DNA of 64,000 bases. It comes from Candidatus Komeilibacteria bacterium. Lineage in GTDB: Bacteria > Patescibacteriota > Patescibacteriia > UBA1558. Location: positions 787,011 through 851,010 of the forward strand of contig JBLYPX010000001.1 in NCBI GenBank assembly GCA_048538235.1, in the 5' to 3' direction. The notes beneath the pieces were generated by a model. The model made no database searches. It saw only the letters and a program-made list of their open reading frames with translations, and had not been told where the DNA came from. Below, one piece after another: positions 1-64,000 of this stretch. The position numbers and the translations under genes were made by a program. Each line of letters starts with the position of its first letter. Position 1 is the first letter of the stretch.

Positions 1-1646
1 GTAACGATATCTACCGCTCTGTTGTAATCTGGCTTAGCTGTACCTTCCATAATGCCAGTAATTTCTTTAAATTGACGTCTAACCTCTTCAACTACTTTAC
101 CCGCAGTTTTACCAACGGCTTCCATAGCAAGAGCGCCAAACCAATATGGTAATAGTCCGCCAATAAACAACCCAGCTATAACCATTGGATCTATTAATTT
201 AAATTCTAAATTAAGTCCATGTCCGACAAATTCTTGGACATAAGATGCAAACAATACCAAAGCAGCAAGTCCTGCAGAAGCAATAGCATAACCTTTAGTG
301 ACAGCTTTAGTTGTATTACCAACAGCATCTAAAGGATCTGTTACCGCTCTGACATCGTCAGATAGTTCTGCCATTTCAGCAATACCACCAGCATTATCTG
401 TAATTGGACCATATGAGTCTATAGTCACAATAATACCAGCTAGTGAAAGCATAGCTGTTGCTGCAATAGCAATTCCATACATACCAGCTAAGCTGTAAGA
501 TAGTAAAATACCAATAACTATAACAAGAACAGGTAATACAGTAGACTTCATTGAAACAGCAAGTCCGGCAATAATATTTGTACCATGTCCACTTTCTGAA
601 GCCTTAGCAATATCTTTAACCGGCTTATATCTCCCTGAAGTGTAGTATTCAGTAATAATAACCATCAAAGCTGTTACTACAATACCAATAACCGCTGAAA
701 GATAAATATCTTTAGCACTATACAATGTTAAATCTCCCATTAATCTTTTAGTAACGGGCCACATTAAGATAATAGATAAAATACCCGTCACAGATAAGCC
801 TTTATACAAAGCTCCCATTATATTCTTAGATTTACCTAAAGAGATAAACCAAGTACCAATTATACTTGTAATAATTGAAATAGCTCCAATTACTAGAGGA
901 TAAATAACTGCGTTTGGATAAGTTGTAAATAGTAATGATCCAAGTAGCATAGTAGCAACTGTTGTAACAGAATATGTTTCAAATAAGTCTGCTGCCATAC
1001 CAGCACAATCACCAACATTATCGCCAACATTGTCTGCAATAACCGCTGGATTACGAGGGTCGTCTTCTGGAATACCAGCTTCAACTTTGCCAACAAGATC
1101 TGCTCCAACATCGGCTGCTTTTGTAAAGATACCTCCGCCAAGTCTAGCAAATACAGAGATTAAACTTCCACCAAAACCAAGACCGACTAGAGCTTTAAAT
1201 GATCCTGAAATAATAAAGAAACTTGTGACTCCTAAAAGTCCAAGCCCAACAACTAAAAGTCCTGTAACCGCTCCACCTTGAACTGCTACATTCATAGCTT
1301 GTGCAAGACCACTCTTAGCAGCTTCACAAGTCCTAACATTAGCGCGCACCGAAACATTCATACCAATGTATCCGGCAAGAGCAGATAGTACAGCTCCAAA
1401 AATAAAGCCAATAGCTGTAGCCCAATCAAGAGCAAAGCCTAAAATGAAGAACAATATTACTGCTATTACAGCTACTGTTCTATACTGCCTATTTAAATAG
1501 GCTTTAGCACCAACTTGAATAGCCTCTGCAATTTCTTTCATTTTATCTCCGCCTGCAGGCTTCTTTAAAATCAACTTGGCTAGAATAAATCCATACACAA
1601 TTGCGACAATAGACACAATAAGTGCAAATAATGATCCGTCTGTCAT
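1..1646 (-). CDS. hppA: K+-insensitive/V-type H+-translocating pyrophosphatase (membrane-bound PPase), 3'-truncated by window edge
   Basis: Not in the ORF track because it has no in-window stop. Minus-strand ATG at 1644-1646 gives [20 protein letters not shown]... Multi-TM with the characteristic GGG/DNVGDN motifs ([35 protein letters not shown]) of H+-PPases. Continues past position 1. Confidence 0.8.
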
Positions 1647-1697
1647 AGTTTTAATTATTAATTAATAATTATTAAAATTAACCCTCCTAATTATATC

Positions 1698-2957
1698 TTA
1701 TTCTTTTTCCTCTTCAGATTCTTCTTTAGTCTCCTCTTTCTCTTCCGCTACTTCTTGTTTTTCTTCCTTCACTTCATCGCTTTTCTCTTCCTTTTCTTTA
1801 CCATCTTCACTCTCTTCGTCTTCAGCTCCTTCAGCACCAGCAATATCTATTTTCCAATCTGTGAGCTTAGCTGCCAGTCTTACGTTCTGACCAGCCTTAC
1901 CAATAGCAAGAGACAATTGATCCTCTTTAACCTCAACCTTAGCAACCTTTTCTTCTTCATCAAGTTCTATACTTTTAATCTTGGCTGGAGATAAAGCATT
2001 TGAAATAAATGTTTCAACATTATCATCCCACTCAATAATATCTATTTTCTCTCCGCCTAATTCAGCAATAATTGTTTGTACACGAGCACCTCTTTGTCCA
2101 ACACAAGAACCAACTGGGTCAATATTTTCTTCTTCTGTCCAAACAGCAACTTTACTTCTTTGACCAGCTTCTCTAGCAATTGCCTTTATCTCAACAGTGC
2201 CCGCACTAATTTCCGGAACTTCCATAACAAAGAGTTCTTTAAGAAAATCTGGGTGAGATCTAGATAAAATTATCTGGGGTCCACGACCACTCATCTCTAC
2301 AGACATTATTAAAACCTTAATTCTTTGTCCTGATTGATAACGCTCACTCATAATCTGTTCTTCTGGTGGTAATATACCCATAGCATTATCTATATCTACC
2401 ATAACCATTCTACCCTCACGTCTTTGTACAGTACCAACAACCAAAGCGCCTTCTTTATCTTTAAATGAATTATATATTGTGTCTCTCTCAACTTCTCTTA
2501 ATCTTTGAATAATAACCTGTTTGGCTGTTTGTGCTGCCATACGACCGAATTCATCTGGAATAGACAACTCTTGAATCAACTCATCTCCAATCTTAATAGT
2601 CTTTTTGATCTCTTTGGCGTCTTTAATCATTATCTCTGTCTTTGGATTGAAACGTATAATCCCTTCAGCTTCTTCATCCACTTCTTCACCTGCTTCACGT
2701 CTTTCTCTAACCTCTTCTAAAACCTTTTCTAATTCTTCAAGATCCATATTATCTACAACTGTTTTAACGTCAAAAACTTTGACCTCAGCTGTCTCTGGAT
2801 CAAATTCTGCTTTAACATTTTGGTTTTTCTCACCAAAATCTTTTCTATAAGCTGCAGCTAGAGCTGCTTCTATAGTCTCTATTACAGAGTCGTAGGGAAT
2901 GTTTTTTTCCTCACAAATCTGCTCTATGGCCTGCTTTATTTGCTTTGCATCCTCCAT
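1698..2957 (-). CDS. nusA: transcription termination/antitermination factor NusA with acidic C-terminal tail
   Basis: 419 aa. N-terminal NusA domain, S1 and KH-like regions (GRMVMVDIDNAMGILPPEEQ, AIGKAGQNVRLAAKLTDWKIDI). C-terminal E/K-rich low-complexity tail. Confidence 0.9.
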   Translation of the reverse strand: MEDAKQIKQAIEQICEEKNIPYDSVIETIEAALAAAYRKDFGEKNQNVKAEFDPETAEVKVFDVKTVVDNMDLEELEKVLEEVRERREAGEEVDEEAEGIIRFNPKTEIMIKDAKEIKKTIKIGDELIQELSIPDEFGRMAAQTAKQVIIQRLREVERDTIYNSFKDKEGALVVGTVQRREGRMVMVDIDNAMGILPPEEQIMSERYQSGQRIKVLIMSVEMSGRGPQIILSRSHPDFLKELFVMEVPEISAGTVEIKAIAREAGQRSKVAVWTEEENIDPVGSCVGQRGARVQTIIAELGGEKIDIIEWDDNVETFISNALSPAKIKSIELDEEEKVAKVEVKEDQLSLAIGKAGQNVRLAAKLTDWKIDIAGAEGAEDEESEDGKEKEEKSDEVKEEKQEVAEEKEETKEESEEEKE

Positions 2958-3051
2958 AATCGTATTTATAAATTTTTAATAATAAAGGCTAGTATGAAAA
3001 TACTAGCCTACTAAAATATTACCATTCAAACTGTAACTTGTCAAACATATA

Positions 3052-4032
3052 TTAAACCAATCTATCTAACTCATCATCCATAGTATCCTCAACTTTCTCA
3101 TCCTGTTTTTCCACTTTCTTATCTTCTTTAACAACTAGCTTTTCCTTAATCTCTTTTTCATCTTTACTGCTAATAATAAACCAAACAATGCTTATCACAA
3201 CAATAACTCCTAACATAGCAAAGCCAATCTGCCTGTTTTGCCTTTCTCTTAAACTTCTTTGCTCAGAAACAATTCCGTCATCCTCACTAAAGAATTCATT
3301 TATAATCTCATCCCTATCTACTGTTTTCTGCAATTCACTTACTTTTGTCTCATCTTGCTCCCAAACACCACCTTCAATTTGACCGCCATCACTAACACTA
3401 ACCTCTCCCTCTTCTTCTGGAGCTATAGAAATATCTGGATCCTCAACATCAGTACTAACAGCTACTGTTTCTTCTACCACTTCTTCTTGTTCTTCTACTG
3501 TTTCTTCAACCTCTTCCTGTTGTTCTTCTATAACTTCCTCTTTCTGCTCTTCTTTAACAACTTCCTCAATAACAACTTCCTCAACCTCCACCTGAACAGG
3601 TCTTGCTAAAACAGCAAAGCTTATATGACCAGACTCAACAGACCTTTCTCTTTCATTTAAATTACGCGCAACTGTATACACAGTATGAGTTCCAGGTGTT
3701 AATGGTAAGTATGTAGTATATGCAAAATTACCTATTCCAGAGTCGTCTAGATTTAATTTTGCTCTTCCATTAAATACTCCATCTACATATACATCTACTA
3801 ATGTTTCATTCCATGATAAACCAGTAATAGTTAAAGAATCTGCATAAACAGATGAATTATTTTCAGGCACGACAAGTGTAGGGGCTGGGACCGTACAATC
3901 CTTATCATGTAAACAAGGATCTTCAGCTGCCAACGCACTATTGCCCAAAAACAGTAGTGATATTAAAAAAAACAACCCTCCTAATAGAATTATTTTCCTT
4001 CTCATAAATATTAATGTTATTAATTTGCTCAT
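3052..4032 (-). CDS. cell-surface protein: signal peptide, Ig-like domain, acidic E/V repeat linker, C-terminal TM anchor, K/E tail
   Basis: 326 aa. N-terminal hydrophobic signal (...NSALAAEDP). About 100 aa beta-rich domain, then EEVVxEE acidic repeats. C-terminal TM (FAMLGVIVVISIVWFII) and lysine/glutamate tail. No recognisable family. Confidence 0.5.
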   Translation of the reverse strand: MSKLITLIFMRRKIILLGGLFFLISLLFLGNSALAAEDPCLHDKDCTVPAPTLVVPENNSSVYADSLTITGLSWNETLVDVYVDGVFNGRAKLNLDDSGIGNFAYTTYLPLTPGTHTVYTVARNLNERERSVESGHISFAVLARPVQVEVEEVVIEEVVKEEQKEEVIEEQQEEVEETVEEQEEVVEETVAVSTDVEDPDISIAPEEEGEVSVSDGGQIEGGVWEQDETKVSELQKTVDRDEIINEFFSEDDGIVSEQRSLRERQNRQIGFAMLGVIVVISIVWFIISSKDEKEIKEKLVVKEDKKVEKQDEKVEDTMDDELDRLV

Positions 4033-4115
4033 ATAATTTAATTAAAAATTACCATTTACACAAGTTAATAAGCTGTTAAAAACCTCTTTATTACCTGTTA
4101 ACCGATATTAAAAAG

Positions 4116-4148
4116 CCCCTTGCTTACACAAGGGGACTTTGTTTTTTT
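4116..4148. terminator. bidirectional intrinsic terminator hairpin (CCCCTTG-CTTACA-CAAGGGG) flanked by A-run and T-run
   Basis: 7-bp GC-rich stem 4116-4135 followed by GTTTTTTT on plus and CTTTTT on minus. Lies between the ends of the 4155..4502 and 3052..4032 transcription units. Confidence 0.6.
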
Positions 4149-4154
4149 GATTTT

Positions 4155-4502
4155 TTAGAGATTTGCTACTGTTTCTCTGGCATTTTGTACGAGCTCAGCA
4201 TTTGCAGGATTTTCCTCAAATCCATGCACCAGCAGCTTGGCTTCATCTGACAAGTTGGCTGAATTTGCAAAAAGAAAACCATAGCAGATAAATTTGGTTC
4301 CAATATGATCGCTTGCCAACATGTTGGCCAAAAGATCTTCTGCTGAAGAGTCTCCTGTTTCCAGAAAGATCGTGCCAATTTCGTTGAGCAGCACGCCCAG
4401 TGGTAAAAGACCCACACTACCAGACCCCGGACAAGTGGTATATTCACCACTCTCAACCATCTGTATTAACTCTTTTAAAGTAAAGCCAGTTTGTCTTTCC
4501 AT
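4155..4502 (-). CDS. hypothetical cytoplasmic protein (115 aa) in a higher-GC islet
   Basis: Complete ORF with an AAGGAGGGAA SD 5 nt before the ATG. Local GC is visibly higher than flanks. No family recognised. Confidence 0.45.
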   Translation of the reverse strand: MERQTGFTLKELIQMVESGEYTTCPGSGSVGLLPLGVLLNEIGTIFLETGDSSAEDLLANMLASDHIGTKFICYGFLFANSANLSDEAKLLVHGFEENPANAELVQNARETVANL

Positions 4503-4539
4503 TCTTCCCTCCTTAAGGATATATTTTGAGCATTTTACA

Positions 4540-4962
4540 TTAAAAACTTAAATACGTAATGGTTCCCATTACCGTACAGGTAATAATAGTAGTAAGGCCA
4601 ACAGAAGACAAAACCGCAAAACGTGGCAGCGCCCTCCATTTAATTCCCTCTATACACATCACACCTATAATTGGGGAACAGAGCAAAAGAAACGTTACTG
4701 TGCTAAACATATAAGCACCGCTAAACAACATCATTCCCCACCCAAGAGTCACAAACATTGCCATTACATATAGCGCCATAGCGCCTGCAATGCCAAACAC
4801 AACCCCTCCAACTACCATTATTGCAAAAAGCATAGCACCAAAAGCAATAAACCCTCTTGCTTCAATTGGAGCGCCTGATAAATAGGGTATTGATACAAAG
4901 ATTAAAAAAACACTTAAAATACCTGCCAACACAAACGCTTCGCGTTGAATAAGTTTTTCCAT
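4540..4962 (-). CDS. hypothetical 4-TM membrane protein (140 aa), higher-GC islet
   Basis: Four hydrophobic helices. Identical 21-nt leader/SD (TTCCCTCCTTAAGGATATATT on plus) upstream, as for the neighbouring gene. Confidence 0.5.
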   Translation of the reverse strand: MEKLIQREAFVLAGILSVFLIFVSIPYLSGAPIEARGFIAFGAMLFAIMVVGGVVFGIAGAMALYVMAMFVTLGWGMMLFSGAYMFSTVTFLLLCSPIIGVMCIEGIKWRALPRFAVLSSVGLTTIITCTVMGTITYLSF

Positions 4963-5054
4963 ATTTCCCTCCTTAAGGATATATTATTAATTTCCAATGA
5001 ACTAATATACCACATTAGTATAAATATGATTTCTTGTCAAGGTATATAAAATTT

Positions 5055-5081
5055 CACCCCCACTGTATTGAAGTGGGGGTG
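5055..5081 (-). terminator. intrinsic terminator hairpin CACCCCCAC-N9-GTGGGGGTG
   Basis: 9-bp GC stem immediately downstream (minus strand) of the 5119..5514 gene, followed by an A/U-rich run. Confidence 0.5.
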
Positions 5082-5118
5082 TGGTCGGGTCGGAGCTGCC
5101 GGTGAGGAGGAGAACAAA

Positions 5119-5514
5119 CTATGGTAGATATTTTTCAAACTCTTCCCTAATTTTTAGGTCTTTTTTTTGTTTGGGTATATTAATAACAATGTACTTAATA
5201 ATATATATCATCCAGGCAATACAAACTAAAAACCAAATCATACTCCAGGCTCTCATTCCTAAATATGGAATTAACTGATGCCTAAAAAACATTAAAATTA
5301 AACCAATAATACTAAATGAAAAACACCAAGTTCCTAGTTTTTGCATTACTTTTCTGTATGGAGAAGAAAAAACTTCTTTTTTTCTTAATATTGAAAAAAC
5401 AATAGCTAGAATAAATATTAAAACATAAATACCTACAGCTAACCTAAAAACATTTGTTGTAATGGGTAACAAATTATTTGTGAATAGATAATCTAATTTA
5501 AACCAATTTATCAT
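5119..5514 (-). CDS. hypothetical small membrane protein (3-4 TM)
   Basis: 131 aa, hydrophobic helices, basic loops. No family recognised. Confidence 0.4.
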   Translation of the reverse strand: MINWFKLDYLFTNNLLPITTNVFRLAVGIYVLIFILAIVFSILRKKEVFSSPYRKVMQKLGTWCFSFSIIGLILMFFRHQLIPYLGMRAWSMIWFLVCIAWMIYIIKYIVINIPKQKKDLKIREEFEKYLP

Positions 5515-6069
5515 TTATTTTATAAATATTAATCCGTAGTGATAAGGTCCTGCTGAAAACTCTTGTTCTAAGCTTAAACCTAAATCTACGGCATGCTTCT
5601 TAATGGTGTCAGCAGCAATTCTTTTACTAACCTCTGGCCCAATAGCTGTTTGCTGTGGGAGCCACTCAACCACCAATAATTTTCCTCCTTGCTCAAGTAA
5701 TCTAACAGACTCTTTCATCATTTGCAAGTGGTTAGTATTTTGGAAAAGTGTTGTTACTAAAAAACAAACATTCATGCCTTCTGGCACCTTAGTTGCACCA
5801 ACAATCTCTAAATCACTCCAGACTGTTTTAATATTTGGTAATGATTCCAGTTTTGCTTTACTTTCAACAGAAGACAAAACTTCTTTCTGTATATCCACTG
5901 CATAGACCAACCCATTATTACCAACTATTTTAGCTGCTGCTAATGTAAAATATGCCATTGCCCCACAGCCTAAATCTGCCACCTTAGAACCATAATCTAA
6001 ATGCAAGATGTCTTTTAGTATCTTAGTTGGATCCATTAGGCTTTTTTCTGTTTTATTTGTATGTTCCAT
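5515..6069 (-). CDS. class I SAM-dependent methyltransferase
   Basis: 184 aa. Motif I VADLGCGAMAYFTLAAAKIVGNNGLVYAVDI, then acidic motif II and LLVVEW motif. Confidence 0.7.
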   Translation of the reverse strand: MEHTNKTEKSLMDPTKILKDILHLDYGSKVADLGCGAMAYFTLAAAKIVGNNGLVYAVDIQKEVLSSVESKAKLESLPNIKTVWSDLEIVGATKVPEGMNVCFLVTTLFQNTNHLQMMKESVRLLEQGGKLLVVEWLPQQTAIGPEVSKRIAADTIKKHAVDLGLSLEQEFSAGPYHYGLIFIK

Positions 6070-6104
6070 ATGTATAATATTATACCAAAAATTAGTACAT
6101 TTTG

Positions 6105-6677
6105 TTAATCTTTAATATATTTTTTAATAGGGGCAAAAGACGTTCTATGTAGAACACTAATACCATGTTTATCTAGTTTTTGCTGATGAAGACTAGTTCC
6201 ATAACCTTTATGGGCTGAAAAATTATATTCTCCATAATGCCTATCAAACTCTATCATCATATTATCTCTATAATCCTTAGCAACTATTGAAGCGGCCATT
6301 ATCTCTAAAACACTACTATCTCCTCGAATAATTAATTCATGTGGTAATTCGTGCTTAAAACCTCTTATCATGTCCAATTTTAACTCATGAGGTTTAATTG
6401 GTAGATTAGCAACCGCTCTTACAGCAGCCATTATATTTGCTTTTTGTAATCCAAATTTATCTATTTCGAAATGACTAACTACTCCAACAGACCAATAGGC
6501 TACTTTCTTAATTTTTTTAGCTAGCTCTTTTCTCTTGGCAAAATCAAGAGCTTTAGAATCTTTCAACTCAAAATCTACTTTATCTTTAAACACCACTGCA
6601 GAAGCAACCAATGGTCCTGCCCAAGCACCACGACCAACTTCATCCACGCCAGCAATTTTTGTTTTCGTTATTTTCAT
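6105..6677 (-). CDS. rnhB: ribonuclease HII
   Basis: 190 aa. N-terminal IAGVDEVGRGAWAGPLVASAVVF is the RNase HII catalytic DEVG motif region. Confidence 0.85.
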   Translation of the reverse strand: MKITKTKIAGVDEVGRGAWAGPLVASAVVFKDKVDFELKDSKALDFAKRKELAKKIKKVAYWSVGVVSHFEIDKFGLQKANIMAAVRAVANLPIKPHELKLDMIRGFKHELPHELIIRGDSSVLEIMAASIVAKDYRDNMMIEFDRHYGEYNFSAHKGYGTSLHQQKLDKHGISVLHRTSFAPIKKYIKD

Positions 6678-7262
6678 AACAGTATTATACAGAGATCCTT
6701 AGATCTAAGCTAATTTAAACTTTCTTATGAGTAAATATAGCTATCATAACTATTACTGCTATTAAACCAATAACAGTAAATGGATTGCTCATATTTAAAC
6801 TATCTGTAACTGTTGTAGATAGTGACAATCCTATAGCTATAAATACTTTGTTCAACAAGCTATAATCTTGAGAACTTGCTGGTGTATCTAGTTTAATATT
6901 TAGTTTTATGTCCTTGTTAGGCATATATCCAGCTTTCTTAATTAATTAGTTCGACCTTTGTATTTAATTATTAATAAACAATAAAGGCTCTGCGTACAAT
7001 CAGAGCCTTAAAGAATTACCATGTCTTAATTTCAAGTATTGAAGCGTAGACTCTGATCCTCCTTTATATTAAAGTGCAATAAAACATACCACTTAGAAGT
7101 GGTCACAATTCTTATTCTTTTATAACACTTAATATTCATATATTTATATAAAAAGCCACAATCGTGCTTTTATTTTTGTTTTTTACACTTTTGTGGCTAA
7201 AATATTCATTTATTCCCTTCTATTAAATTAGACGTATGAGATTAATTGTTGTTACAGAATAT

Positions 7263-7293
7263 AAAAACAGCTTATTATATAAAGCTGTTTTTT
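7263..7293 (-). terminator. intrinsic terminator AAAACAGCTT-ATTATATA-AAGCTGTTTT plus T-run, just downstream of the malic enzyme gene
   Basis: Perfect 10-bp stem with an 8-nt loop and U-tracts on both sides. Confidence 0.6.
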
Positions 7294-7302
7294 GATAGAT
7301 GC

Positions 7303-8466
7303 TTATTTACTTTTCTTCCATTCACGTTTTACAGCACTTGCAACCTTTTTAACAACCTCTTTATTAAACACATTTGGAATGATGTTATCCTCTGTAGGTT
7401 TTTTAACACAGCTAGCAATAGCTTTAGCAGCTGCCAATTTCATATCTGTAGTAATCCTAGTAGCTCTAATATCTAAAGCTCCTCTAAATATTCCAGGAAA
7501 AGCTAGAACATTATTCACCTGATTTGGATAGTCACTACGACCGGTTGCTACAACTTTAGCACCTACCTGTTTTGCTAATTCTGGCATTATCTCTGGTGTT
7601 GGATTGGCCATGGCTATAATTATAGAACCGTTATTCATTTTCTTAACCATACTCTTTTTTAGCACACCTGCCTTTGATACACCTATAAAAATATCTGCGC
7701 CAGTAATAATCCCATCTAAATTTCCGGTTTCTTTATTCTTGTTTGTTATTTTAGATATTAAAACTTTTTCTTTATTATCCTTAATATCTTTTCTGCCGTT
7801 ATAAATTACTCCCTTGCTATCTAACATTATTATATTAGCAGGCTTAGCCCCATAAGCGATTAATAGTTTTGCAATTGCAATACCAGCTGAACCAGCACCA
7901 TTAATAATAATTTTAACTTTATTAATTTTCTTATCTACAACTTTAAGTGAATTAATAATTGCGGCTAATGTAACCACAGCCGTACCATGTTGATCATCAT
8001 GCATAACTGGTATACCTAAATCTTGTAAAGCCTTTTCAATAACAAAACACTCCGGAGCTTTAATATCTTCTAAGTTAATTCCACCAAACATCGGTGTAAT
8101 GTTTTTTATTGTTTCAATATTCTTTTTAACGTCTTGACTAGCAAGTGCTATTGGCCATGCATCAATATTTGCAAACTCTTTAAAGAGAATAGCTTTACCC
8201 TCCATTACTGGTATAGAAGCTTCTGCACCAATATTACCAAGACCTAAGACTGCTGATCCGTCTGTTATGACAGCAACTGTGTTTGATTTTGAAGTATATT
8301 CATAAATATTATTTTTATTCTTTGCTATCTGTCTACAAGGTTCTGCTACTCCAGGTGTGTAATACAAAGATAGGTCTTCTTTGTTTTTTAAAGAAACTTT
8401 AGATTTAACAGATAGCTTGCCTTTATTTTTTTTATGCAAGCTTAAACTTTTTTTATAATAATCCAT
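7303..8466 (-). CDS. maeA: NAD(P)-dependent malic enzyme (malate dehydrogenase, oxaloacetate-decarboxylating)
   Basis: 387 aa. YTPGVAEPC...[28 protein letters not shown] and [13 protein letters not shown] Rossmann motif. Short-form malic enzyme with a K-rich N-terminal extension. Confidence 0.8.
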
Positions 8467-8467
8467 T

Positions 8468-9682
8468 CTACTTCTTAGCTTTTATTAATCTATTCAAAGC
8501 AACCATGTATGAAGCTGTTCTTAAATTTACATTCTTTTTACCAGCTAATTTATCTATAGCTTTATATTCTTTTAAGATTTTATCTTTTAACTTCTTTAAA
8601 ACTTCCGCTCTTGTCCAATATTTATTCTTAGCATTCTGCACCATTTCAAAATATGAAACCATAACACCACCTGCATTAGCAAGAACATCTGGAACAACTA
8701 ATATTCCTTTTTCATACATAATTTTATCTGCGTCAGCTGTTGTTGGTCCATTAGCTAATTCTATAACTATATTGGCTTTAATTTTTTTAGCATTAGCCTT
8801 TGTTATTTGATTATCTAATGCTGCTGGAATTAGAACATCTGTATCTAATTCTAAAATCTCTTTATTAGAAATCTTCATTGTTCCTTTATATCCAACAACT
8901 GTCTTATTCTCTTCTTTGTATCTATTTAAGTGTTGAATGTTTACACCTCTTGGATCATAAATGCCACCTTTAGAATCTGACACTGCAATTACTTTATAGC
9001 CAGCATGAAAACATAAATAGGCCATAGTAGCTCCTGCATTACCAAAGCCTTGAATAACAACTCTAGGTTTTTTTAATTTAAACTTTGTAACTATATCTTT
9101 TAATATATAGAAGCCACCTTGTGCTGTAGCAACATCCCTACCTTTTGAACCACCTTTGTTGATTGGTTTACCAGTAAAAGTACCTTTGTTTTTTTCACCA
9201 GTTAACTTCATATACTCATCATTCATCCAAGCCATTATCTGTGGATTTGTATATACATCTGGTGCTGGTACGTCTATTTTGGGACCAATATTTTTATGCA
9301 TTGCTTTTGCCCAAGCTCTAGCTAGCCTTTCTAGTTCTGTGTTAGAAAACTTTTTCGGATCAACTTTAACGCCTCCTTTACCACCGCCAGTTGGTATATT
9401 AACAACAGCTGTTTTAATTGCCATCCACAAAGCTAAGGCTTTTACCTCATCAATATCTGCTGCTTGATGAAATCTAATTCCACCTTTATATGGACCCCTC
9501 CAATTATTATGCTGCACTCTGTAAGCTTCTAAAACTTTTTCTTTTCCATTATCTAATGTAATCTTTATTTTTTTCCTTAAAACTTTATTTGGTTTTTTAA
9601 GCTTAGACAAAAGACTGGGTTTAATACCCAGTTCGTTTGCCGCTACAGACAATTGTTTAATAGCATTATCTAAAGGATTCAT
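8468..9682 (-). CDS. gdhA: glutamate dehydrogenase (Glu/Leu/Phe/Val dehydrogenase family)
   Basis: 404 aa. Catalytic-lysine glycine-rich motif NIPTGGGKGGVKVDP. C-terminal NAD(P) Rossmann QGFGNAGATMA. Confidence 0.85.
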   Translation of the reverse strand: MNPLDNAIKQLSVAANELGIKPSLLSKLKKPNKVLRKKIKITLDNGKEKVLEAYRVQHNNWRGPYKGGIRFHQAADIDEVKALALWMAIKTAVVNIPTGGGKGGVKVDPKKFSNTELERLARAWAKAMHKNIGPKIDVPAPDVYTNPQIMAWMNDEYMKLTGEKNKGTFTGKPINKGGSKGRDVATAQGGFYILKDIVTKFKLKKPRVVIQGFGNAGATMAYLCFHAGYKVIAVSDSKGGIYDPRGVNIQHLNRYKEENKTVVGYKGTMKISNKEILELDTDVLIPAALDNQITKANAKKIKANIVIELANGPTTADADKIMYEKGILVVPDVLANAGGVMVSYFEMVQNAKNKYWTRAEVLKKLKDKILKEYKAIDKLAGKKNVNLRTASYMVALNRLIKAKK

Positions 9683-9999
9683 TATAGTGAGTTATCTATT
9701 CTTTCTTTCAAACTTCCTTTGTCTTGGTAGCCCACTAATTGATCTGCGATTTGACCACCTTTAAAAATAAACAAAGTTGGGATACTCATAACTTGAAACT
9801 GTCCTGCTGTTTGTTGATTCTCATCAACATTAAGTTTAACTATTTTAACCTTGCCTTCATATTCTTTAGCAAGCTCATCAATAATTGGACTCATCATTTT
9901 ACAAGGACCACACCACTCAGCATAAAAATCTACTAACACTGGTGTGTCTGCTTTTAGAACTTCGGCTTCGAAGTTTTGATCTGTTACAAATTCTGCCAT
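9682..9999 (-). CDS. trxA: thioredoxin
   Basis: 105 aa with WCGPCK active site. Confidence 0.9.
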   Translation of the reverse strand: MAEFVTDQNFEAEVLKADTPVLVDFYAEWCGPCKMMSPIIDELAKEYEGKVKIVKLNVDENQQTAGQFQVMSIPTLFIFKGGQIADQLVGYQDKGSLKERIDNSL

Positions 10000-10022
10000 A
10001 TTTTTTTTAAATTATTAATTAA

Positions 10023-10949
10023 TTATTCGTTTAAGTAAGTTATTACATCTAAAGCAGCCATACATCCTGAGCCAGCTGCTGTAATTGCTTGACGATATCT
10101 ATAGTCTGCCACATCTCCTCCAGCAAAAATACCTTTAACGCTTGTTTTGGTATTATTCTCAACCTCTAAATATCCCTTGCTATCTAATTTTACCACACCC
10201 TTCAAAAAATCTGTATTAGGCTTGTGACCAATTGCTATAAACAGACCATCTAGATCAATATCTTTTTCTTCATTTGTCTTGTTATTAATTGTTTTAACAC
10301 CAACAACTTTATCTTCTCCTAAAACCTCTTTAACCTCAGTATTAAATATAAACTCTACCTTAGGATTTTCCATAGCTCTTTCTTGCATAATCTTACTTGC
10401 TTTCATTTCTTCTTTACTCTTTCTAACAAGTACATAAACCTTCTTTGCAAAAGTTGTTAAGAAGTTTGCTTCTTCCATAGCAGCGTCACCAGCCCCAACT
10501 ACTGCTACTATTTTTTCTTTAAAGAAAAAACCATCACAAGTAGCACAAGCAGAAACTCCATGACCGCGTAATTTTTTTTCACTCTCTATATTAAGCCATT
10601 TAGCTGATGCACCAGTTGCAACTATAACAGACTTACCCATATATTCATTACTGTCCGTTTTAACAATAAATTCTTTATCTCCTTTGACTTCAATACTTAC
10701 CGCTGCTTCTGGCACTGTAACGGCTCCAAACTTTTCAGCCTGTTCTTTCATTTTCATCATAAGCTCTGGTCCCATTATTCCTTCTGGAAAACCAGGAAAG
10801 TTTTCTACATCTGTTGTGGTGGTTAATTGTCCACCAACTTCTCCGCCAAGAACAATTAAAGTTTTAAGTTCTGCTCTAGTTGTATATATTCCTGCTGAAT
10901 AACCAGCCGGTCCAGAACCTAAAATAATTACATCATATTTATCTTCCAT
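10023..10949 (-). CDS. trxB: thioredoxin-disulfide reductase
   Basis: 308 aa. GSGPAGYSAGIY FAD motif, redox-active CATCDG, GAGDAAMEEA NADPH motif. Confidence 0.9.
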   Translation of the reverse strand: MEDKYDVIILGSGPAGYSAGIYTTRAELKTLIVLGGEVGGQLTTTTDVENFPGFPEGIMGPELMMKMKEQAEKFGAVTVPEAAVSIEVKGDKEFIVKTDSNEYMGKSVIVATGASAKWLNIESEKKLRGHGVSACATCDGFFFKEKIVAVVGAGDAAMEEANFLTTFAKKVYVLVRKSKEEMKASKIMQERAMENPKVEFIFNTEVKEVLGEDKVVGVKTINNKTNEEKDIDLDGLFIAIGHKPNTDFLKGVVKLDSKGYLEVENNTKTSVKGIFAGGDVADYRYRQAITAAGSGCMAALDVITYLNE

Positions 10950-10953
10950 ATAT

Positions 10954-11202
10954 TTAATTTATTTTTATAAACCTAGTTAAAATATCTTGCAACTTCTTTT
11001 CATCATTCTTATTTATCCTTAAACAACTTGTTTCATCTTCCATAATAGCTTTTCCTAATGATGATAAAGCCCCTTTAATAGCTGCTAATTGATTAAAAAC
11101 CTCTAGACAATTTGTATTATTATCTAACATTTGTTCTAGCCCATTAAGCTGTCCTTTAATCTTAGAAACTCTTGCTTTTAGTTTTTTCTTATCCTTATTC
11201 AT
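10954..11202 (-). CDS. CsoR/RcnR/FrmR-family (DUF156) transcriptional repressor, two-Cys (CstR-like) variant
   Basis: 82 aa from the internal ATG at 11200-11202 (MNKDKKKLKARVSKIKGQLNGLEQMLDNNTNCLEVF...ETSCLRI...). Two Cys, no His at the W-X-Y-Z positions. The ORF-track 95-aa version (start 11241) would have to read through its own -35/-10 elements. Confidence 0.7.
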   Translation of the reverse strand: MNKDKKKLKARVSKIKGQLNGLEQMLDNNTNCLEVFNQLAAIKGALSSLGKAIMEDETSCLRINKNDEKKLQDILTRFIKIN

Positions 11203-11208
11203 AAATGT

Positions 11209-11237
11209 AGTATACCCCCCGGGGGTATATCTGTCAA
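11209..11237 (-). promoter_or_regulatory. consensus sigma70-type promoter (-35 TTGACA, 17-bp spacer, -10 TATACT, 6 nt, ATG) with an embedded 19-nt palindromic operator TATACCCCC-C-GGGGGTATA
   Basis: Minus-strand read: cTTGACAgatatacccccggggggTATACTacatttATG. The palindrome fills the spacer and overlaps the -10. It resembles the G/C-tract inverted-repeat operators of CsoR-family repressors. The transcript would be leaderless. Confidence 0.6.
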
Positions 11238-11240
11238 GCA

Positions 11241-11738
11241 TTACAACACTAGGAATATTATTATTAAGACAATACTTACAGCCATATCATATTTAGAAAA
11301 ATATCCTATTGGTCCTTTAAGATTAATTTTCTTCTTTGGATAAAAAGGATAATACTCTGCTCCATCTAAAGCATCCATAAGTAGGTGCAAAAAATATGCA
11401 ACTGTTATTATAACCCCAATTTGTAAATTAATTATCATAGCAATTACAGATAAAGCAACCGCAACAAAAATATTGTGTAGATAATTTCTTTGATCATCAA
11501 AAGGATCTTCCTGTTGAACAACTATATTAACAAACTTCTTCCAGTTTTTTAGATAGCCGTGTTTAAAAAAAGCATAGGCATGATCTGTATCAGGAAAAAT
11601 AGATGCTATTACAGCAGTAGTATAGTCTCCGGTTATTTTTCCAATAACCAGTCCAGCTGCGATGTGTGATGGTGCATACATAAATTGTATATTAATTTTA
11701 AGTACATCTATTATATGTCCTAGAGCAATATGACACAA
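11241..11738 (-). CDS. YdjM-family inner-membrane metal-dependent hydrolase-like protein (TTG start)
   Basis: 165 aa. N-terminal His pair (MCHIALGHI) and FPDTDH motif matching the LPDIDH motif of E. coli YdjM. Multi-TM. Confidence 0.55.
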   Translation of the reverse strand: MCHIALGHIIDVLKINIQFMYAPSHIAAGLVIGKITGDYTTAVIASIFPDTDHAYAFFKHGYLKNWKKFVNIVVQQEDPFDDQRNYLHNIFVAVALSVIAMIINLQIGVIITVAYFLHLLMDALDGAEYYPFYPKKKINLKGPIGYFSKYDMAVSIVLIIIFLVL

Positions 11739-11744
11739 ATAGAA

Positions 11745-11955
11745 AAAGCCATCACAATGTGATGGCTTAAAATTTGCTCATCAGCCTATCGCGATCAATA
11801 ATTATTACTTGACCACCAAGTGCGTCGGTGACGTTCTTTTGCCGTCTTAAACCTTAGCTTCTTGTCTGGGTATGAGATTCCCTTTAGGCAATAATGATTG
11901 TTCAAATTCAGATAAGTAGAATCAGATATGCACGTGTGCCTTTCAGCCAATGAGC
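11745..11955 (-). ncRNA. candidate sRNA or 5' leader upstream of the ydjM-like gene (about 200 nt, GC-enriched). It ends in hairpin GCCAUCAC-AUU-GUGAUGGC plus U-run at 11742-11766
   Basis: Minus-strand -10 TATAAT at 11962-11967 with palindrome 11974-11989 at the -35 position. Transcript GC is clearly above the local background. A terminator-like hairpin and U5 sit immediately before the TTG start of the downstream gene. Identity unknown. Confidence 0.3.
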
Positions 11956-11973
11956 AATATAATTATACTACAA

Positions 11974-11989
11974 TGTTCCACGTGGAACA
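11974..11989. repeat. perfect 16-bp palindrome TGTTCCACGTGGAACA (copy 1 of a TGTTC-N6-GAACA family)
   Basis: Directly read. Located after the tRNA-Ala terminator on the minus strand and at the -35 position of the minus-strand promoter reading into 11745-11955. Confidence 0.8.
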
Positions 11990-12012
11990 AAAAAACAACC
12001 CTTAAGGTTGTT

Positions 12013-12089
<77 letters not shown>

Positions 12090-12133
12090 GTGAGCAATAT
12101 TTTATATTATATATTAAAAATTATCAATATTAA

Positions 12134-12149
12134 TGTTCTACGTGGAACA
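12134..12149. repeat. palindrome copy 2, TGTTCTACGTGGAACA (one mismatch)
   Basis: Lies between divergent promoters: 3 nt upstream of the -35 of the plus-strand ncRNA promoter and about 45 nt upstream of tRNA-Ala. Confidence 0.7.
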
Positions 12150-12151
12150 AT

Positions 12152-12180
12152 TTGACAAGTAGATTTTATTAATATAATAT
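12152..12180 (+). promoter_or_regulatory. promoter for plus-strand ncRNA: -35 TTGACA (12152-12157), 17 bp, -10 TAATAT (12175-12180)
   Basis: Read directly. An alternative -10 TATAAT lies 2 nt upstream. Confidence 0.45.
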
Positions 12181-12186
12181 ATTCTT

Positions 12187-12500
12187 AATGGAAAATGAGA
12201 GGTTTGGCGAACGCTGTTGTAGCGGGTGCAGCTAATGAGGCTATCTGTCTCAAATGCGCAAATGCTCATCAGGGTTGGTTCAGATAAGATGCCGCTTCAG
12301 AGCGAGTTATGCAGAGACAAGGGTGGAATATTAAATTGTTTTGCAGCAAGGCGATATTCTATGCAACTCCCAAGTTAATGCTCAATTCAGAGTCTGAATA
12401 CCTTATTTCCTTAAGGGAATGAGTCTGAACAGGAGAGCCTAAACGCTATAACAAAACCTTCTCTAATTAACCCCTGTCGCAACGTCGATGGGGGTTTTTT
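12187..12500 (+). ncRNA. candidate structured ncRNA of about 300 nt with its own promoter and a strong intrinsic terminator (12471-12500). Identity unresolved
   Basis: No ORF of 60 aa or more. GC is clearly above flanking DNA. 5' GAGAGGUUUGG can pair with 3' AAACCUUCUC (closing helix). Terminator CCCCUGUCG-CAACGU-CGAUGGGGG plus U6. It lacks the RNase P P4 motifs (GGAAAGUCC), the tmRNA CCA-ending tRNA-like end, and a clean SRP GGAA/AGCAG helix 8. Confidence 0.45.
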
Positions 12501-12512
12501 GATTATCTATTA

Positions 12513-12528
12513 TGTTCCACGTGGAACA
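12513..12528. repeat. palindrome copy 3, TGTTCCACGTGGAACA (perfect)
   Basis: Follows the tRNA-Arg terminator (ACACC-UUAUU-GGUGU plus U7) on the minus strand. Same module layout as copy 1: tRNA-CCA, hairpin, U7, palindrome. Confidence 0.8.
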
Positions 12529-12553
12529 AAAAAACACCAATAAGGTGTTATTC

Positions 12554-12628
12554 TGGTGCCCCCGGTAGGAATCGAACCTACATCTAGACGTTAGGAGTGT
12601 CTTGTTCTATCCATTGAACTACAGGGGC
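12554..12628 (-). tRNA. tRNA-Arg (anticodon CCU), CCA encoded
   Basis: RC reads GCCCCTGTAGTTCAATGGATAGAACAAGACACTCCTAACGTCTAGATGTAGGTTCGATTCCTACCGGGGGCACCA. Anticodon loop CU-CCU-AA. T-arm GTAGG/CCTAC. A31-C39 mismatch in the anticodon stem. Confidence 0.85.
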
Positions 12629-12651
12629 TAGGGTATAATCTACTAAAAAAA

Positions 12652-12667
12652 TGCTCTATATAGAACA
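12652..12667. repeat. palindrome variant TGCTCTATATAGAACA (TGTTC-N6-GAACA family, AT core, one mismatch) upstream of tRNA-Arg
   Basis: Read directly. Located in the putative tRNA-Arg promoter region. Confidence 0.45.
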
Positions 12668-12927
12668 TTTTACATAATATTGTATATAATATTGCTAATA
12701 TTAGCCATTAATTTGTGTCGTAAAATGTTATATGGACTATTAAATTATATAAATTGCCTAATTACAACAAATAAAACTACAAATATTACAGCTAAAACCA
12801 TTATTAGTCTTAAATCCTTTTTGTAATAAATTTCATTCATTTAATAAATTGTTATTTTTTTAGTGTTTATACTATAATATATTCACTTAGATTTGTCTAA
12901 GGTAAATTAATCAATATATAGAAAATT

Positions 12928-13323
12928 ATGTTTAAAGAAGAAAACCCAGCTAAAGATATAAAATCTGCTGAAACAATTATAGGCCCCTCTGTTCGTGTTG
13001 AGGGTGATTTTATTAGTGATAACGACATTATTATTGACGGTGAGGTGGTTGGAAACATAAGTACCGCCAATAATCTAAGAATTGGCAGAGGAGCTGTTGT
13101 AAAAGCTAAAATTGATGCTAAAAATGCATATATAGCTGGTAAAGTAACAGGCAATGTTACTGTTAAGGACAAATTAAAGATTACAGACTCAGCAACTATT
13201 AAGGGTAATGTTACGGCTAAACTATTAGATGTAGAACAAGGTGCTTCACTTGTTGGTCAATGTAAAGTTGATCCAGGTAATGAAGTAAAACCTGAACCTA
13301 AGCCAGAAAAAACTACTAAATAA
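12928..13323 (+). CDS. bactofilin (CcmA-like polymer-forming cytoskeletal protein)
   Basis: 131 aa. Beta-helical repeat signature IIGPSVRVEGDFISDNDIIIDGEVVGNISTANNLRIGRGAVVKAKIDAKNAYIAGKVTGNVTVKDKLKI. Confidence 0.8.
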   Translation: MFKEENPAKDIKSAETIIGPSVRVEGDFISDNDIIIDGEVVGNISTANNLRIGRGAVVKAKIDAKNAYIAGKVTGNVTVKDKLKITDSATIKGNVTAKLLDVEQGASLVGQCKVDPGNEVKPEPKPEKTTK

Positions 13324-13334
13324 AAACTCGGTTA

Positions 13335-14081
13335 ATGTATTTATACATCTACGACAATTTTTTAACTGAGAAAAAATATCAAAGCCAATTATACAAGATA
13401 GAAAACAGATTGGTGGATTTAGGTATTAAAGGTAGAGTTGTTAGACTTAACATATTAAAGAATATGGCTGAGGTAGTTGAAGACGGAATTAAACAAGGTG
13501 TTAAAACTGTTGTGGTTGTTGGCAATGATGTAAGTTTTTCAAAAATAATAAATATTGTGGCAGATAAAAATGTTGTGCTCGGAATTATACCTGTCGATAA
13601 TAAATCAAAGATAGGAAAAATTTTAGGTATACCTCCTTTAGGTTCTGCTTGTGAAGTTCTTGCTCAAAGAATAATTAAAACTATAGACCTTGGAAAGGTT
13701 GGTAATTATTATTTTATTGATTCAGCTGTTATTAGGAATGAAAAAACTACAGTTCATTTACCTAAGTACACAATTCAACCCACTAGTCCACAGAATATTG
13801 TTTCATTTAATAACCTTGGTATATTTACAGCTAACGAAGAAACCCGATTTAATTTTGATCCAACAGATAGTAAACTTGAGCTGGTTATGAATTCTACCAA
13901 AGACACGTTAAAGAAGGGGAGTGATTTAACAATAATACCTTTTGAAAAAGTTAAGGTTGAGTGTTCTGAACCTGGTGCTTTTATTATTGCTGATCAAGTT
14001 ACTAAATTAAAGCCGCCAGCAGAAGTTACGGTTGTATCTAAAAAACTTAAAGTAATCGTTGGTAACAAAAGATTGTTTTAA
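13335..14081 (+). CDS. diacylglycerol-kinase-catalytic-domain-like (YegS/BmrU-type) protein with degenerate GGDG motif
   Basis: 248 aa. TVVVVGNDVSFSKIINIV...VVLGIIPVDNKSKIGKILGI follows the DAGK_cat pattern VVVxGGDGT...GIIPxGTGND, but Gly-Gly-Asp-Gly is replaced by GNDVS and GTGND by DNKSK. Likely non-catalytic. Confidence 0.45.
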   Translation: MYLYIYDNFLTEKKYQSQLYKIENRLVDLGIKGRVVRLNILKNMAEVVEDGIKQGVKTVVVVGNDVSFSKIINIVADKNVVLGIIPVDNKSKIGKILGIPPLGSACEVLAQRIIKTIDLGKVGNYYFIDSAVIRNEKTTVHLPKYTIQPTSPQNIVSFNNLGIFTANEETRFNFDPTDSKLELVMNSTKDTLKKGSDLTIIPFEKVKVECSEPGAFIIADQVTKLKPPAEVTVVSKKLKVIVGNKRLF

Positions 14082-14135
14082 TTATCTACATATACAAAAA
14101 ACCGCTATTTCTAGCGGTTTTATATATAATATATT

Positions 14136-14882
14136 TTACTGAACAACTTCTATGGGGTTGTCTTTTTTCTTCTTTGAAAATATTAAGTATTGTTGTAAAA
14201 CTGTTAAGACAATAGATATTAACCAGTAAAGAACCAAGCCGCTTGGCAATGACACTCCAATAAATACTGTGAATAGCGGCATCATATAAACCATTTGTTT
14301 GCCCATAGCATCTGCCATATCATTTCCTTTTTTCTTATCTTTAACTTCTCCCTTCTTACCTTTAATATTCATTATCATCTTTGATTGTACATACTGACCA
14401 ATACCGGCAAGCACTGCCAAAATTGTATTTGGTTCTGCCAAATTTATTAATCCCAAGAACATATTATTTATAGTTCCAGGATTTTGTACAAAAGAATATA
14501 AAACATCAAACGAACCATTTGAAAGTCCTAATCTAAAAACTTGGTAAACTGCAATTAAAATTGGTAGCTGAATAAATAATGGTAAACAAGAAGACGCTGG
14601 ATTTATTTTCTCTCTTTTATAAAGCTCCATAGTTGCTCTACCAAAAGCTTCCTTATCATCTTTATGCTTTTCTTTTAATTCATCGATTTGAGGTTTTAAC
14701 TCTTGAAGTTTTTTCTGTGACTCAATTGAACTTTTTGATAGGGGATATAAAACTAACCTTACAAGAATAGTTATAAGAATAATTGCAAAACCAATATCTT
14801 TAATAGGAATAATATTATAAAAAAATATTAATACATTAAATAATGGTTCATATAAAATTGTATTGTATAAAGAGACAAGCAT
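14136..14882 (-). CDS. yidC: membrane protein insertase YidC (short form)
   Basis: 248 aa. LVRLVLYPLSKSSIESQKKLQELKPQIDELKEKHKDDKEAFGRATMELYKREKINPASSCLP, typical of YidC/Oxa1. Confidence 0.85.
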   Translation of the reverse strand: MLVSLYNTILYEPLFNVLIFFYNIIPIKDIGFAIILITILVRLVLYPLSKSSIESQKKLQELKPQIDELKEKHKDDKEAFGRATMELYKREKINPASSCLPLFIQLPILIAVYQVFRLGLSNGSFDVLYSFVQNPGTINNMFLGLINLAEPNTILAVLAGIGQYVQSKMIMNIKGKKGEVKDKKKGNDMADAMGKQMVYMMPLFTVFIGVSLPSGLVLYWLISIVLTVLQQYLIFSKKKKDNPIEVVQ

Positions 14883-14884
14883 AG

Positions 14885-15133
14885 TTATTTATTTTTTTTA
14901 ATTATAGGGTCATAACCGCCTTTTGACAACGGGTTACAACGCAACACTCTTAAACAAGTATATAAAGAGCCTTTTATAGCTCCATGTTCTTTAATTGATT
15001 GATGTCCATATTCTGAACAGGTTGGGTAATAGCGACACGCCCCAAAAGGATATAACATTTTTAATATTCCTGTATCAGGAGATATATATTTTTGATACTT
15101 CTTAATAATACTCAAAATACCTTTTTTAATCAT
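14885..15133 (-). CDS. yidD: membrane protein insertion efficiency factor YidD
   Basis: 82 aa. GACRYYPTCSEYGHQSIKEHG matches the YidD CxYxPxCSxY signature. Confidence 0.85.
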   Translation of the reverse strand: MIKKGILSIIKKYQKYISPDTGILKMLYPFGACRYYPTCSEYGHQSIKEHGAIKGSLYTCLRVLRCNPLSKGGYDPIIKKNK

Positions 15134-15467
15134 TTTTAAGAATCTTTAATTCTTTTAAACCTGCTGTTATTTGGTCTTGAATTGAAGAAAAGTCTGCATT
15201 TTCTACGCCTTTTTTGGCTATTATGACAAAATCCCACTGTTTTCCAATGTTTTTAGCATGCTTAGCCACAATACTACGAGCTCTTCTTTTAAATTTATTC
15301 CTATCTACTGCTAATTTTAGGTTTTTTTTAGAAACAATAACAGTATATCTATATTCCTTGTTTTCATTGTTTTTAACTGCTTTTAAAGTTAAATACTTTG
15401 AAAAAAAGGGCCTTCCCTTTAAGGCCCGTATAATTTCTTTTTCTTTGGATAGACTATTTCTTCTCAT
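15126..15467 (-). CDS. rnpA: ribonuclease P protein component
   Basis: 113 aa, basic. [19 protein letters not shown] motif. Conserved rpmH-rnpA-yidD-yidC order. Confidence 0.85.
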
Positions 15468-15606
15468 TACTAGCAGAAATTTTAGCGCGTCCTTTTGCTC
15501 TTCTTCTTTTTAGAGTGTTTTTACCGCCTACGCTTGCTTGGCGAGCTCTGAATCCGTGCTTTTTTAATCTATGCTTTTTCTTTGGTTGGTAAGTTCTCTT
15601 TGGCAT
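15454..15606 (-). CDS. rpmH: 50S ribosomal protein L34
   Basis: Not in the ORF track (under 60 aa). Reads [50 protein letters not shown]. Overlaps the rnpA start by 14 nt. Confidence 0.85.
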
Positions 15607-15823
15607 ATTTTTAGTATATTAGTAAAAAATTTTGCAACGGTAGTGTAACAACTATTTACCTTCTTGTAAAGACCCTTTCCTTGATAGATTTTTTATCCAT
15701 ATATTATTAACAGGTTGTAAACAAATTGTTCTTTTTTAGTGTGTTCTTTAAATCACCCCTTTGTGATAAAATTATTATCGTCACGTGTTTTACTCTTTCA
15801 TTATTAATTAAATAAAAAAATAA
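15607..15823. promoter_or_regulatory. rpmH-dnaA intergenic region with DnaA-box-like sites (oriC / dnaA promoter region)
   Basis: TTATCCATA at 15693-15701 and TGTGATAA (TTATCACA on the other strand) at 15761-15768. AT-rich. Confidence 0.5.
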
Positions 15824-17209
15824 ATGCTAACAAATCAATTGTGGGACGCTGTACTTGGCGAACTAGAACTTACTATTTCAAAAGCAAACTTTACTACATG
15901 GTTTAAAAATACTTTTATCCATTCTGTTGACGACAATAGTATTGTAGTTGGGGTTCCTAATGCTTTTACAAAAGCTTGGCTTGAAAACAAGTACCACGAT
16001 CACATCTTAACTGCTTTAAACAAAAGTAGTCAGGGAAAAATTGATTCTGTTGTATATAAGGTTGCATCAAACAAAGAGCAAAACCCAGAGCAAATTAAAA
16101 ATCATGTAGCTAGTGCTAATGGAGAGAAAGAAGAGGTTGAAAACACTTCTACCGTAGAAGAACCTGTAAGGCCTGCACAAAATAATTTTAATTTAAACCC
16201 AAAGTATACTTTTGAAACATTTATTGTTGGTAAGGGTAATGATTTGGCTACAGCTGCTGCTAATGCAGTGGTTAATAAACCAGGGGAAGTATATAATCCC
16301 TTGTTTTTATATGGTGGTGTTGGTCTTGGTAAGACTCATTTATTACAAGCTATCGGAAATGCTCTTCTTGCTAAGGATCCTAAAATTAAAATTGTATATT
16401 TAAATACTGAAAAATTTGTTAATGATTTTATTAACTCCATTAAGAAAGGAACGACTGATGAGTTAAAAAAATATTACCGTACTGTTGATGTTCTTTTAAT
16501 AGATGATATTCAATTTATTGCTGGCAAAGAACAAACTCAAGAAGAATTCTTTCACACCTTTAACGAATTACACCAAAAGAATAAACAAATTGTAATGACG
16601 TCAGATAGACCACCAAAGGCTATTGCAGAGGTTGAGCAACGTTTAATATCTAGGTTTGAGTGGGGAATGATTGCAGATATTGGTGTGCCAGATATGGAAA
16701 CAAGATACGCGATTCTAGAATCTAAATGTCATGAAAAGGGTATTTCTCTATCACCAGATATAATTTCTTATGTGGCAGAGAATATACAAAATAATATTAG
16801 AGAATTAGAAGGCGCATTAAATAGAATAATAGCCTATCAACAGTTAAATAACGCTGAAATTACGCTTGAATCGGTTCAAAATGTATTAGGCTCATTATCT
16901 TTAAGTGCAAAGAAAAGTGGTTTAACTCCTAAAAAAATAGCTGCTAAAGTTGCTGACTTCTATGATATTGCTGTAAGTGATTTAATGGGTAGTAGTAGAA
17001 GAAAAGAGTTAGTCTTTCCAAGACAAATAACTATGTGGTTGTTAAGAGAAGAATTAAAAAGCTCTTACCCATCTATTGGACAAGAGCTTGGTGGAAGAGA
17101 TCATACTACTGCTATACACGCTTGTAATAAAATTACTGAACAAATTAAGAACGATAGTAAAACAAAAAGTGATATTGAATTAATAAGACAACAACTTTAC
17201 GCTTCATAA
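15824..17209 (+). CDS. dnaA: chromosomal replication initiator DnaA
   Basis: 461 aa. Walker A GGVGLGKTHLLQAIGN, sensor motifs, C-terminal DNA-binding domain (RDHTTAIHA). Confidence 0.95.
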   Translation: MLTNQLWDAVLGELELTISKANFTTWFKNTFIHSVDDNSIVVGVPNAFTKAWLENKYHDHILTALNKSSQGKIDSVVYKVASNKEQNPEQIKNHVASANGEKEEVENTSTVEEPVRPAQNNFNLNPKYTFETFIVGKGNDLATAAANAVVNKPGEVYNPLFLYGGVGLGKTHLLQAIGNALLAKDPKIKIVYLNTEKFVNDFINSIKKGTTDELKKYYRTVDVLLIDDIQFIAGKEQTQEEFFHTFNELHQKNKQIVMTSDRPPKAIAEVEQRLISRFEWGMIADIGVPDMETRYAILESKCHEKGISLSPDIISYVAENIQNNIRELEGALNRIIAYQQLNNAEITLESVQNVLGSLSLSAKKSGLTPKKIAAKVADFYDIAVSDLMGSSRRKELVFPRQITMWLLREELKSSYPSIGQELGGRDHTTAIHACNKITEQIKNDSKTKSDIELIRQQLYAS

Positions 17210-17468
17210 ATTGTTAATAAGGTTGTTTATTAAAAACTAATCTTAAGTTAACAACCACACCTAATGTGTTAATAAAAAAACGGTTATACACAGACATAGA
17301 ATTTAAAGTAAAACTTAATAACAGATAATAAAATTTTCCCTAACTGTTTGTTAACTTTCAAAACCATCTCTAAACCGTTTGTACATAATATAATAATAGA
17401 CCTTATCAACATATTAACAGCCCCTATTATTATAACTAAGTAAAATATAATTAATTAATAATATAGTA
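17210..17468. promoter_or_regulatory. dnaA-dnaN intergenic AT-rich region with DnaA-box-like 9-mers (candidate oriC / unwinding element)
   Basis: TTATACACA at 17284-17292 and TTATCAACA at 17407-17415. Long AT runs. Confidence 0.5.
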
Positions 17469-18569
17469 ATGAAATTTATATGCACAAGAGAAAATTTGAA
17501 TAATGGTTTAAGCGTTGTAAACCATTTAGCTTCTCACAATGCAAACCTACCAATTCTAAATAATGTTTTAGTAGATGCTAAAGACGGAATAATAACTTTA
17601 GCTACAACAAATTTAGAAATTGGGATTAAGGTTGTAGTGAGAGGGAAAATAGAAACAGAAGGTTCTTACACTGTGCCAGCTCGTTTATTTTCAGATTTTG
17701 TTTCATTACTGCCAAATGAAAACGTAGATATAGATTTAGAAACAGATGGTTTAAATGTACGTTGTAAAAATTCACAAACACAAATTAAAGGAATGCTGTC
17801 AGAGGATTATCCTTTAATTCCAGATGTTAGTTCAGATAAAAAGGTTTCCATAGATATGCAAGTTTTTAAAGAAACTTTAGGACAAACAGTTTTTGCAGCA
17901 ACGCTAGATGATAATAGACCAGAAATTAGTGGTGTGTTTTTTAACTTCAAAGGTCAAGATCTTGTGGTGGCAGCAACAGACAGTTATCGTTTGGCTGAAA
18001 AGAGAATTAAAGTAGAAAATTCTATTGATCAAAAAGTTATTATACCTTTAAAAACTCTACAAGAACTTAGTAGAATTTTAGCAAACACTACAGAAAAGAA
18101 AATAGAAATATATTTAAATGAGAACCAAATAGCTTTTAGTTGTAATAATATAGTTTTAACTTCGCGTTTAATTGATGGAAATTACCCAGATTATGAACAA
18201 ATTATACCCACGGATGAAAAGACAGTAACAAAGGTTGGTGTTAGTGAGTTAGTTAAAGCTATAAAAGGTGCTTCATTGTTCTGTAAAACAGGGATAAATG
18301 ATATAAAAATGACTATTATACCTTCAAAAAATGAAGTGGTTATCCTGTCAACAAACAGTGGATTAGGAGAAAATATTACCAACATAAAGGCAGATATTAA
18401 GGGCGAAGAGGTGGAAATAGTCTTTAATTACCGCTATTTACTTGATGGCTTAAATAACTTACAATCAGAGCAGGTAATAATAAAAACCTCCAATCAAGGT
18501 GCTCCAGGGGTTTTTGTGCCGGACAACAAAGAAGGATACCTATACATTGTGATGCCAATCCGGCAATAA
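17469..18569 (+). CDS. dnaN: DNA polymerase III beta sliding clamp
   Basis: 366 aa, three-domain beta-clamp pattern. N-terminal MKFICTRENLNNGLSVVNHLAS. Confidence 0.9.
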   Translation: MKFICTRENLNNGLSVVNHLASHNANLPILNNVLVDAKDGIITLATTNLEIGIKVVVRGKIETEGSYTVPARLFSDFVSLLPNENVDIDLETDGLNVRCKNSQTQIKGMLSEDYPLIPDVSSDKKVSIDMQVFKETLGQTVFAATLDDNRPEISGVFFNFKGQDLVVAATDSYRLAEKRIKVENSIDQKVIIPLKTLQELSRILANTTEKKIEIYLNENQIAFSCNNIVLTSRLIDGNYPDYEQIIPTDEKTVTKVGVSELVKAIKGASLFCKTGINDIKMTIIPSKNEVVILSTNSGLGENITNIKADIKGEEVEIVFNYRYLLDGLNNLQSEQVIIKTSNQGAPGVFVPDNKEGYLYIVMPIRQ

Positions 18570-18668
18570 ATTTACTTAATTGGGGCGGTCAGGCGACATA
18601 AGTTTACTTAAGTTGCTTACCACTACCTCTTAAGATATAGTTCTCAGGCATGGGGGCTACCTAAAAAA

Positions 18669-18693
18669 CCGACACTTATAGTGCCGGTTTTTT
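18669..18693. terminator. weak bidirectional terminator CCGACAC-TTATA-GTGCCGG flanked by A6/T6 between convergent dnaN and PBP genes
   Basis: 3+3 bp stem with a central mismatch. Flanking homopolymer runs. Confidence 0.35.
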
Positions 18694-18712
18694 GGTTAAG
18701 ATGTTTTATATA

Positions 18713-21649
18713 TTATTCTTCAATATTTATTGTTATATCACTTCCTTGAACCACTTGATTGTTTTTATCTGTAAACACTGGATAAGCCTTATATATACCA
18801 ACCGCTGGTTTATTAGCCCAGGTGGTAGATATTAATTTATTATCTATTGTTTTAACAGCTCCTAACCAACTAGACTGATTTGACTCACTTTCTTTGTAAT
18901 AAAAGTCTACTTGTTTTAAGATATTAAAATTTTCTACACTAATACTTAGTGAGTATGGAAAGTTAAAAGCGCTTAAGGTTGTGCCAGAGCCGGGTGAGAC
19001 CCAACTCATTTTAATATAGTCTTCTCTATCAAAATTAAGAGTTATAGAGTCTTCATTATTATTTAATAAATCATCATAAACTTTAGCAGTTAAGGTGTGC
19101 TGACCATTTTTAATACTTGGTGGAATAATGTAAGTAAGATTAAATGGTTGAGAATATATTTCTCCAACTATTTTATCATCAAGCAAATAAACAACCTTTC
19201 TGGCTCCACGAGGTGCTCCTGCATTTACGCTAACGTTTAATTGTCCTAAAACAACCCTGTAATTATTAGAAGGAGTTGTGATATTAATAGATGGCTTGTC
19301 TTGTGGCAAATGAACATCATCATATTCTGTTGGTGGTTTTTGAGCAATAATATTTTGTTCTTCAGCCCATTTTATAACAGGCGCTTCCCAATTAGCATAC
19401 TGGTAATTATCTTCTGGATTTTTTGGCTCAGGACCGGTTGGGTCACCACGATCTACATAATGTAGAATATTATGAACCTCTAAAAACTTTTTGTTTATAA
19501 TTGCTTCTTCTGGAGTAAACTCAGTTGCCAGTTTTTCAGAGAACTTATCTATAGCTATTGAATCACCACCCTCCATAAATCCACCAATCATTGGTTTCTC
19601 AATATTTACAATAGAAGGTTTGGTAAATGCTTTAACTTCTTTACCGGCTAGGTATTTGTTTAAGAAAGATTGCCAAATTGGAGCAGCAACAACTCCGCCA
19701 GCAGCACCCAATTTCATTTCTGTATTATCATTATTACCAACCCAAACACCAGCAGCTACTTGGTAAGGAGTATAACCTACTGTCCAGGCATCTCTGTAGT
19801 CGTCTGTGGTGCCTGTTTTTGCCGCTACAGGCCTATTACCAAGAGTTAGGTAGTTTGACTCACCAAAGGCATAAGCACGAGCAGGATTGTCAGCTAAGAC
19901 GTCAGATAACATCCTGACATAATTAGCGTCTATTACTCTTTCGCCCTTTGGTTTTTGGTATTCTTCTAAAACCCTTCCATCACCATCTTCAACCCTTAAA
20001 ATACTTGAATAAGGGTACCAAACGCCCTCTCTAGAAAAAGCTGCAAAAGCATTAACATGTTCTAGTAGTTTAACTTCACCGCCACCAAGAACTAAAGATA
20101 ATCCAAAACGAGATCTGTCTCCAAAACTTGAATAACCTAAAGAATCTGCAATGTCTAAAACATTGCTAACGCCAGCTAAGTAAATCATTTTAACAGCTGG
20201 AGTGTTTAAGGAGCCGGCTAGAGCTTTACGAATAGAAACTGGACCATATTCTTTTAAGTCGTAATTTCTTGGCTCATAAGATGTAGGCTCTGCTTTAAAA
20301 GAAGTGTTTAAGTCAAAAAGAATTGAGTCTGGAGTAAAGCCTTTTGTAAAACCAGTTAGATAAACCAGAGGCTTAAAAGAACTACCAGGTTGCCTTAGTT
20401 GAGTTGTTACATTTACTTGTCCATCAATCTCGTCATCAAAATAATTTTTAGAGCCAACCATAGACAGGATTTGTCCAGTTTGAACATCTATTGCAACTAG
20501 GGCAGCATTAGTAGCGTTATAATTTGTTTCATTTCTTTCCACTCTTTCGCTTATTGCTTCTTCAGCAGCTTTTTGAGCATCCAGATCTAGGGTGGTAATA
20601 ATTTTTAACCCTCCCTGCTCTATCATTTGATCGCCATACTTATTTGCAAGATATTCTTTTATGTATAGCACAAAGTGTGGAGCGGTAATATTAGTAATTC
20701 TATTTTTAAAATCAAGTTCATAATCTTTGGCGGTCTGTCCTTCTTCTTCTGTTAAATAACCCTGTTCAACCATTAAGTCAATAATATATTGTTGTCTACC
20801 AATTAACCTATCTTTATTTGAGCCATAAGGTGAATAAAAGGAAGGTGCTTGTGGTAGAGCAGCAAGAATGGCAGACTCAGCAACCTCAAGTTCGTTTGCG
20901 TGTTTGCCAAAGTAATAATTAGCAGCAGCTTCCACACCATACACATTAGAACCATAAGGTATTTCATTGAAATATAGTTTAAGGATTTCATCTTTAGAAA
21001 ACTTTTGTTCAATTCTGTAAGACAATATCCACTCCTTTATTTTTCTAGACACTTTTCTTTCATTTGTAAGAATAGCATTTTTTACTAACTGTTGAGTAAG
21101 AGTAGATCCTCCTTGAGCTGGCTTACCTTGTAAACGAGGCACTATCTGACCACGAATAATACCCCATATAGAAATACCACCATGTTTGTAAAAGTTTTTG
21201 TCTTCAATAGAGATAGTTGCATTTATTGTATGTGGTTGTATTTGATCGAGCTCAATTAAGGTTCTTTTTTGATCACCAGCAATTTCATAAAGTAGTTCTT
21301 CACCAGTTCGGTCATAAATTTTAGTACTTTGAGCAATAGTCCGGTCTATTATCTTGTTTGGATCCGGTAAATCTTTAGCATAATATGCGAACAAAAGAGT
21401 AACAAAAACAAAACAAGCAACAATTAAAGAAAGCCCTAGTTTTATTAGAAAACGAGAGTTCTTTTTAGAAAACTTAAAAAGTTTGCTTAAAATAGCAGAG
21501 CTAGTAAAGCCACTCTTTTTAGGTTTGTTGTTTGTTTTTTTAGGACGCTTTAAGGTTGGAACTGACTTTTGCCTCTTTCTTTTTTTTGGTTTCTGCTTGT
21601 GTTGTTTCCAGCTTTGTGGCGATTTAACAGATAACTGTGGTATTGGCAT
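18713..21649 (-). CDS. mrcA: class A penicillin-binding protein (PBP1A-type glycosyltransferase/transpeptidase) with basic N-terminal tail and C-terminal Ig-like extension
   Basis: 978 aa. GT51 motifs (EDKNFYKHGGISIWGIIRG, RKIKEWILS). Transpeptidase SSFKP (SxxK), SLN, KTGT motifs. About 40-aa K/R/P-rich N-terminus before the TM. About 230 aa extra C-terminal beta-rich domains. Confidence 0.9.
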   Translation of the reverse strand: MPIPQLSVKSPQSWKQHKQKPKKRKRQKSVPTLKRPKKTNNKPKKSGFTSSAILSKLFKFSKKNSRFLIKLGLSLIVACFVFVTLLFAYYAKDLPDPNKIIDRTIAQSTKIYDRTGEELLYEIAGDQKRTLIELDQIQPHTINATISIEDKNFYKHGGISIWGIIRGQIVPRLQGKPAQGGSTLTQQLVKNAILTNERKVSRKIKEWILSYRIEQKFSKDEILKLYFNEIPYGSNVYGVEAAANYYFGKHANELEVAESAILAALPQAPSFYSPYGSNKDRLIGRQQYIIDLMVEQGYLTEEEGQTAKDYELDFKNRITNITAPHFVLYIKEYLANKYGDQMIEQGGLKIITTLDLDAQKAAEEAISERVERNETNYNATNAALVAIDVQTGQILSMVGSKNYFDDEIDGQVNVTTQLRQPGSSFKPLVYLTGFTKGFTPDSILFDLNTSFKAEPTSYEPRNYDLKEYGPVSIRKALAGSLNTPAVKMIYLAGVSNVLDIADSLGYSSFGDRSRFGLSLVLGGGEVKLLEHVNAFAAFSREGVWYPYSSILRVEDGDGRVLEEYQKPKGERVIDANYVRMLSDVLADNPARAYAFGESNYLTLGNRPVAAKTGTTDDYRDAWTVGYTPYQVAAGVWVGNNDNTEMKLGAAGGVVAAPIWQSFLNKYLAGKEVKAFTKPSIVNIEKPMIGGFMEGGDSIAIDKFSEKLATEFTPEEAIINKKFLEVHNILHYVDRGDPTGPEPKNPEDNYQYANWEAPVIKWAEEQNIIAQKPPTEYDDVHLPQDKPSINITTPSNNYRVVLGQLNVSVNAGAPRGARKVVYLLDDKIVGEIYSQPFNLTYIIPPSIKNGQHTLTAKVYDDLLNNNEDSITLNFDREDYIKMSWVSPGSGTTLSAFNFPYSLSISVENFNILKQVDFYYKESESNQSSWLGAVKTIDNKLISTTWANKPAVGIYKAYPVFTDKNNQVVQGSDITINIEE

Positions 21650-21757
21650 TATATATAAGTATAAAATAATCTTTTCACCATAAATGTTACCATTTTACAA
21701 GTGTTTTTTCAATGAACTATTATTTGCTATAATATGACTATAAATAATAACTAAATC

Positions 21758-22954
21758 ATGAAAATGAAAGTAAATAATGACAAGGCCGCAGTAGAGGCTG
21801 TTTTGACAAGAGGGGTTCAAGAAGTGGTTGTAGATAAGGAATTAAGGAAAAAACTACTATCTGGAAAACAACTTAGAATTAAACACGGTGTTGATCCAAC
21901 ATCTAAAGATTTAACATTAGGACACGCTGTTGTTTATGAAAAGCTTAGGCAGTTTCAAGAGCTTGGGCATAAGATAGTCTTTTTAATCGGATCTTTTACT
22001 GCACGTTTTGGTGATCCTACAGACAAGGGTAAAACCAGAGAGATGAGAGATAAGAAGGAGGTGTTAGCTATGGGCAAGAACTATGTTAAACAATTATCTA
22101 AGATATTAGATATTAAAAAAGTAGAGATTAGATATAACGGAGAGTGGTATGATAAATTTTCTGGTGAAGACATGTTGAAACTCATGTCTAAGTTTACAGT
22201 AGCAAGAATGCTTGAAAGGGACATGTTTCAAAAAAGAATTAAAGAAGAGAAAGAAATATATTATCATGAACCAGTTTATCCAATTCTGCAGGGATATGAT
22301 TCTGTGATGTTGAAATCCGATTTAACTGTTATTGGCTCTGATCAAAAATTTAATGAATTGCAAGCAAGACCACTACAAGAAGAGGCTGGGCAAAAACCAC
22401 AAGATATTGTAATTATGCCATTGCTGGTTGGCACAGATGGGTCGCAAAAAATGAGTCAGTCGCTTGGTAATTATATTGGCATTAGCGATCCAGCAAATGA
22501 AATGTTTGGAAAGATTATGTCTATACCAGATGATTTGATTTATAACTATTTTGAATTGTGTACAAGAGTAACAGAAGATGAGTTGGGGGAAATAGAACAA
22601 CTATTAAAATCCGGAGTAAACCCAAGAGATATTAAAATTAAATTAGCTAAAGAGATTATTAAGATTTACCATAGCGAAAAAGACGCAAATAAAGCAGAGC
22701 AGGAATTTATTAACGTGTTTAGCAATAATCAAAAACCAGAAGAGGTTGAAAAGAAAGAATTTACAGGCGGATTAAACGCACTAGATTTGTTGGTTGAATT
22801 AGAAATGGTAAAGTCTAAGGGTGAAGCCAGAAGACTTGTTGAACAGCGAGGTGTTAAAGTGAATGACGAGGTTTTAGAAAGTTGGGAAAAGAATGATTTT
22901 AAGGCTGGAGACGTTATTCAGATAGGAAAAAGAAAGTTTATAGAACTAAAATAG
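21758..22954 (+). CDS. tyrS: tyrosyl-tRNA synthetase (with C-terminal S4 domain)
   Basis: 398 aa. DPTSKDLTLGHAV (HIGH-type) ... GSFTARFGDPT ... KMSQSLGN (KMSKS). C-terminal S4-like ALDLLVELEMVKSKGEARRLVEQRGVKVN. Confidence 0.85.
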   Translation: MKMKVNNDKAAVEAVLTRGVQEVVVDKELRKKLLSGKQLRIKHGVDPTSKDLTLGHAVVYEKLRQFQELGHKIVFLIGSFTARFGDPTDKGKTREMRDKKEVLAMGKNYVKQLSKILDIKKVEIRYNGEWYDKFSGEDMLKLMSKFTVARMLERDMFQKRIKEEKEIYYHEPVYPILQGYDSVMLKSDLTVIGSDQKFNELQARPLQEEAGQKPQDIVIMPLLVGTDGSQKMSQSLGNYIGISDPANEMFGKIMSIPDDLIYNYFELCTRVTEDELGEIEQLLKSGVNPRDIKIKLAKEIIKIYHSEKDANKAEQEFINVFSNNQKPEEVEKKEFTGGLNALDLLVELEMVKSKGEARRLVEQRGVKVNDEVLESWEKNDFKAGDVIQIGKRKFIELK

Positions 22955-22992
22955 TAAACAAAAAAACACTTTAGATATTCTCTAAAGTGTTT

Positions 22993-23499
22993 TTATTTAC
23001 CTAATTTTTCTAATTTTTGACTAGCAAAACAACAAAGCGCAACCGCTAATGCGTCAGCTGCATCATCGGGTTTCGGAATCTCTTTTAACCCAAGAACAGC
23101 TTTAATCATTAATTGCATTTGTTTTTTTTCAGCTCTACCATAACCAGTTAAAGACTGTTTTATTTGTAAGGGAGTGTATTCGTGAATGCTTAATTTATTT
23201 TGTTGAGCGGCTAATAAAACAATACCTCTAGCTTGGCTTACTTTAATTGCAGTTGTTACATTCTTATAAAAAAACAATTGCTCAACAGCAATGCTTCCTG
23301 GTTTGTATTTCTTTATTAATTTATTTAGCTCATTATATATATATTCTAATCTCTCTGAAAAATCTTGCTTAGCAGGAGTTTTAATAGAACCGTAACCCAA
23401 AGTTTTTGTTTTGCCGCCAATAAACTCTACTATGCCATAACCAGTATCGGCAAAGCCCGGGTCTATTCCAAGAATAATATTTTTCTTTTTATTAGTCAT
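22993..23499 (-). CDS. ruvC: crossover junction endodeoxyribonuclease RuvC
   Basis: 168 aa. IILGIDPGFADTGYGIVE catalytic-Asp region. Confidence 0.9.
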   Translation of the reverse strand: MTNKKKNIILGIDPGFADTGYGIVEFIGGKTKTLGYGSIKTPAKQDFSERLEYIYNELNKLIKKYKPGSIAVEQLFFYKNVTTAIKVSQARGIVLLAAQQNKLSIHEYTPLQIKQSLTGYGRAEKKQMQLMIKAVLGLKEIPKPDDAADALAVALCCFASQKLEKLGK

Positions 23500-24206
23500 T
23501 AAATGTCTGCGTTGGTATAGATATTTTGAACATCATCCAAATCATCTAGAGCATCCATAATTCTTATAACTTTTTCTTCATTTTCAACCGGAGCTTTATC
23601 TTTAGCAATATATTCTAATTTACTATCTGAAATAATTAAATTATTTTTTTCAAGTTCATCTTTAATTTTGTGCAAGTCACTATCTTTTGTATAAACAACA
23701 ACAGAACCATCTTCATTAGAAAGATCTTCTGCACCAGCATCAATTATTAATAGTTCTTGTTCTTCGTTTATTGAATCGTTTTCTAAATATATAACACCCT
23801 TTCTGTCGAACATCCACATAACATTACCACTACCACCAAGATTGCCACCATACTTACTTAAGGTATGCTTAACCTCACCCACTGTTCTGTTTTTATTATC
23901 TGTAATAGTTTCAATAATAAGAGCAACACCTCCTGGGCCATAACCTTCGTATGTTATTTCTTCAATTAAGTCACCACCATTTTCACCGGTACCAGCTTTA
24001 ATAGCTCTTTCAATATTATCTTTTGGTAGGCTTAACTTTTTAGCTCTATCAATAGCCATTCGTAATTTAAAATTCATTTCAGGATCGCCACCATCTCTAG
24101 CAGCTATAGAAATTGCTTTTGCTAGCTTGGTAAAAAGACCGCTACGTTTAGCGTCTTTCCCCTCTTTTGCTCTTTTAGTTGTGGCCCATTTAGAGTGACC
24201 TGACAT
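23499..24206 (-). CDS. YebC/PmpR-family DNA-binding transcriptional regulator
   Basis: 235 aa. MSGHSKWATTKRAKEGKDAKRSGLFTKLAKAI N-terminus is the family hallmark. Confidence 0.9.
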   Translation of the reverse strand: MSGHSKWATTKRAKEGKDAKRSGLFTKLAKAISIAARDGGDPEMNFKLRMAIDRAKKLSLPKDNIERAIKAGTGENGGDLIEEITYEGYGPGGVALIIETITDNKNRTVGEVKHTLSKYGGNLGGSGNVMWMFDRKGVIYLENDSINEEQELLIIDAGAEDLSNEDGSVVVYTKDSDLHKIKDELEKNNLIISDSKLEYIAKDKAPVENEEKVIRIMDALDDLDDVQNIYTNADI

Positions 24207-24278
24207 AATAATAGTATTAATAACGTTGTTATCTTAGCAAGAAATACTCAAAAAGGCAATAATATAGGTTATTTATGG

Positions 24279-24307
24279 TTGTTAAACAGCTTAAAAAACT
24301 GTAAAAT
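24279..24307 (+). promoter_or_regulatory. promoter TTGTTA-17-TAAAAT-6 nt-ATG (leaderless start of the 24314 gene)
   Basis: Read directly: ggTTGTTAaacagcttaaaaaactgTAAAATgtatatATG. Confidence 0.45.
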
Positions 24308-24313
24308 GTATAT

Positions 24314-25324
24314 ATGAATAAAATAGAAAAAAATAGAGCTAAGGTATATTCATCAATTGAACTAATACCAGCTCAAATAGAACAGGCCTGGACAATGATG
24401 GCTGAGGCAAAAATACCTAGTAAATATAAAAAGTTCAGCAACATTGTTGTTTGTGGTATGGGAGGATCAAACATTGGGTTTCATCTAGTAAGACAAGCGC
24501 TAGCATCAAAAATAGAGGTTCCCATTTTTATACACTCGGATTATAAATTACCAAAATTTGTTAATAAGGATAGCTTAGTTATTTTATCTAGCTATTCTGG
24601 TAATACAGAAGAGGTTATTAGTTGTGCTAAACAGGTGGTTGCTAACAAGTATAGTGGGTATATTATTACTGGCGGTGGGAAGCTTGCAAAAATGACAGAT
24701 AAAATACCGGGTGAGGTTTTCTCAACAGATTTTAATCCTTCAGACGAGCCACGCTGGGGCTTGGGATATTCAATTGGGTCGTTTTTACAACTTTTAAATA
24801 GATTAGATGTCTTATCTATTACAGATGCACAGCTAATGAAGGCAAACGTATCTCAACCAGTGAATGATTTTAAAGCTTTGGCTAAAATAATGAGGAATAA
24901 AATGGTTGTTGTAATGGCAGCTGAACATTTAATTGGCAATGCTCATATATTCTGCAATCAATTAAATGAGACCGCTGATAATATGGCTATTTGGATGGCT
25001 TTGCCAGAGCTAAACCATCATTTTATGGAAGCCTTATCTAATCCAAAAGAGGTGGTGCAGAAAAATATGGTAGTTTTGTTTTTAAATTCAGACAATTATT
25101 CAAGCAAGATAAAGAAAAGAATAGAAATTACAAAAAAAGTACTTAATAAGAAGAAGGTTAAGTGGTTGGAGCTATCATCTGGCAAGAAGAACGCTTTGGA
25201 GGACAGCTTATCCACATTGCAACTACTATCATACTTGTGCTATCATATGAGTGTTGTTAATAAAGTTGATCCGATTGCTATACCAACGGTAGATTTCTTC
25301 AAAGCACAGTTGAAAAAACAGTAG
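24314..25324 (+). CDS. SIS-domain sugar isomerase, bifunctional phosphoglucose/phosphomannose isomerase family
   Basis: 336 aa. VVCGMGGSNIGFHLV ... LVILSSYSGNTEEVISCA follows the PGI/PMI SIS pattern. Confidence 0.6.
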   Translation: MNKIEKNRAKVYSSIELIPAQIEQAWTMMAEAKIPSKYKKFSNIVVCGMGGSNIGFHLVRQALASKIEVPIFIHSDYKLPKFVNKDSLVILSSYSGNTEEVISCAKQVVANKYSGYIITGGGKLAKMTDKIPGEVFSTDFNPSDEPRWGLGYSIGSFLQLLNRLDVLSITDAQLMKANVSQPVNDFKALAKIMRNKMVVVMAAEHLIGNAHIFCNQLNETADNMAIWMALPELNHHFMEALSNPKEVVQKNMVVLFLNSDNYSSKIKKRIEITKKVLNKKKVKWLELSSGKKNALEDSLSTLQLLSYLCYHMSVVNKVDPIAIPTVDFFKAQLKKQ

Positions 25325-25381
25325 ACAACATAAATTTAGTGTAAGGGAGGAGCGATCCTCTTTTATATATGCCCCCATGCT

Positions 25382-25439
25382 GAGTCAATTTTTTGACTCG
25401 ATGGCAAATCCCCACAACCGTGCTTGGCGGGGATTTTTT
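25382..25439 (+). terminator. tandem hairpins (GAGTCAA-TTTT-TTGACTC and ATCCCC-N15-GGGGAT plus T5) after the SIS gene
   Basis: Read directly. Confidence 0.5.
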
Positions 25440-25463
25440 GTTTCCTTGTGATATAATACTAGC

Positions 25464-27041
25464 ATGTTAGTGCGTAATAGTTTCCAAAAAATAATACATT
25501 TTATCAAGGATCATAGATTAAATTATTTATTGGTTTTTTTATTAGTCTTTTTGCTAATGTCTTGGCTACAAGCAGGTCCATATTTTCTAGGAACAGAATC
25601 TTTTTACCATGCTAAGATGGTGGAAAGTTTAGAAAATTCGCTAAAATTAGATAATTTTTCTTGGTTACAATCTACTAATTATTCTAATAGTTTTACAGAT
25701 AGTAATTGGCTTTATCATATATTTTTGAGTTTGTTTGTTGGTGTTTTGCCAACTTTTTTAGTTATAAAAATATTCGCAGCGCTTTTTTCAGCGCTACTAG
25801 CTTTGTATGTATATTATTGGTTAACAAAACACAATGGATTTCTTCCGGGGCTATTTGTGCTCCTTTTATTTTCAATTATTCCGTTTGCTATTAGTATTAA
25901 TAACTTGGGTGCTATTAGTGCGGCCTTGTTTGTTTTGCTGGTTGGTTTAGAGTTTGTTGTGAATTATAGGTATTGGCAACTAGGCGTTCTTAGTATCACA
26001 TTAACCCTCCTAACAGGACAATTTATTTTCTTATTTGTCATCGCTTTACTCTGGCTTTTAATTGAGCTGATATACAACAAGTATAAACTAGATATGTTCA
26101 GAGAAGGATTGTCGAGTATTAAAGATTGGGTACTGAGAAAGTTGGGGCTACGTAGTAAAACTAGTAGAAGGAAATGGTTGATTTTAATATTTTGTTTGTT
26201 TGGCATAGTGATTGGCTTAATGGTTAATCCGTATTGGCCAGAGAGCACGTCTTTTTATAAGGAGCTTATTGCTAACAAAAACACAAACACGTTCTCAGGA
26301 GTATATAATAGCTTTGTTAGTCTAATTTCATCTGCCAAGCTATTGTTTATAATATTTTTGTCATCAGTATTCAGCGTTGTTTATTTGAATAAAAGAATTG
26401 TTAAACTTACAGCCTTTTTATTACTACTAACATTTGTATTTGTTTTAAACACCTTGCTGTTTAGTTGGGGAATAGAGTTTACATACTTGATTATTATTTT
26501 AACAACTTCACTTATACTAAGAGATTGTTTTGGAAGTCTTGGTTTGTGGTCTGCCTGGAATAGCCATAAAAGAAACACTAATTTAGTTAGAGCTGGAATT
26601 GTTATAGCAACTATTATTATTTTGTTTATACCCCTGAAAGGGTACTATGTTCTAAATAAAGATGGTGATTTTTACCCATTGAATTATATGCAAGAAGCAG
26701 CAGAGTGGTTATATTATCATATTCCAGATAATGCGCTGGTTATTAATACAGATTACGAGGATTGGGCTCCTTTGTTTTATTATAATGACAATAATAGATA
26801 CTGGTGGGGTTTGAGTAATAACATTATGAATAATGCTCAAAAATCAAGCAGGAATGACCTGATTGGTATTATAGATGGTTCTAGTAATAAAAACCCTTAT
26901 GCCCTATTTAAAGGCAGTTTTAAAGCAGATTACCTATTGGTAAATAGTCGTAGAAATATACTGAATAGTCGCTTAACAGACAATATATACTTTTCATTAG
27001 TATATAGCGATGAGGATTGCTATATATATGAAATACAATAA
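25464..27041 (+). CDS. large polytopic membrane protein, GT-C-fold glycosyltransferase-like (ArnT/PMT/YfhO-like), 12+ TM
   Basis: 525 aa. First extracytoplasmic loop contains GTESFYHAKMVESL (acidic DE-like motif typical of GT-C enzymes). Many TM helices, then about 150 aa soluble C-terminal domain rich in N/Y/W. Convergent with the pilin operon. Confidence 0.4.
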   Translation: MLVRNSFQKIIHFIKDHRLNYLLVFLLVFLLMSWLQAGPYFLGTESFYHAKMVESLENSLKLDNFSWLQSTNYSNSFTDSNWLYHIFLSLFVGVLPTFLVIKIFAALFSALLALYVYYWLTKHNGFLPGLFVLLLFSIIPFAISINNLGAISAALFVLLVGLEFVVNYRYWQLGVLSITLTLLTGQFIFLFVIALLWLLIELIYNKYKLDMFREGLSSIKDWVLRKLGLRSKTSRRKWLILIFCLFGIVIGLMVNPYWPESTSFYKELIANKNTNTFSGVYNSFVSLISSAKLLFIIFLSSVFSVVYLNKRIVKLTAFLLLLTFVFVLNTLLFSWGIEFTYLIIILTTSLILRDCFGSLGLWSAWNSHKRNTNLVRAGIVIATIIILFIPLKGYYVLNKDGDFYPLNYMQEAAEWLYYHIPDNALVINTDYEDWAPLFYYNDNNRYWWGLSNNIMNNAQKSSRNDLIGIIDGSSNKNPYALFKGSFKADYLLVNSRRNILNSRLTDNIYFSLVYSDEDCYIYEIQ

Positions 27042-27059
27042 ATTTAGGTAACAAAAAAA

Positions 27060-27080
27060 CTGCTCGTCTGAGCAGTTTTT
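27060..27080. terminator. bidirectional terminator CTGCTC-GTCT-GAGCAG flanked by A8 and T5 between the GT-C-like gene and the pilin operon end
   Basis: Read directly. Confidence 0.65.
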
Positions 27081-27094
27081 ATATTTAGTTTAAT

Positions 27095-27565
27095 TTAATT
27101 TATCACACAACGACTCTCGTCTAGACCATTGGTCCAGCAATGGAATCCACTAGGACAATCTGAATCAGAACTACATTCATTACCACCACCCCTAGTTGAA
27201 TTGTATACATTTGTTATTACAAAGTCAGTTATTACATAGGCTGCTAAAACTATGATTAAACCTATAATGGCGTTTATAATTCTTTTTTTAGCTGAGTCGA
27301 TAGCGGTTGAATTACCACCAGCTGTCATCCATTGAAAACCAGACCATATAATAAGGATAACAAATACAAGACCTAAAAAGCCAAGTAGAATTTGTATAAA
27401 ATTTATTACTATATTTTCTACATCTGTTGATGTGGTAGATCCGGTAACACCTTCTTGAACATAATCAAATTCACTGTTCACCAGGTCGCCTAAATCTGCC
27501 TGAGCTAAAGGTGTGAACAGAACAAAAGAAAATATAATTAAAGTAAGAAGGATAATTTTTTTCAT
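27095..27565 (-). CDS. VirB2/TrbC-like (T4SS-type) pilin paralog P1, subfamily A, with Cys-rich C-terminal module
   Basis: 156 aa. Signal peptide (…PLAQA/DLG), variable acidic/T-rich segment, then the conserved hairpin core IQILLGFLGLVFVILIIWSGFQWMTAGGNSTAIDSAKKRIINAIIGLIIVLAAYVITDFVI. C-terminal GGGNECSSDSDCPSGFHCWTNGLDESRCVIN has 4 Cys. Confidence 0.65.
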   Translation of the reverse strand: MKKIILLTLIIFSFVLFTPLAQADLGDLVNSEFDYVQEGVTGSTTSTDVENIVINFIQILLGFLGLVFVILIIWSGFQWMTAGGNSTAIDSAKKRIINAIIGLIIVLAAYVITDFVITNVYNSTRGGGNECSSDSDCPSGFHCWTNGLDESRCVIN

Positions 27566-27566
27566 A

Positions 27567-27944
27567 TTATTGTACAGAGTCTATTACTTTATCTAAAACA
27601 AATTCAGTTATAGCAAAGGCTGCAATTACTATAATTAAACCTATAACGGCGTTTATAATTCTTTTCTTAGCTGCATCTATTACAGTTGAGTTGCCACCAG
27701 CCATCATCCATTGGTACCCAGAAACTATTATTAATATTATAAAAATTATTGATAGCAAGCTAAGAGCTATTCGAATAATATTTACTATAATGTCTTGTGG
27801 GGTTGCCGGCTCATAGTCTGCGCCGAGAGCAGCGGTTTCAACTAACTCATTTTTTGCATTTATATCGTCTTGAAGAGAGGCTAATGAAACTAAAGGAGTG
27901 GCTATTGTTAGTAATATTAAAAATGTTAAAAGTAATTTTTTCAT
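27567..27944 (-). CDS. VirB2/TrbC-like pilin paralog P2, subfamily A
   Basis: 125 aa. Signal peptide, variable region, SGYQWMMAGGNSTVIDAAKKRIINAVIGLIIVIAAFAITEFVL. Confidence 0.65.
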   Translation of the reverse strand: MKKLLLTFLILLTIATPLVSLASLQDDINAKNELVETAALGADYEPATPQDIIVNIIRIALSLLSIIFIILIIVSGYQWMMAGGNSTVIDAAKKRIINAVIGLIIVIAAFAITEFVLDKVIDSVQ

Positions 27945-27949
27945 AATAT

Positions 27950-28339
27950 TTAATGTCTTCCTCCTAAGGTGAAAGCTTTTTCTATAACAAAGTCAGTTAT
28001 ACCAAATACAGCTAAGGTTATAACTAAACCAATAATTGCATTTACCATACGTTTTTTAGCTGAATCAATGGCAGTAGAGTTACCACCAGCTGTCATCCAT
28101 TGATAGCCAGAAATTAAAATAAGAATAGTAAATATTACCCCAATAAAACCAAGTGCTATCTGAATTGCATTACCGACAATAATGGCCGGATCTTTCACGC
28201 CTGGAGCCTCTCCCGCGCTATTATAATATGCTTGACCACCAGTTTGTTTGAGGTTTTCTCCTATTGATGTAGCTCCAACGGGCAAGGCAACGCTAATTAG
28301 CAGGAAAATAATTATTAATTTTATTATATTTTTGTTCAT
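27950..28339 (-). CDS. VirB2/TrbC-like pilin paralog P3, subfamily A
   Basis: 130 aa from the internal ATG at 28337-28339 (MNKNIIKLIIIFLL…). The ORF-track start at 28378 would overlap P4. Core SGYQWMTAGGNSTAIDSAKKRMVNAIIGLVITLAVFGITDFVI. Confidence 0.6.
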   Translation of the reverse strand: MNKNIIKLIIIFLLISVALPVGATSIGENLKQTGGQAYYNSAGEAPGVKDPAIIVGNAIQIALGFIGVIFTILILISGYQWMTAGGNSTAIDSAKKRMVNAIIGLVITLAVFGITDFVIEKAFTLGGRH

Positions 28340-28343
28340 AATT

Positions 28344-28769
28344 TTATTGAACTTGCTGTGTTTCAAGGCTGCCACCACCAGTACTTATTAATATTTGGTC
28401 TGTTACAAACCAAGTGATACTATATGCAGCTAGGGCTATTACCAAGCCAATTGTTGCATTAATCATGCGTTGCTTAGCTTTTCCAATAGCTTCACTATTA
28501 CCACCAGCCATCATCCACTGAAAGCCAGATATGATGATTAGTATCAAGAAAACTGTACCCAAGAAGCCTAATATAATTTGTATAAAGTTACCAATTCTAA
28601 CTGGCAGTGGAGTTTCGTCACCTGTGTTAAAACCAGACTGTGTTCCAAACTCTGAATAACTATCTATTGGAGAACCTTCTGTAGGGTTTAATACATCTGA
28701 ATTAATAAGAGCGGCACCAGCAGGTATAGCTATAATCATTGCCAATAAGATGGATATAAAAAGTTTCAT
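28344..28769 (-). CDS. VirB2/TrbC-like pilin paralog P4, subfamily A
   Basis: 141 aa. Core SGFQWMMAGGNSEAIGKAKQRMINATIGLVIALAAYSITWFV. Confidence 0.65.
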   Translation of the reverse strand: MKLFISILLAMIIAIPAGAALINSDVLNPTEGSPIDSYSEFGTQSGFNTGDETPLPVRIGNFIQIILGFLGTVFLILIIISGFQWMMAGGNSEAIGKAKQRMINATIGLVIALAAYSITWFVTDQILISTGGGSLETQQVQ

Positions 28770-28770
28770 A

Positions 28771-29163
28771 TTATATATTAGCTACACTTGTTATCACAAA
28801 GCTTGTTAAAGCATAGGCTGCTAAAACAACTATTAAACCTATGGTGGCATTTATAAGTCTTTTTTTTGATGTATCAATAGAGCTAGAATTACCACCAGCT
28901 GTCATCCACTGAAAACCAGAAACTATTATTAATACTAAGAAAAGGGTTCCTATTAAACCAAGAGCTATTTGTACTACAGAAGCCACAATTTGCTGTGGAT
29001 TTTTGTAGCCAGCTTCGTCCTTGGTGGTAAACCCAGCTTCACCTGCTGTTGTTTCCAGCCCAGTTTCTATAGCTAAAAGAGGAGCGGCTATTATAACTAA
29101 AAAAGAGGTTACAATAAATATAACCACCAATAAAGCACTTAAATTGTTTATAGATACTTTCAT
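28771..29163 (-). CDS. VirB2/TrbC-like pilin paralog P5, subfamily A
   Basis: 130 aa. Core SGFQWMTAGGNSSSIDTSKKRLINATIGLIVVLAAYALTSFVI. Confidence 0.65.
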   Translation of the reverse strand: MKVSINNLSALLVVIFIVTSFLVIIAAPLLAIETGLETTAGEAGFTTKDEAGYKNPQQIVASVVQIALGLIGTLFLVLIIVSGFQWMTAGGNSSSIDTSKKRLINATIGLIVVLAAYALTSFVITSVANI

Positions 29164-29180
29164 ATATATAGTTTAAGCTC

Positions 29181-29215
29181 AGGCGGACCATATAAATATG
29201 ATCCGCTATAGTCTA
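29181..29215 (-). other. intergenic RNA hairpin between pilin paralogs P6 and P5 (GCGGAUCA-loop-UGGUCCGC), no U-tract
   Basis: 8-11 bp stem in the 62-nt P6-P5 spacer. Could be a processing/stability element or a partial attenuator separating the two subfamilies. Confidence 0.35.
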
Positions 29216-29225
29216 GACTATATTT

Positions 29226-29597
29226 TTAAGCTTGAGTTGCGCCTTGAATGTTTGTAATAACAAATGAGGCAATAGCGTAAGCAGCTAAAATGATGATCAA
29301 ACCGATAACACCATTAATAATAAACTGTCTACCTTTCTTAACTCTGTCTTCATTACCACCAGCTGTCATCCACATGAATCCACCGATTAGAATCAAAATA
29401 ACAGCGATTAAGCCTAAGAAGCCCAAGATGATAGAGATGATGTTATTTACAATATCTTTAACACCAGCATCACCTAAGCCTAAAGCTTGTGCGTCTTCCA
29501 ATCCTAAGTCAGCTGTTGCCATACTTAGCATAGGAGCTGCCATGAAGGCAACAATCATAACGATTGCGAATAATTTTTTGTTCATAAGTTTTTTCAT
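29226..29597 (-). CDS. VirB2/TrbC-like pilin paralog P6, subfamily B, with own promoter and strong SD (candidate major subunit)
   Basis: 123 aa from the ATG at 29595-29597 (MKKLMNKKLFAIVMIVAFMAAPMLSMATA/DLG…), preceded by AAAGGGGGTGA SD. Core GGFMWMTAGGNEDRVKKGRQFIINGVIGLIIILAAYAIASFVI. The ORF-track start at 29621 is a TTG with no SD. Confidence 0.65.
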   Translation of the reverse strand: MKKLMNKKLFAIVMIVAFMAAPMLSMATADLGLEDAQALGLGDAGVKDIVNNIISIILGFLGLIAVILILIGGFMWMTAGGNEDRVKKGRQFIINGVIGLIIILAAYAIASFVITNIQGATQA

Positions 29598-29651
29598 AAT
29601 GTCACCCCCTTTCGTGGGCAAATTAATTATTATTATGTTAACTATAGTAAT

Positions 29652-29680
29652 ATTATACTATAAATTATCAATTTTAACAA
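29652..29680 (-). promoter_or_regulatory. internal operon promoter for P6: -35 TTGTTA (29675-29680), 17 bp, -10 TATAAT (29652-29657)
   Basis: Minus-strand read: TTGTTAaaattgataatttatagTATAAT. Sits in the 60-nt P7-P6 spacer. Confidence 0.5.
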
Positions 29681-29681
29681 T

Positions 29682-30032
29682 TTAGTTAGCAGGAATTATT
29701 TCAAAGATAAAGGCTAGAATGCTATAAGCTGAGAATATAATTACAATGCCTAAAGTAGCCCAAATAAGAGTATCTTTACCCTTTTTTATCTTGTCCATGT
29801 TGCCAGAAGCTGTCATCCACATGAATCCACCGATAATGAAATATATTAAAGCTATTGTTCCGGTTAGCCCCAGTACAGCTTTAATTATTAACCCAACTAG
29901 TTCCTGAGGACTCTCTGTGGTCAAAGGGTTTGTAATATGAATAGATTCTTCAGTGGTTTCTGCGTGAACAGATAAGGCTGTAAACAGTAGCAATGAAGAT
30001 GTTCCTATGTAGTTTATTATTTTTTTAATCAT
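29682..30032 (-). CDS. VirB2/TrbC-like pilin paralog P7, subfamily B
   Basis: 116 aa. Signal peptide …SVHA/ETT. Core GGFMWMTASGNMDKIKKGKDTLIWATLGIVIIFSAYSILAFIF. Confidence 0.6.
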   Translation of the reverse strand: MIKKIINYIGTSSLLLFTALSVHAETTEESIHITNPLTTESPQELVGLIIKAVLGLTGTIALIYFIIGGFMWMTASGNMDKIKKGKDTLIWATLGIVIIFSAYSILAFIFEIIPAN

Positions 30033-30047
30033 ATATTTAAATAATTA

Positions 30048-30656
30048 TTATTCAGATTGACAGCAAACAATATTGTTTGGACCAAAACACATATTACTTA
30101 CAATTGTCCCCTCGACACATTGCGTAGAGTTTCTGCAGGCATAACCTCCACCCTCTGGCGGAGTAGCATCACATTTTTGTACACAGTCATTATTTATACA
30201 TATGCCCAAACCACTTCTACAAGAATCATTTTCTTGAAGACCATCGCAAGGTCCAGCAACTTGAGTGTTGGTGTTTTCTAATGACCTGGTAGAGATAGAA
30301 ACTAAAATTGTTTGAACAATTAACCACGCGCCCATCACTATAACAATTCCAATCACAGTATTTACCATTATATCTTTACCCTTTTCAATTTTTCCCGATT
30401 TACCACCAGATGTTAGCCACATAATTCCACCGAATATGAAAAAGAGTAGAGCAAAGCTACCAAGTATACCTAATCCCCATTTGCTTAAGACTACAAAGGT
30501 GTTAAAACCCTGATCAAGAGAACAGCTACCGTCTGCAATACAAGAGTCTTCGTAGTCTGTTGATCCTTCAGGGTAGAAACTTGAGTCTTGCAAAACTGAA
30601 GCACTAGCAAGAAGCGGTGTGACAAGTAAAATTAGAACAATTATTAATTTTTTCAT
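30048..30656 (-). CDS. VirB2/TrbC-like pilin paralog P8, subfamily B, with 66-aa Cys-rich (11 Cys) C-terminal module
   Basis: 202 aa. Signal peptide. Variable region with 2 Cys. Core GGIMWLTSGGKSGKIEKGKDIMVNTVIGIVIVMGAWLIV. C-terminus PCDGLQENDSCRSGLGICINNDCVQKCDATPPEGGGYACRNSTQCVEGTIVSNMCFGPNNIVCCQSE. ATGA overlap with the upstream SBP gene. Confidence 0.6.
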   Translation of the reverse strand: MKKLIIVLILLVTPLLASASVLQDSSFYPEGSTDYEDSCIADGSCSLDQGFNTFVVLSKWGLGILGSFALLFFIFGGIMWLTSGGKSGKIEKGKDIMVNTVIGIVIVMGAWLIVQTILVSISTRSLENTNTQVAGPCDGLQENDSCRSGLGICINNDCVQKCDATPPEGGGYACRNSTQCVEGTIVSNMCFGPNNIVCCQSE

Positions 30657-32050
30657 TCTGGTTTTTTAATTGTTTGATTTATTTTTCGAACTATTAAGTC
30701 TAGTAAATCCATAGTTGTAAACTCACTAGAAACATTATGATATGCCTGATAAATTAAATCTTCCATCGCTGAATTTGCTTCACTGTAGTCATAGCCACGA
30801 TACCAGGCTCTAGCGTTTAGGACTTGGTCAGCAAACACACCAACACTTTCGCTTTGTATTTGGTTGTTTATTAAAGATAAAAGTGCAGTTGGTTGTTCAC
30901 TAGCTTCTAAATATGCCATAGTTACTTCTGGTGTTGTAGTTACAAATCTTATAAAATCCCAAGCTGGTTGAATTTTATCTTCAGAAGAGCCAAAATATGT
31001 AGATAATGCCCAGAAATCTGCAAAATTAACCTCTTGTACATCTGGTACGGTTTGTAGCATTGGTGCAATATTGAAGTTTAATTTAGGAGATTGAGCTTTA
31101 ATTATTGGTGCCTGATAAGAGTAGCCAATAAAGTAAGCAAGTTTTCCAGAAGTAAACATTTCTAATGCATCTGGTTTATCTTCAGACCAAGAGTATACTT
31201 CCTTAGTTGGATCAATAAAGTTTACAAAAAATTCTAGAGCATCTTTACCAGGATAAAACTTTCCCTGTCCAGGAGGAGGTTGGTTGAATGTTACATTATT
31301 ATATTCATCTGTCATTTGAGCACCATTTTGCATCATTAGCAGTGCTAGTATATCTGTTGCTCTTGGAATGTTTGTGGCAGAGCCTAATGCAATTCCAGCT
31401 TGTTGAATATTTCCATTGCCATCAAAAGTTGTTAATTCTTTTACTTGCTCAATTAATTCAGCCCAAGTAGTAGCGGGTAAAGGTATTTTAGCGCTGTTTA
31501 GTAAATCGCGATTATAATATAGAGCTAAACTATCAACACTTAAAGGTAGGCCATAAATTTGATTATCTATTACCACTTGATCATAGACAGCTGGAACAAA
31601 TAACTCTTGAACCTTTTTTGGAGTAAGGCCCGCAACTGTTTTAATAACAACAGTTGGTTCTTGTTTAATAGTGCCCTTCATTTCAACATAAGGAATACGC
31701 ATAGATTCAGGCATTTCCTTTATCAAACTTTGGTATTGCCTAATCTGTGTAGAAGGGATAGAAAATATTTCTGGACCTCTTTGTTCTAGCCAAGCTTGCG
31801 TTAACTCGCTTTCATATTCTTCGTATCTGAACTTTCTATACTTAATCTTAATGTTTGGGTGTATTGTCTGGTAAGCATTTATTAAACTAGCAACGTCTGC
31901 TGTTTCTTCCCAAACACCCCACCAATTTAATTCAACAGGTTTGTATAGTTGTTCGACCTCACTACTTTGTGAGAATTTACAACCAAAACCCATTAGTGGA
32001 AGTGACACCAAGATTAAAGTAAGAATAGATAATTTTGTTTTAGATAGCAT
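30653..32050 (-). CDS. extracellular solute-binding lipoprotein (ABC transporter SBP family 1, sugar/MalE-like), orphan: no permease or ATPase adjacent
   Basis: 465 aa. Lipoprotein signal LILVSLPLMGFGC. MalE-like two-lobe pattern (…YRGYDYSEANSAMEDLIYQAY…). Translationally coupled to pilin P8 (stop/start overlap ATGA). Confidence 0.65.
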   Translation of the reverse strand: MLSKTKLSILTLILVSLPLMGFGCKFSQSSEVEQLYKPVELNWWGVWEETADVASLINAYQTIHPNIKIKYRKFRYEEYESELTQAWLEQRGPEIFSIPSTQIRQYQSLIKEMPESMRIPYVEMKGTIKQEPTVVIKTVAGLTPKKVQELFVPAVYDQVVIDNQIYGLPLSVDSLALYYNRDLLNSAKIPLPATTWAELIEQVKELTTFDGNGNIQQAGIALGSATNIPRATDILALLMMQNGAQMTDEYNNVTFNQPPPGQGKFYPGKDALEFFVNFIDPTKEVYSWSEDKPDALEMFTSGKLAYFIGYSYQAPIIKAQSPKLNFNIAPMLQTVPDVQEVNFADFWALSTYFGSSEDKIQPAWDFIRFVTTTPEVTMAYLEASEQPTALLSLINNQIQSESVGVFADQVLNARAWYRGYDYSEANSAMEDLIYQAYHNVSSEFTTMDLLDLIVRKINQTIKKPE

Positions 32051-32165
32051 AGTAATTTTTAATTAAAACTAAGTAAATTATACAATTTTATAGGTGATTT
32101 GTAAAACAAAGACCTGATTAAGAAAATACTATATAATACATATATTATTATTAACATATATAATT

Positions 32166-32624
32166 ATGATAAGTTTAGAAAATAAAAAAGCACCAAGCTT
32201 TAGATTAAAGGATCAAGAAGACAAATGGGTGAGTTTAAGAGATTTTAAAGGAAAGTATGTGTTGTTATATTTTTATCCTAAAGATATGACCCCTGGATGC
32301 ACTGTTGAGGCAAAGTGTTTTAGAGATAGGTTAAATGAATTTAAGAAAAAAGGCGTACAAGTGCTAGGATTGTCTGTAGATAGTGTAGAATCACATAAAA
32401 AGTTTGCAGATAGGCATAAACTAAATTTTCCATTACTTTCTGATGAAAAGAAAGAGATAGTTGAAAAATATGGTGTTTGGAAAGAGAAAAGTACGTTCGG
32501 TAAAAAATATATGGGAATACAAAGAGATTCCTATTTGATAGATAAAGATGGAAAGGTTATAAAACACTATGAAAAGGTTAATCCTAGTAAGCACGTTGAA
32601 GAAGTTTTGAAAGATTTAAAATAA
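32166..32624 (+). CDS. bcp: peroxiredoxin Bcp (thiol peroxidase, AhpC/TSA family)
   Basis: 152 aa. FYPKDMTPGCTVEAKCF with peroxidatic and resolving Cys 5 residues apart. Confidence 0.85.
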   Translation: MISLENKKAPSFRLKDQEDKWVSLRDFKGKYVLLYFYPKDMTPGCTVEAKCFRDRLNEFKKKGVQVLGLSVDSVESHKKFADRHKLNFPLLSDEKKEIVEKYGVWKEKSTFGKKYMGIQRDSYLIDKDGKVIKHYEKVNPSKHVEEVLKDLK

Positions 32625-32642
32625 TTCTAGTGTTAATTAAAT

Positions 32643-32667
32643 AAATCCAGCCTAAGCTGGATTTATT
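32643..32667 (+). terminator. intrinsic terminator AAATCCAGC-CTAA-GCTGGATTT plus TATT after bcp
   Basis: Perfect 9-bp stem. Confidence 0.6.
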
Positions 32668-32681
32668 ATTTGTAATATATT

Positions 32682-32769
32682 TGGCGGAGGCGGGAGGATT
32701 CGAACCTCCGAGACCAAAAGGTCCACTGCTTTTCGAGAGCAGCGCATTAAACCACTCTGCCACACCTCC
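32682..32769 (-). tRNA. tRNA-Ser (anticodon CGA), long variable arm, CCA encoded
   Basis: RC reads GGAGGTGTGGCAGAGTGGTTTAATGCGCTGCTCTCGAAAAGCAGTGGACCTTTTGGTCTCGGAGGTTCGAATCCTCCCGCCTCCGCCA. Anticodon loop CU-CGA-AA. Type II variable arm. Its 5' end abuts the stop codon of the upstream gene. Confidence 0.85.
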
Positions 32770-34160
32770 TATTCAAGTTGCGACAATTTTTTGTTTACAG
32801 TGTGGTTGTAAAGAACTATTGTAATTCCTACTATTAGCCAAAATAATATACTAAGGTCATTTTTAAAATATGGGACATCAACTATTCCATGAATTATTAT
32901 AACAATTAAAGAGGCACCAACACCTAAGCTTAGGTGAGTAATATATTCTTTTTTATAAATTGGTAGCCACTTCTTTTTAATATTTATTCTGTATATTAAT
33001 ACACCAAGGATTATAAAGAGCCACAAGGTGCTAATAAGACCAAGTATACCAACCTCTGTCCAGAAATTTAAAATAATATTATGAGGATAAAGAAAAACCT
33101 CAACTGGTTGCCACTTATCATTTATGGTAATTCCAGATGAATGGTATTGTTTAACAGCTTCTTGGTAATTTGCTAGCCCACCTCCAGTAAACGGATTATC
33201 TTTAAGCATGGATATTGTTTCAGTCCACTGAGCTCTACGTATTTGTCCAGAATAGTCAGATATCGTTATTTTCTCAAAAGCTACACTTCTTAAAGAAGGG
33301 GTTATTAGTATTACAAAATATAATATTACAGCTAAAACTATTGCTAGTAGGCGGGTGTGTTTTTTTGCTAGTAATATAATGAACACACCAATACTTAAAG
33401 CTATTAAAGCACCTTCTGAGCTTGCCCAAATGATTGTAAATATTATTGAAATAAAAGCAATGAATTTTAATATTTTTAAGTATGTATATTCTTTAATCCA
33501 CAGAGTCGCAAAGATAAGAGCTCCAATTGGAGCAAGTAATAATCCATTGGCATTTGGATAACCAAAAAAGGTTGTTACTCTCCTTGTTTCTGGTAAATAC
33601 CAATCTAGTACAGGTATGTTCCAGCCAGTAAGCTTTTGTATTAAAGCATAGATGAATATTATTATAGACAAAACACTAAAGGTGTATATTAGTTTGTTTA
33701 TCTCAGAATTTTTTCTTATATAATATAGTAAAACGCCTAAAAACATTAATGGTTCTAGAAAGTATGCTTTCCATATTCCAGCACCAGCCATTGTTTGTGG
33801 AGTTGTAATAAGAGCAATAATAGAGGCTAGAAAGAATATAAATATTGGCAGAGCTATTATCTTAGGGATTAAATTTCTTTTACTAGTAGCTATTTTTTCT
33901 TCTTCTGCTTTGAAGAATTTTTTAAACCAAGCGCTAATAGCAATGTGTAGTTTTCTACTTTGCCATAGTTTAATAACCCACATTATGAATAGCAATACTA
34001 CCATCCCTTCTAAAAGTGTGGCTGGTATATTAAATATTTGAAAACGGATCAAATACGTTGGTAATAATAAAATAGTTAAATAAATACCTCTTTGCATACG
34101 AGGCCAAGCTAGAATAATAAAGAAGAGATAAAAGATAGCAATTAATATTAGATTTAACAT
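32769..34160 (-). CDS. O-antigen ligase/polymerase-like (Wzy_C family) polytopic membrane protein
   Basis: 463 aa, about 12 TM. Periplasmic-loop motif FLYPHNIILNFWTEVGILGLIS resembles the Wzy_C H-N...E.G signature. Confidence 0.55.
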   Translation of the reverse strand: MLNLILIAIFYLFFIILAWPRMQRGIYLTILLLPTYLIRFQIFNIPATLLEGMVVLLFIMWVIKLWQSRKLHIAISAWFKKFFKAEEEKIATSKRNLIPKIIALPIFIFFLASIIALITTPQTMAGAGIWKAYFLEPLMFLGVLLYYIRKNSEINKLIYTFSVLSIIIFIYALIQKLTGWNIPVLDWYLPETRRVTTFFGYPNANGLLLAPIGALIFATLWIKEYTYLKILKFIAFISIIFTIIWASSEGALIALSIGVFIILLAKKHTRLLAIVLAVILYFVILITPSLRSVAFEKITISDYSGQIRRAQWTETISMLKDNPFTGGGLANYQEAVKQYHSSGITINDKWQPVEVFLYPHNIILNFWTEVGILGLISTLWLFIILGVLIYRINIKKKWLPIYKKEYITHLSLGVGASLIVIIIHGIVDVPYFKNDLSILFWLIVGITIVLYNHTVNKKLSQLE

Positions 34161-35576
34161 TTATTTGGCTCTTAATTCATTTAAAATACTTTTATCTATA
34201 CCTTTAACAAGGTATAGAACAAGTGCATATATTAAGGAGGCTAGGACTATTAATAATATTAGGTTCAAACTGAAGCATAGATATATAAAAACTCCCATTA
34301 TTAAACTGGCGAATATTATTTTTCCACTCATTTTTAAGCTTATTCCAACTTGTGAATATTTATAACAAACATAGAAAGCAAAAATTGCATAAAGTAATTC
34401 TATAAACACAGTTATACTAGCTGCTGCCCAGTAAGAGAATTGTGGAATGAATACAAAATATAATATTAAAGAAAGAACAGCGGTTATAATATAGTAAGGA
34501 ATCATTTTCTTTTGTTTATCTATTGCTAATATAATGTATCCAAAAAGACTACCAAAGAAAATAATAGCTGTTGCCCATATTAATATTTTTAAAACACCGC
34601 CTGAGGCTAAAAAGTCGTCTCCGGCTATTAAAACCATAACCCTGTCAGCAAGTAGCATAGTGCCAACTATTAAGGGTGCTGCCACAATTAAAAAGAAATC
34701 AAATACTTTTTGGTAAACTCTTTTAAATCTTTCAATATTTTTTGTAACATAAGCGGTTGTTAGAACTGGCAGGACAAGCCCTAAGAACATATGAGGGAAT
34801 GTACCTATTATTTCTAATACTTTATAGGTTGCACCATAAATACCAACCTCGCCCTCTGATCTAAAAACAGATAGGATAAGAGTATCAGCTTTAAAATATA
34901 CCAAGGTGAGTAGTGAGGTTAAAGCAATTGGCCAAGCTCTGTGCCAAATTTTTTTCCAATAAGCAAAATCAAAACCAAAACTAAACTTTGTATAACCCCT
35001 GGCCATAAAAAAGATTAAGGAAAAGTATATTAGATTAAATACGACATTACCGAGGATTATGTATAGTAAGTCCTTTTGAAAAACCACAGCTAAAATTACG
35101 GTGATTAAAAAAGCGAATCTTCCTAACACTTCTGTTCCAATTATTTTATCCATTCGTAAGTTCTTTTGAAACAAAGCTACTAATACTTGCGCTAAGGTAA
35201 ATAAGAAGAATGATACAGACATTAAAACAACGCCTTGTTTAACAATAATTGCATAAGGGAATAATAGAACAACAAAAGGTGCGAGAGCAAAAAATACAAA
35301 TGAAGTAATTAATTTTATAGTAAATACATTACTCACAGCTTTTTTCTCATCTACTTCAGGGTCAGATATTTCTTGCATCAAGGCAAGGTATAGACCAAGG
35401 TCTACAATAACAGCAAAGAATTGAACAAAAGCGAGCACTGTGGCGTATTGCCCATAACCGGCTTGTCCTAAATGTCTGGTTATTAACCCAACAATAATAA
35501 CACCAATAATGGTGCTAATTATTTTACCAGTAAATTGAATTACGGTGTTATAGGCTACTTTTTTAGTTAATGACAT
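34161..35576 (-). CDS. oligosaccharide/polysaccharide flippase (MOP superfamily, Wzx-like)
   Basis: 471 aa, about 14 TM. N-terminus MSLTKKVAYNTVIQFTGKIISTIIGVIIVGLITRHLGQAGYGQYATV is typical of the Wzx/polysaccharide biosynthesis protein family. Confidence 0.7.
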   Translation of the reverse strand: MSLTKKVAYNTVIQFTGKIISTIIGVIIVGLITRHLGQAGYGQYATVLAFVQFFAVIVDLGLYLALMQEISDPEVDEKKAVSNVFTIKLITSFVFFALAPFVVLLFPYAIIVKQGVVLMSVSFFLFTLAQVLVALFQKNLRMDKIIGTEVLGRFAFLITVILAVVFQKDLLYIILGNVVFNLIYFSLIFFMARGYTKFSFGFDFAYWKKIWHRAWPIALTSLLTLVYFKADTLILSVFRSEGEVGIYGATYKVLEIIGTFPHMFLGLVLPVLTTAYVTKNIERFKRVYQKVFDFFLIVAAPLIVGTMLLADRVMVLIAGDDFLASGGVLKILIWATAIIFFGSLFGYIILAIDKQKKMIPYYIITAVLSLILYFVFIPQFSYWAAASITVFIELLYAIFAFYVCYKYSQVGISLKMSGKIIFASLIMGVFIYLCFSLNLILLIVLASLIYALVLYLVKGIDKSILNELRAK

Positions 35577-35655
35577 GCCTTCATTTTACGCTAAAAATAG
35601 GTAAAAATCAAACAAAAAATCTGCTTAGATAAGCAGATTTAATGTGAAATATGTA

Positions 35656-36675
35656 TTAATTTGCTTTTCTCTCTTCTTTTACTACTTTCCAAGTTTCCTT
35701 TTTAATCTTATCCATCAGCTTCTTGTTAGATTTTAAATAGTCTTTAGCTGTTTCTCTTCCTACGCCAAGTTTTTCTTCTCCATAAGTATAGCTAGCACCA
35801 GCTTTTTTTATTATTCCTTTATCTACACCCAAATCTATTACATCGCCAGCAATTGAAATTCCTTCATTATACATAATGTCGAATTCGCAGTTCTGGAATG
35901 GAGGAGCAACTTTATTTTTAACTATTTTACATCTAACTCTGTTACCAATAAATTTATCGCCCTTCTTTAGTTGAGCTGCTTTACGAACCTCTATACGAAC
36001 AGAAGAATAAAATTTTAATGCCATACCACCAGAAGTAGTTTCTGGATTGCCAAACATAATACCAATCTTCATTCTAGTTTGGTTAATAAAGATGAGTACA
36101 GTTTTTGTCTTTGAAACTACGCCAGATAACTTTCTTAAAGCTTGACTCATCAGTCTTGCCTGTAGACCAACATGAGAGTCTCCCATATCTCCTTCTATTT
36201 CTTTTTTAGGAACAAGAGCTGCGACTGAATCAACTACAACTACGTCAATTCCATTTGAGCGTACAAGTGTTTCAGTAATTTCTAAAGCCTGTTCACCAGT
36301 ATCTGGTTGGGATATTAATAGTTCATCTACATTAACACCAATTTTTTTGGCATATTCTGGATCTAAGGCATGTTCAGCATCAACAAAGGCAGCTGTACCA
36401 CCAGCTTTTTGTACCTCAGCAACTATGTGTTGAGCGAGGGTTGTCTTGCCAGAAGCTTCTGGTCCATAGACTTCAATAATTCTTCCTCTTGGTACACCTC
36501 CTATGCCTAAAGAAATATCTAATGATAAACAACCAGTTGAAACAGCATCAACTTCCATAATTTTGGCTTCACCAAATTTCATAATAGCGCCATCACCAAA
36601 TTTTTCTCTTATTTGATCAACTGCAGCTATTGCCGCGTTGCCACGTTCTTGATTGGCAGTGTCTTTTTTTGTCAT
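35656..36675 (-). CDS. recA: recombinase RecA
   Basis: 339 aa. [42 protein letters not shown]. Confidence 0.95.
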
Positions 36676-36705
36676 ATTTTCTTGTTAATTATTTAAAGAC
36701 CCTGT

Positions 36706-37422
36706 TTAAAAGTCTGATTGTATAGATAATGATGTATTTACCCTGTTTACCTGCTGTTCTTGTCTGAATACGGAAATAGTTATTTGTTTTTGGGCTCCGT
36801 GTTTCTTAACGGCGGTTACTTCTAATATGTTTAAACCTAAGGATAAATTAATGTCTTTAGCGAAATCTCCATTCGCATCTGCTAGCACAAGTTCATTATT
36901 AATTGTTAACTCTATTTCTGGATCAGTTTCTCCACTAATTGTTATTAATCTAGAGTCAGTCGTAATATTATTAGCTGGCTCATGTATTAATAGTGATGGT
37001 GGCTTAATAATATTATATACTCCTGTTCCTATATAGAAGATAAAAGCAAATGTAGCCAGAGCGATACCAGTTGCTCTAAGAGTTTTTGGATTTAACCACG
37101 AAAGCCAACTATCTTTATGAACACTTGGTCTATCAAAGCCAGTGAATTGCATTTGTACTCCTTTTTCTCTGTCATACTCTTTGATTAACCAACGTATATC
37201 TAAATCTAATAATTTACCATAAGATCTTAACCATTGTTGAGCATAAACCTCTCCTGGTAAAGACTCATAGGCACCATCTTCTAAAGCTTCTAAATACTTA
37301 ACTTGTATATTAAGTTTTTTTGAAACATCCACCAATTCTAGAGACTGTTCCTCTCTTGTCTTTCTTAATGTTTCAGGCACTGTTTGGTGAGAGACTACTT
37401 TTTTTGTAATAAATGAATTCAT
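36706..37422 (-). CDS. RodZ-like protein: cytoplasmic HTH (XRE-like), single TM, extracytoplasmic DUF4115-like domain
   Basis: 239 aa from the ATG at 37420-37422 (MNSFITKK…). The ORF-track start at 37521 would overlap ftsK by about 100 nt. HTH ETLRKTREEQSLELVDVSKKLNIQVKYLEALEDG. TM IALATFAFIFYIGTGVYNII. Confidence 0.55.
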   Translation of the reverse strand: MNSFITKKVVSHQTVPETLRKTREEQSLELVDVSKKLNIQVKYLEALEDGAYESLPGEVYAQQWLRSYGKLLDLDIRWLIKEYDREKGVQMQFTGFDRPSVHKDSWLSWLNPKTLRATGIALATFAFIFYIGTGVYNIIKPPSLLIHEPANNITTDSRLITISGETDPEIELTINNELVLADANGDFAKDINLSLGLNILEVTAVKKHGAQKQITISVFRQEQQVNRVNTSLSIQSDF

Positions 37423-37423
37423 G

Positions 37424-39697
37424 TTATTTATCCTCTTCCTCTTCATTATATTCATCGTCTTTGTTTTGTCCAGAGTCTTCATTTTCTGACGTTTCATCTG
37501 AATCATCATCTTCCCATTCATCAGTATATTCTCTCATATCTAGATTTTCCTCAAGATCCTCTTGTCTTAACAAAACTTCTCTTGGTTTAGCTCCATTAGG
37601 AGGACCAACTATACCTTTTTCTTCTAGCATATCCAGTAGACTAGCAGCTCTAGCATAACCAACTCTTAATCTTCTTTGTAACAATGAAGCAGATGCTTTA
37701 CCAGCCTTAACTACAACTTCTTGAGCATCAGTTAATAGTTCATCCTCATCATTACCTCCACCAAGTGTGCCACCAGGCATACTACCAATTTTTTGTCTTT
37801 CAACAATTGCTTCGTCATATTCTGGCTCACCTTGTTCTTTCCAGAAATTTACAACATTGTTTATTTCCTTTTCTGAAACAAAAGCACCTTGTAATCTTCT
37901 TGGTTCAGGAAGTTCAGAAGAAGTGTATAACATGTCTCCATTGCCAAGTAGTTTTTCAGCACCAGGAGAATCTATGATTGTTCTTGAATCAATATTTGAA
38001 GCAACAGAAAAAGCTATTCTAGTTGTAATATTGGCTTTAATTAAACCAGTAATAACATTAGTAGAAGGTCTCTGTGTAGCAATTATTAAATGAATACCAA
38101 CTGCTCTAGCAAGCTGCGCAAGTCTAATAATTGATGGCTCTACATCTTTTGGATTAATAACCATCAACTCAGCAAGTTCATCAATTATTATTACCAAATA
38201 AGGCATTCTGTTAACCAAAACACTGCTATTGTATGATTCTATATCTTTCTTACCAACGCTTTGTAAAAGTTTATATCTTTCTTCCATTTCACTAACTGCC
38301 CAGCGTAAGGCATTAATGGTTTTTGGAATCTCCGTAATAATTGGAGTTAATAAATGAGGGATATTATTGTATACAGACAACTCAACTCTCTTTGGGTCTA
38401 CCATTATGAACTTAAGTTCGTCTGGATGGTATTTGTATAAAAGGCTGACAATAAATGCATTTAGGCAAACGCTTTTACCTGAACCAGTTGCACCAGCAAT
38501 CAGACAATGAGGCATTTTAGATATGTAAGTAACCTTTGATTCTCCAGACACATCTTTACCAAGAGCAACTACTAGTGGTTTAGGAGCTCTTTGAAAGCTG
38601 TCAGATTCAATAATTTCTCTTAATTTAACAACAGCTACTTTTTTGTTTGGTACTTCTACACCTACTAATGATTTACCAGGAATAGGAGCTTCAATACGAA
38701 TACGTTTAGCAGCTAGAGCTAAAGCAATATCCTTATCTAAAGCTGTTATTTGAGATAGTTTAATACCATCGGCAGGTTTAAAGGTAAACTGTGTGACTGT
38801 TGGCCCAATATTTGCTTCGCCCATAGTTACTTCTATGTTGAAGTTCTCAAAAGTTTTACGTATTTTTTCTGCACTAGAATCTATATCTCCGCTAGTTGGT
38901 TCGCTACCATTTTTATCTAATAAATCTATTGGAACCTTTACCTTAGGAGCTTTCTTCCTAGGCTTTGGCATTTCAATTAATTCATTATCTGAAGATTCTT
39001 TTTTGTTGGTTTTTTCTTCTACAACCTCTTCATCTTCTTCCTCTTCATAGTCTTCTTCATCTTCATCTTCTTCGTAATCATCTTCTTCGTACTCTTCTTC
39101 CTCTTCATAGTCTTCTTCATAATCTTTACCACTTCTGTTGAAAGAGAAAGATTTTATCTTAAGCCATAACAATCTAAAGATATTAACTTTATTACCAAGC
39201 TCATCTAAGGAGATGTTAAAAGATATTAAAATAGATATTAAAAGTAAACCTAACAAAATTACAAAAGAGGCAAAACCACCCATAGCTTGTTGTAATGGTT
39301 GGGTTATAGCATAACCAATATATCCACCACCCTGATCAGCTGTAAAAGTATTTTGTAAATTATTGAAATCATGTATTAATTCTAAAAGTCCTGAGTAGGC
39401 TAGAATAACAAAAAATAATCCAAGATAATTGCTAGGCTTTAATAAGTATTTATCTGGATTAAGAAGGAAATATCCCCACATTAAAAGTAGTAGCGGGAAT
39501 ATCCATTTACCCCACCCTAGGATCATTCCTAGGATTTGATCAGTAATTATTCCAAAAGCTCCAGCCAGATTTAGCAAAGCAAGTAGTGCAAGTAGTGCAA
39601 TAAGGAAAATTAGGATAATAAAGATACCTTTTTTAGTCTCAGCAGATAGAATTTCACTGTTTTTTCTACCTCTTTTTGATTTTTTCTTTTTAGCCAT
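37424..39697 (-). CDS. ftsK: DNA translocase FtsK/SpoIIIE with acidic D/Y/E-repeat linker
   Basis: 757 aa. N-terminal 4 TM. Linker EDYEEEEEYEEDDYEEDEDEEDYEEEEDEE. Motor with Walker A GATGSGKSV. C-terminal gamma winged helix LLQRRLRVGYARAASLLDMLEEKGIVG. Confidence 0.9.
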   Translation of the reverse strand: MAKKKKSKRGRKNSEILSAETKKGIFIILIFLIALLALLALLNLAGAFGIITDQILGMILGWGKWIFPLLLLMWGYFLLNPDKYLLKPSNYLGLFFVILAYSGLLELIHDFNNLQNTFTADQGGGYIGYAITQPLQQAMGGFASFVILLGLLLISILISFNISLDELGNKVNIFRLLWLKIKSFSFNRSGKDYEEDYEEEEEYEEDDYEEDEDEEDYEEEEDEEVVEEKTNKKESSDNELIEMPKPRKKAPKVKVPIDLLDKNGSEPTSGDIDSSAEKIRKTFENFNIEVTMGEANIGPTVTQFTFKPADGIKLSQITALDKDIALALAAKRIRIEAPIPGKSLVGVEVPNKKVAVVKLREIIESDSFQRAPKPLVVALGKDVSGESKVTYISKMPHCLIAGATGSGKSVCLNAFIVSLLYKYHPDELKFIMVDPKRVELSVYNNIPHLLTPIITEIPKTINALRWAVSEMEERYKLLQSVGKKDIESYNSSVLVNRMPYLVIIIDELAELMVINPKDVEPSIIRLAQLARAVGIHLIIATQRPSTNVITGLIKANITTRIAFSVASNIDSRTIIDSPGAEKLLGNGDMLYTSSELPEPRRLQGAFVSEKEINNVVNFWKEQGEPEYDEAIVERQKIGSMPGGTLGGGNDEDELLTDAQEVVVKAGKASASLLQRRLRVGYARAASLLDMLEEKGIVGPPNGAKPREVLLRQEDLEENLDMREYTDEWEDDDSDETSENEDSGQNKDDEYNEEEEDK

Positions 39698-39822
39698 TTT
39701 TTATGTTTAAAATACTCTTGAGTAGTGTATATTTTACCATTTTTAGGTCACTTCTACAACTTGATAATATACAAAAACAGGGCCAATAATGACCCTGTTT
39801 TATATATAACTGTTTTTCTTCC

Positions 39823-42800
39823 TTATTCTTTAAGTCCAGTACCGGCTGGTATTAATCTACCAATAATTACATTCTCCTTCAATCCTTTTAATTTGTCAAC
39901 TTTACCAGTAATAGCAGCATCTATTAATACTCTGGCAGTTTCTTGGAAAGAAGCAGCAGATAGCCAACTATCTGTAGATAGAGAGGCCTTAGTAATACCT
40001 AGTAGTAATGCATCACCAATAGCTTCTTTACCTTTTTCATCTGCAACCCTTTGGTTTTCTTCAATGAATTCTGAATAGGTTGTAACATCGCCAGGTAGCA
40101 TATTTGTATCACCAGAATCTATAACCATTATTCTTGAGAACATCTGACGGATAATAATTTCAATATGCTTCATATTAATCTTTTGACCTTGAGATGAATA
40201 AATCCACATAATCTCTTTAATAATATACTTTTCAGTAGATCTTCTGTCTTTCTTAGAGTATAGTTCTTTAAGATCAATACTTCCTTCTGTTAATGAATCG
40301 CCAGCTTTTAATTTATCTCCATTCTTAACACATAGACTGTATCCAGGTGGAATAATAATTTCCTTTGAAGCTTCAACAGGTGAGAATACTTGGATCTCTG
40401 TTTTACTAACTCTGATTTGACCATCATTTTTGGCAGTAATAGTTTTACTACCACTAATGTGTGCCATAATTACATCACCTGTTTTAACTTTATCATCAGC
40501 CTTAACTTTAACTTCATAATCTTCGTTTAAAGGATGGGTTTCAAGAGTTGGTCCAAAATACTTATACACTAGCTTTCTTTCTTTTCTGATACTCATGTCT
40601 GCATCTTTGTCTATAATTATTTCACCATCTTCATCTGCTAGAATAGCTTTCTTTCTAGGCTGTCTAGCTTCAAAGATTTCTTCAACTCTAGGTAAACCTT
40701 GAGTAATATCTCCAGCTGCTGCAACACCACCAGTATGGAAAGTTCTCATAGTAAGCTGTGTACCAGGCTCACCAATACTTTGAGCTGCTATAATACCAAC
40801 CGCTACACCATTCTTAACTGGTTCATTGTAAGCAAGATCCCAGCCATAACATTTTTGACACAAACCGCGAGTAGTTTTACAAGTCATATTAGATCTAATT
40901 GTAACCTCAGGAACTTCTGCTTTCATAATAGCTGCAACTGCTTCTCTGTCTATAATTCCATTCTTCTTTACAATAATATCTCCAGTCTTTGGATCTTTTA
41001 TTGTTGTCATAGCAAGTCTACCTAAGATTAATGCGTCTAGCTTTTCACCAATATCTTCAGCGTCTTGTAATGTTAATGTAAGACCTTCTGTATCTCCACA
41101 GTCTGGTTCAGAAATGATTAAGTCTTGAGAAACATCTACCAAACGTCTAGTTAGGTAACCAGCAGAAGCTGTACGAAGAGCAGTATCTGATAAACCTTTT
41201 CTAGCACCATGAGTTGAAATAAAGTACTCAAGCACATCAAGACCTTCTCTAAAGTTGGCCTTAATAGGAAGTTCAATAATTTCACCAGAAGGTGATACTA
41301 CAGAACCTTTCATACCCATAATCTGAATCAACTGTGCCCATGATCCACGAGCTCCAGAATTAATAACAGAATATAGTGATGAACCTGCGTCAAAAGATGC
41401 TTTACTTACATCTGTAATATCGTTCTTAATTTCATTCCAAGTTTCAATAACTTTAACATATCTTTCATGGTTGGTAAGAAGTCCATCATTAAACTGTTTT
41501 TGAATTTCTTGAACTCTTTCTTCACCACCTTTAATAATACCTGCCTTTTCTTTAATAATTGGCACATCGGCAATACTCCAAGATAGTCCTGACTTTGTAA
41601 TATATTCGTAAGCCAAATCTTTTAACTTATCTAATAATATTACAGCTTGTTCTGGTCCTGCTAAATGAATTGTTTGGCCAATAATATTTCTTAAATCTCC
41701 AGAGGTTAATGTTTTGTTAACAAAACCAATTTCTTTTGGAAGAATAGAATTAAAGATAAGTCTACCGACTGTAGTTTCTGTTAATTTATCTTCAATTTTT
41801 ATCTTAATAATTTCGTGTAAAGAAATATGATCAAGGTCGTAGGCAATTTTAGCTTCATTATAATCTGTAAAAGCTTTTGGATGCTCTTTCTTAGTTCCAC
41901 TATCATATGTTAAGTAATAGCTTCCCCAAACAATATCTTGATCAGCTGACATAACTGGTTGTCCAGTAGCAGGCTTTAATACATTCTTAGTAGAAAGCAT
42001 TATCTCAGCTGCTTCTTTTTTAGCTTCGTCTGTTAAAGGAACGTGAACAGCCATTTGGTCACCATCAAAGTCAGCATTAAAAGCTTTACATACCATAGGG
42101 TGAATCTGAATAGCTTTACCTTCAATAAGCTTTGGTTTAAAAGCTTGAATACCTAAACGGTGAAGCGTAGGAGCACGGTTAAGAAGTACATATGCTTCTT
42201 TTGTGACGTCTGCTAGAATATCCCAAACCTCAGGATGATCCTGTTCAATATATCTGTTTGCAGAACGAACATTGTGCACTATTTCATCTTTAATAAGTCT
42301 AGATATTACAAATGGTCTAAATAGTTCAAGAGCCATTATCTTTGGAATGCCACACTCTTCAATCTTTAATTTTGGTCCAGCAACAATTACTGAACGACCA
42401 GAGTAATCAATTCTTTTACCAAGTAAGTTCTGTCTGAAACGACCCTGCTTACCCTTTAACATATCTGCAATACTTTTTAGAGTTCTCTTTTGACCAGTTG
42501 AAGCTGTTACAGTTTTACTTCTTCTAGCATTATTATCTATTAAAGCATCAACAGCTTCCTGAAGCATTCTCTTTTCATTTCTTTGAATAATCTCAGGAGC
42601 GTTTAATTCTTTCAAACGTTTCAATCTATTGTTTCTATTAATAACTCTTCTGTATAGATCATTTAGATCTGAAGTTGCAAAACGTCCACCATCAAGAGCT
42701 ACCATTGGTCTTAAATCTGGTGGAATAACTGGAATAGCAGTCATGATCATCCACTCAGGTCTAATTTCATTAACTATTAAATTCTTAACCAACTTTAATC

Positions 42801-43722
42801 TCTTAGTAATCTTTTTTAATTTAGAAGGAATAGCAACAGCTTTTTCTTCTTTTAATTCTTCAGCTAGTTTTTCTAGATCAACTCTGGCTAAAAGATATTT
42901 AATAGCCTCAGCACCAATATTTGCACTAAATACATGACCATATTTCATAGATAGGTCTTGGTATTTACTTTCAGAGATAATTTGGTTTATTTTTAAATCT
43001 CTTAATTCTTTCTTAGCTCTATCTGCTGCTTCTTGTAAGTGATTTAATTTATCTTCACGAGCTGTTTCAATAACCTGTATTTGTTCAATAGATTCTTTTT
43101 CAATCTTTTCTTTAGTTTTATCATCTGCTGCTTTGCTTAACTTATCTGCCTTTACTTTATTTACTTGATTTATCTTTTGATCAAATTCATTCTTAATACT
43201 TTTTGTCTTAGATTTGAGTTCAGTCTTTAACTGTTCCATTGTTTGTTCTCTTAAATCTTCATCAACATCTGTAATAACAAAAGATGCAAAGTAAATAACC
43301 TTTTCAAGTTCTTGTGATGACATGTCTAGAACAAGTCCAATACGTGATGGAATACCACGTAGAAACCAAATGTGAGAAACTGGAGTAGAAAGGTCAATGT
43401 GGCCCATGCGTTCACGTCTAACAATAGCTCTAGTTACTTCAACGCCACATTTGTCACAAACAATACCTTTGTAACGAATACGTTTGTATTTACCACAATA
43501 GCATTCCCAGTCTTTTGATGGTCCAAATATCTTTTCACAGAAAAGACCATCCTTTTCTGGTTTTTGAGTACGGTAATTAATAGTCTCTGGTTTTAGAATC
43601 TCACCGTGAGACCATTTATGAATTACTTCTGGGCTAGCCAATCTTAACTTAATAGCATCAAACTCTAAATTAGCAGTAGTTTGAGGTATAAAAGTTGTCT
43701 TGGTTGATGATGGAGTAGGCAT
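39823..43722 (-). CDS. rpoC: DNA-directed RNA polymerase subunit beta'
   Basis: 1299 aa. Zinc-binding CYCGKYKRIRYKGIVCDKCG. Catalytic NADFDGD. Confidence 0.95.
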   Translation of the reverse strand: MPTPSSTKTTFIPQTTANLEFDAIKLRLASPEVIHKWSHGEILKPETINYRTQKPEKDGLFCEKIFGPSKDWECYCGKYKRIRYKGIVCDKCGVEVTRAIVRRERMGHIDLSTPVSHIWFLRGIPSRIGLVLDMSSQELEKVIYFASFVITDVDEDLREQTMEQLKTELKSKTKSIKNEFDQKINQVNKVKADKLSKAADDKTKEKIEKESIEQIQVIETAREDKLNHLQEAADRAKKELRDLKINQIISESKYQDLSMKYGHVFSANIGAEAIKYLLARVDLEKLAEELKEEKAVAIPSKLKKITKRLKLVKNLIVNEIRPEWMIMTAIPVIPPDLRPMVALDGGRFATSDLNDLYRRVINRNNRLKRLKELNAPEIIQRNEKRMLQEAVDALIDNNARRSKTVTASTGQKRTLKSIADMLKGKQGRFRQNLLGKRIDYSGRSVIVAGPKLKIEECGIPKIMALELFRPFVISRLIKDEIVHNVRSANRYIEQDHPEVWDILADVTKEAYVLLNRAPTLHRLGIQAFKPKLIEGKAIQIHPMVCKAFNADFDGDQMAVHVPLTDEAKKEAAEIMLSTKNVLKPATGQPVMSADQDIVWGSYYLTYDSGTKKEHPKAFTDYNEAKIAYDLDHISLHEIIKIKIEDKLTETTVGRLIFNSILPKEIGFVNKTLTSGDLRNIIGQTIHLAGPEQAVILLDKLKDLAYEYITKSGLSWSIADVPIIKEKAGIIKGGEERVQEIQKQFNDGLLTNHERYVKVIETWNEIKNDITDVSKASFDAGSSLYSVINSGARGSWAQLIQIMGMKGSVVSPSGEIIELPIKANFREGLDVLEYFISTHGARKGLSDTALRTASAGYLTRRLVDVSQDLIISEPDCGDTEGLTLTLQDAEDIGEKLDALILGRLAMTTIKDPKTGDIIVKKNGIIDREAVAAIMKAEVPEVTIRSNMTCKTTRGLCQKCYGWDLAYNEPVKNGVAVGIIAAQSIGEPGTQLTMRTFHTGGVAAAGDITQGLPRVEEIFEARQPRKKAILADEDGEIIIDKDADMSIRKERKLVYKYFGPTLETHPLNEDYEVKVKADDKVKTGDVIMAHISGSKTITAKNDGQIRVSKTEIQVFSPVEASKEIIIPPGYSLCVKNGDKLKAGDSLTEGSIDLKELYSKKDRRSTEKYIIKEIMWIYSSQGQKINMKHIEIIIRQMFSRIMVIDSGDTNMLPGDVTTYSEFIEENQRVADEKGKEAIGDALLLGITKASLSTDSWLSAASFQETARVLIDAAITGKVDKLKGLKENVIIGRLIPAGTGLKE

Positions 43723-43746
43723 ATTATATATATTTAAATAGTTATA

Positions 43747-46700
43747 TTAATTATTCTCTTCTTGAAACTCTTCTTCATCTTGTTCCTGCTCCTCTTCATC
43801 TTTACTGCCAGATTTTTTATTCTTAACAAGATCAACTTCAAGTCCTAATCCTTTAAGTTCTCTAATAAGAACATTAAATGATTCAGGTATATTAACTTTA
43901 TCTATTGGTTCGCCTTTGATGATTGATTCATAAGCCTTGCTTCTACCAGGAACGTCATCTGACTTAATGGTCAATATTTCTTGTAAAGCATGAGCTGCAC
44001 CATATGCTTCTAAAGCCCAGACTTCCATTTCTCCAAATCTCTGACCACCAAATTGAGCTTTACCACCAAGTGGCTGTTGTGTAACAAGTGAGTAAGGTCC
44101 AATTGAACGTTGGTGAATCTTATCTTCAACTAAGTGATTTAGTTTTAACATGTAGGTAACACCAACAGTTGTCTTTTTATCGAAAGGCTTACCATTACGA
44201 CCATCAAATAATTGAAGCTTACCATCTTCAGGGTAGCCAGCTTTCTTTAACTCTTCAGCAATTTGTTCAGCCTTTACACCATTAAGAGCTGGTGTTGCAA
44301 CTCTATAGCCTAAAGCTTTAGCTGCTAGTCCTAAATGAGTTTCCATAAGCTGTCCTAAGTTCATACGAGAAATAACACCAAGTGGATTTAGAACAATATC
44401 TACAGGAGTACCATCTTCTAAGAATGGCATATCTTCTACAGGAATTATTCTTGAGATAACACCTTTGTTACCATGACGACCAGCCATCTTATCTCCAACT
44501 TGAATCTTACGTAATTGAGCAATTGTTACTTGAACAGATTTAATAACACCGGCTGGTAATTTATCTCCATTCTTTCTTGAGAAGATCTTAATGTCTATTA
44601 CCTTACCATGTTCACCATGTTCAAGATAAAGTGAAGTATCTCTAACATCTTTAGCTTTTTCACCAAAGATTGCTCTTAATAGTTTTTCTTCGGCAGATAA
44701 TTCTGTTTCACCTTTAGGTGTAATTTTACCAACTAATATATCTCCAGATGAAACTTGAGCACCAACTCTAATTATTCCTTCTTCATCTAAGTCTTTTAGT
44801 TTTTCTTCACCCACATTAGGGATATCTTTAGTTATTAACTCTGGTCCAAGTTTTGTATCTCTAATATCTATTGAATAGTTTTCAATATGTACCGATGTAT
44901 ATCTGTCTTGTTCTACAACTCTTTCAGAAATTAGAATAGCATCTTCATAGTTACCACCATCCCAAGTCATGTATGCAACTAGTATGTTTTGTCCTAAAGC
45001 AAGTTCGCCGTGTTCTGTAGAAGCACCGTCAGCAATAGCTTCACCAGTTACAACCTTGTCGCCAACATTTACTATTGGTTTCTGGTTGATTGATGTACCA
45101 GCATTAGAACGCATAAATTTATTTAAAGGATAATCATGGGTATGACCATCACTTGTTTTAAGTTGAATTAGGTTAGATTGAACTTTAACAACTTCACCGT
45201 CTTCTCTGGCAGCCACAGCCTGACCTGAGTCAATTGCAGCTCTTGCTTCCATACCAGTACCAATGATAGGGGTCTGTGGCTTAATAACAGAGACGCCCTG
45301 CCTTTGCATGTTTGTTCCCATCAAAGCACGAACAGCATCATCATTCTCAATAAATGGAATAAGAGCTGTAGATACACTAATGATTTGGTATGGTGATACA
45401 TCTACATAATCTATTGTTTCTACTTTCTCAAACGAAGGTCTTCCATTCTTTCTAACTTCAGCAAATTCATTAATAAAATGACCATCATCATCTGTTGGGG
45501 TAGTAGCTGCTGTTGTAGTTGAACGTTCTTCCATGAAAGCATCAACATATTCAATCTCATTCGTAATAACTGGTATTACAGGAATAGTTTTAATATTTTC
45601 ATTAGTTGCTAGATTCTTGGCTAGCTTCTCATCTACTTTAGTGCCTTTTTTAGCAACTGTTTTGCCAGATTCAGAATCTATTAAATCTTGTCTTAAGGTA
45701 TAACCAATTGCATCAACACCATTGTTCTTAGGATTATGAACAACTTTCTTATATGGAGTTTCAATAAATCCATACTTATTAACTCTGGCATAAGAAGATA
45801 ATTGTCCAACCAGTCCAATGTTTGGACCTTCAGGTGTTGCAATTGGACAAATACGTCCATAGTGAGTTCTGTGTACGTCACGAACTTCAAATCCAGCTCT
45901 TTCTCTAGATAAACCACCAGGACCCATAGCAGATAAACGTCTCTTATGTTCTAGTTCAGATAAAGGATTAATTTGATCCATGAACTGAGATAATTGAGAG
46001 CTCATAAAGAACTCTTTAATAGTACCAATAACAGGTCTAGCATTAATAAGCTGGTTTGGAGTTAAAGTGTGAATGTCTAATGTGCTCATTCTATCTCTAA
46101 TAATTCTTTCCATACGAGCAAGACCAATTCTGAATTTGTTTTGAATAAGTTCACCAATAGCACGAATTCGTCTATTACCTAAGTGATCAATATCGTCAGC
46201 ATCTTCTTGTGTAACATTAAGTCTAATAATTTCTTTAATAATTCTTACCAAGTCATCTACCAGTAGTACTCTATTAGTTTTATCTATTGGATAATTAGTA
46301 TCAAAACGTTTATTTAATTTATATCTACCAACTGGACCAAAATCATAACGATCAAAGTTAAAGAACATTGCGTGAATTAAACTTCTAGCATTGTCTGCTG
46401 TTGCTAAATCTCCTGGTCTAATACGTTTGTATACTTCAATCAAACCATCTTCTTCATTTTTTGATGTATCCTTCTGTAATGTAGTTTCTAAATATTTTTT
46501 TACAGCTGTTTCATCTAAATCTGAGAACAAACTCAAGATATCTTGATTAGTTCCATAACCAAAAGCTCTAAGTAAAGCAGTAACTGCAACCTTACGTTTA
46601 CGATCTATCTTAACAAAAATACCGTTATTTGATTCTGTTTCAATTTCTAGCCAAGCACCACGATTAGGAATAATCTTTGCACCATATAATTTTTTACCTC

Positions 46701-47142
46701 TGTATGGATTTGAAGTAAAAAAAGCACCAGCTGATCTAATTAGCTGGGACACAACCACTCTTTCAACACCATTAACAATAAAGGTGCCTTTATTTGTCAT
46801 TAAAGGGAAATCGCCTAAATATATTTCCTGTTCTTTAATTTCACCAGTCTTTTTATTAACTAGTTTAACCTTTACACGCAAAGGTGCTTCATAGGTAATG
46901 TTTCTATCTCTAGCTGTAGCTTCATCAAACTTAGCCTCATCTAGATAGTAATCCATTAAGTACAATTCAAGATTTCGTCCAATATAGTCTGTAATTGGAT
47001 TAATCTCTTCAAAGAGTTCTTTTATACCTTCATCAAAAAACCATTTGTAAGAATCTTTTTGTAACTGAGTAAGATCTGGCAACGGCATAGCGTTGCGATT
47101 AGGTGAGAAATACTTTCTTTCACCGAGTGGGTGTATAGGCAT
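43747..47142 (-). CDS. rpoB: DNA-directed RNA polymerase subunit beta, acidic C-terminal tail
   Basis: 1131 aa. Rif-cluster region (…[30 protein letters not shown]…). C-terminal [17 protein letters not shown]. Confidence 0.95.
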
Positions 47143-47213
47143 AGTAGGGTATTATAAAAATTAAATATATAAATTAAATTACAATAAACTAAAGTACGAA
47201 AGTATTTTGGGCA

Positions 47214-47246
47214 CAAAAAAAGCTCCTCCACACCATTGTGGACGAG
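47214..47246 (-). terminator. terminator/attenuator-like hairpin CTCGTCCACA-ATGG-TGTGGAGGAG plus U7, 70 nt upstream of rpoB
   Basis: 10-bp stem (1 mismatch) followed by CTTTTTTT on the minus strand. Confidence 0.4.
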
Positions 47247-47590
47247 TTTAACAGCTATATTTAGCTAAAATTTGCGTTCCAACCCCCAAAAAACATGTGT
47301 ATATATTAGCTGATTTTCACTGTTTAGTCAAGGGTTTAGGCTAAAACATATATATTTTGGCTTATTTAAGCCAAAAAAATAAAAAGTAAAGAAAATATTT
47401 TTGTCAAATCTTTAAAAATAGCTGCTAATATTAGCTATTTTTCATCATGTTATCCACAGTCTATGTTAATAATTGTATTATATAGGTTGTTAATATTGAC
47501 AAAGTGGTTAAAATATGATAATCTTTGTTATTAAACACTCTGTTTAATTTAATTAGATCATTGAAAAGAAAACGTAAATAGGAGGAAGAG

Positions 47591-47971
47591 ATGAAGAAGG
47601 TTTTGTTTAACCACAAGGGCATTAAGGTCTTTAGGTTTACAACTCTTATCAATTGGGCTGTCGGACTAACCCTTTTGGTATTTTTTTTCAAGTTCGTGAT
47701 GGCAACTTTGGGACCAGAGCCGAGACGAATTGCCAACGAGGTTCTTTCAGGTGACACCACAGAGTACTGCGTTGATCATGGTATCTACAAGGACTCGCTT
47801 GTAGCGGCTATTTTCAAAAATGCTGATCTTCAACCAGATGAATCGCCCAGAAGTGGTAGGAAACAAATGTCTCGAGCTTATCTTCAGAAGATAGAGCCCT
47901 TAATTGAGGAAACTTTCGACTGGAGAAAACAAGTAGATGACAACAGAGCTGTTATCTGGTCGGAGTATTGA
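47591..47971 (+). CDS. hypothetical protein with N-terminal signal-anchor TM. First gene of a higher-GC islet
   Basis: 126 aa, preceded by AGGAGGAAGAG SD. GC is clearly above neighbouring rpoB. No family recognised. Confidence 0.45.
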   Translation: MKKVLFNHKGIKVFRFTTLINWAVGLTLLVFFFKFVMATLGPEPRRIANEVLSGDTTEYCVDHGIYKDSLVAAIFKNADLQPDESPRSGRKQMSRAYLQKIEPLIEETFDWRKQVDDNRAVIWSEY

Positions 47972-48019
47972 GAAGCTTATATCGAAATCCCTCATGACAA
48001 ATCTCACGTTCCACAGAAA

Positions 48020-48406
48020 GTGAGAAGTACTGAGTTCTTGAGTTGGAATTATGAGTTGCGTGATAACGGGCACATATACATGTTGCCAGAGCGTGAGACA
48101 CCCATCAAAAGCCATCCCTTTATAACCGTACTTTTACTCATCCTGGCAGCATTTGTATTGTGGCTTGTTGTTTATTTGGCTGTCCTACTTTTATACTTTG
48201 GGATTCGAGTACTTTTGTATTGGCCACTTAAGTGGAAATATGAATGTGTGGAAAGGTTGAGCTGGACTTATAGTCTGGGTACAACCAGAATTCTAGAGTA
48301 TGCAGAAGGCAACTCTCCGAAAAAAGGCAGCGTGTTGCTTATCGGGCTCGACGATAAAAGCTATACGCACTTTTGGAATCCAAAACCGAAGGAAGAAACA
48401 GAATAA
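48020..48406 (+). CDS. hypothetical 2-TM membrane protein, higher-GC islet
   Basis: 128 aa. Followed by a strong terminator at 48414-48440. Confidence 0.4.
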   Translation: MRSTEFLSWNYELRDNGHIYMLPERETPIKSHPFITVLLLILAAFVLWLVVYLAVLLLYFGIRVLLYWPLKWKYECVERLSWTYSLGTTRILEYAEGNSPKKGSVLLIGLDDKSYTHFWNPKPKEETE

Positions 48407-48413
48407 TCAAACA

Positions 48414-48451
48414 AGAGCGCTGAGATCAACTCGGCGCTCTTTCCTTTGACA
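48414..48451 (+). terminator. terminator AGAGCGCTGAG-ATCAA-CTCGGCGCTCT plus T-rich tail. The promoter -35 TTGACA (48446-48451) for the next gene follows immediately
   Basis: 11-bp stem with one G-U pair. Then TTGACA-17-TAAAAA -10 at 48469-48474. Confidence 0.55.
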
Positions 48452-48511
48452 ACATCTTTTTTACATGCTAAAAATAGATATTACTTTGAACATAAAAAGG
48501 AAGGAAATAAA

Positions 48512-48946
48512 GTGCTAAGAGTCGCTACTAGAGTTAGGGGAGTAAAATACAAATTTATTGATTTGTATTGGCGTTGGCTTTTTGTATGTTTCGTTTTTAT
48601 GGCTAGTATCTTTTCTTTGATTAGACTAGCCACAAACTCAATGTCTTTATCTTTGCCCGGAGGTCAGTTGTTGCTTCTGCTTTTCGTGGCCAGTATTTTA
48701 ATACCGGTTACTAAAAAGAATTACAACGGACTTAAGGAGCGATGGGATCGATGGAACATTGATCGTTTGGATGAAAAGTGGTCAGCTGAAGGTTGGCGCA
48801 AGTATACGAAAAAACAGCGGCAGTCAGTAGAAGATCGTACGGGATTTGAAATGTTTCGAGACGACATGGTCAGGTGGGCCGATTCTTACGATGGACTACG
48901 GATAGTCAGAACGTGTAAGTATTACTACGTCTTTCTCCTTCGTTAA
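48512..48946 (+). CDS. hypothetical 2-TM membrane protein, higher-GC islet (GTG start with AAGGAAGG SD)
   Basis: 144 aa from GTG 48512. The ORF-track TTG start at 48446 coincides with the -35 hexamer of its own promoter, so it is unlikely. Confidence 0.4.
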   Translation: MLRVATRVRGVKYKFIDLYWRWLFVCFVFMASIFSLIRLATNSMSLSLPGGQLLLLLFVASILIPVTKKNYNGLKERWDRWNIDRLDEKWSAEGWRKYTKKQRQSVEDRTGFEMFRDDMVRWADSYDGLRIVRTCKYYYVFLLR

Positions 48947-48997
48947 TCTTTCAACAAAAAAGCAGGAAAGTTAATTTCCTGCTTTTTCATTTATATA

Positions 48998-50293
48998 TTA
49001 TATTCTTTTTAATTCTTCTCGGATTACTTCTCTATCGTCCCAAGCCAACTTCTTACCACCAGCTACACAAATAGCCTGTTCAGCACCCTTACCAGTAACT
49101 AGAACAAGATCATCTTCTTTAGCAATAGATAGAGCTTTATTAATAGCAGCTCTTCTGTCTAATATTTTATAAATACTTTTACCAGTAACTTGTGCTACCT
49201 TACTAGCACCAGCTGCAACATCATCAATTATTTTTTGTGGATCATCATCATATGGATCTTCGTTGGTAATAATAATAACGTCGGCTTTAGTAGCAGCCAT
49301 CTGGCCTAAGATTGGACGTCTGGCAATATCTCTACCACCACCACAAGAACCTAAAACGTGTATTAACTTTTTATACTTTAAACTGTCTAGTCCTTGGTAA
49401 AGTTTTTTCAAAGCTTCTGGTTCAGGAGCATAGTCTACTAATATTTTGAATGGTTGGTTCTCATTAATAAATTCAACTCTACCAGGGATACTCTTAATTT
49501 TCTTGAGTGCTGCACCACTAACTTTAAAATCTATACCTACAGATTTAGCAGCTGTTGCTGCAGCTAGAGCATTATATACTTGAAAGTCGCCAATTAGATT
49601 TAGATGAAAGTGTCTGTCTTCAATGTCAAAGGTGCTACCCTTGTCATTACTTACAATATTTTTAGCTGCAAATATTTTATCTACTGCTTTTGAGGTATTA
49701 TCTTTAGTTGTAAAACCAATTTTATCTGTAACACGGAAGTTTAAAAAATCTGCGTGATGTTTATCATCTATATTAGCGATTATCTTTTTATATTTTTTAT
49801 TAGCTCTTTCTAAATGTTTAAATAATTTTAATTTACTCTTTTTGTAATTATCAAAAGAACCATGAGCTTCAAGGTGTTCAGGGGTAAGATTGGTAAAAAC
49901 CAGAACATCATAGTCTATACCAGTATGTCTAAATTGCTTTATACCCTCTGAAGATGTTTCAATTAAAGCAAAGCGGCAATCATTTTCAGCCATTTGGTAA
50001 AGAAGCTTTTGTAGTTTAAAACGACCAAGCATAGTCATCTTTTCTTCATTTAACCACTCTCTAACACCTATTTTAAAATTAATAGTTGTAGCAAAACCTA
50101 CTTTAAAACCAGCTTCTTCAATACAGGCGGCTAACATATTAACAGTTGTAGATTTACCATTAGTTCCAGTTACACCTATAACAGTCATTTTAGTACTTGG
50201 GTAGGCATAGTAGTAGGCAGCAAGTTGAGCTAATAACCAATGATAAAAACTAAATACAAATGAAGGTATTATTTTTTTTATTAAGCTTTTCAT
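48998..50293 (-). CDS. murE: Mur ligase family protein (MurE-like UDP-MurNAc-tripeptide synthetase)
   Basis: 431 aa. P-loop VIGVTGTNGKSTT. Mur ligase middle and C-terminal domain pattern (…VLGSCGGGRDIARRPILGQMAATKADVIIITNEDPYDDDP…). Exact substrate specificity cannot be told. Confidence 0.55.
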   Translation of the reverse strand: MKSLIKKIIPSFVFSFYHWLLAQLAAYYYAYPSTKMTVIGVTGTNGKSTTVNMLAACIEEAGFKVGFATTINFKIGVREWLNEEKMTMLGRFKLQKLLYQMAENDCRFALIETSSEGIKQFRHTGIDYDVLVFTNLTPEHLEAHGSFDNYKKSKLKLFKHLERANKKYKKIIANIDDKHHADFLNFRVTDKIGFTTKDNTSKAVDKIFAAKNIVSNDKGSTFDIEDRHFHLNLIGDFQVYNALAAATAAKSVGIDFKVSGAALKKIKSIPGRVEFINENQPFKILVDYAPEPEALKKLYQGLDSLKYKKLIHVLGSCGGGRDIARRPILGQMAATKADVIIITNEDPYDDDPQKIIDDVAAGASKVAQVTGKSIYKILDRRAAINKALSIAKEDDLVLVTGKGAEQAICVAGGKKLAWDDREVIREELKRI

Positions 50294-50664
50294 TTTCTTT
50301 TATTATCTGATTTTAAATTGTCACGAATTTCTGTAACAATTTTTTTAAGCTCCATAATTTCTTTTTCACTACGCACATCTGCCTGATAATCTGCTTCATC
50401 TCTAATATCGTCTCTCTCTGCTTGACGATTTTGAGCCATCAATAATACGGTCATCAAGATGATAGCTTCTAAAGAAACTATCATGGTTAGCATGTTTATA
50501 TCTATTCTAAGCCAAAGCCAAAGAGTAAACCAAATTATGTGTAGAGTTAAAAAACTCCAAGAGCCAGACCAACTTGCTATACTGTCAGCCGCTTTATCAA
50601 ATAAGGATAGTTTTTTATTATTAATATCCGAAAACTCTGCCTGTCGTTTTTTTAAAGGTTTCAT
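50290..50664 (-). CDS. DUF1003-like small 2-TM membrane protein
   Basis: 124 aa. SWSGSWSFLTLHIIWFTLWL…EAIILMTVLLMAQNRQAERD pattern typical of the DUF1003 family. Confidence 0.4.
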   Translation of the reverse strand: MKPLKKRQAEFSDINNKKLSLFDKAADSIASWSGSWSFLTLHIIWFTLWLWLRIDINMLTMIVSLEAIILMTVLLMAQNRQAERDDIRDEADYQADVRSEKEIMELKKIVTEIRDNLKSDNKRK

Positions 50665-51683
50665 CTAAATTTTTTTAATAAATTATATATTGAATACCAA
50701 AAGTTTGAATAAACAAAATCATACGATCCTAAATATTCTTGTCCATAACCACCAAAGCTTTTTTTAAATCTAGTTATTCCTTGCCAGGCAAGCTCTTTAT
50801 CTGATCCTTCAGAAGCTACACCCCAGAAGTCATAATAGTCATAACCATTTTCTTTAGCCCATAATATTTGTTGCCATTGTAAATAGTGGGGAGCCATCAT
50901 TTCTTTGTATTTATTTGCAGAACCGCCATGCAGATATGTAACAGTATCACCATGATTAATAACAAGGTTAGCAACTAGTGACTCATTTTTATACTCAGCC
51001 AGCCAAATAGCAATTTTCTTTTCTTTATTCAAAGCTTCCCAAAGTTTTAGATAATAATTGTCTGGCCAAATTTTGAATCCAGCTCTAGCTGCTGTTACTC
51101 TTGCTAAGAATAGAAATTTATTTAAATCCCTTGCCTGGTTAGAGGTTCTTATCTTTACACCTTTTTTTTCTGCTAGCTTAATATTATACCTAGTCTTTTG
51201 TTTTTGCTGTTTAGCTAATTGTTTCTCATCTTTTGTTAAATCTAGTAGCCAAGTCTCAGCTGGTTGAACATTAGCTGTTTTAAGAAGAGGAAGGGTAATA
51301 ATTGCTCTTTCTTCACATGTTTCATTTGGTTCAATACGAATAAATATTTCATTTTCTTTTTTAGTGGCATAACAAATATCTCGAGCCTTGCTTAATAGCA
51401 GCTCTACTATTTCTTGTTGTGTTTTAACATTTAGACCTTTCATCATTAAAGGTCCACGTGGAACATACAGATAACTCTTGTCCATTTTTAATGGATGGCT
51501 AATAATTTGAGCAGTAGCAATTATCTGATTGCCAGATTTAAATGCTAAACGCCAAACTTTTCTACCCAGTGATTGTTGAAAGTCTCCCCAAACCCAACTC
51601 TGTAAAAAAGGAGAGTTTGCTTGAGAAGAAACAAACTCTTCGTAAATGTTTCTATTCTCTTTGTATAATTCTATTATTCTCAT
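50661..51683 (-). CDS. FemAB-family peptidoglycan interpeptide-bridge aminoacyltransferase
   Basis: 340 aa. N-terminal FLQSWVWGDFQQSLGRKVWRLAF, the FemAB/FemX family hallmark. Confidence 0.7.
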   Translation of the reverse strand: MRIIELYKENRNIYEEFVSSQANSPFLQSWVWGDFQQSLGRKVWRLAFKSGNQIIATAQIISHPLKMDKSYLYVPRGPLMMKGLNVKTQQEIVELLLSKARDICYATKKENEIFIRIEPNETCEERAIITLPLLKTANVQPAETWLLDLTKDEKQLAKQQKQKTRYNIKLAEKKGVKIRTSNQARDLNKFLFLARVTAARAGFKIWPDNYYLKLWEALNKEKKIAIWLAEYKNESLVANLVINHGDTVTYLHGGSANKYKEMMAPHYLQWQQILWAKENGYDYYDFWGVASEGSDKELAWQGITRFKKSFGGYGQEYLGSYDFVYSNFWYSIYNLLKKFR

Positions 51684-52255
51684 TTATTGTTAATTATTTT
51701 TAATGTTGCTTTTATCTTATCTTGAATATCTTCAATGTCTGAGGGTAATTTGCTAACAGCATGTCTAATGTCATTCTGACTATATCCTAAAGCTTCTAAA
51801 GCATCTATAACCTCATCACCAACACCCTTTACAATTTCACCAGTTGCTGATGTTAAAGCATTTATCTTATTCTTTAATTCAATAACTATTCTTTCGGCTG
51901 TTTTCTGACCAATGCCAGATACTTTTTTAAGTAGGGTTGGATCACCTTTATATATAGCTTGTTTAATATCTTCTAGTTTAGCAATGGATAATACAGCTAG
52001 GGCCGATCTTGGACCAACGCCAGAAATAGACAAAAGGTGTTTAAAGAATTCTAATTCATCAATAGTTTTAAAACCATATAAATCTAAAGCATCTTCTTTA
52101 ACATATTGGTGTGTAAATAGTTCAATTTTTTCTCCCTCTTTGACAGAGTTAAGAATCATTTCTGTAGAAAAAATTTGGTAACCAATATCTTGATTATCTA
52201 AGATTATATATTTATCTGTTTTGTAGGTAATTTTACCTTTAATATATGCTATCAT
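51680..52255 (-). CDS. ruvA: Holliday junction branch migration protein RuvA
   Basis: 191 aa. HhH motifs LLSISGVGPRSALAVLS and VSGIGQKTAERIVIELK. Confidence 0.9.
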   Translation of the reverse strand: MIAYIKGKITYKTDKYIILDNQDIGYQIFSTEMILNSVKEGEKIELFTHQYVKEDALDLYGFKTIDELEFFKHLLSISGVGPRSALAVLSIAKLEDIKQAIYKGDPTLLKKVSGIGQKTAERIVIELKNKINALTSATGEIVKGVGDEVIDALEALGYSQNDIRHAVSKLPSDIEDIQDKIKATLKIINNK

Positions 52256-52362
52256 GGACTAATTGTACTATTTTTTCAGTCTTTATTCAATTTATTGTAA
52301 TAAAAAACCGCCCTTTGTTTTCACATTGAGCGGTTTTATAGTTTTTATCCTCCTTTTGAATG

Positions 52363-53661
52363 TTAACCATTCATAATCTTGAACTGATCGTCAGACAATT
52401 CAATGAGTTTGATTTGATCGTAAATGACTCCCCAGACGTAATCGTTGTCTGCTTCACACCCAATGGTAATGAGCTCGTCTTTGCTCATTCCAACAAGGTG
52501 GGACTTGATCAAGTCTATGAGGATTGGCCAAATGTATGTTTGACTCCCTATGTTCATAAGCTGATCAAGGGTCTTGTTTTGCAATTTAGGCAGTAGATAT
52601 GTGGACATTTTTTCTAGAGCCTTTGTTGCGCTTCGGTAAAGAGAAAACGTGTTTACCAGCTCTAGAAGATTGTCTAGAGACGACCGTTTTAGTTTTTGAT
52701 CAATCAAGCCATTACCAATAACAACGGAAATTGTGTCGATGTATCCATTTTTGGCCATTAAGGTAATTTGTTTGATATCAAGCTTCCAGGTGTATAGGCA
52801 GGCTCTTATCAGGTCGCGTTCGTTCCGGTCGATGTACTGGTTAAAAAGTGCAATTACGTTGTCTTTGGGTAGCTTGCCGGTTTCAACAATAAGTTGTAAT
52901 AACTTGCCAGCCCTTTTGCTTATTAGTATTATTTGCTGAACCCACAATTTCAACCTTTCGGTGGGTACTTTTTTCAGATCATTACTAAGAGCAAAAATGA
53001 TCTCATCAAAGAGGGGTGCAGGAGCCAATTGAATTATTTCAATTAATTGGGACACTGAAAGCCTTTTTGAATTGATGACAAACTTCCAAAAACTCCCACT
53101 ATCATCTTGAATCTGGGCGGCAAGATTAATCAACTTGGGAGTGGTCATTTCCTCATGTCTGCTTGGTAATTGTTTTTCAACAAGGTTGTTTATGAGATAT
53201 TTTTTCCAACCAGCTTGTTGAATTGCCTCCACCATCTGAGCAAAAGACAGTCTGTTTAACTCAAATAGGCAAAGCCAGATTGTGTCCGACTTGATGAAAG
53301 TCCCAAGATCAAACAGATATTTTCTTGATCTTGCTTTCAACCAGGAACTCATTTTTTTGGATTCAAAGACAGATTCCCAAATAAACTCCTTGTTGTGTGC
53401 TTTGCAAATTTTAATGACTCGTCCTGAATCAACTGTGCTCCATCGTTCGCTCAGCTTCGTAACAATGTGATTATGAATATCATAGTCATCAGCCCACTCA
53501 TAAAAATTTATGAGCCCATCAAGATCACAAACAGCTAAAAAGTCATTGAGCTTTCTGGCTGCCATTTCCTTCGTTGCCGTCGTTCCTGTTGATTTGATTA
53601 TTGCAACCAATTGACCAGGGTTTAGATCCGTATTTTTAATAACCTTTTCTAAAGCTCCCAT
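52363..53661 (-). CDS. hypothetical cytoplasmic alpha-helical repeat protein (432 aa), higher GC than neighbours
   Basis: No TM or signal. Recurrent helix-pair motif of about 40 aa (LSFAQMVEAIQQA / LSVSQLIEIIQLA / LDQLMNIGSQT / MSKDELITIGCEA). No family recognised. Confidence 0.45.
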   Translation of the reverse strand: MGALEKVIKNTDLNPGQLVAIIKSTGTTATKEMAARKLNDFLAVCDLDGLINFYEWADDYDIHNHIVTKLSERWSTVDSGRVIKICKAHNKEFIWESVFESKKMSSWLKARSRKYLFDLGTFIKSDTIWLCLFELNRLSFAQMVEAIQQAGWKKYLINNLVEKQLPSRHEEMTTPKLINLAAQIQDDSGSFWKFVINSKRLSVSQLIEIIQLAPAPLFDEIIFALSNDLKKVPTERLKLWVQQIILISKRAGKLLQLIVETGKLPKDNVIALFNQYIDRNERDLIRACLYTWKLDIKQITLMAKNGYIDTISVVIGNGLIDQKLKRSSLDNLLELVNTFSLYRSATKALEKMSTYLLPKLQNKTLDQLMNIGSQTYIWPILIDLIKSHLVGMSKDELITIGCEADNDYVWGVIYDQIKLIELSDDQFKIMNG

Positions 53662-53730
53662 TTTCTTTCTCCTTGTATATTCTGTTTTTAAATTTCAGTT
53701 AACGATATAAATTAGCAAATATGGGGGATT

Positions 53731-53759
53731 TTGTCAATATTTAAGCACTAATGTATACT
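53731..53759 (+). promoter_or_regulatory. uvrB promoter TTGTCA-17-TATACT, 6 nt before the conserved-start ATG at 53766 (leaderless)
   Basis: Read directly: TTGTCAatatttaagcactaatgTATACTaatcctATG. Confidence 0.5.
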
Positions 53760-53765
53760 AATCCT

Positions 53766-55811
53766 ATGAAATTCAAATTAAAGTCTAAATTTAAGCCGAC
53801 TGGTGATCAGCCGGCAGCTATTAATAAGCTGGTTAATGGTTTAAAGGCAGGGTATAAACATCAAACACTATTAGGAGTAACAGGGTCTGGTAAAACATTT
53901 ACCATGGCCAATATTATCAATAAGGTACAAAAACCAACATTAATAATTTCGCATAATAAAACATTAGCAGCTCAATTAGCATCAGAGTTTAAAGAATTCT
54001 TTCCAGATAATGAAGTTCACTATTTTGTTTCCTACTATGACTATTACCAACCAGAAGCATATGTTGCTAGAACAGATACATATATTGAAAAGGAAACAGA
54101 TATTAATGAAGAGATAGATAGATTAAGACATGCTTCTACTCAAGCTATTCTTTCACGTAAAGATGTAATAATTGTTGCTTCTGTTTCTTGTATATACAAT
54201 TTAGGTAATCCAAAAGAATATAATAAACAAACAATTGGGCTAAAAATTAATACTAAAGAAAACAGAGATGATGTTTTAAGAAAATTAGTAGACATGCAGT
54301 ATGAAAGAAATGATTATTCTTTTTGGCGAGGAACATTTAGAGTTAAAGGAGATATATTAGAAGTATTTCCAGTCTCTTCTTCAGACTATTATTACCGCAT
54401 TGAGTTTTTGGGAGACAAGATTGAGACTATTAGTCAATTAAGTTCTATTACCAATAAAAAAATAAATGAAGAGATTATTAAAGAGTTAGAAATATACCCA
54501 GCTAAGCACTATGTAATTTCTAAAGATGAGTTAAAAAAGATAACCAAGAATATTCGTAAAGATTTAGATAAACAATTAAAAGCTTTAAAAGATAATAATA
54601 AGCTAGTTGAGGCACAAAGATTAGAACAAAGAACAAATTATGATATTGAGATGATTGAATCAGTTGGCTATTGTAATAGTATTGAGAATTATTCTAGATA
54701 TTTTGATGGCAGAAAACCAGGTCAAGCACCGTACAGTTTAATAGATTATTTCCCAGAAGATTTTTTAATGTTTATAGATGAGTCACACATGACTATTCCT
54801 CAGATTGGTGCCATGTATAACGGAGATAGAGCCAGGAAAGAAACTTTAATAGAGTATGGTTTTCGTTTACCATCAGCACTGGACAACAGACCTCTACAGT
54901 TTAAAGAGTTTGAAGAAAGAGTTAATCAAGCTATATATACAACAGCCACACCTGGACCATATGAGTATGAAAAAGTTAATGTAAAGATGAATAAAACATT
55001 AACTAGTAAGCAGGTAGATATAGCAGATTTAAAAGCTAAATTAAATGATCCTAAATCAGCTATTGTAGAGCAAATAATACGCCCAACTGGACTTCTTGAT
55101 CCAGAGATTGAAATAAAACCAACTAAGCATCAAATAGATGATTTGGTTAAAGAGATAGAGTTAAGGATTAAAAAGAAACAGAGAGTTTTAGTTACAACCC
55201 TAACAAAAAGAATGTCAGAAGAGTTAGCAGAGTACTTACAAGAGCTTAAAATAAAAGTTCACTATTTACATTCAGAAGTAGATACATTAGAGAGAATTGA
55301 AATTTTAAACAATTTAAGATCTGGTAAAGTAGATGTGGTGGTTGGTATTAATCTTCTTCGTGAAGGGTTAGATCTTCCAGAGGTAACCTTGGTTGCAATC
55401 TTAGATGCAGACAAAGAAGGATTTTTAAGATCAGAAACTTCTTTAATACAAACAATGGGTAGAGCAGCTAGACATAATGAAGGTAAAGTAATAATGTATG
55501 CAGATAAAATAACCGGTTCAATGGAAAGGGCTGTAGAAATTGTTCAAAGGAGAAGAAAAATTCAAGAAGAATATAATAAGAAACACAATATTAAACCAAA
55601 AACTATTATTAAAGAAATTAGAGGAACTCTTGTTCCAAGTAAGAAAGATAAAAAGAAAGGTAAGCCTAAAGTATTTAAACAGTTTACTAAGGAAGAAAAA
55701 GAAAAATTACTTGAAAGTTTAACCGCTAAGATGAAATTAGCCGCTCGTAATTTAGAATTTGAAAAAGCAGCTGAGATTAGAGATGAGATTGAAGATATAA
55801 AAAAGAATTGA
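53766..55811 (+). CDS. uvrB: excinuclease ABC subunit B
   Basis: 681 aa from ATG 53766 ([19 protein letters not shown], aligning with E. coli [21 protein letters not shown]). The ORF-track start at 53751 would place the -10 hexamer inside the first codons. Walker [12 protein letters not shown]-terminal UVR domain. Confidence 0.9.
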
Positions 55812-55876
55812 CAAACACACTCGTTTGATATAAATTGTTCCCATAAACGCAACTTAACAAAACCTAGGAGGGATAA

Positions 55877-56839
55877 ATGAAGGGTAATATAATGTTGTTT
55901 GCTGGTTGGGCATCCAAGACCTTGGCGAATAGTATTGCTGAGGACATGGGCATTCAATTGGGGCAGGTTACGATGAAGAAGTTTTCCGACGGGGAAAGGA
56001 ATTTGCAGATCCGTGAGAACGTGCGCAATAAGCACGTTTTTATAATCAACTCAACCGGACCTAATACTCAACACTTTGTTGATCTGCTTCTGTTGATGGA
56101 TGCTATACGTGGTTCATCGGCAGGCCAGATGACGGTTATAATCCCATATTTTGGGTATAGCCGCCAAGAAAGAAAGGATAAACCGCACGTTCCAATATCT
56201 GCACGCGTGATGGCAGACTGCATTGAATCGCAAAGACCGAGCAGACTTATTTTTTGCGATTTACATAGCGCTGCTATTCCAGCTTTCTTCAGGACAACGT
56301 CAGACCATATTTATGCTCGTCCAATTTTCCTTGATCATATCAGGGAAAAATTTGCAGACCAGTTAGATAATATGGTTTTGGTAGCACCAGATGCTGGCGC
56401 AGCCAAGATAAGCAGATCTTATGCTCAGCGTTTGGGAGTTCCAATTGCTATCATAGATAAGCGTAGGCCAAAAGAGAACAAAGCAGAGGTTATGCATATC
56501 GTTGGTGATGTTGATGGCAAGACCTGCATCATGATCGATGATATGATAGATACCGCCGGAACCATGACCAGCGGAGCAGTCGCACTGATGGAACATGGCG
56601 CTACTGGTGTTCACGCTATGACAACTCATGGAGTTTTGTCAGGACCAGCCTTACAGCGTATTAATGATTCACCAATTGAATCAGTGATGGTAACAGATAC
56701 TGTCAATATTGGAAATAAACAAAAAAAATGTTCTAAAATTGAAATTGTATCTATGGCTGGAATATTAAGTGAAGCTATCAAGCGCACTTATTCTGGCGAG
56801 TCACTATCAGCTCTTTTTTATTGTAATATACTCTTATGA
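55877..56839 (+). CDS. prs: ribose-phosphate pyrophosphokinase (PRPP synthetase), conspicuously high GC
   Basis: 320 aa. Motifs NSTGPNTQHFVDLLLLMDA, VAPDAGAAK, IDDMIDTAGT. GGAGG SD. GC is far above neighbours (uvrB, truB). Confidence 0.85.
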   Translation: MKGNIMLFAGWASKTLANSIAEDMGIQLGQVTMKKFSDGERNLQIRENVRNKHVFIINSTGPNTQHFVDLLLLMDAIRGSSAGQMTVIIPYFGYSRQERKDKPHVPISARVMADCIESQRPSRLIFCDLHSAAIPAFFRTTSDHIYARPIFLDHIREKFADQLDNMVLVAPDAGAAKISRSYAQRLGVPIAIIDKRRPKENKAEVMHIVGDVDGKTCIMIDDMIDTAGTMTSGAVALMEHGATGVHAMTTHGVLSGPALQRINDSPIESVMVTDTVNIGNKQKKCSKIEIVSMAGILSEAIKRTYSGESLSALFYCNILL

Positions 56840-57510
56840 CTGAATCAGGATATATATTAATAGATAAGCCTAAGACTTGGACATCTTTTGATGTCGTGGC
56901 TAAGCTTCGTAATATAACGGGTATTAAAAAGATTGGTCATGCTGGCACTTTAGATCCAATTGCTACCGGTCTTTTAATTGTAGCTATTGGCAGAGATGCA
57001 ACTAAGCATATTGAAGAGTTAATGAAATTAGATAAGGTGTATATTGTAAAAGCTAAACTGGGAGAAGTATCAGATACTTATGATGCTGATGGAGAAATTA
57101 AAATTAAAGAAAATAAAGAAATATCTGAGGATGAATTATTAAAAGTAGTTAATAAATATATAGGGGAGATTGAACAAGTTCCGCCAATGTATTCGGCTAA
57201 AAAAGTAAAAGGTAAAAAGTTATACGAGCTAGCAAGACAAGGTAAAGAAATTGAAAGGCAGGCTGTTAAGATAAATATTTCAGATATTAAGCTTTTAGAT
57301 TTTACGAACCCATACTTTGAACTAGAAGTTAGTTGTGGTTCAGGAACATATATTCGTAGTCTTGTTCATGACATTGGACAGGATCTAAATATGGGAGCTG
57401 TTATGTATGAATTAAGGAGAACTAGAATCGGTAAATATGATATACAAAAAGCTGTTCAAATTGAACAGCTAACAAAAGATAATTGGCAGGAATATTTGTT
57501 TAATAAATAG
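56836..57510 (+). CDS. truB: tRNA pseudouridine(55) synthase TruB
   Basis: 224 aa. GHAGTLDPIATGLLIVAIG catalytic-Asp motif. 4-nt overlap with prs. Confidence 0.9.
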   Translation: MTESGYILIDKPKTWTSFDVVAKLRNITGIKKIGHAGTLDPIATGLLIVAIGRDATKHIEELMKLDKVYIVKAKLGEVSDTYDADGEIKIKENKEISEDELLKVVNKYIGEIEQVPPMYSAKKVKGKKLYELARQGKEIERQAVKINISDIKLLDFTNPYFELEVSCGSGTYIRSLVHDIGQDLNMGAVMYELRRTRIGKYDIQKAVQIEQLTKDNWQEYLFNK

Positions 57511-57857
57511 TAATATCTTGCCCAGTTATTTCTTTAATAATTCTTTTTATCCTAGGACGTAAGAATTTAGCCTCCTTTAACATTCTGTAGAAATCATTTA
57601 AATAAATAGTTTTGACCCCTATTTTACCAACAGAAGAACCAAAAGAGTCATTAAACTTTTTTGTACTAGTAATAGAGTCGTTTGAGCGGTAAAGCTTTTC
57701 TATAACCAACATTTGTTGTTTTGGGGTTATTCTGTCCATAAGGTCTTGATTTATTTCTACTTATATGATAATCTATTATCCAGTTTAAGGGAATATTATC
57801 TGTAACCGGAGCTTAGAGATTATAATTCCTTAATAATATTATTAATTTTAGAAAAAT

Positions 57858-58127
57858 ATGCCAGTAAAGAAAGCAGCTTTTAAAGATTTAAAACAGTCAA
57901 AGAAAAAAGCAATTGTAAATTTACGTATTAAAAGATCTATTAAAACTTTGATTAAAGATATAGACAAATCTCTTGGCTCAGATAAAATTGATGAAGCTAA
58001 GAAATTAGCAGATAAGTTACAGAAGACAATAGATAAAGCTATTCAGCACGGTAGAATGAAGAAGAACGCCGGTGCTAGAAAGAAATCCAGAGTAGCATCT
58101 CGAATCAAAAAGCATTCAACAAAATAA
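57858..58127 (+). CDS. rpsT: 30S ribosomal protein S20
   Basis: 89 aa, highly basic. …AIQHGRMKKNAGARKKSRVASRIKK. Confidence 0.85.
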   Translation: MPVKKAAFKDLKQSKKKAIVNLRIKRSIKTLIKDIDKSLGSDKIDEAKKLADKLQKTIDKAIQHGRMKKNAGARKKSRVASRIKKHSTK

Positions 58128-58141
58128 TACTAGATTAAAAA

Positions 58142-58168
58142 ACACCTCGTTATATACGAGGTGTTTTT
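58142..58168 (+). terminator. terminator ACACCTCGT-TATAT-ACGAGGTGT plus T5 after rpsT (overlaps last codons of convergent holA)
   Basis: Perfect 9-bp stem. Confidence 0.65.
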
Positions 58169-59112
58169 ATTATAAATAGATTTAGGAATAGTTCATTATC
58201 TAAGGGAGACGATTTCATGTCTAGATCAAGCTTAACCAACCTGTTAAATATCTGTTTTAAATCATCCATAGAGTATTTAGATAATAGGGGTAGTGATTTT
58301 TTTATAACAAAAGGATGAAGTCCTGTAGTACTACTTATGTCAGAGCTAGAGCTATTATTTGATACTAAGGATTTTAACTGTAGCAATATTCTGAATTGTC
58401 TGAGAATCATTGTTAGTAAGTATTGTTCATTAGCACCTTGTTCTAATTGCTCTTGTAAAAGTTTAATAGCTTTTGCTTGTTGTTGACTAGCAATAGCATC
58501 TGTTAAGTTAAAAATATTTTCATCTAATTTTCCTCTAGTTAATAATTCTATATCCTGTTCAATAATATTTTGACCATTCTTGTAATTAACCAGCTTATTA
58601 ATTTCAGAAGATAGTAACCATAAATTATTACCAACATTGGCAGTTAATAGATTTAAGGCTGGTAATGTAATTTTACCATTAAGCTTTTCTATTTCAGCTT
58701 TGGCCCAAGCGTTTAACCTACTATTATCTAGTGGTTCAAATTCACTTACATATTTATATGTAGATAGCTTTTTAAACAAAGAACTTCTTTTGTCTGGTTT
58801 TCCTTCTTGCCAAAAAAGTAGAAAGTTTTCATCAGAAGAATCTGTTTGTTTATTTAAATAATTTATTAAATCATCTTTTATCTTGTTTAGACCCTTATGG
58901 CTAAAGATGTTTTTAATAATGATTAATCTTTTGTCTGCTAAAAATCCAGCCTGTGAAACAGCTTCATTAAATTGTTCTAGAGTAAGTTCTGATCCATCTA
59001 AAAGTAAGGTATTAAAACCAGACTTATCTACCTCAGCTAAGAACTTATCTTTTATTTGTTTAACTTTTTGCCACGCTCTGTACGTGTCATCTCCATAGAA
59101 AAAGAAAATCAT
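58150..59112 (-). CDS. holA: DNA polymerase III delta subunit
   Basis: 320 aa. N-terminal MIFFFYGDDTYRAWQKVKQIKDKF and overall helical-domain pattern of HolA. Confidence 0.7.
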   Translation of the reverse strand: MIFFFYGDDTYRAWQKVKQIKDKFLAEVDKSGFNTLLLDGSELTLEQFNEAVSQAGFLADKRLIIIKNIFSHKGLNKIKDDLINYLNKQTDSSDENFLLFWQEGKPDKRSSLFKKLSTYKYVSEFEPLDNSRLNAWAKAEIEKLNGKITLPALNLLTANVGNNLWLLSSEINKLVNYKNGQNIIEQDIELLTRGKLDENIFNLTDAIASQQQAKAIKLLQEQLEQGANEQYLLTMILRQFRILLQLKSLVSNNSSSSDISSTTGLHPFVIKKSLPLLSKYSMDDLKQIFNRLVKLDLDMKSSPLDNELFLNLFIIKTPRI

Positions 59113-59194
59113 AATGATTTGACATATGTTATTCGTAGAGTTAAGATACTATGAAATAGTACTTTTTGCAATAAAGAAGAAAAGGAGGTCTGTT

Positions 59195-59311
59195 ATGAGG
59201 GCCAAACAAAAGGATCACAGTCTATTGTACGCCGTTATTACGGTTGTTGTTCTCTCCGCTGTGGTTTGGTTTTTTTTCGCCGGTGGCAAAGAGATGCTTC
59301 TGGGCGGTTAA
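59195..59311 (+). CDS. small single-TM protein (38 aa) with strong SD, relatively GC-rich
   Basis: AAAGGAGG, then 6 nt, then ATG. MRAKQKDHSLLYAVITVVVLSAVVWFFFAGGKEMLLGG. Followed by terminator 59330-59365. Confidence 0.35.
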   Translation: MRAKQKDHSLLYAVITVVVLSAVVWFFFAGGKEMLLGG

Positions 59312-59329
59312 TAAAACCCAATACAAAAC

Positions 59330-59365
59330 GAAAAGATTCCTTCGTTCAAGAAGGAATCTTTTTAT
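59330..59365. terminator. bidirectional terminator AAGATTCCTTC-GTTCAA-GAAGGAATCTT with T/A runs, between the small ORF and polA
   Basis: Perfect 11-bp stem. Confidence 0.65.
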
Positions 59366-62112
59366 TTTAATTCACCCCAGTTATTACCAGAGGCTATATC
59401 TACTTTAATTGGTACTTTTAGCTTATATATATTCTCCATTGTTTCTTGAATGAATTTTGTAACTTTTCTTACATCTTTGTCTGGAGCTTCTACCACAACT
59501 TCATCGTGTACTTGTAGTAGTAATTTAGAGTTTGGTGAAATGCTTGGAAGTTCTTCCCAGATTTTTATCATAGCCAGCTTCATAATATCTGCAGCCGTTC
59601 CTTGTACAGGCATATTTATTGCGGTTCTTTCAGCAGCAGCTTGCATGAACGGTATTCTAGAATTAATATCTGGTAAATATCTTCTACGTTTAAATAGTGT
59701 TTCAACGTATCCGTTTTCGTGAGCAAATTCTTTTGTAGCATCTAAATACTGTTTAATCTTTTTATACAACTCTAAATAGTTGTCAATAAATTGTTTAGCT
59801 TCTGTTCTGTTTAGGTCTGTGCTTTTAGCAAGGCCGGTTGAGCCAAGTCCATAGATAATACCAAAGTTAATAGCTTTTGCCTGGTATCTTTGTTCAAAGC
59901 TTACATCTTTAATATCTATATGATTAATTTCAGCAGCTGTTCGCCTATGAATGTCTTCTCCTTTCTTAAACGAAGCACTCATTTTAGGATCGTCAGCAAG
60001 CGAGGAAATTATTCTTAATTCAACTTGAGAATAATCTGCTCCAATTAATTTATATCCCGGTCTAGTTATAAAACCTTTACGTATTTCACGACCTAGATCT
60101 GTACGAATAGGAATATTTTGCAAATTAGGATCAGATGAAGATAATCTACCAGTAGCTGTTACTGCTTGGTTATAACTTGTATGAACACGACCTGTTTTAG
60201 AATTAATAAGTTCTGGGAGTGCATCAAGATAGGTGTTTTTAAGTTTAGAATACTCTCTAAAGTCAGAAATTAAATCTATAATTGGATGAAGTCCTTTCAT
60301 TTTTTCTAATTGAGCAGCATCAGTTGAAAAGCCAGTTTTAGTTTTCTTTAATCCAGCTGTAGATACATTAAGTTTTTCAAATAGTATTTCTTTTAACTGT
60401 TTAGGTGAGGCCACATTAAATTCTTCACCCGCTAACTTATATATTTTTTGTTCAATAGATTTAATTCTTTTTGTTAAATCTTTATTCATTGAGTTCAAAA
60501 ACTTTTCATCAATTTTAATACCAGTTAATTCCATATTGGCCAGAACTTTAACTAGCGGCATTTCAATATCTTTCAAAAGATCAAACATTTTTTCTTCCCG
60601 TATTTGATCATAGAATACCTTGTATAACCTCCAGGTATAGTCGGCATCTTCACAAGCATAAGGAGACACCTTACTAATGTCTATATCTACCATGCTTAGC
60701 TGTTTTTTACCTTTAGGACCTATTAAATCTGTTATTGGTTGCATTTTATACCCGAACTCTGAAAAGGCTAAATCATCTAATTTTAGGCTTCTGGTGGGTG
60801 GCAAAAGTAAATAACCAGCTAGCATAGTATCGAAAAAAAGGTTGTTTGTATCTATACCAGCAACTTTTAATACTTTGTAATCATATTTAATATTATGACC
60901 AATCTTTTTAATTTTATTGTCTGTAAAAATTGGTTCTAGTTTTTTAAGCCATGCTTTATTATTTTTAATATCTAAATAATATGCAGTGCCAGTTTCCCAG
61001 CAAAAACTAATACCAAGAAGTTCGCAAGTTAAAGGATCTAAACTAGATGTTTCTGTGTCAAAAGCAAAGACGGGTTGTTTTTTTAACTCAGCTAGAAATG
61101 TATTAAATTGTTTTTCTGTATTTATTAGATTATATCCACTACTCATTTTAGATTGGGAGATAGAAGCGTATTCCTCGGTGTCTTTTGTTTTATTACCCTT
61201 AGCTAGTTTTGTTGGAATCTTTGTGAGTAAACTTTTGAATTCAAATCTTTGAAATGCTTTATATACTTCTTCTGGATCAAAGCCAGTAGTTTTCATGTCT
61301 TTTAAAGAAACATCTATTTTTACATTGGTAACAATAGTTGCTAGTTTATAACTTTGGTAAGCTTGTTCTTTTTGTTCTTTAAGAAGTTGTTTATTACGAT
61401 CAGATATCTTATCTGTTTTATCTAATGCTTTGTAGATGTTATCCAGATTGCCAAATTCTTTAATCATATCCGTAGCACCTTTGTCACCAATTCCTTTAAC
61501 GCCAGGAATATTATCTGAAGGATCACCTCTTAAAGCTTTGTAGTCAATAACTTGTCTTGGTCCAAAACCATATCTTTCTTTAACAGCTGCTTCATCATAG
61601 GTGATGGTATCTGTTATACCCCTTCTAATTGTGAAGACACTATTATTTTTATTAACCAATTGCAAAGCATCCATATCTCCTGTAACAATAATGCATTTCA
61701 ATTCTGGTTTAGTCTTGTTCATTTTACTAACCAAGGTTCCAATAACATCATCTGCTTCATAACCCTCAGCTGTATAGATGGGAATATTAAAAACATCTAG
61801 CACATCATATACTAAATCTATTTGATCAATGAACTCTTCTGGTGGAGCTTCACGTTGAGCTTTATAATCTCCAAACTCTTCATGTCTAAAAGTAGGACCT
61901 TTAAGGTCAAAAGTGCAAGCAATATATTCAGGCTCAAATTCTTTAATAATTTTTAATAGAATAGAAGTAAAGCCATAGACAGCATTAACCATAGTTCCAT
62001 CTTTTGTTCTAAGCGGAGGCAAAGCATGCCAAGCTCTGTGTAATAGAGCATGACCATCTATTATTATTAATTTTTCTTCTTTTTTTGCCATAATATGTAT
62101 ATATTTTACCAT
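59362..62112 (-). CDS. polA: DNA polymerase I (5'-3' exonuclease, 3'-5' exonuclease-like and polymerase domains)
   Basis: 916 aa. 5'-nuclease IIIDGHALLHRAWHA. Polymerase motifs RRAAKAINFGIIYG and VHDEVVVEA. True start may be the second Met (MAKKEEK). Confidence 0.95.
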   Translation of the reverse strand: MVKYIHIMAKKEEKLIIIDGHALLHRAWHALPPLRTKDGTMVNAVYGFTSILLKIIKEFEPEYIACTFDLKGPTFRHEEFGDYKAQREAPPEEFIDQIDLVYDVLDVFNIPIYTAEGYEADDVIGTLVSKMNKTKPELKCIIVTGDMDALQLVNKNNSVFTIRRGITDTITYDEAAVKERYGFGPRQVIDYKALRGDPSDNIPGVKGIGDKGATDMIKEFGNLDNIYKALDKTDKISDRNKQLLKEQKEQAYQSYKLATIVTNVKIDVSLKDMKTTGFDPEEVYKAFQRFEFKSLLTKIPTKLAKGNKTKDTEEYASISQSKMSSGYNLINTEKQFNTFLAELKKQPVFAFDTETSSLDPLTCELLGISFCWETGTAYYLDIKNNKAWLKKLEPIFTDNKIKKIGHNIKYDYKVLKVAGIDTNNLFFDTMLAGYLLLPPTRSLKLDDLAFSEFGYKMQPITDLIGPKGKKQLSMVDIDISKVSPYACEDADYTWRLYKVFYDQIREEKMFDLLKDIEMPLVKVLANMELTGIKIDEKFLNSMNKDLTKRIKSIEQKIYKLAGEEFNVASPKQLKEILFEKLNVSTAGLKKTKTGFSTDAAQLEKMKGLHPIIDLISDFREYSKLKNTYLDALPELINSKTGRVHTSYNQAVTATGRLSSSDPNLQNIPIRTDLGREIRKGFITRPGYKLIGADYSQVELRIISSLADDPKMSASFKKGEDIHRRTAAEINHIDIKDVSFEQRYQAKAINFGIIYGLGSTGLAKSTDLNRTEAKQFIDNYLELYKKIKQYLDATKEFAHENGYVETLFKRRRYLPDINSRIPFMQAAAERTAINMPVQGTAADIMKLAMIKIWEELPSISPNSKLLLQVHDEVVVEAPDKDVRKVTKFIQETMENIYKLKVPIKVDIASGNNWGELK

Positions 62113-62135
62113 TAATTTAAGCTTTAAGGAAGCAA

Positions 62136-62161
62136 AAAACGCCCTATTCTAAGGCGTTTTT
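62136..62161 (-). terminator. terminator AACGCC-N9-GGCGTT flanked by T/A runs after the 62144 small gene
   Basis: Read directly. Confidence 0.45.
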
Positions 62162-62293
62162 GTTGTTCATAGTAATTTTTTTAACATCCCTCTCTTTTTT
62201 CATACCAATTCCTAGTACTAGTATTAATCCAATAACCGCAAGAGCAGCAATAGATATTAGTAAAACGTGAAAACCATTTAATTGGTTATACAT
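62144..62293 (-). CDS. small single-TM protein (49 aa) with GAGGAGGG SD
   Basis: Internal ATG of the 92-aa ORF, preceded by a consensus SD: MYNQLNGFHVLLISIAALAVIGLILVLGIGMKKERDVKKITMNNKNALE. Confidence 0.35.
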   Translation of the reverse strand: MYNQLNGFHVLLISIAALAVIGLILVLGIGMKKERDVKKITMNNKNALE

Positions 62294-62376
62294 AATCCCT
62301 CCTCTTTGTTGGTAATATAATAGCAGATGTAGGGGGAAATAAAAAGCACCTCGGTGTTCTGAGGCGCTCATAGATT

Positions 62377-62553
62377 TCAGTTTTTTGGCGGATGTTTGTA
62401 CTTGAGTCCGCACTTTGGGCAATAGTGACCTATTACCTTTGTTGGTGCTTTTTGAGGTGGACCCCCAATTCTTATGGGGCCCTGGCGTGGCATAGTAATG
62501 GTATCTTCTTCAAGTGCTGTTTTACAAAAAACACAATTTCCGCTTTCTGACAT
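62377..62553 (-). CDS. small zinc-ribbon protein (CxxC…CxxC), 58 aa
   Basis: MSESGNCVFCKTALEEDTITMPRQGPIRIGGPPQKAPTKVIGHYCPKCGLKYKHPPKN, preceded by AGGAGGA SD. Terminator-like GCGCCUC-AGAACACC-GAGGUGC plus U5 at 62346-62370. Confidence 0.45.
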   Translation of the reverse strand: MSESGNCVFCKTALEEDTITMPRQGPIRIGGPPQKAPTKVIGHYCPKCGLKYKHPPKN

Positions 62554-62668
62554 TTTACGTCCTCCTGTCATTTATTTGTTATTTACGTCAGAGAGATTAT
62601 CTTCTCATTTATATGTATTTTTGTCAAACAAAAACACCCCGATGTTCTGAGGTGTTTATTTGATTTGT

Positions 62669-63037
62669 TTATAGCTTTGGTTGAGATTTTTCATTGCTCT
62701 CGCGTAGGGGGTGAACTTTTAAAACGTATAACCACCCAATATCTGTTGCTACGTAATGCAGCGTTACAGTTTTTGGGTTCGGCGTTCCAATCATGGCCTG
62801 CAATTTTTCGTATTCCTTTGTTGAACCTTCATAATACTCGCATAAGGTATTGGTTTGGTAGTTGTAATCAAATACCATAATTGCTTGTTCTGCTACACAC
62901 ATGGTTGGGTTGTGTAGATCATTTAAAAACTCGGATGCCCAAGCTGGTCTGTCCACCAGATATGTTGAGTGCTTGGTGATTGTGCATCCGCTTAGAATCA
63001 TCAATAGCGCCGTGCATATAATGATCATTCTTTTCAT
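62669..63037 (-). CDS. hypothetical lipoprotein (lipobox LSGC), 122 aa
   Basis: Signal peptide MKRMIIICTALLMILSGC. Followed by terminator ACACCUC-AGAACAUC-GGGGUGU plus U5 at 62630-62656, which shares its loop and stem with the 62346 terminator. Confidence 0.45.
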   Translation of the reverse strand: MKRMIIICTALLMILSGCTITKHSTYLVDRPAWASEFLNDLHNPTMCVAEQAIMVFDYNYQTNTLCEYYEGSTKEYEKLQAMIGTPNPKTVTLHYVATDIGWLYVLKVHPLRESNEKSQPKL

Positions 63038-63190
63038 AACATTCCTCCTATTCTGTTAATGCCTTATGGCTAGCGGTTGTTAACGTTCTTTAATAAGGTA
63101 CTTTATATTAAAAAGGCCATTATGTCAAATATTCAAACAAAAAAGCGTCTCAATCAAGTTTGACTCGATGAGACGCTTTGGTTTGTTTTT

Positions 63191-63859
63191 TTAGAACGTT
63201 TGTATGGCCCAGATAATTGTTACCAGGATCATACTTGATTCATTTGCGATTTCTGCAATCAGTAGACCTTTACGATTTCTATCCAAGCCGTGTTCGCGAA
63301 TAGCTAAGTAGGTTTGGAAGATGCGGATGTTGGTCATTGCATGAAAAGCGATCAGCATCACTGGATCTAGTCCGGCGCCACCATCGGTGTATACTTTCCA
63401 GGCCCACATGATTTGTGGAGCTGCTCGTACCATAGCTGAGTAAATCCCTTTTTGTATAGGATCAGCAATAGTGTTGTATACTTTGCGGCGGCTAAGCCAG
63501 AAGATCAGGGTTGTTACAGTGATAAGTGAAAGAACTAATCCAATGGTGAACCAATCCTTTGCATCCCAGACACCGATATCCTTGATAAACATCACCACTA
63601 TGAAACTTCCATAGGTGACGAAACCAAGAATGTAGATCAAAATGATCTGGTATGTGAGTCGACTTCCACCATTGCCGTGCATTTTCAGCACTAGGTAGAA
63701 GTTGATCAGTAAAGCTATCTCAGTGATGATATAGTTGCTGATACTCACGCCTTGCATGGACATAGTCCACATATGACTCAATTGCGACCACCAGAAAGGC
63801 AGTGCAAGAATCAGGTGTGCCCACATGAGAATATCAGTGAGCTTTCTTTTTTGTGTCAC
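63191..63859 (-). CDS. hypothetical polytopic membrane protein (GTG start), higher-GC region
   Basis: 222 aa, 6-7 TM. No family recognised. Confidence 0.35.
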   Translation of the reverse strand: MTQKRKLTDILMWAHLILALPFWWSQLSHMWTMSMQGVSISNYIITEIALLINFYLVLKMHGNGGSRLTYQIILIYILGFVTYGSFIVVMFIKDIGVWDAKDWFTIGLVLSLITVTTLIFWLSRRKVYNTIADPIQKGIYSAMVRAAPQIMWAWKVYTDGGAGLDPVMLIAFHAMTNIRIFQTYLAIREHGLDRNRKGLLIAEIANESSMILVTIIWAIQTF

Positions 63860-63861
63860 TT

Positions 63862-64000
63862 TAATCTGCTTTTACTATCCTCATGGGGGATGGAGTCAGT
63901 TTTGGTCGTTCTTTATCCCAAAGGATAAGCCCGGTAATCAGAGTGATTAAGACAAACATGGCAACTGGATATACGTATATAACGAATGCCCACTTGTTGA
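63862..64000 (-). CDS. hypothetical membrane protein, 5'-truncated by window edge
   Basis: C-terminal 46 codons (…NKWAFVIYVYPVAMFVLITLITGLILWDKERPKLTPSPMRIVKAD). Same strand as the preceding gene and abuts it. Confidence 0.3.

Follow-up and report, generated by a model that had tools for sequence, protein, structure and literature searches.

Tandem arrays of 2–11 VirB2 genes are known from Patescibacteria, and in Southlakia one such array is essential (PMC12102498, PMC10633639, PMC12857230). The published arrays have been treated as sets of small variable pilins, for which roles in host-range versatility or antigenic variation were suggested (PMC12102498, PMC10633639). In the modular type IV pilins PilB and PilC of Streptococcus sanguinis, a functional module (a vWA or lectin domain) is grafted onto a small pilin through a linker, short or flexible, and these minor subunits are proposed to be tip-exposed and to bind (PMC8179133). 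VirB5/TraC minor pilins, the tip adhesins of Gram-negative type IV secretion systems (T4SSs), are low-abundance, surface-exposed subunits proposed to confer contact specificity; VirB5 is unreported in monoderm or Patescibacteria systems (PMC12857230).

The locus described here lies in a 64-kb stretch of DNA (the window) from a Candidatus Komeilibacteria bacterium, a tiny member of the candidate phyla radiation (CPR); in it eight tandem pilin genes, P1–P8, occupy positions 27095–30656. These open reading frames lie on the minus strand, at the coordinates given in the original prediction. The prediction had assumed a pilin scaffold, and P1–P8 are indeed VirB2/TrbC-type pilin-family members: all eight exceed the gathering score of Pfam PF18895 (T4SS_pilin), P6 and P7 additionally exceed the TrbC cut-off, and Agrobacterium tumefaciens VirB2 is the sole PDB sequence found with the core profile at E ≤ 10. 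The array resembles those of Quinonero-Coronel et al. (2025, PMC12102498) and Wang et al. (2023, PMC10633639) in family (PF18895), in its tandem divergent paralogs, and in its chromosomal position near dnaA (about 10 kb here). It differs in that no virB4 lies near it, and the published descriptions mention neither Cys-rich modules, fixed positional orthology nor an upstream solute-binding protein (SBP) gene. The elements of the locus are as follows.

32077..32105, minus strand: best promoter-like site, TTTACA-17-TATAAT, 5′ of the SBP gene (11/12 matches; consensus match only)
30653..32050, minus strand: SBP gene, orphan solute-binding lipoprotein, 465 aa, lipobox LMGFGC (Pfam SBP_bac_8, 7.8e-24; SBP_bac_1, 5.3e-19)
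30048..30656, minus strand: P8, operon-proximal modular pilin, 202 aa, 12 Cys (PF18895, 4.1e-10, 40.0 bits; cut-off 26.6)
29682..30032, minus strand: P7, plain pilin of the 'NPLTTESPQELVG' type, 116 aa, 0 Cys (PF18895 and TrbC)
29226..29621, minus strand: P6, plain pilin, 0 Cys (PF18895 and TrbC); true start likely 29597, giving 123 aa, as in the NCBI product of the same contig (P0107, 123 aa)
28771..29163, minus strand: P5, plain pilin, 130 aa, 0 Cys (PF18895)
28344..28769, minus strand: P4, plain pilin, 141 aa, 0 Cys (PF18895)
27950..28378, minus strand: P3, plain pilin, 0 Cys (PF18895); true start likely 28339, giving 129 aa, as in the NCBI product (P0052, 129 aa)
27567..27944, minus strand: P2, plain pilin, 125 aa, 0 Cys (PF18895)
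27095..27565, minus strand: P1, operon-distal modular pilin, 156 aa, 4 Cys (PF18895, 2.3e-10)
27055..27080, no strand assigned: hairpin with symmetric A-run, 11-bp stem and T-run, separating the stop codons of P1 and a convergent gene

The operon begins with the SBP gene, whose stop codon overlaps the P8 start (ATGA). We propose a single operon in which the orphan lipoprotein gene is followed by eight distinct VirB2/TrbC-like pilin genes, running from the promoter-like site to the hairpin; this orientation agrees with the earlier assignment of P8 as operon-proximal and P1 as operon-distal. Promoter-like sites in the region are no more numerous than in shuffled sequence. The hairpin is likely a bidirectional terminator that closes the operon. 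P2–P7, which have no cysteine at all and so lack the Cys-rich modules as predicted, would be plain subunits, in which a signal peptide and a short, acidic N-extension precede a membrane hairpin of two helices.

P8, which is 100% identical to an NCBI entry annotated 'MAG: pilin [Candidatus Komeilibacteria bacterium]', can be divided as follows.

30600..30656, minus strand: Sec-type signal peptide, aa 1-19 (MKKLIIVLILLVTPLLASA; hydrophobic segment 4-22, helix modelled 2-22); an AxA motif suggests the cleavage site
30522..30542, minus strand: N-terminal Cys-x5-Cys loop (CIADGSC, aa 39-45) just before TM1, Cys conserved in 13/13 orthologs
30294..30500, minus strand: pilin core, aa 53-121, with TM1, basic loop (TSGGKSGKIEKGKD) and TM2 (Pfam match aa 58-117; hydropathy and charge)
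30249..30293, minus strand: flexible linker, aa 122-136 (pLDDT <50 at residues 122-134)
30183..30248, minus strand: first part of the tail, aa 137-158, C-x8-C-x6-C-x4-C, a beta-hairpin in models, Cys invariant in orthologs
30060..30173, minus strand: 6-Cys unit of the tail, aa 162-199, C-x11-(GY)xC-x5-C-x9-C-x7-CC, recurring in other CPR pilins and in P0143 and P0147

The 66-residue tail has exactly the sequence quoted in the original prediction, which credited it with 11 cysteines; the correct count is 10 (positions 137, 146, 153, 158, 162, 174, 180, 190, 198 and 199). The two cysteines attributed to the N-terminal segment are present, at positions 39 and 45. Against a background Cys frequency of 0.59% in the long ORFs of the window, such enrichment has a binomial probability of 8e-12 in the P8 tail and 1.6e-5 in that of P1. 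In AF2 models the core forms two helices (H47-81 and H87-121, pLDDT 76-90), and the tail, for which structure prediction had been suggested as a check, is modelled confidently (pLDDT 90.2). The hairpin strands fall at tail residues 19-22 and 25-28 (P8 151-154 and 157-160) in both models, and in the full-length model the tail follows the linker of pLDDT <50. P8 would combine a Cys-x5-Cys loop before TM1 with a bipartite 10-Cys tail, in which a putative beta-hairpin part precedes a '(GY)xC...C...C...CC' unit of six cysteines.

At the other end of the array, P1 extends about 39 aa past TM2 and carries a simpler module.

27107..27175, minus strand: P1 4-Cys unit, aa 131-153, CSSDSDCPSGFHCWTNGLDESRC (C-x5-C-x5-C-x9-C; TIGR04201, 23.7 bits for the tail alone)

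The four predicted cysteines are there (131, 137, 143 and 153), and the module, counted from its first Cys to the C-terminus, has 26 aa, not 30. P1 would contribute one 'C-x2-D-x-D-C-P-x-G-x-x-C...C' unit. TIGR04201 (Myxo_Cys_RPT) describes a Cys-rich repeat from secreted proteins of Myxococcales. It has the core motif C-x2-D-x-D-C-x2-G-x2-C in common with the P1-type unit and matches 9/13 units related to that unit. The P1 tail itself stays below the curated 25-bit cut-off, and it has just one copy of the unit, carried by a pilin from a different phylum. TIGR04201 does not match the P8 tail at all.

Both tails could in principle be assembly or frameshift artefacts, or chance read-through. Nothing was found in favour of this beyond the fact that the genome is metagenome-assembled, and comparative data leave the idea a practically negligible probability. 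All 12 P8 cysteines are invariant in 13 orthologs that are 46-100% identical to P8, and NCBI, JGI, ENA and Logan assemblies keep the tail and every Cys down to 46% identity. In these orthologs the non-Cys tail residues are 43.5% identical versus 71.8% for the core, and the linker is the least conserved region (35.6% pairwise identity). P1-type tails occur in at least five independent sequences; P1 orthologs with the tail are 155-166 aa long and those without it 127-128 aa. The possibility of frameshifted tails raised at the outset is thus refuted by the conservation across independent assemblies; the tail model of pLDDT 90 also speaks against it.

Synteny and positional orthology of the array extend to other Komeilibacteria-like genomes (L002, L003 and L004), and a Uhrbacteria genome (L005) has the same layout. 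Identity at the same position is 41-78% (L002, L003) or 33-54% (L004), versus 13-41% among paralogs within a genome. The P7 type always comes second, including in L005, and its positional orthologs are 52-66% identical. The eight genes probably diverged anciently, and their positions are conserved. The original prediction had asked whether related arrays keep Cys-rich modules only on the terminal genes; such a restriction is lineage-specific, since other CPR arrays have several Cys-rich genes at internal positions. Only the window, L003 and L004 have the distal 4-Cys tail, which L002 lacks.

The modules were predicted to lie outside the cell after TM2. The N- and C-extensions are acidic and the TM1-TM2 loop carries 3-4 K/R, so that the positive-inside rule, together with family topology, predicts both termini to be outside. 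Cys modules sit at the N- or C-termini of pilins and never in the TM1-TM2 loop, which agrees with the predicted extracytoplasmic location of both ends. Disulfide bonding, also proposed originally, is supported by the invariance of the P8 cysteines, in a tail whose other residues diverge, and by even Cys counts, both in the Cys-rich members of syntenic arrays (4, 12, 12, 12, 16 and 18) and in 10/10 Cys-rich members of the P1-homolog set. The modules of P8 and P1 are probably disulfide-bonded.

The high Cys density might instead reflect cytoplasmic zinc or iron-sulfur sites. Many CPR bacteria have an anaerobic lifestyle; to our knowledge most are anaerobes without obvious Dsb systems, which we count toward such sites and against disulfide bonding, and no Dsb or other disulfide-forming enzyme was found in the window. 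We nevertheless regard metal sites as highly improbable, since by the positive-inside rule the tails would be outside, metal motifs of the CxxC...CxxC or His-containing kind are absent, and vicinal CC and even Cys counts typify disulfide domains. In addition, the units occur directly after N-terminal signal peptides and in secreted giant proteins with LysM and Ig-like domains.

The original prediction had proposed profile searches against knottin, EGF-like and defensin-like families. They showed no membership in any of these, and none of the leads to beta-defensin, clip, knottin, EGF or WAP families was borne out. Structure searches with the P8 tail and with the whole protein gave no significant match. 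The matches to hBD4, tick carboxypeptidase inhibitor, anthopleurin-B, Grass residues 31-50 and Defensin_beta_2 were at noise level. The 6-Cys spacing (C-x11-C-x5-C-x9-C-x7-CC in P8; C-x6-C-x5-C-x9/12-C-x6/7-CC in P0147 and P0020) resembles that of beta-defensins and arthropod clip domains, including the vicinal CC ending. In contrast to cationic defensins the P8 tail is acidic (4 K/R versus 9 D/E), and its profile-profile probability for beta-defensin is below 5%.

Other CPR pilins carry the P8-type 6-Cys unit singly, in tandem or at the N-terminus. Two non-pilin proteins, P0143 (2251 aa, which also has LysM and an Ig-like domain) and P0147, contain 5-10 copies of it, and Cys units are present in a third, P0151. 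The units are mobile cassettes: CPR bacteria attach them to pilin hairpins at one or the other extracytoplasmic end and reuse them as repeats inside very large surface proteins.

These occurrences bear on whether the tails stay attached. TrbC and VirB2 shed C-terminal residues before cyclisation, and C-terminal processing of RP4 TrbC and Agrobacterium VirB2 is reportedly established, which favours a reading of the tails as cleavable pro-regions or cargo, cut in the flexible linker at pilin maturation. A released tail might act on the host bacterium as a free disulfide-rich peptide (e.g. antimicrobial, signal or protease inhibitor). The linker between TM2 and tail is modelled with low confidence and poorly conserved, as such processing would allow, and the spacing is superficially defensin- or clip-like. 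Yet the linker has no conserved cleavage motif, the defensin resemblance fails on profile and charge, and tethered display fits better than release with modules that directly follow signal peptides at the N-termini of other pilins and that repeat in giant surface proteins. Cleavage of the tails is thus quite improbable in our judgement, and the same holds for a free peptide.

We also surveyed the linkage between SBP genes and pilin arrays. An SBP gene lies upstream of the array in 26/43 loci from several CPR classes, and SBP linkage played no part in the selection of loci. The operon-proximal Cys-rich pilin is widely conserved: the first pilin after the SBP gene is Cys-rich in 19/26 linked arrays and the second in 4 more, a frequency biased upward because loci were chosen by similarity to the P8 core. 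This linkage, with the translational coupling of the SBP gene to P8 (ATGA overlap), raises the question of whether a filament is formed at all. The hairpins could be membrane anchors or oligomeric rings that, with the SBP lipoprotein, capture or import host nutrients while the Cys-rich heads dock. Neither an ABC permease or ATPase nor a T4SS gene is nearby, and Patescibacteria T4SSs have not been seen to form a pilus (PMC12857230). Within the 64-kb window VirB4, VirB6, VirD4 and VirB8 were not found, which leaves family membership and published work as the basis for connecting the array to a secretion apparatus. However, all eight proteins fall into a pilin family of which the members characterised so far polymerise, pilin genes adjoin virB4 in 1135/1948 Patescibacteria assemblies (PMC12102498), and eight conserved distinct paralogs suit a major-plus-minor subunit logic. 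A filament-free system therefore appears unlikely.

The observation behind the original prediction is confirmed, and its interpretation is partly supported. In the searchable papers neither Cys-rich modular pilins nor the SBP linkage is described; the arrays themselves have already been published. We favour, with somewhat better than even confidence, the view that P8 and P1 are modular minor pilins displaying disulfide-stabilised binding or contact modules, in which a hairpin would be followed by a flexible linker and then a small disulfide-held extracellular module. The principle of pilin, linker and grafted module is that of S. sanguinis PilB and PilC, but the filament systems and folds are unrelated. 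A class III signal peptide and one N-terminal helix characterise type IV pilins, which PilB/PilC-type machinery assembles; P8 and P1 instead combine a Sec-type signal peptide with a VirB2-type hairpin of two helices, and their grafts are tiny disulfide-rich units. The proposed role is that of VirB5, which is a soluble helical protein and is unrelated in sequence and fold to these VirB2-type hairpins with their appended domains. A tip or adhesin role, as originally proposed, is conceivable for P8 and P1, which may sit at the tip, in the body or at the base of the filament. The pilins of this operon would be part of the Patescibacteria type IV-secretion-type pilus, with low-abundance minor pilins offering a rigid, protease-resistant surface for binding or contact with a host cell, cell envelope or ligand. 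The modules of P8 and P1 would in this way lend specificity to an otherwise featureless helical filament or membrane complex.

The eight tandem VirB2-like pilin genes, P8 (operon-proximal) to P1 (operon-distal), follow a solute-binding lipoprotein (SBP) gene and are flanked by candidate regulatory signals:

27095–30656, minus strand: eight head-to-tail ORFs, P8 to P1, from ORF calls
30653–32050, minus strand: SBP lipoprotein gene, 465 aa, its stop overlapping the P8 start (ATGA)
32105–32077: best promoter-like site, just upstream of the SBP gene
27055–27080: likely bidirectional intrinsic terminator, a perfectly symmetric hairpin between P1 and the convergent gene

Because the SBP gene and P8 overlap, a promoter-like site lies upstream and a hairpin closes the array, the SBP gene followed by P8 to P1 looks like one operon. 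The hairpin reads AAAAACTGCTC-GTCT-GAGCAGTTTTT, giving an A-run, stem and T-run. At 100% identity, P8 matches an NCBI protein encoded on an 860-kb contig of a Candidatus Komeilibacteria MAG. For P3 (27950–28378) the mechanical ORF start is an upstream GTG that produces a 35-nt overlap with P4, and for P6 (29226–29621) it is an upstream TTG; the ATGs at 28339 and 29597 yield proteins of 129 and 123 aa, as long as the NCBI products of this contig, and are the likely starts. Directly beyond the array's downstream end, and convergent with it, is a gene for a 525-aa polytopic membrane protein without a Pfam match (25464–27041, plus strand), kept at the same position in L002, L003 and L004, three loci from other genomes (522–533 aa).

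VirB2-like arrays of 2–11 genes have been published for Patescibacteria, occasionally in proximity to dnaA, and in Southlakia epibionticum a pilin array has proved essential (PMC12102498, PMC10633639, PMC12857230). Pilin genes lie away from virB4 in ~40% of assemblies (PMC12102498). The window also carries dnaA/dnaN, rpoB/rpoC, recA, ftsK, polA and similar housekeeping genes and is therefore core chromosome. The pilin operon (27095–32050) is ~10 kb from dnaA/dnaN (15824–18569), which fits the published origin-proximity of Patescibacteria T4SS components, although none of the T4SS machinery genes sought (VirB4, VirB6, VirB8, VirD4) is present within the 64-kb window. Dsb, VKOR or thioredoxin-like exported oxidoreductases are likewise absent from these 64 kb, in which the sole redox candidates are a cytoplasmic-type peroxiredoxin and a thioredoxin-reductase-like gene.

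All eight paralogs score above the curated gathering threshold of PF18895 T4SS_pilin, of the TrbC/VirB2 pilin superfamily (27.7–40.8 bits versus 26.6), and P6 and P7 are additionally above the TrbC cut-off (PF04956, 27.9 bits). Hydropathy, charge and AF2 analyses revealed a Sec signal peptide and then a pair of hydrophobic helices with a short basic loop between them, and every paralog with three detectable hydrophobic segments has the same layout of signal peptide, N-extension, TM1, loop, TM2 and C-extension. The N-extension is acidic (0–2 K/R versus 3–7 D/E) and the TM1–TM2 loop basic (3–4 K/R versus 1–2 D/E) in hydropathy and charge analysis. From the positive-inside rule we infer that the loop is cytoplasmic and that both mature termini are extracytoplasmic. 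VirB2/TraA-type pilins likewise have a cytoplasmic loop and both termini outside. Cys modules on other family members occur at the N- or C-terminus and never in the loop. A rival reading, that the tail cysteines bind metal in the cytoplasm, is essentially excluded by topology and architecture, that is, by the charge layout, the placement of modules at the predicted outer termini and their even Cys counts.

Among PDB sequences the core profile retrieved VirB2 (8cue) alone, at E=3.3, and Foldseek with the full-length P8 model returned only generic helical hairpins, all at E>1. The signal peptides of P8 (…LLASA/SV) and P1 (…LAQA/DL), read from the sequence, are classical Sec leaders. The type IV filament superfamily (IPR012902) is distinguished by a class III signal peptide, a short leader ending in Gly with a prepilin-peptidase site, and by a single N-terminal hydrophobic helix; membership of P8 and P1 is ruled out by their Sec signal peptides and two-helix hairpin. 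Another kind of pilin elaboration was seen in several CPR proteins of 229–249 aa, in which two complete T4SS_pilin hairpins are fused in tandem to give four TM helices (P0033–P0039, P0042 and P0045, retrieved by searches, and L006 8001–8750).

The original prediction gave P8 two cysteines in its N-terminal segment and 11 in a 66-aa tail. The first two are there (residues 39 and 45), and the tail contains 10, for a total of 12. P1 has the four cysteines ascribed to its C-terminal module, which lie in the last 26 residues and not across 30, and the other six paralogs do lack such modules, with no Cys at all in P2–P7. Against a background of 0.59% Cys in the window's ORFs, the P8 tail is enriched with a binomial probability of 8e-12 and the P1 tail with one of 1.6e-5. 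Among 120 P1 homologs, 89 have no Cys and 10 have at least four; modular members have even Cys counts, including all 10 of these.

AlphaFold2 folded the isolated P8 tail with a mean pLDDT of 90.2, as a beta-hairpin and a short helix followed by a two-stranded sheet ending at CC. The full-length model (pLDDT 72.9) has long helices at 47–81 and 87–121, a low-confidence linker at 122–134, and then the same folded tail. The tail is bipartite, consisting of a beta-hairpin part, C-x8-C-x6-C-x4-C, and a 6-Cys unit with the spacing C-x11-(GY)xC-x5-C-x9-C-x7-CC. The P1 unit has the motif C-x2-D-x-D-C-P-x-G-F-x-C...C. Under one rival reading, the tail would be processed off and released as a free peptide.

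Thirteen P8 orthologs, at 46–100% identity to P8, were recovered from independent assemblies, and all 13 keep 12 of 12 cysteines. This refutes a frameshift origin of the tails, which the original prediction had named as a possible source of error, and, together with synteny, it essentially excludes the rival that they are assembly or frameshift artefacts. Mean identity among these orthologs is 43.5% at non-Cys tail residues, 71.8% in the membrane core and 35.6% in the linker. Invariant cysteines combined with low identity elsewhere in the tail are what a fixed disulfide scaffold bearing a variable surface would show.

The neighborhood is syntenic in L002, L003 and L004, in the order FtsK, HTH, RecA, Polysacc_synt, Wzy, SBP, 8–9 pilins, the ~525-aa membrane protein, PGI, YebC and RuvC. 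For every window paralog, the top match in L002 and L003 occupies the corresponding place in the array (41–78% identity), with a weaker positional signal in the more distant L004 (33–54%), whereas paralogs within the genome share 13–41%. The excess of same-position over paralog identity points to an old, ordered set of distinct subunits, as opposed to a recent or hypervariable expansion; this differs from the antigenic-variation-like versatility suggested for published arrays. The only copy-number change seen among the syntenic arrays is a local duplication of the P6-type pilin, at L002 9111–9912 (9 genes) and L004 5881–6740, with the rest of the order kept. The first array gene is Cys-rich in all three loci (12, 12 and 18 Cys in L002–L004), and the last carries a 4-Cys tail in L003 and L004 and lacks it in L002. 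The closest P1 homologs are split in the same manner, into proteins of 155–166 aa with the tail and 127–128 aa without it.

The tails were compared with known Cys-rich families, and the proposed profile searches against knottin, EGF-like and defensin-like families gave no match at or above threshold for either P8 or P1. The P8 tail gave no Cys-rich Pfam match at E≤1, and no Pfam family covers its 6-Cys unit. Pfam matches to the P1 tail were all sub-threshold: WAP (19.6 bits versus 20.8), Lustrin_cystein, Squash, Dickkopf_N and one EGF. The P1 unit falls just below the 25-bit cut-off of NCBIfam TIGR04201 (Myxo_Cys_RPT), a Cys-rich repeat of myxobacterial secreted proteins, scoring 19.8 bits in full-length P1 and 23.7 bits as an isolated tail; 9 of 13 units related to it match this family at E≤1. 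A derivation of the first half of the P8 tail from a diverged P1-type unit is unsupported (hhalign probability 1.5%).

Beta-defensins have the spacing C-x(4-8)-C-x(3-5)-C-x(9-13)-C-x(4-7)-CC, with disulfides C1-C5, C2-C4 and C3-C6. The first gap of the P8 6-Cys unit, at 11 residues, is out of this range, and the remaining gaps fit; copies of the unit in P0147 and P0020 fit fully. Searches for a beta-defensin/trans-defensin fold in the P8 unit gave no significant profile or structural match. Foldseek with the P8 tail model found nothing in the PDB at E<1, and its noise-level matches comprised hBD4, tick carboxypeptidase inhibitor and anthopleurin-B at E=5–9, along with ADAM disintegrin/Cys-rich domains. 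Pfam Defensin_beta_2 matched 2 of 24 copies of the unit marginally, and the sole PDB sequence match was to Grass residues 31–50, at E=7. We therefore retain a resemblance in Cys spacing to beta-defensins and arthropod clip domains and reject homology to either, because the profile-profile (hhalign) probability is <5% and the unit is acidic. The analysis defines two small, probably disulfide-rich cassettes that lie outside every current Pfam family.

Both units recur in other proteins. A profile of the whole P8 tail, searched against 1.84 billion representative proteins, matched only 13 at E≤0.001, mostly at the C-termini of T4SS_pilin proteins. The second half of the tail matches tandem repeats in two non-pilin proteins: P0143 (L008 2146–8901), a 2251-aa protein that also has LysM and an Ig-like domain, has five matching stretches and combines P1-type with 6-Cys units, and in P0147 (590 aa) the 6-Cys unit occurs 10 times, with Pro/Ser linkers in between. 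P0151 contains a unit resembling the whole P8 tail, with 14 matches. P0143, P0147 and P0151 are very large secreted proteins built largely from Cys-rich units. The 6-Cys unit occurs as two tandem copies in P0016 and P0149, at the N-terminus of P0020, and with one extra copy in the first pilin of L004. The P1 unit is found at the C-termini of the CPR pilins P0026, P0040, P0138 and, in three copies, P0119, and at the N-terminus of P0085. The clusters of the module-bearing proteins bore no informative names. A word-index search of 5.8 billion sequences with the 6-Cys unit alignment gave 138 candidates, none significant.

To place the operon in a wider context, one genome per GTDB species was scanned for relatives of the P8 core. 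This yielded 38 loci, nearly all from Patescibacteria, covering Komeili-, Uhr-, Falkow-, Woese-, Gottesman- and Saccharibacteria. SBP-plus-pilin arrays typical of CPR also occur in many MAG records under the titles 'uncultured Gammaproteobacteria' or 'uncultured Pseudomonadales' (L015–L017, L020, L025–L027, L029, L033, L034, L036, L040, L041, L045, L046), bins that appear to be mislabeled. A census set of 43 loci was assembled from the scan loci, earlier loci and the window, with duplicates dropped, ORFs called and pilins found by the core HMM. An SBP gene, mostly encoding ~456–470 aa, lies directly upstream of the array on the same strand in 26 of the 43; SBP linkage was not a selection criterion. 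The first pilin after SBP has at least four non-signal cysteines at 19 of these 26 loci, a frequency inflated because loci were chosen by similarity to the P8 core, and the second pilin is the Cys-rich one at four more. The highest total for a first pilin is 32 Cys. Across the census, only the window, L003 and L004 have the distal P1-type tail, and in other lineages (L007, L011–L014, L018) Cys modules sit at the N- or C-terminus of several internal gene products. The expectation that Cys modules sit solely on terminal genes thus stands for the Cys-rich first gene in the window and L002–L004, and falls on the internal genes elsewhere and the missing last-gene tail in L002.

The orphan SBP gene (~460 aa, SBP_bac_1/8) precedes VirB2-like arrays across several CPR classes, L002–L007 included, and the ATGA overlap couples its translation to that of the first pilin; no ABC permease or ATPase gene was found near the SBP genes of pilin arrays. 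In three otherwise different genomes an NTP_transferase gene (~290 aa) is directly upstream of the SBP gene or pilin array (L004 2349–3221; the Uhrbacteria locus L005, 1144–2019; L007 2489–3364), and in L007 it is preceded by type IV pilus genes (N_methyl, PilX_N).

These observations are most simply explained if P8 and P1 are modular minor subunits of the Patescibacteria VirB2-type pilin set. In such a subunit the pilin hairpin would serve as carrier, joined by a flexible linker to a small disulfide-stabilized head exposed outside the cell, and the heads would be drawn from a pool of portable cassettes common to pilins and giant surface proteins. A role in binding or contact is suggested by their invariant cysteines and variable surface. 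The design principle matches that of modular type IV pilins (PMC8179133), a different filament family; by their sequence features P8 and P1 are analogues of it and not members. Polymerization into an extracellular pilus has been shown for no Patescibacteria array (PMC12857230), and a rival reading is a non-filamentous membrane complex acting with SBP. For the modular subunits favored here, a cap, initiator or adhesin role is attractive, given the conserved operon-proximal position of the Cys-rich pilin and the absence of VirB5 in these monoderm systems (PMC12857230). A bolder and rather improbable proposal is that the P8-type pilin is the missing VirB5-equivalent of the monoderm Patescibacteria T4SS pilus, a phylum-wide dedicated subunit whose disulfide-rich head would cap or initiate the filament and dock on the host, acting with the coupled SBP in a pilus for host contact and nutrient capture and not for DNA or effector export, and that the 6-Cys '(GY)xC...CC' unit represents an unrecognized bacterial disulfide-rich fold family common to pilins and giant CPR surface proteins.

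Neither Cys-rich appended modules nor SBP linkage is mentioned in PMC12102498, PMC10633639 or PMC12857230, and full-text literature searches found no paper on VirB2/T4SS pilins of CPR bacteria that bear Cys-rich or disulfide modules. In the one Patescibacteria species examined so far, epibiotic growth depends on the T4SS-type pilin array. Our analysis singles out one array member, positionally conserved and operon-proximal, with a predicted extracellular head that is folded, Cys-invariant and surface-variable, in an array regularly coupled to an orphan SBP lipoprotein gene. This offers testable handles, namely a subunit to tag for imaging, a domain for host- or glycan-binding assays and a gene pair to delete, and it carries the concept of the 'modular pilin' beyond type IV pili, to pilins of the VirB2 type.

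What the first reader, a model, noticed from the sequence alone, without database searches (positions are those of the whole stretch)
30048..32050. Orphan sugar-type substrate-binding lipoprotein coupled to the pilin array
The 465-aa MalE-like solute-binding lipoprotein (lipobox LMGFGC) ends with its stop codon overlapping the ATG of pilin P8 (ATGA). It is therefore the first gene of the pilin operon. Its divergent promoter region is shared with bcp. No ABC permease or ATPase genes are nearby.

A carbohydrate-binding SBP co-expressed with pilins suggests a non-transport role: a pilus-associated lectin/adhesin, or a receptor that delivers scavenged sugars from a host surface. Such a role would fit an episymbiotic small-genome bacterium.
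Basis: partly seen in the sequence, partly recalled or inferred. Interest (0 to 1): 0.6.

Follow-up and report, generated by a model that had tools for sequence, protein, structure and literature searches.

The report
Orphan sugar-binding lipoprotein paired with pilins
In an ultra-small (Patescibacteria/CPR) bacterium, a MalE-like binding lipoprotein with no transporter genes nearby is fused by gene overlap to a cysteine-rich secretion-system-type pilin gene; this pairing recurs in nearly every related genome checked, which points to an undescribed surface module rather than an ordinary sugar importer.

Summary
Window 30653-32050(-) encodes a 465-aa SBP_bac_1/8 lipoprotein. Its TGA overlaps the ATG (ATGA) of a 202-aa gene, the first of eight tandem 'pilin' genes. 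These are VirB2/TrbC-type T4SS pilins (PF18895), not type IV pilins.

No ABC permease or ATPase gene lies in the 64-kb window, nor within +-10 kb of the orthologue in 82 other loci.

The pairing is strongly conserved. In 73 of 75 species-level genomes with enough downstream sequence, a pilin gene starts within 200 nt of the SBP stop (median gap 9 nt), although the upstream neighbours differ. Four distant relatives (30-38% identity, different membrane anchors, one double-SBP fusion) show the same arrangement. The invariant unit is the SBP plus one specialised, usually Cys-rich, pilin. The long array is lineage-specific.

Published KO tables for two closed ABY1 genomes list the sugar SBP (K02027) but no cognate permeases.

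I found no paper describing this linkage.

Best reading (about 0.45): a lipid-anchored, ligand-binding receptor that works with the VirB2-like surface apparatus, not with an ABC importer. The ligand and the exact role are unproven. Verdict: a new variant of known kinds, interest about 0.68.

The parts
30653..32050 (-). Solute-binding lipoprotein, 465 aa, CUT1/MalE-like (SBP_bac_1/8). NCBI MFW0862715.1.
   Evidence: Pfam. AF2 model with pLDDT 88 and pTM 0.85. Foldseek top PDB hits are oligosaccharide SBPs at 13-19% identity. hhalign to E. coli MBP gives 90.7% probability and shows a ~25-30-residue insertion at 108-142, modelled as a beta-hairpin. Lipobox Cys24 is conserved. Identity of the protein.
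30048..30656 (-). P8: specialised VirB2-like pilin, 202 aa. It has a Sec signal (..ASA|SV), a CxxxxxC-L-D motif, a two-helix membrane hairpin and a ~70-aa C-terminal domain with 10 Cys. NCBI MFW0862714.1.
   Evidence: PF18895, 4.1e-10. ATGA overlap with the SBP stop. AF2 model: helices 47-81 and 87-121 plus a small beta-rich domain at 135-202, pLDDT 77. SBP-adjacent pilins are longer and Cys-rich across loci (median 161 aa and 3.5 Cys, against 136 aa and 0 Cys for array pilins). Alignment A2.
29682..30032 (-). P7: VirB2/TrbC-like pilin, 116 aa.
   Evidence: PF18895 2.1e-09 and PF04956 TrbC 3.8e-07. 15-nt gap after P8.
29226..29621 (-). P6: VirB2/TrbC-like pilin. The likely ATG is at 29597.
   Evidence: PF18895 and PF04956. 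ORF list.
28771..29163 (-). P5: pilin, 130 aa.
   Evidence: PF18895 3.9e-09.
28344..28769 (-). P4: pilin, 141 aa.
   Evidence: PF18895 2.2e-08. 1-nt gap after P5.
27950..28378 (-). P3: pilin. The likely ATG is at 28339.
   Evidence: PF18895 3e-06.
27567..27944 (-). P2: pilin, 125 aa.
   Evidence: PF18895 1.3e-07.
27095..27565 (-). P1: last pilin, 156 aa, with a short 4-Cys C-terminal tail.
   Evidence: PF18895 2.3e-10. Alignment.
32077..32105 (-). Sigma-70-like promoter candidate TTTACA-17-TATAAT, 27 nt upstream of the SBP ATG.
   Evidence: It is the best match (11 of 12) in 26.9-32.8 kb. The scan as a whole is not enriched over shuffles (27 found, 26.2 expected), so this is a candidate only.
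27055..27080 (.). Palindromic G+C hairpin with A5/T5 arms, lying between the end of P1 and the convergent 525-aa gene. Candidate bidirectional terminator.
   Evidence: No minus-strand terminator-like site was reported between 32050 and 27095.

Best explanation
The SBP and P8 form a conserved two-gene extracytoplasmic module of Patescibacteria, and the SBP does not feed an ABC importer.

Shown:
- The two genes overlap (ATGA).
- A candidate promoter precedes the SBP, and no terminator-like site was found before the end of the pilin genes.
- The SBP carries a lipoprotein signal. P8 carries a Sec signal, a VirB2-like two-helix hairpin and a disulfide-rich ectodomain. The predicted topology puts both proteins on the outer face of the cytoplasmic membrane.

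Inferred:
- The SBP still binds a small ligand, most likely an oligosaccharide-like one that is the same across the class. The bilobal fold is intact, and family-invariant residues align with MBP contact positions (D173~E111, Y312~W230, Q241/N242 near E153).
- It docks on or signals through the specialised pilin, perhaps through the family-specific beta-hairpin at 108-142.
- This gives the VirB2-like (T4SS-type) surface apparatus a ligand- or host-glycan-recognition function: receptor, adhesin or gate. The remaining pilins would build or vary the filament.

The coupling to the pilin is well supported. Independence from ABC transport is moderately supported. The ligand and the receptor/adhesin role are conjecture.
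For: Adjacency and tight spacing:
- 73 of 75 species-level loci have a pilin gene within 200 nt of the SBP stop. The median gap is 9 nt and 14 pairs overlap.
- The other two loci carry the pilin at +481 and at +1432 (after an inserted pair of genes).
- The upstream gene varies (ComM 43 loci, GalU-like 23, SMC 6, bcp in the window), as does what follows the first pilin (RodZ-like gene 46 loci, more pilins 20).
- Distant members at 30-38% identity, with TM anchors or a double-SBP fusion, keep the pairing.

No cognate transporter:
- No ABC ATPase or permease in the 64-kb window.
- None within +-10 kb in 82 loci. The only Walker A + LSGGQ hits are SMC. The only recurrent polytopic ORF of permease size is Lgt, and 10 singleton ORFs tested by Pfam are not BPD_transp_1.
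- Two closed ABY1 genomes have K02027 without K02025, K02026 or K10112 (PMC11809585 Table S10).

The SBP looks functional:
- AF2 pLDDT 88. Foldseek E 1e-22 to oligosaccharide SBPs.
- 58 invariant columns across 20 sequences at 41-80% identity, many of them Trp, Tyr, Asp, Glu, Gln or Asn.
- hhalign equivalences with MBP.

Lipoprotein maturation genes are present in relatives: LspA in L004 and Lgt in L023.

Context from the literature:
- VirB2-like pilin arrays are widespread in Patescibacteria. No PrgB-type adhesin was found for the Patescibacteria T4SS (PMC12102498).
- The pilin subunits are essential for epibiotic growth of S. epibionticum (PMC10633639).
Against: - There is no direct evidence of a physical SBP-pilin interaction, of ligand identity, or of expression.
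- I could not scan the window's own 860-kb genome for permeases. The closed-genome evidence comes from another ABY1 order, rests on BlastKOALA, and the orthology of its K02027 to this SBP is assumed, not shown.
- No VirB4 or other T4SS core gene lies in the window or recurs in the 82 loci. The link to a T4SS machine therefore rests only on the Pfam homology of the pilins.
- Fold searches with the P8 model returned only generic helical hairpins.
- In the NTW motif that aligns with MBP D65/R66, the window SBP reads STQ, differing from the family consensus.
- Recurrent glycan-synthesis and recombination neighbours fit other roles.
Confidence: 0.45

Rival explanations
1. Envelope or pilin glycan biogenesis and assembly. 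The SBP binds the organism's own glycan (a lipid-linked or pilin-attached oligosaccharide) or the pilin ectodomain. It would act as an extracytoplasmic chaperone or positioning factor during maturation of the Cys-rich pilin, much as the SBP-like lipoprotein LpqW acts in mycobacterial glycolipid synthesis (comparison from my own knowledge).
For: - A GalU-like NTP_transferase lies directly upstream in 23 loci and in distant L087 and L089.
- A Wzx-like flippase and a Wzy_C protein lie upstream on the same strand in the window and in other Komeilibacteria-type loci.
- A GT2 plus large polytopic proteins (unknown families c8, c25, c35, or DUF2079) flank pilin arrays in many loci.
- High SBP conservation (about 45% identity across the class) contrasts with fast-evolving pilins (51-58% where the SBP is 75-80%). 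This fits an invariant self ligand.
Against: - The glycan-related neighbours are lineage-specific, whereas only the SBP-pilin pair is invariant.
- There is no evidence that the pilins are glycosylated.
- The polytopic proteins have no detectable homology to known glycosyltransferases.
Confidence: 0.25
2. Ordinary CUT1 ABC import. The SBP serves permeases and an ATPase encoded elsewhere in the genome, and its position next to pilins reflects only co-regulation of surface proteins.
For: - The protein is a full-length, well-folded family-1 SBP with a lipoprotein anchor, as in monoderm importers.
- NCBI and JGI name it an ABC transporter or multiple-sugar SBP.
- CUT1 ATPases are often unlinked (established knowledge).
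- The window's own genome was not scanned in full.
Against: - CUT1 permease genes are normally adjacent to their SBP. Here none lies within 64 kb, nor within +-10 kb in 82 genomes.
- Closed ABY1 genomes list no K02025 or K02026.
- Co-regulation alone does not explain a 9-nt median spacing kept across 30-45% sequence divergence and changing contexts.
Confidence: 0.12
3. Capture receptor of an import conduit. The VirB2-like filament of the relaxase-less Patescibacteria T4SS draws host-derived material (DNA or oligonucleotides, or another nutrient) toward the cell. The lipid-anchored SBP at its base binds the cargo, replacing the missing ABC route. Import through VirB2-type machinery has precedents in H. 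pylori ComB and the archaeal Ced system (my own knowledge).
For: - ComM lies directly upstream in 43 loci and RecA follows two genes downstream in 18.
- ABY1 T4SS loci co-localise with comF, recG and radA, and most of these T4SS clusters lack relaxases (PMC12102498).
- The fold family includes a dinucleotide-binding SBP, 7c0v, at Foldseek rank 46.
- These organisms lack nucleotide synthesis (PMC11809585).
Against: - The closest sequence and structure matches are oligosaccharide binders. UgpB and nucleotide-type binders score much lower.
- The ComM and RecA neighbours may be inherited synteny within one sublineage. They are absent from the window and from the GalU-type contexts.
- No T4SS ATPase is nearby.
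Confidence: 0.12
4. The adjacency has no functional meaning and is a frozen accident of gene order.
For: All loci come from one phylum, so shared ancestry inflates the counts.
Against: Flanking genes on both sides have been reshuffled several times while the pair, its orientation and its near-zero spacing persist. This holds even between subfamilies with different anchors and in a fused double SBP.
Confidence: 0.03

Closest known systems
CUT1-family ABC-importer binding proteins (E. coli MalE; CpMnBP1, 4R9F; T. maritima MalE3; GacH; the sophoro-oligosaccharide binding protein 5YSD)
   Same: - Pfam SBP_bac_1/8 and the bilobal type-II periplasmic-binding fold.
- Lipoprotein anchoring, as in monoderms.
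- The conserved YYN(R/K)DLL hinge motif.
- Aromatic or acidic residues at MBP contact positions.
   Different: - Only 13-19% identity to any solved SBP.
- A family-specific insertion of ~25-30 residues (108-142, beta-hairpin) and a second insertion near 215-235.
- No adjacent permease or ATPase genes in 83 genomes.
- Always followed by a VirB2-like gene.
VirB2-like pilin arrays of the Patescibacteria T4SS (PMC12102498; the essential pilin series of S. epibionticum, PMC10633639)
   Same: - Tandem arrays of 2-11 divergent PF18895/PF04956 genes. The window has 8, at a mean identity of 36%.
- Located about 10 kb from dnaA and dnaN.
   Different: - Neither paper mentions a solute-binding protein.
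- Here the array is not next to virB4.
- The first pilin is a distinct Cys-rich class tied to the SBP.
Sulfolobus bindosome (Bas system; PMC3047682)
   Same: Sugar-binding proteins are functionally and genetically associated with small pilin-like proteins at the surface of a cell that lacks an outer membrane.
   Different: - Bindosome SBPs have class III (type IV pilin-like) signal peptides. They need a T4P-type ATPase and membrane protein (BasEF), and they still feed ABC transporters.
- Here the SBP has a lipobox, the partner is VirB2-type, and no ABC transporter is evident.
- This is an analogy only.
Binding proteins that act through non-transport partners (ChvE-VirA in Agrobacterium vir induction, MBP-Tar, LuxP-LuxQ) and the SBP-like lipoprotein LpqW (from my own knowledge, not tested here)
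   Same: An SBP fold used as a ligand sensor or scaffold that docks on a membrane protein other than an ABC permease. ChvE even links sugar sensing to a T4SS.
   Different: - Those partners are kinases or chemoreceptors, or glycolipid enzymes in the case of LpqW.
- ChvE and MBP also serve real ABC transporters.
- No kinase or chemoreceptor gene was seen among the genes I identified around the SBP-pilin pair.

Membership tests
ABC importer substrate-binding protein (CUT1 / Pfam SBP_bac_1, SBP_bac_8) | Sequence match to the family HMM above the gathering score | tested here: met
   SBP_bac_8 85.4 bits (cut-off 27) and SBP_bac_1 69.8 bits (cut-off 26).
ABC importer substrate-binding protein (CUT1 / Pfam SBP_bac_1, SBP_bac_8) | Two-lobed type-II binding-protein fold | tested here: met
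   AF2 pLDDT 88. Foldseek E 8e-23 to 5ci5, 4rjz and MalE3, with TM 0.6-0.8.
ABC importer substrate-binding protein (CUT1 / Pfam SBP_bac_1, SBP_bac_8) | Export signal and lipid anchor (monoderm type) | tested here: met
   LMGFGC24. 69 of 82 orthologues have a canonical lipobox. Lgt and LspA genes are present in relatives.
ABC importer substrate-binding protein (CUT1 / Pfam SBP_bac_1, SBP_bac_8) | Cognate BPD_transp_1 permease pair (and ATPase) encoded with it | tested here: not met
   None in the 64-kb window. None within +-10 kb in 82 loci. The window's full genome was not scanned.
ABC importer substrate-binding protein (CUT1 / Pfam SBP_bac_1, SBP_bac_8) | Binds a transported solute and docks on the permease | not testable with these tools
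   Only indirect: invariant residues at MBP contact positions in a 21%-identity profile alignment.
T4SS pilin (VirB2/TrbC; PF18895, PF04956) | HMM match above the gathering score | tested here: met
   All eight genes pass PF18895 (27.7-40.8 bits, cut-off 26.6). P7 and P6 also pass PF04956.
T4SS pilin (VirB2/TrbC; PF18895, PF04956) | Signal peptide followed by a two-helix hydrophobic hairpin with a short basic loop | tested here: met
   Alignment. P8 AF2 helices at 47-81 and 87-121.
T4SS pilin (VirB2/TrbC; PF18895, PF04956) | Structural similarity to solved VirB2/TraA pilins | tested here: inconclusive
T4SS pilin (VirB2/TrbC; PF18895, PF04956) | Encoded with VirB4 and other T4SS core genes | tested here: not met
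   No VirB4-like ORF in the window: the only Walker A ORFs are DnaA, RecA, FtsK and the 686-aa ORF at 53751-55811 (UvrB-like by its N-terminal sequence, not tested). No recurrent VirB4-like cluster in the 82 loci. PMC12102498 reports pilin genes away from virB4 in about 40% of assemblies, so this does not exclude membership.
T4SS pilin (VirB2/TrbC; PF18895, PF04956) | Polymerises into a pilus | not testable with these tools
   -
Archaeal bindosome (Bas) | SBP with a class III (prepilin-type) signal peptide; BasEF T4P-type ATPase and membrane protein | tested here: not met
   The SBP has a lipobox signal. No T4P ATPase or platform gene in the window or among the neighbours identified in the loci. 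Analogy only.

The most novel reading that the evidence does not exclude
The SBP and the VirB2-like proteins together form an ABC-independent 'host-tapping' machine. A T4SS-type filament or conduit contacts the host cell. The lipid-anchored SBP, docked on the Cys-rich pilin at its base or surface, recognises or captures host-derived molecules (glycan, nucleotide or lipid head-group). This would be the missing receptor/adhesin of the essential Patescibacteria T4SS, and a new way of using a binding protein.
Probability: 0.13. Interest if true: 0.9.

Novelty: new variant of a known kind. Interest (0 to 1): 0.68.

Why it matters
Patescibacteria make up a large share of bacterial diversity and live attached to other cells. 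They depend on a relaxase-less T4SS-like system with pilin arrays, and neither its function nor its host-recognition component is known (PMC12102498, PMC10633639).

A binding protein that is genetically welded to a specialised pilin across hundreds of lineages, and that lacks its own transporter, is a concrete and clonable candidate for that missing recognition or capture component.

It yields direct experiments: ligand screening of a soluble, well-folded protein; SBP-pilin binding assays; and knock-outs in tractable relatives.

Tried and rejected

2. The 525-aa membrane protein next to the array (25464-27041) has no Pfam, NCBIfam or PDB match. 31 database homologues are all 'hypothetical'. 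A GT-C glycosyltransferase identity therefore remains a guess, based only on a shared DPDxF[YW]HxK motif.

3. I tried to extend the window by looking up end-of-window proteins. This failed because the exact sequences are not on record, probably owing to different start codons. The rest of the 860-kb genome could not be inspected.

4. The promoter/terminator scan is not enriched over shuffles. I use only its single best hit, and only as a candidate.

5. My first greedy ORF pipeline undercounted adjacency (70 of 82), because spurious overlapping ORFs displaced pilin genes in high-GC loci. Inspection of L046 and L078 showed this, and the recount gave 73 of 75.

6. I first thought the conserved upstream genes c3 and c9 might be permeases. 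They are ComM-like Mg-chelatase and GalU-like NTP_transferase.

7. Literature searches for any report linking solute-binding proteins to VirB2-like pilins in CPR found none. The library omits many subscription papers.

8. Rejected: type IV pilus involvement, because the pilins are PF18895/TrbC-type. Also rejected: a chance ATGA overlap, given the conservation.
Full report
WHAT IS THERE

The window comes from an 860,445-bp contig of a Candidatus Komeilibacteria MAG (Patescibacteria/CPR). The two central proteins are identical to NCBI MFW0862715.1 ('ABC transporter substrate-binding protein') and MFW0862714.1 ('pilin').

ORF 30653..32050(-) encodes 465 aa. It matches SBP_bac_8 (7.8e-24) and SBP_bac_1 (5.3e-19). 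Its N-terminus, MLSKTKLSILTLILVSLPLMGFGC, is a lipoprotein signal.

The DNA at the 3' end reads ...CCAGAATGAAAAAA, so the TGA stop overlaps the ATG of ORF 30048..30656(-).

That ORF (P8, 202 aa) and seven more tandem ORFs down to 27095 all match PF18895 'T4SS_pilin'. P7 and P6 also pass the TrbC/VirB2 model. The 'pilins' are therefore VirB2-type pilins of type IV secretion systems, not type IV pilins.
- They share 22-49% identity, mean 36%.
- They are packed with gaps of 1-84 nt.

bcp (AhpC/TSA, 7e-45) is divergent from the SBP gene across 115 nt.

The best sigma-70-like match in the region (TTTACA-17-TATAAT, 11 of 12) sits 27 nt upstream of the SBP start. No minus-strand terminator-like site was found before a palindromic hairpin at 27055-27080, just after the last pilin. 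The scan as a whole is not enriched over shuffles, so these are candidates only.

IS THE SBP ORPHAN?

In the window:
- No ORF of 90 aa or more combines Walker A with an LSGGQ signature.
- The membrane ORFs are YidC, a Wzx-like flippase, a Wzy_C protein and proteins with no Pfam family. None is BPD_transp_1. Pfam tables of syntenic loci agree.

In 82 non-redundant related loci (+-10 kb each):
- The only Walker A + LSGGQ hits are SMC.
- The only recurrent polytopic ORF of permease size is Lgt.
- Ten singleton candidates tested by Pfam are SdpI, EamA, YibE/F, MscS, CDP-OH transferase and similar families.

At whole-genome level I could not scan this genome. A published BlastKOALA transporter table for ten ABY1-class genomes, two of them closed (939 kb and 917 kb), gives the following (PMC11809585 Table S10):
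- K02027 (multiple-sugar SBP) is listed in nine of the ten.
- K02025, K02026 and K10112 are not listed.
- The only ABC membrane components listed are ABCB-type, FtsEX and K02003/K02004.

That this K02027 is the orthologue of the window SBP is likely but not shown.

IS THE LINKAGE REAL?

I scanned one genome per GTDB species with an SBP alignment. This found 418 relatives, and the best 80 were kept. They carry labels such as Komeili-, Falkow-, Kuenen-, Uhr- and Buchananbacteria, and their GC ranges from 29.5 to 62%. I then searched them with an HMM built from the window's pilins.
- Of 75 loci with at least 600 nt downstream of the SBP, 73 have a pilin gene on the same strand starting within 200 nt of the SBP stop. 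The median gap is 9 nt; 14 pairs overlap and 58 have gaps of 30 nt or less.
- The other two loci carry the pilin at +481 and at +1432, the latter after two inserted genes.
- Meanwhile the neighbours change. Upstream is ComM-like (43 loci), GalU-like (23), SMC (6) or, in the window, divergent bcp. After the first pilin come either more pilins (20) or a RodZ-like HTH_25 gene (46).
- Among 57 loci with at least 5 kb downstream, 42 have exactly one pilin after the SBP and 14 have arrays of 6-11.

The conserved unit is therefore the SBP plus one pilin. The long array directly behind it is a Komeilibacteria-type arrangement.

The family is large: 715 representatives (clusters at 50% identity) at E<=1e-30. 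Four distant members were looked up: two TM-anchored proteins, one with a lipobox-like signal, and one 813-aa tandem double SBP, at 30-38% identity. All are followed by PF18895 genes. In one case the next gene is a 489-aa protein with a pilin core embedded between large Cys/Thr-rich ectodomains.

THE PARTNER PILIN

SBP-adjacent pilins form a distinct class.
- They are longer than array pilins (median 161 aa against 136 aa).
- They are Cys-rich (median 3.5 Cys, up to 22, against a median of 0).
- They carry a CxnC-L-(N/D)-D-F motif just before the first helix.
- Many carry a 6-Cys module (..GY.C..C..C..CCQ) at either extracytoplasmic end.

The AF2 model of P8 (pLDDT 77) shows a helical hairpin (47-81 and 87-121) and a small beta-rich Cys domain (135-202). 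With VirB2 topology, both termini and the Cys domain face outward, on the same side as the lipid-anchored SBP.

The pilin evolves faster than the SBP: 58% and 51% identity where the SBP is 80% and 75%.

THE SBP ITSELF
- AF2 gives pLDDT 88 and pTM 0.85.
- The Foldseek top hits are CUT1 oligosaccharide binders (5ci5, 4rjz, MalE3, GacH and the sophoro-oligosaccharide, cycloalternan and cellodextrin binding proteins) at 13-19% identity.
- The best PDB sequence match is the manno-oligosaccharide binder 4r9f (6e-25). UgpB-type proteins score far lower.
- hhalign to E. coli MBP (90.7% probability) places invariant D173 at MBP E111, Y312 at W230, and Q241/N242 next to E153.
- The same alignment reveals a ~25-30-residue insertion (108-142, a beta-hairpin in the model) that no PDB SBP alignment covers.
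- Across 20 sequences at 41-80% identity, 58 columns are invariant, many of them aromatic or acidic.

I infer that ligand binding is retained and that the ligand is conserved. It is probably carbohydrate-like, and the hairpin is a candidate partner-binding element. None of this was tested directly.

HOW IT MOST LIKELY WORKS

The SBP and the Cys-rich pilin are co-transcribed and translationally coupled, and both are placed on the outer face of the membrane. My preferred reading (about 0.45) is that the SBP is a ligand-recognition subunit of the VirB2-like surface apparatus (receptor, adhesin or gate) rather than the receptor of an ABC importer.

This fits published observations that the Patescibacteria T4SS has pilins but no recognisable adhesin or relaxase, and that its pilins are essential for epibiotic growth (PMC12102498; PMC10633639).

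Rivals:
- Self-glycan or pilin maturation role (0.25). It is suggested by the GalU, Wzx/Wzy_C, GT2 and large polytopic-protein neighbours.
- Ordinary ABC import with unlinked permeases (0.12).
- Capture receptor of an import conduit, possibly for nucleic-acid-derived cargo (0.12). It is hinted at by the ComM and RecA neighbours and by the reported comF/recG/radA association of ABY1 T4SS loci.
- Meaningless synteny (0.03).

COMPARISON WITH KNOWN SYSTEMS
- By sequence and fold, the protein belongs to the SBP_bac_1/8 family. It fails the operon criterion of an ABC importer.
- The pilins belong to PF18895/TrbC by HMM. They are not next to virB4, and their fold could not be matched specifically.
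- The Sulfolobus bindosome (PMC3047682) is the nearest functional analogy: SBPs assembled with pilin-like proteins. It uses type IV pilin machinery and still serves ABC transporters.
- ChvE-VirA, MBP-Tar, LuxP-LuxQ and LpqW (from my own knowledge) show that SBP folds can work through non-transport partners.

NOVELTY

Both parts are known kinds, and Patescibacteria VirB2-like arrays have been described. I found no report of the SBP-pilin module in eight literature queries or in the two key papers and their supplements. I rate it a new variant of a known kind, with interest 0.68.

LIMITS
- No expression, interaction or ligand data.
- The loci are phylogenetically related.
- The window's genome was not scanned in full.
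- The closed-genome evidence is second-hand KO annotation.

Noticed in passing
window 25464-27041 (+): A 525-aa polytopic membrane protein lies convergent with the last pilin. It belongs to a CPR-restricted family with no Pfam, NCBIfam or PDB match (NCBI 'hypothetical', ACKKL6_03950). Other unknown polytopic proteins (c8, c35) or DUF2079, often with a GT2, flank pilin arrays in many related loci. They share a DPDxF[YW]HxK motif near the N-terminus. This may be a surface or pilin glycosylation system.
   Followed up: partly
window 32682-35576 (-): A Wzx-like flippase (34161-35576) and a Wzy_C/O-antigen-ligase-like protein (32769-34160) lie directly upstream on the same strand as the SBP. tRNA-Ser(CGA) follows at 32682-32769. 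Wzy_C proteins include the O-oligosaccharyltransferases that glycosylate pilins in other bacteria (my own knowledge).
   Followed up: partly
window 15824-18569 (+): dnaA and dnaN were confirmed by Pfam, and GC skew changes sign near 12 kb. The SBP-pilin operon thus lies about 10 kb from the replication-origin genes, matching the published remark that Patescibacteria T4SS genes sit near dnaA.
   Followed up: partly
loci L010-L085 (for example L010:1218-2738, L009:8990-9859): The gene just upstream of the SBP is a ComM-like Mg-chelatase-family protein in 43 loci and a GalU-like NTP_transferase in 23 (and also in distant L087 and L089). RecA lies two genes downstream in 18 loci. Recombination and competence genes are also reported next to ABY1 T4SS loci.
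   Followed up: partly
window 36706-37521 (-); for example L004:11908-12576: A RodZ-like gene (HTH_25 plus Glucodextran_B-like domain) directly follows the first pilin in 46 related loci. In the window it lies five genes upstream on the same strand.
   Followed up: no
L089:1449-3890: An 813-aa protein (P0271) made of two tandem copies of this SBP is preceded by a GalU-like gene. Its stop overlaps the start of the following PF18895 pilin gene.
   Followed up: partly
L088:9389-10858: A 489-aa protein with no Pfam hit lies directly after a distant SBP. It contains a VirB2-like two-helix core embedded between a ~300-aa N-terminal ectodomain and a Thr/Cys-rich tail, making it a 'giant' pilin.
   Followed up: partly
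L050:7538-8916: Two genes (295 aa and 95 aa, unannotated) are inserted between the SBP and its pilin. This is the only locus where the pair is split by intervening genes, and it may be a mobile insertion.
   Followed up: no
window 27095-27565 (-): The last pilin (P1) carries its own short 4-Cys C-terminal tail (ECSSDSDCPSGFHCWTNGLDESRC). This is unlike the five pilins P2-P6 in the middle of the array.
   Followed up: no
PMC11809585 Table S10 (closed ABY1 genomes): A family-5 peptide/nickel SBP (K02035) is also listed without permeases. Orphan binding proteins may be a general feature of these genomes.
   Followed up: no
window 47591-48946 (+), 3052-4032 (-), 62669-63859 (-): Several small or secreted ORFs have no Pfam family. 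They include a 326-aa secreted Cys-containing protein and a 122-aa putative lipoprotein (..LSGC). GC rises to 39% in the last 2 kb of the window.
   Followed up: no
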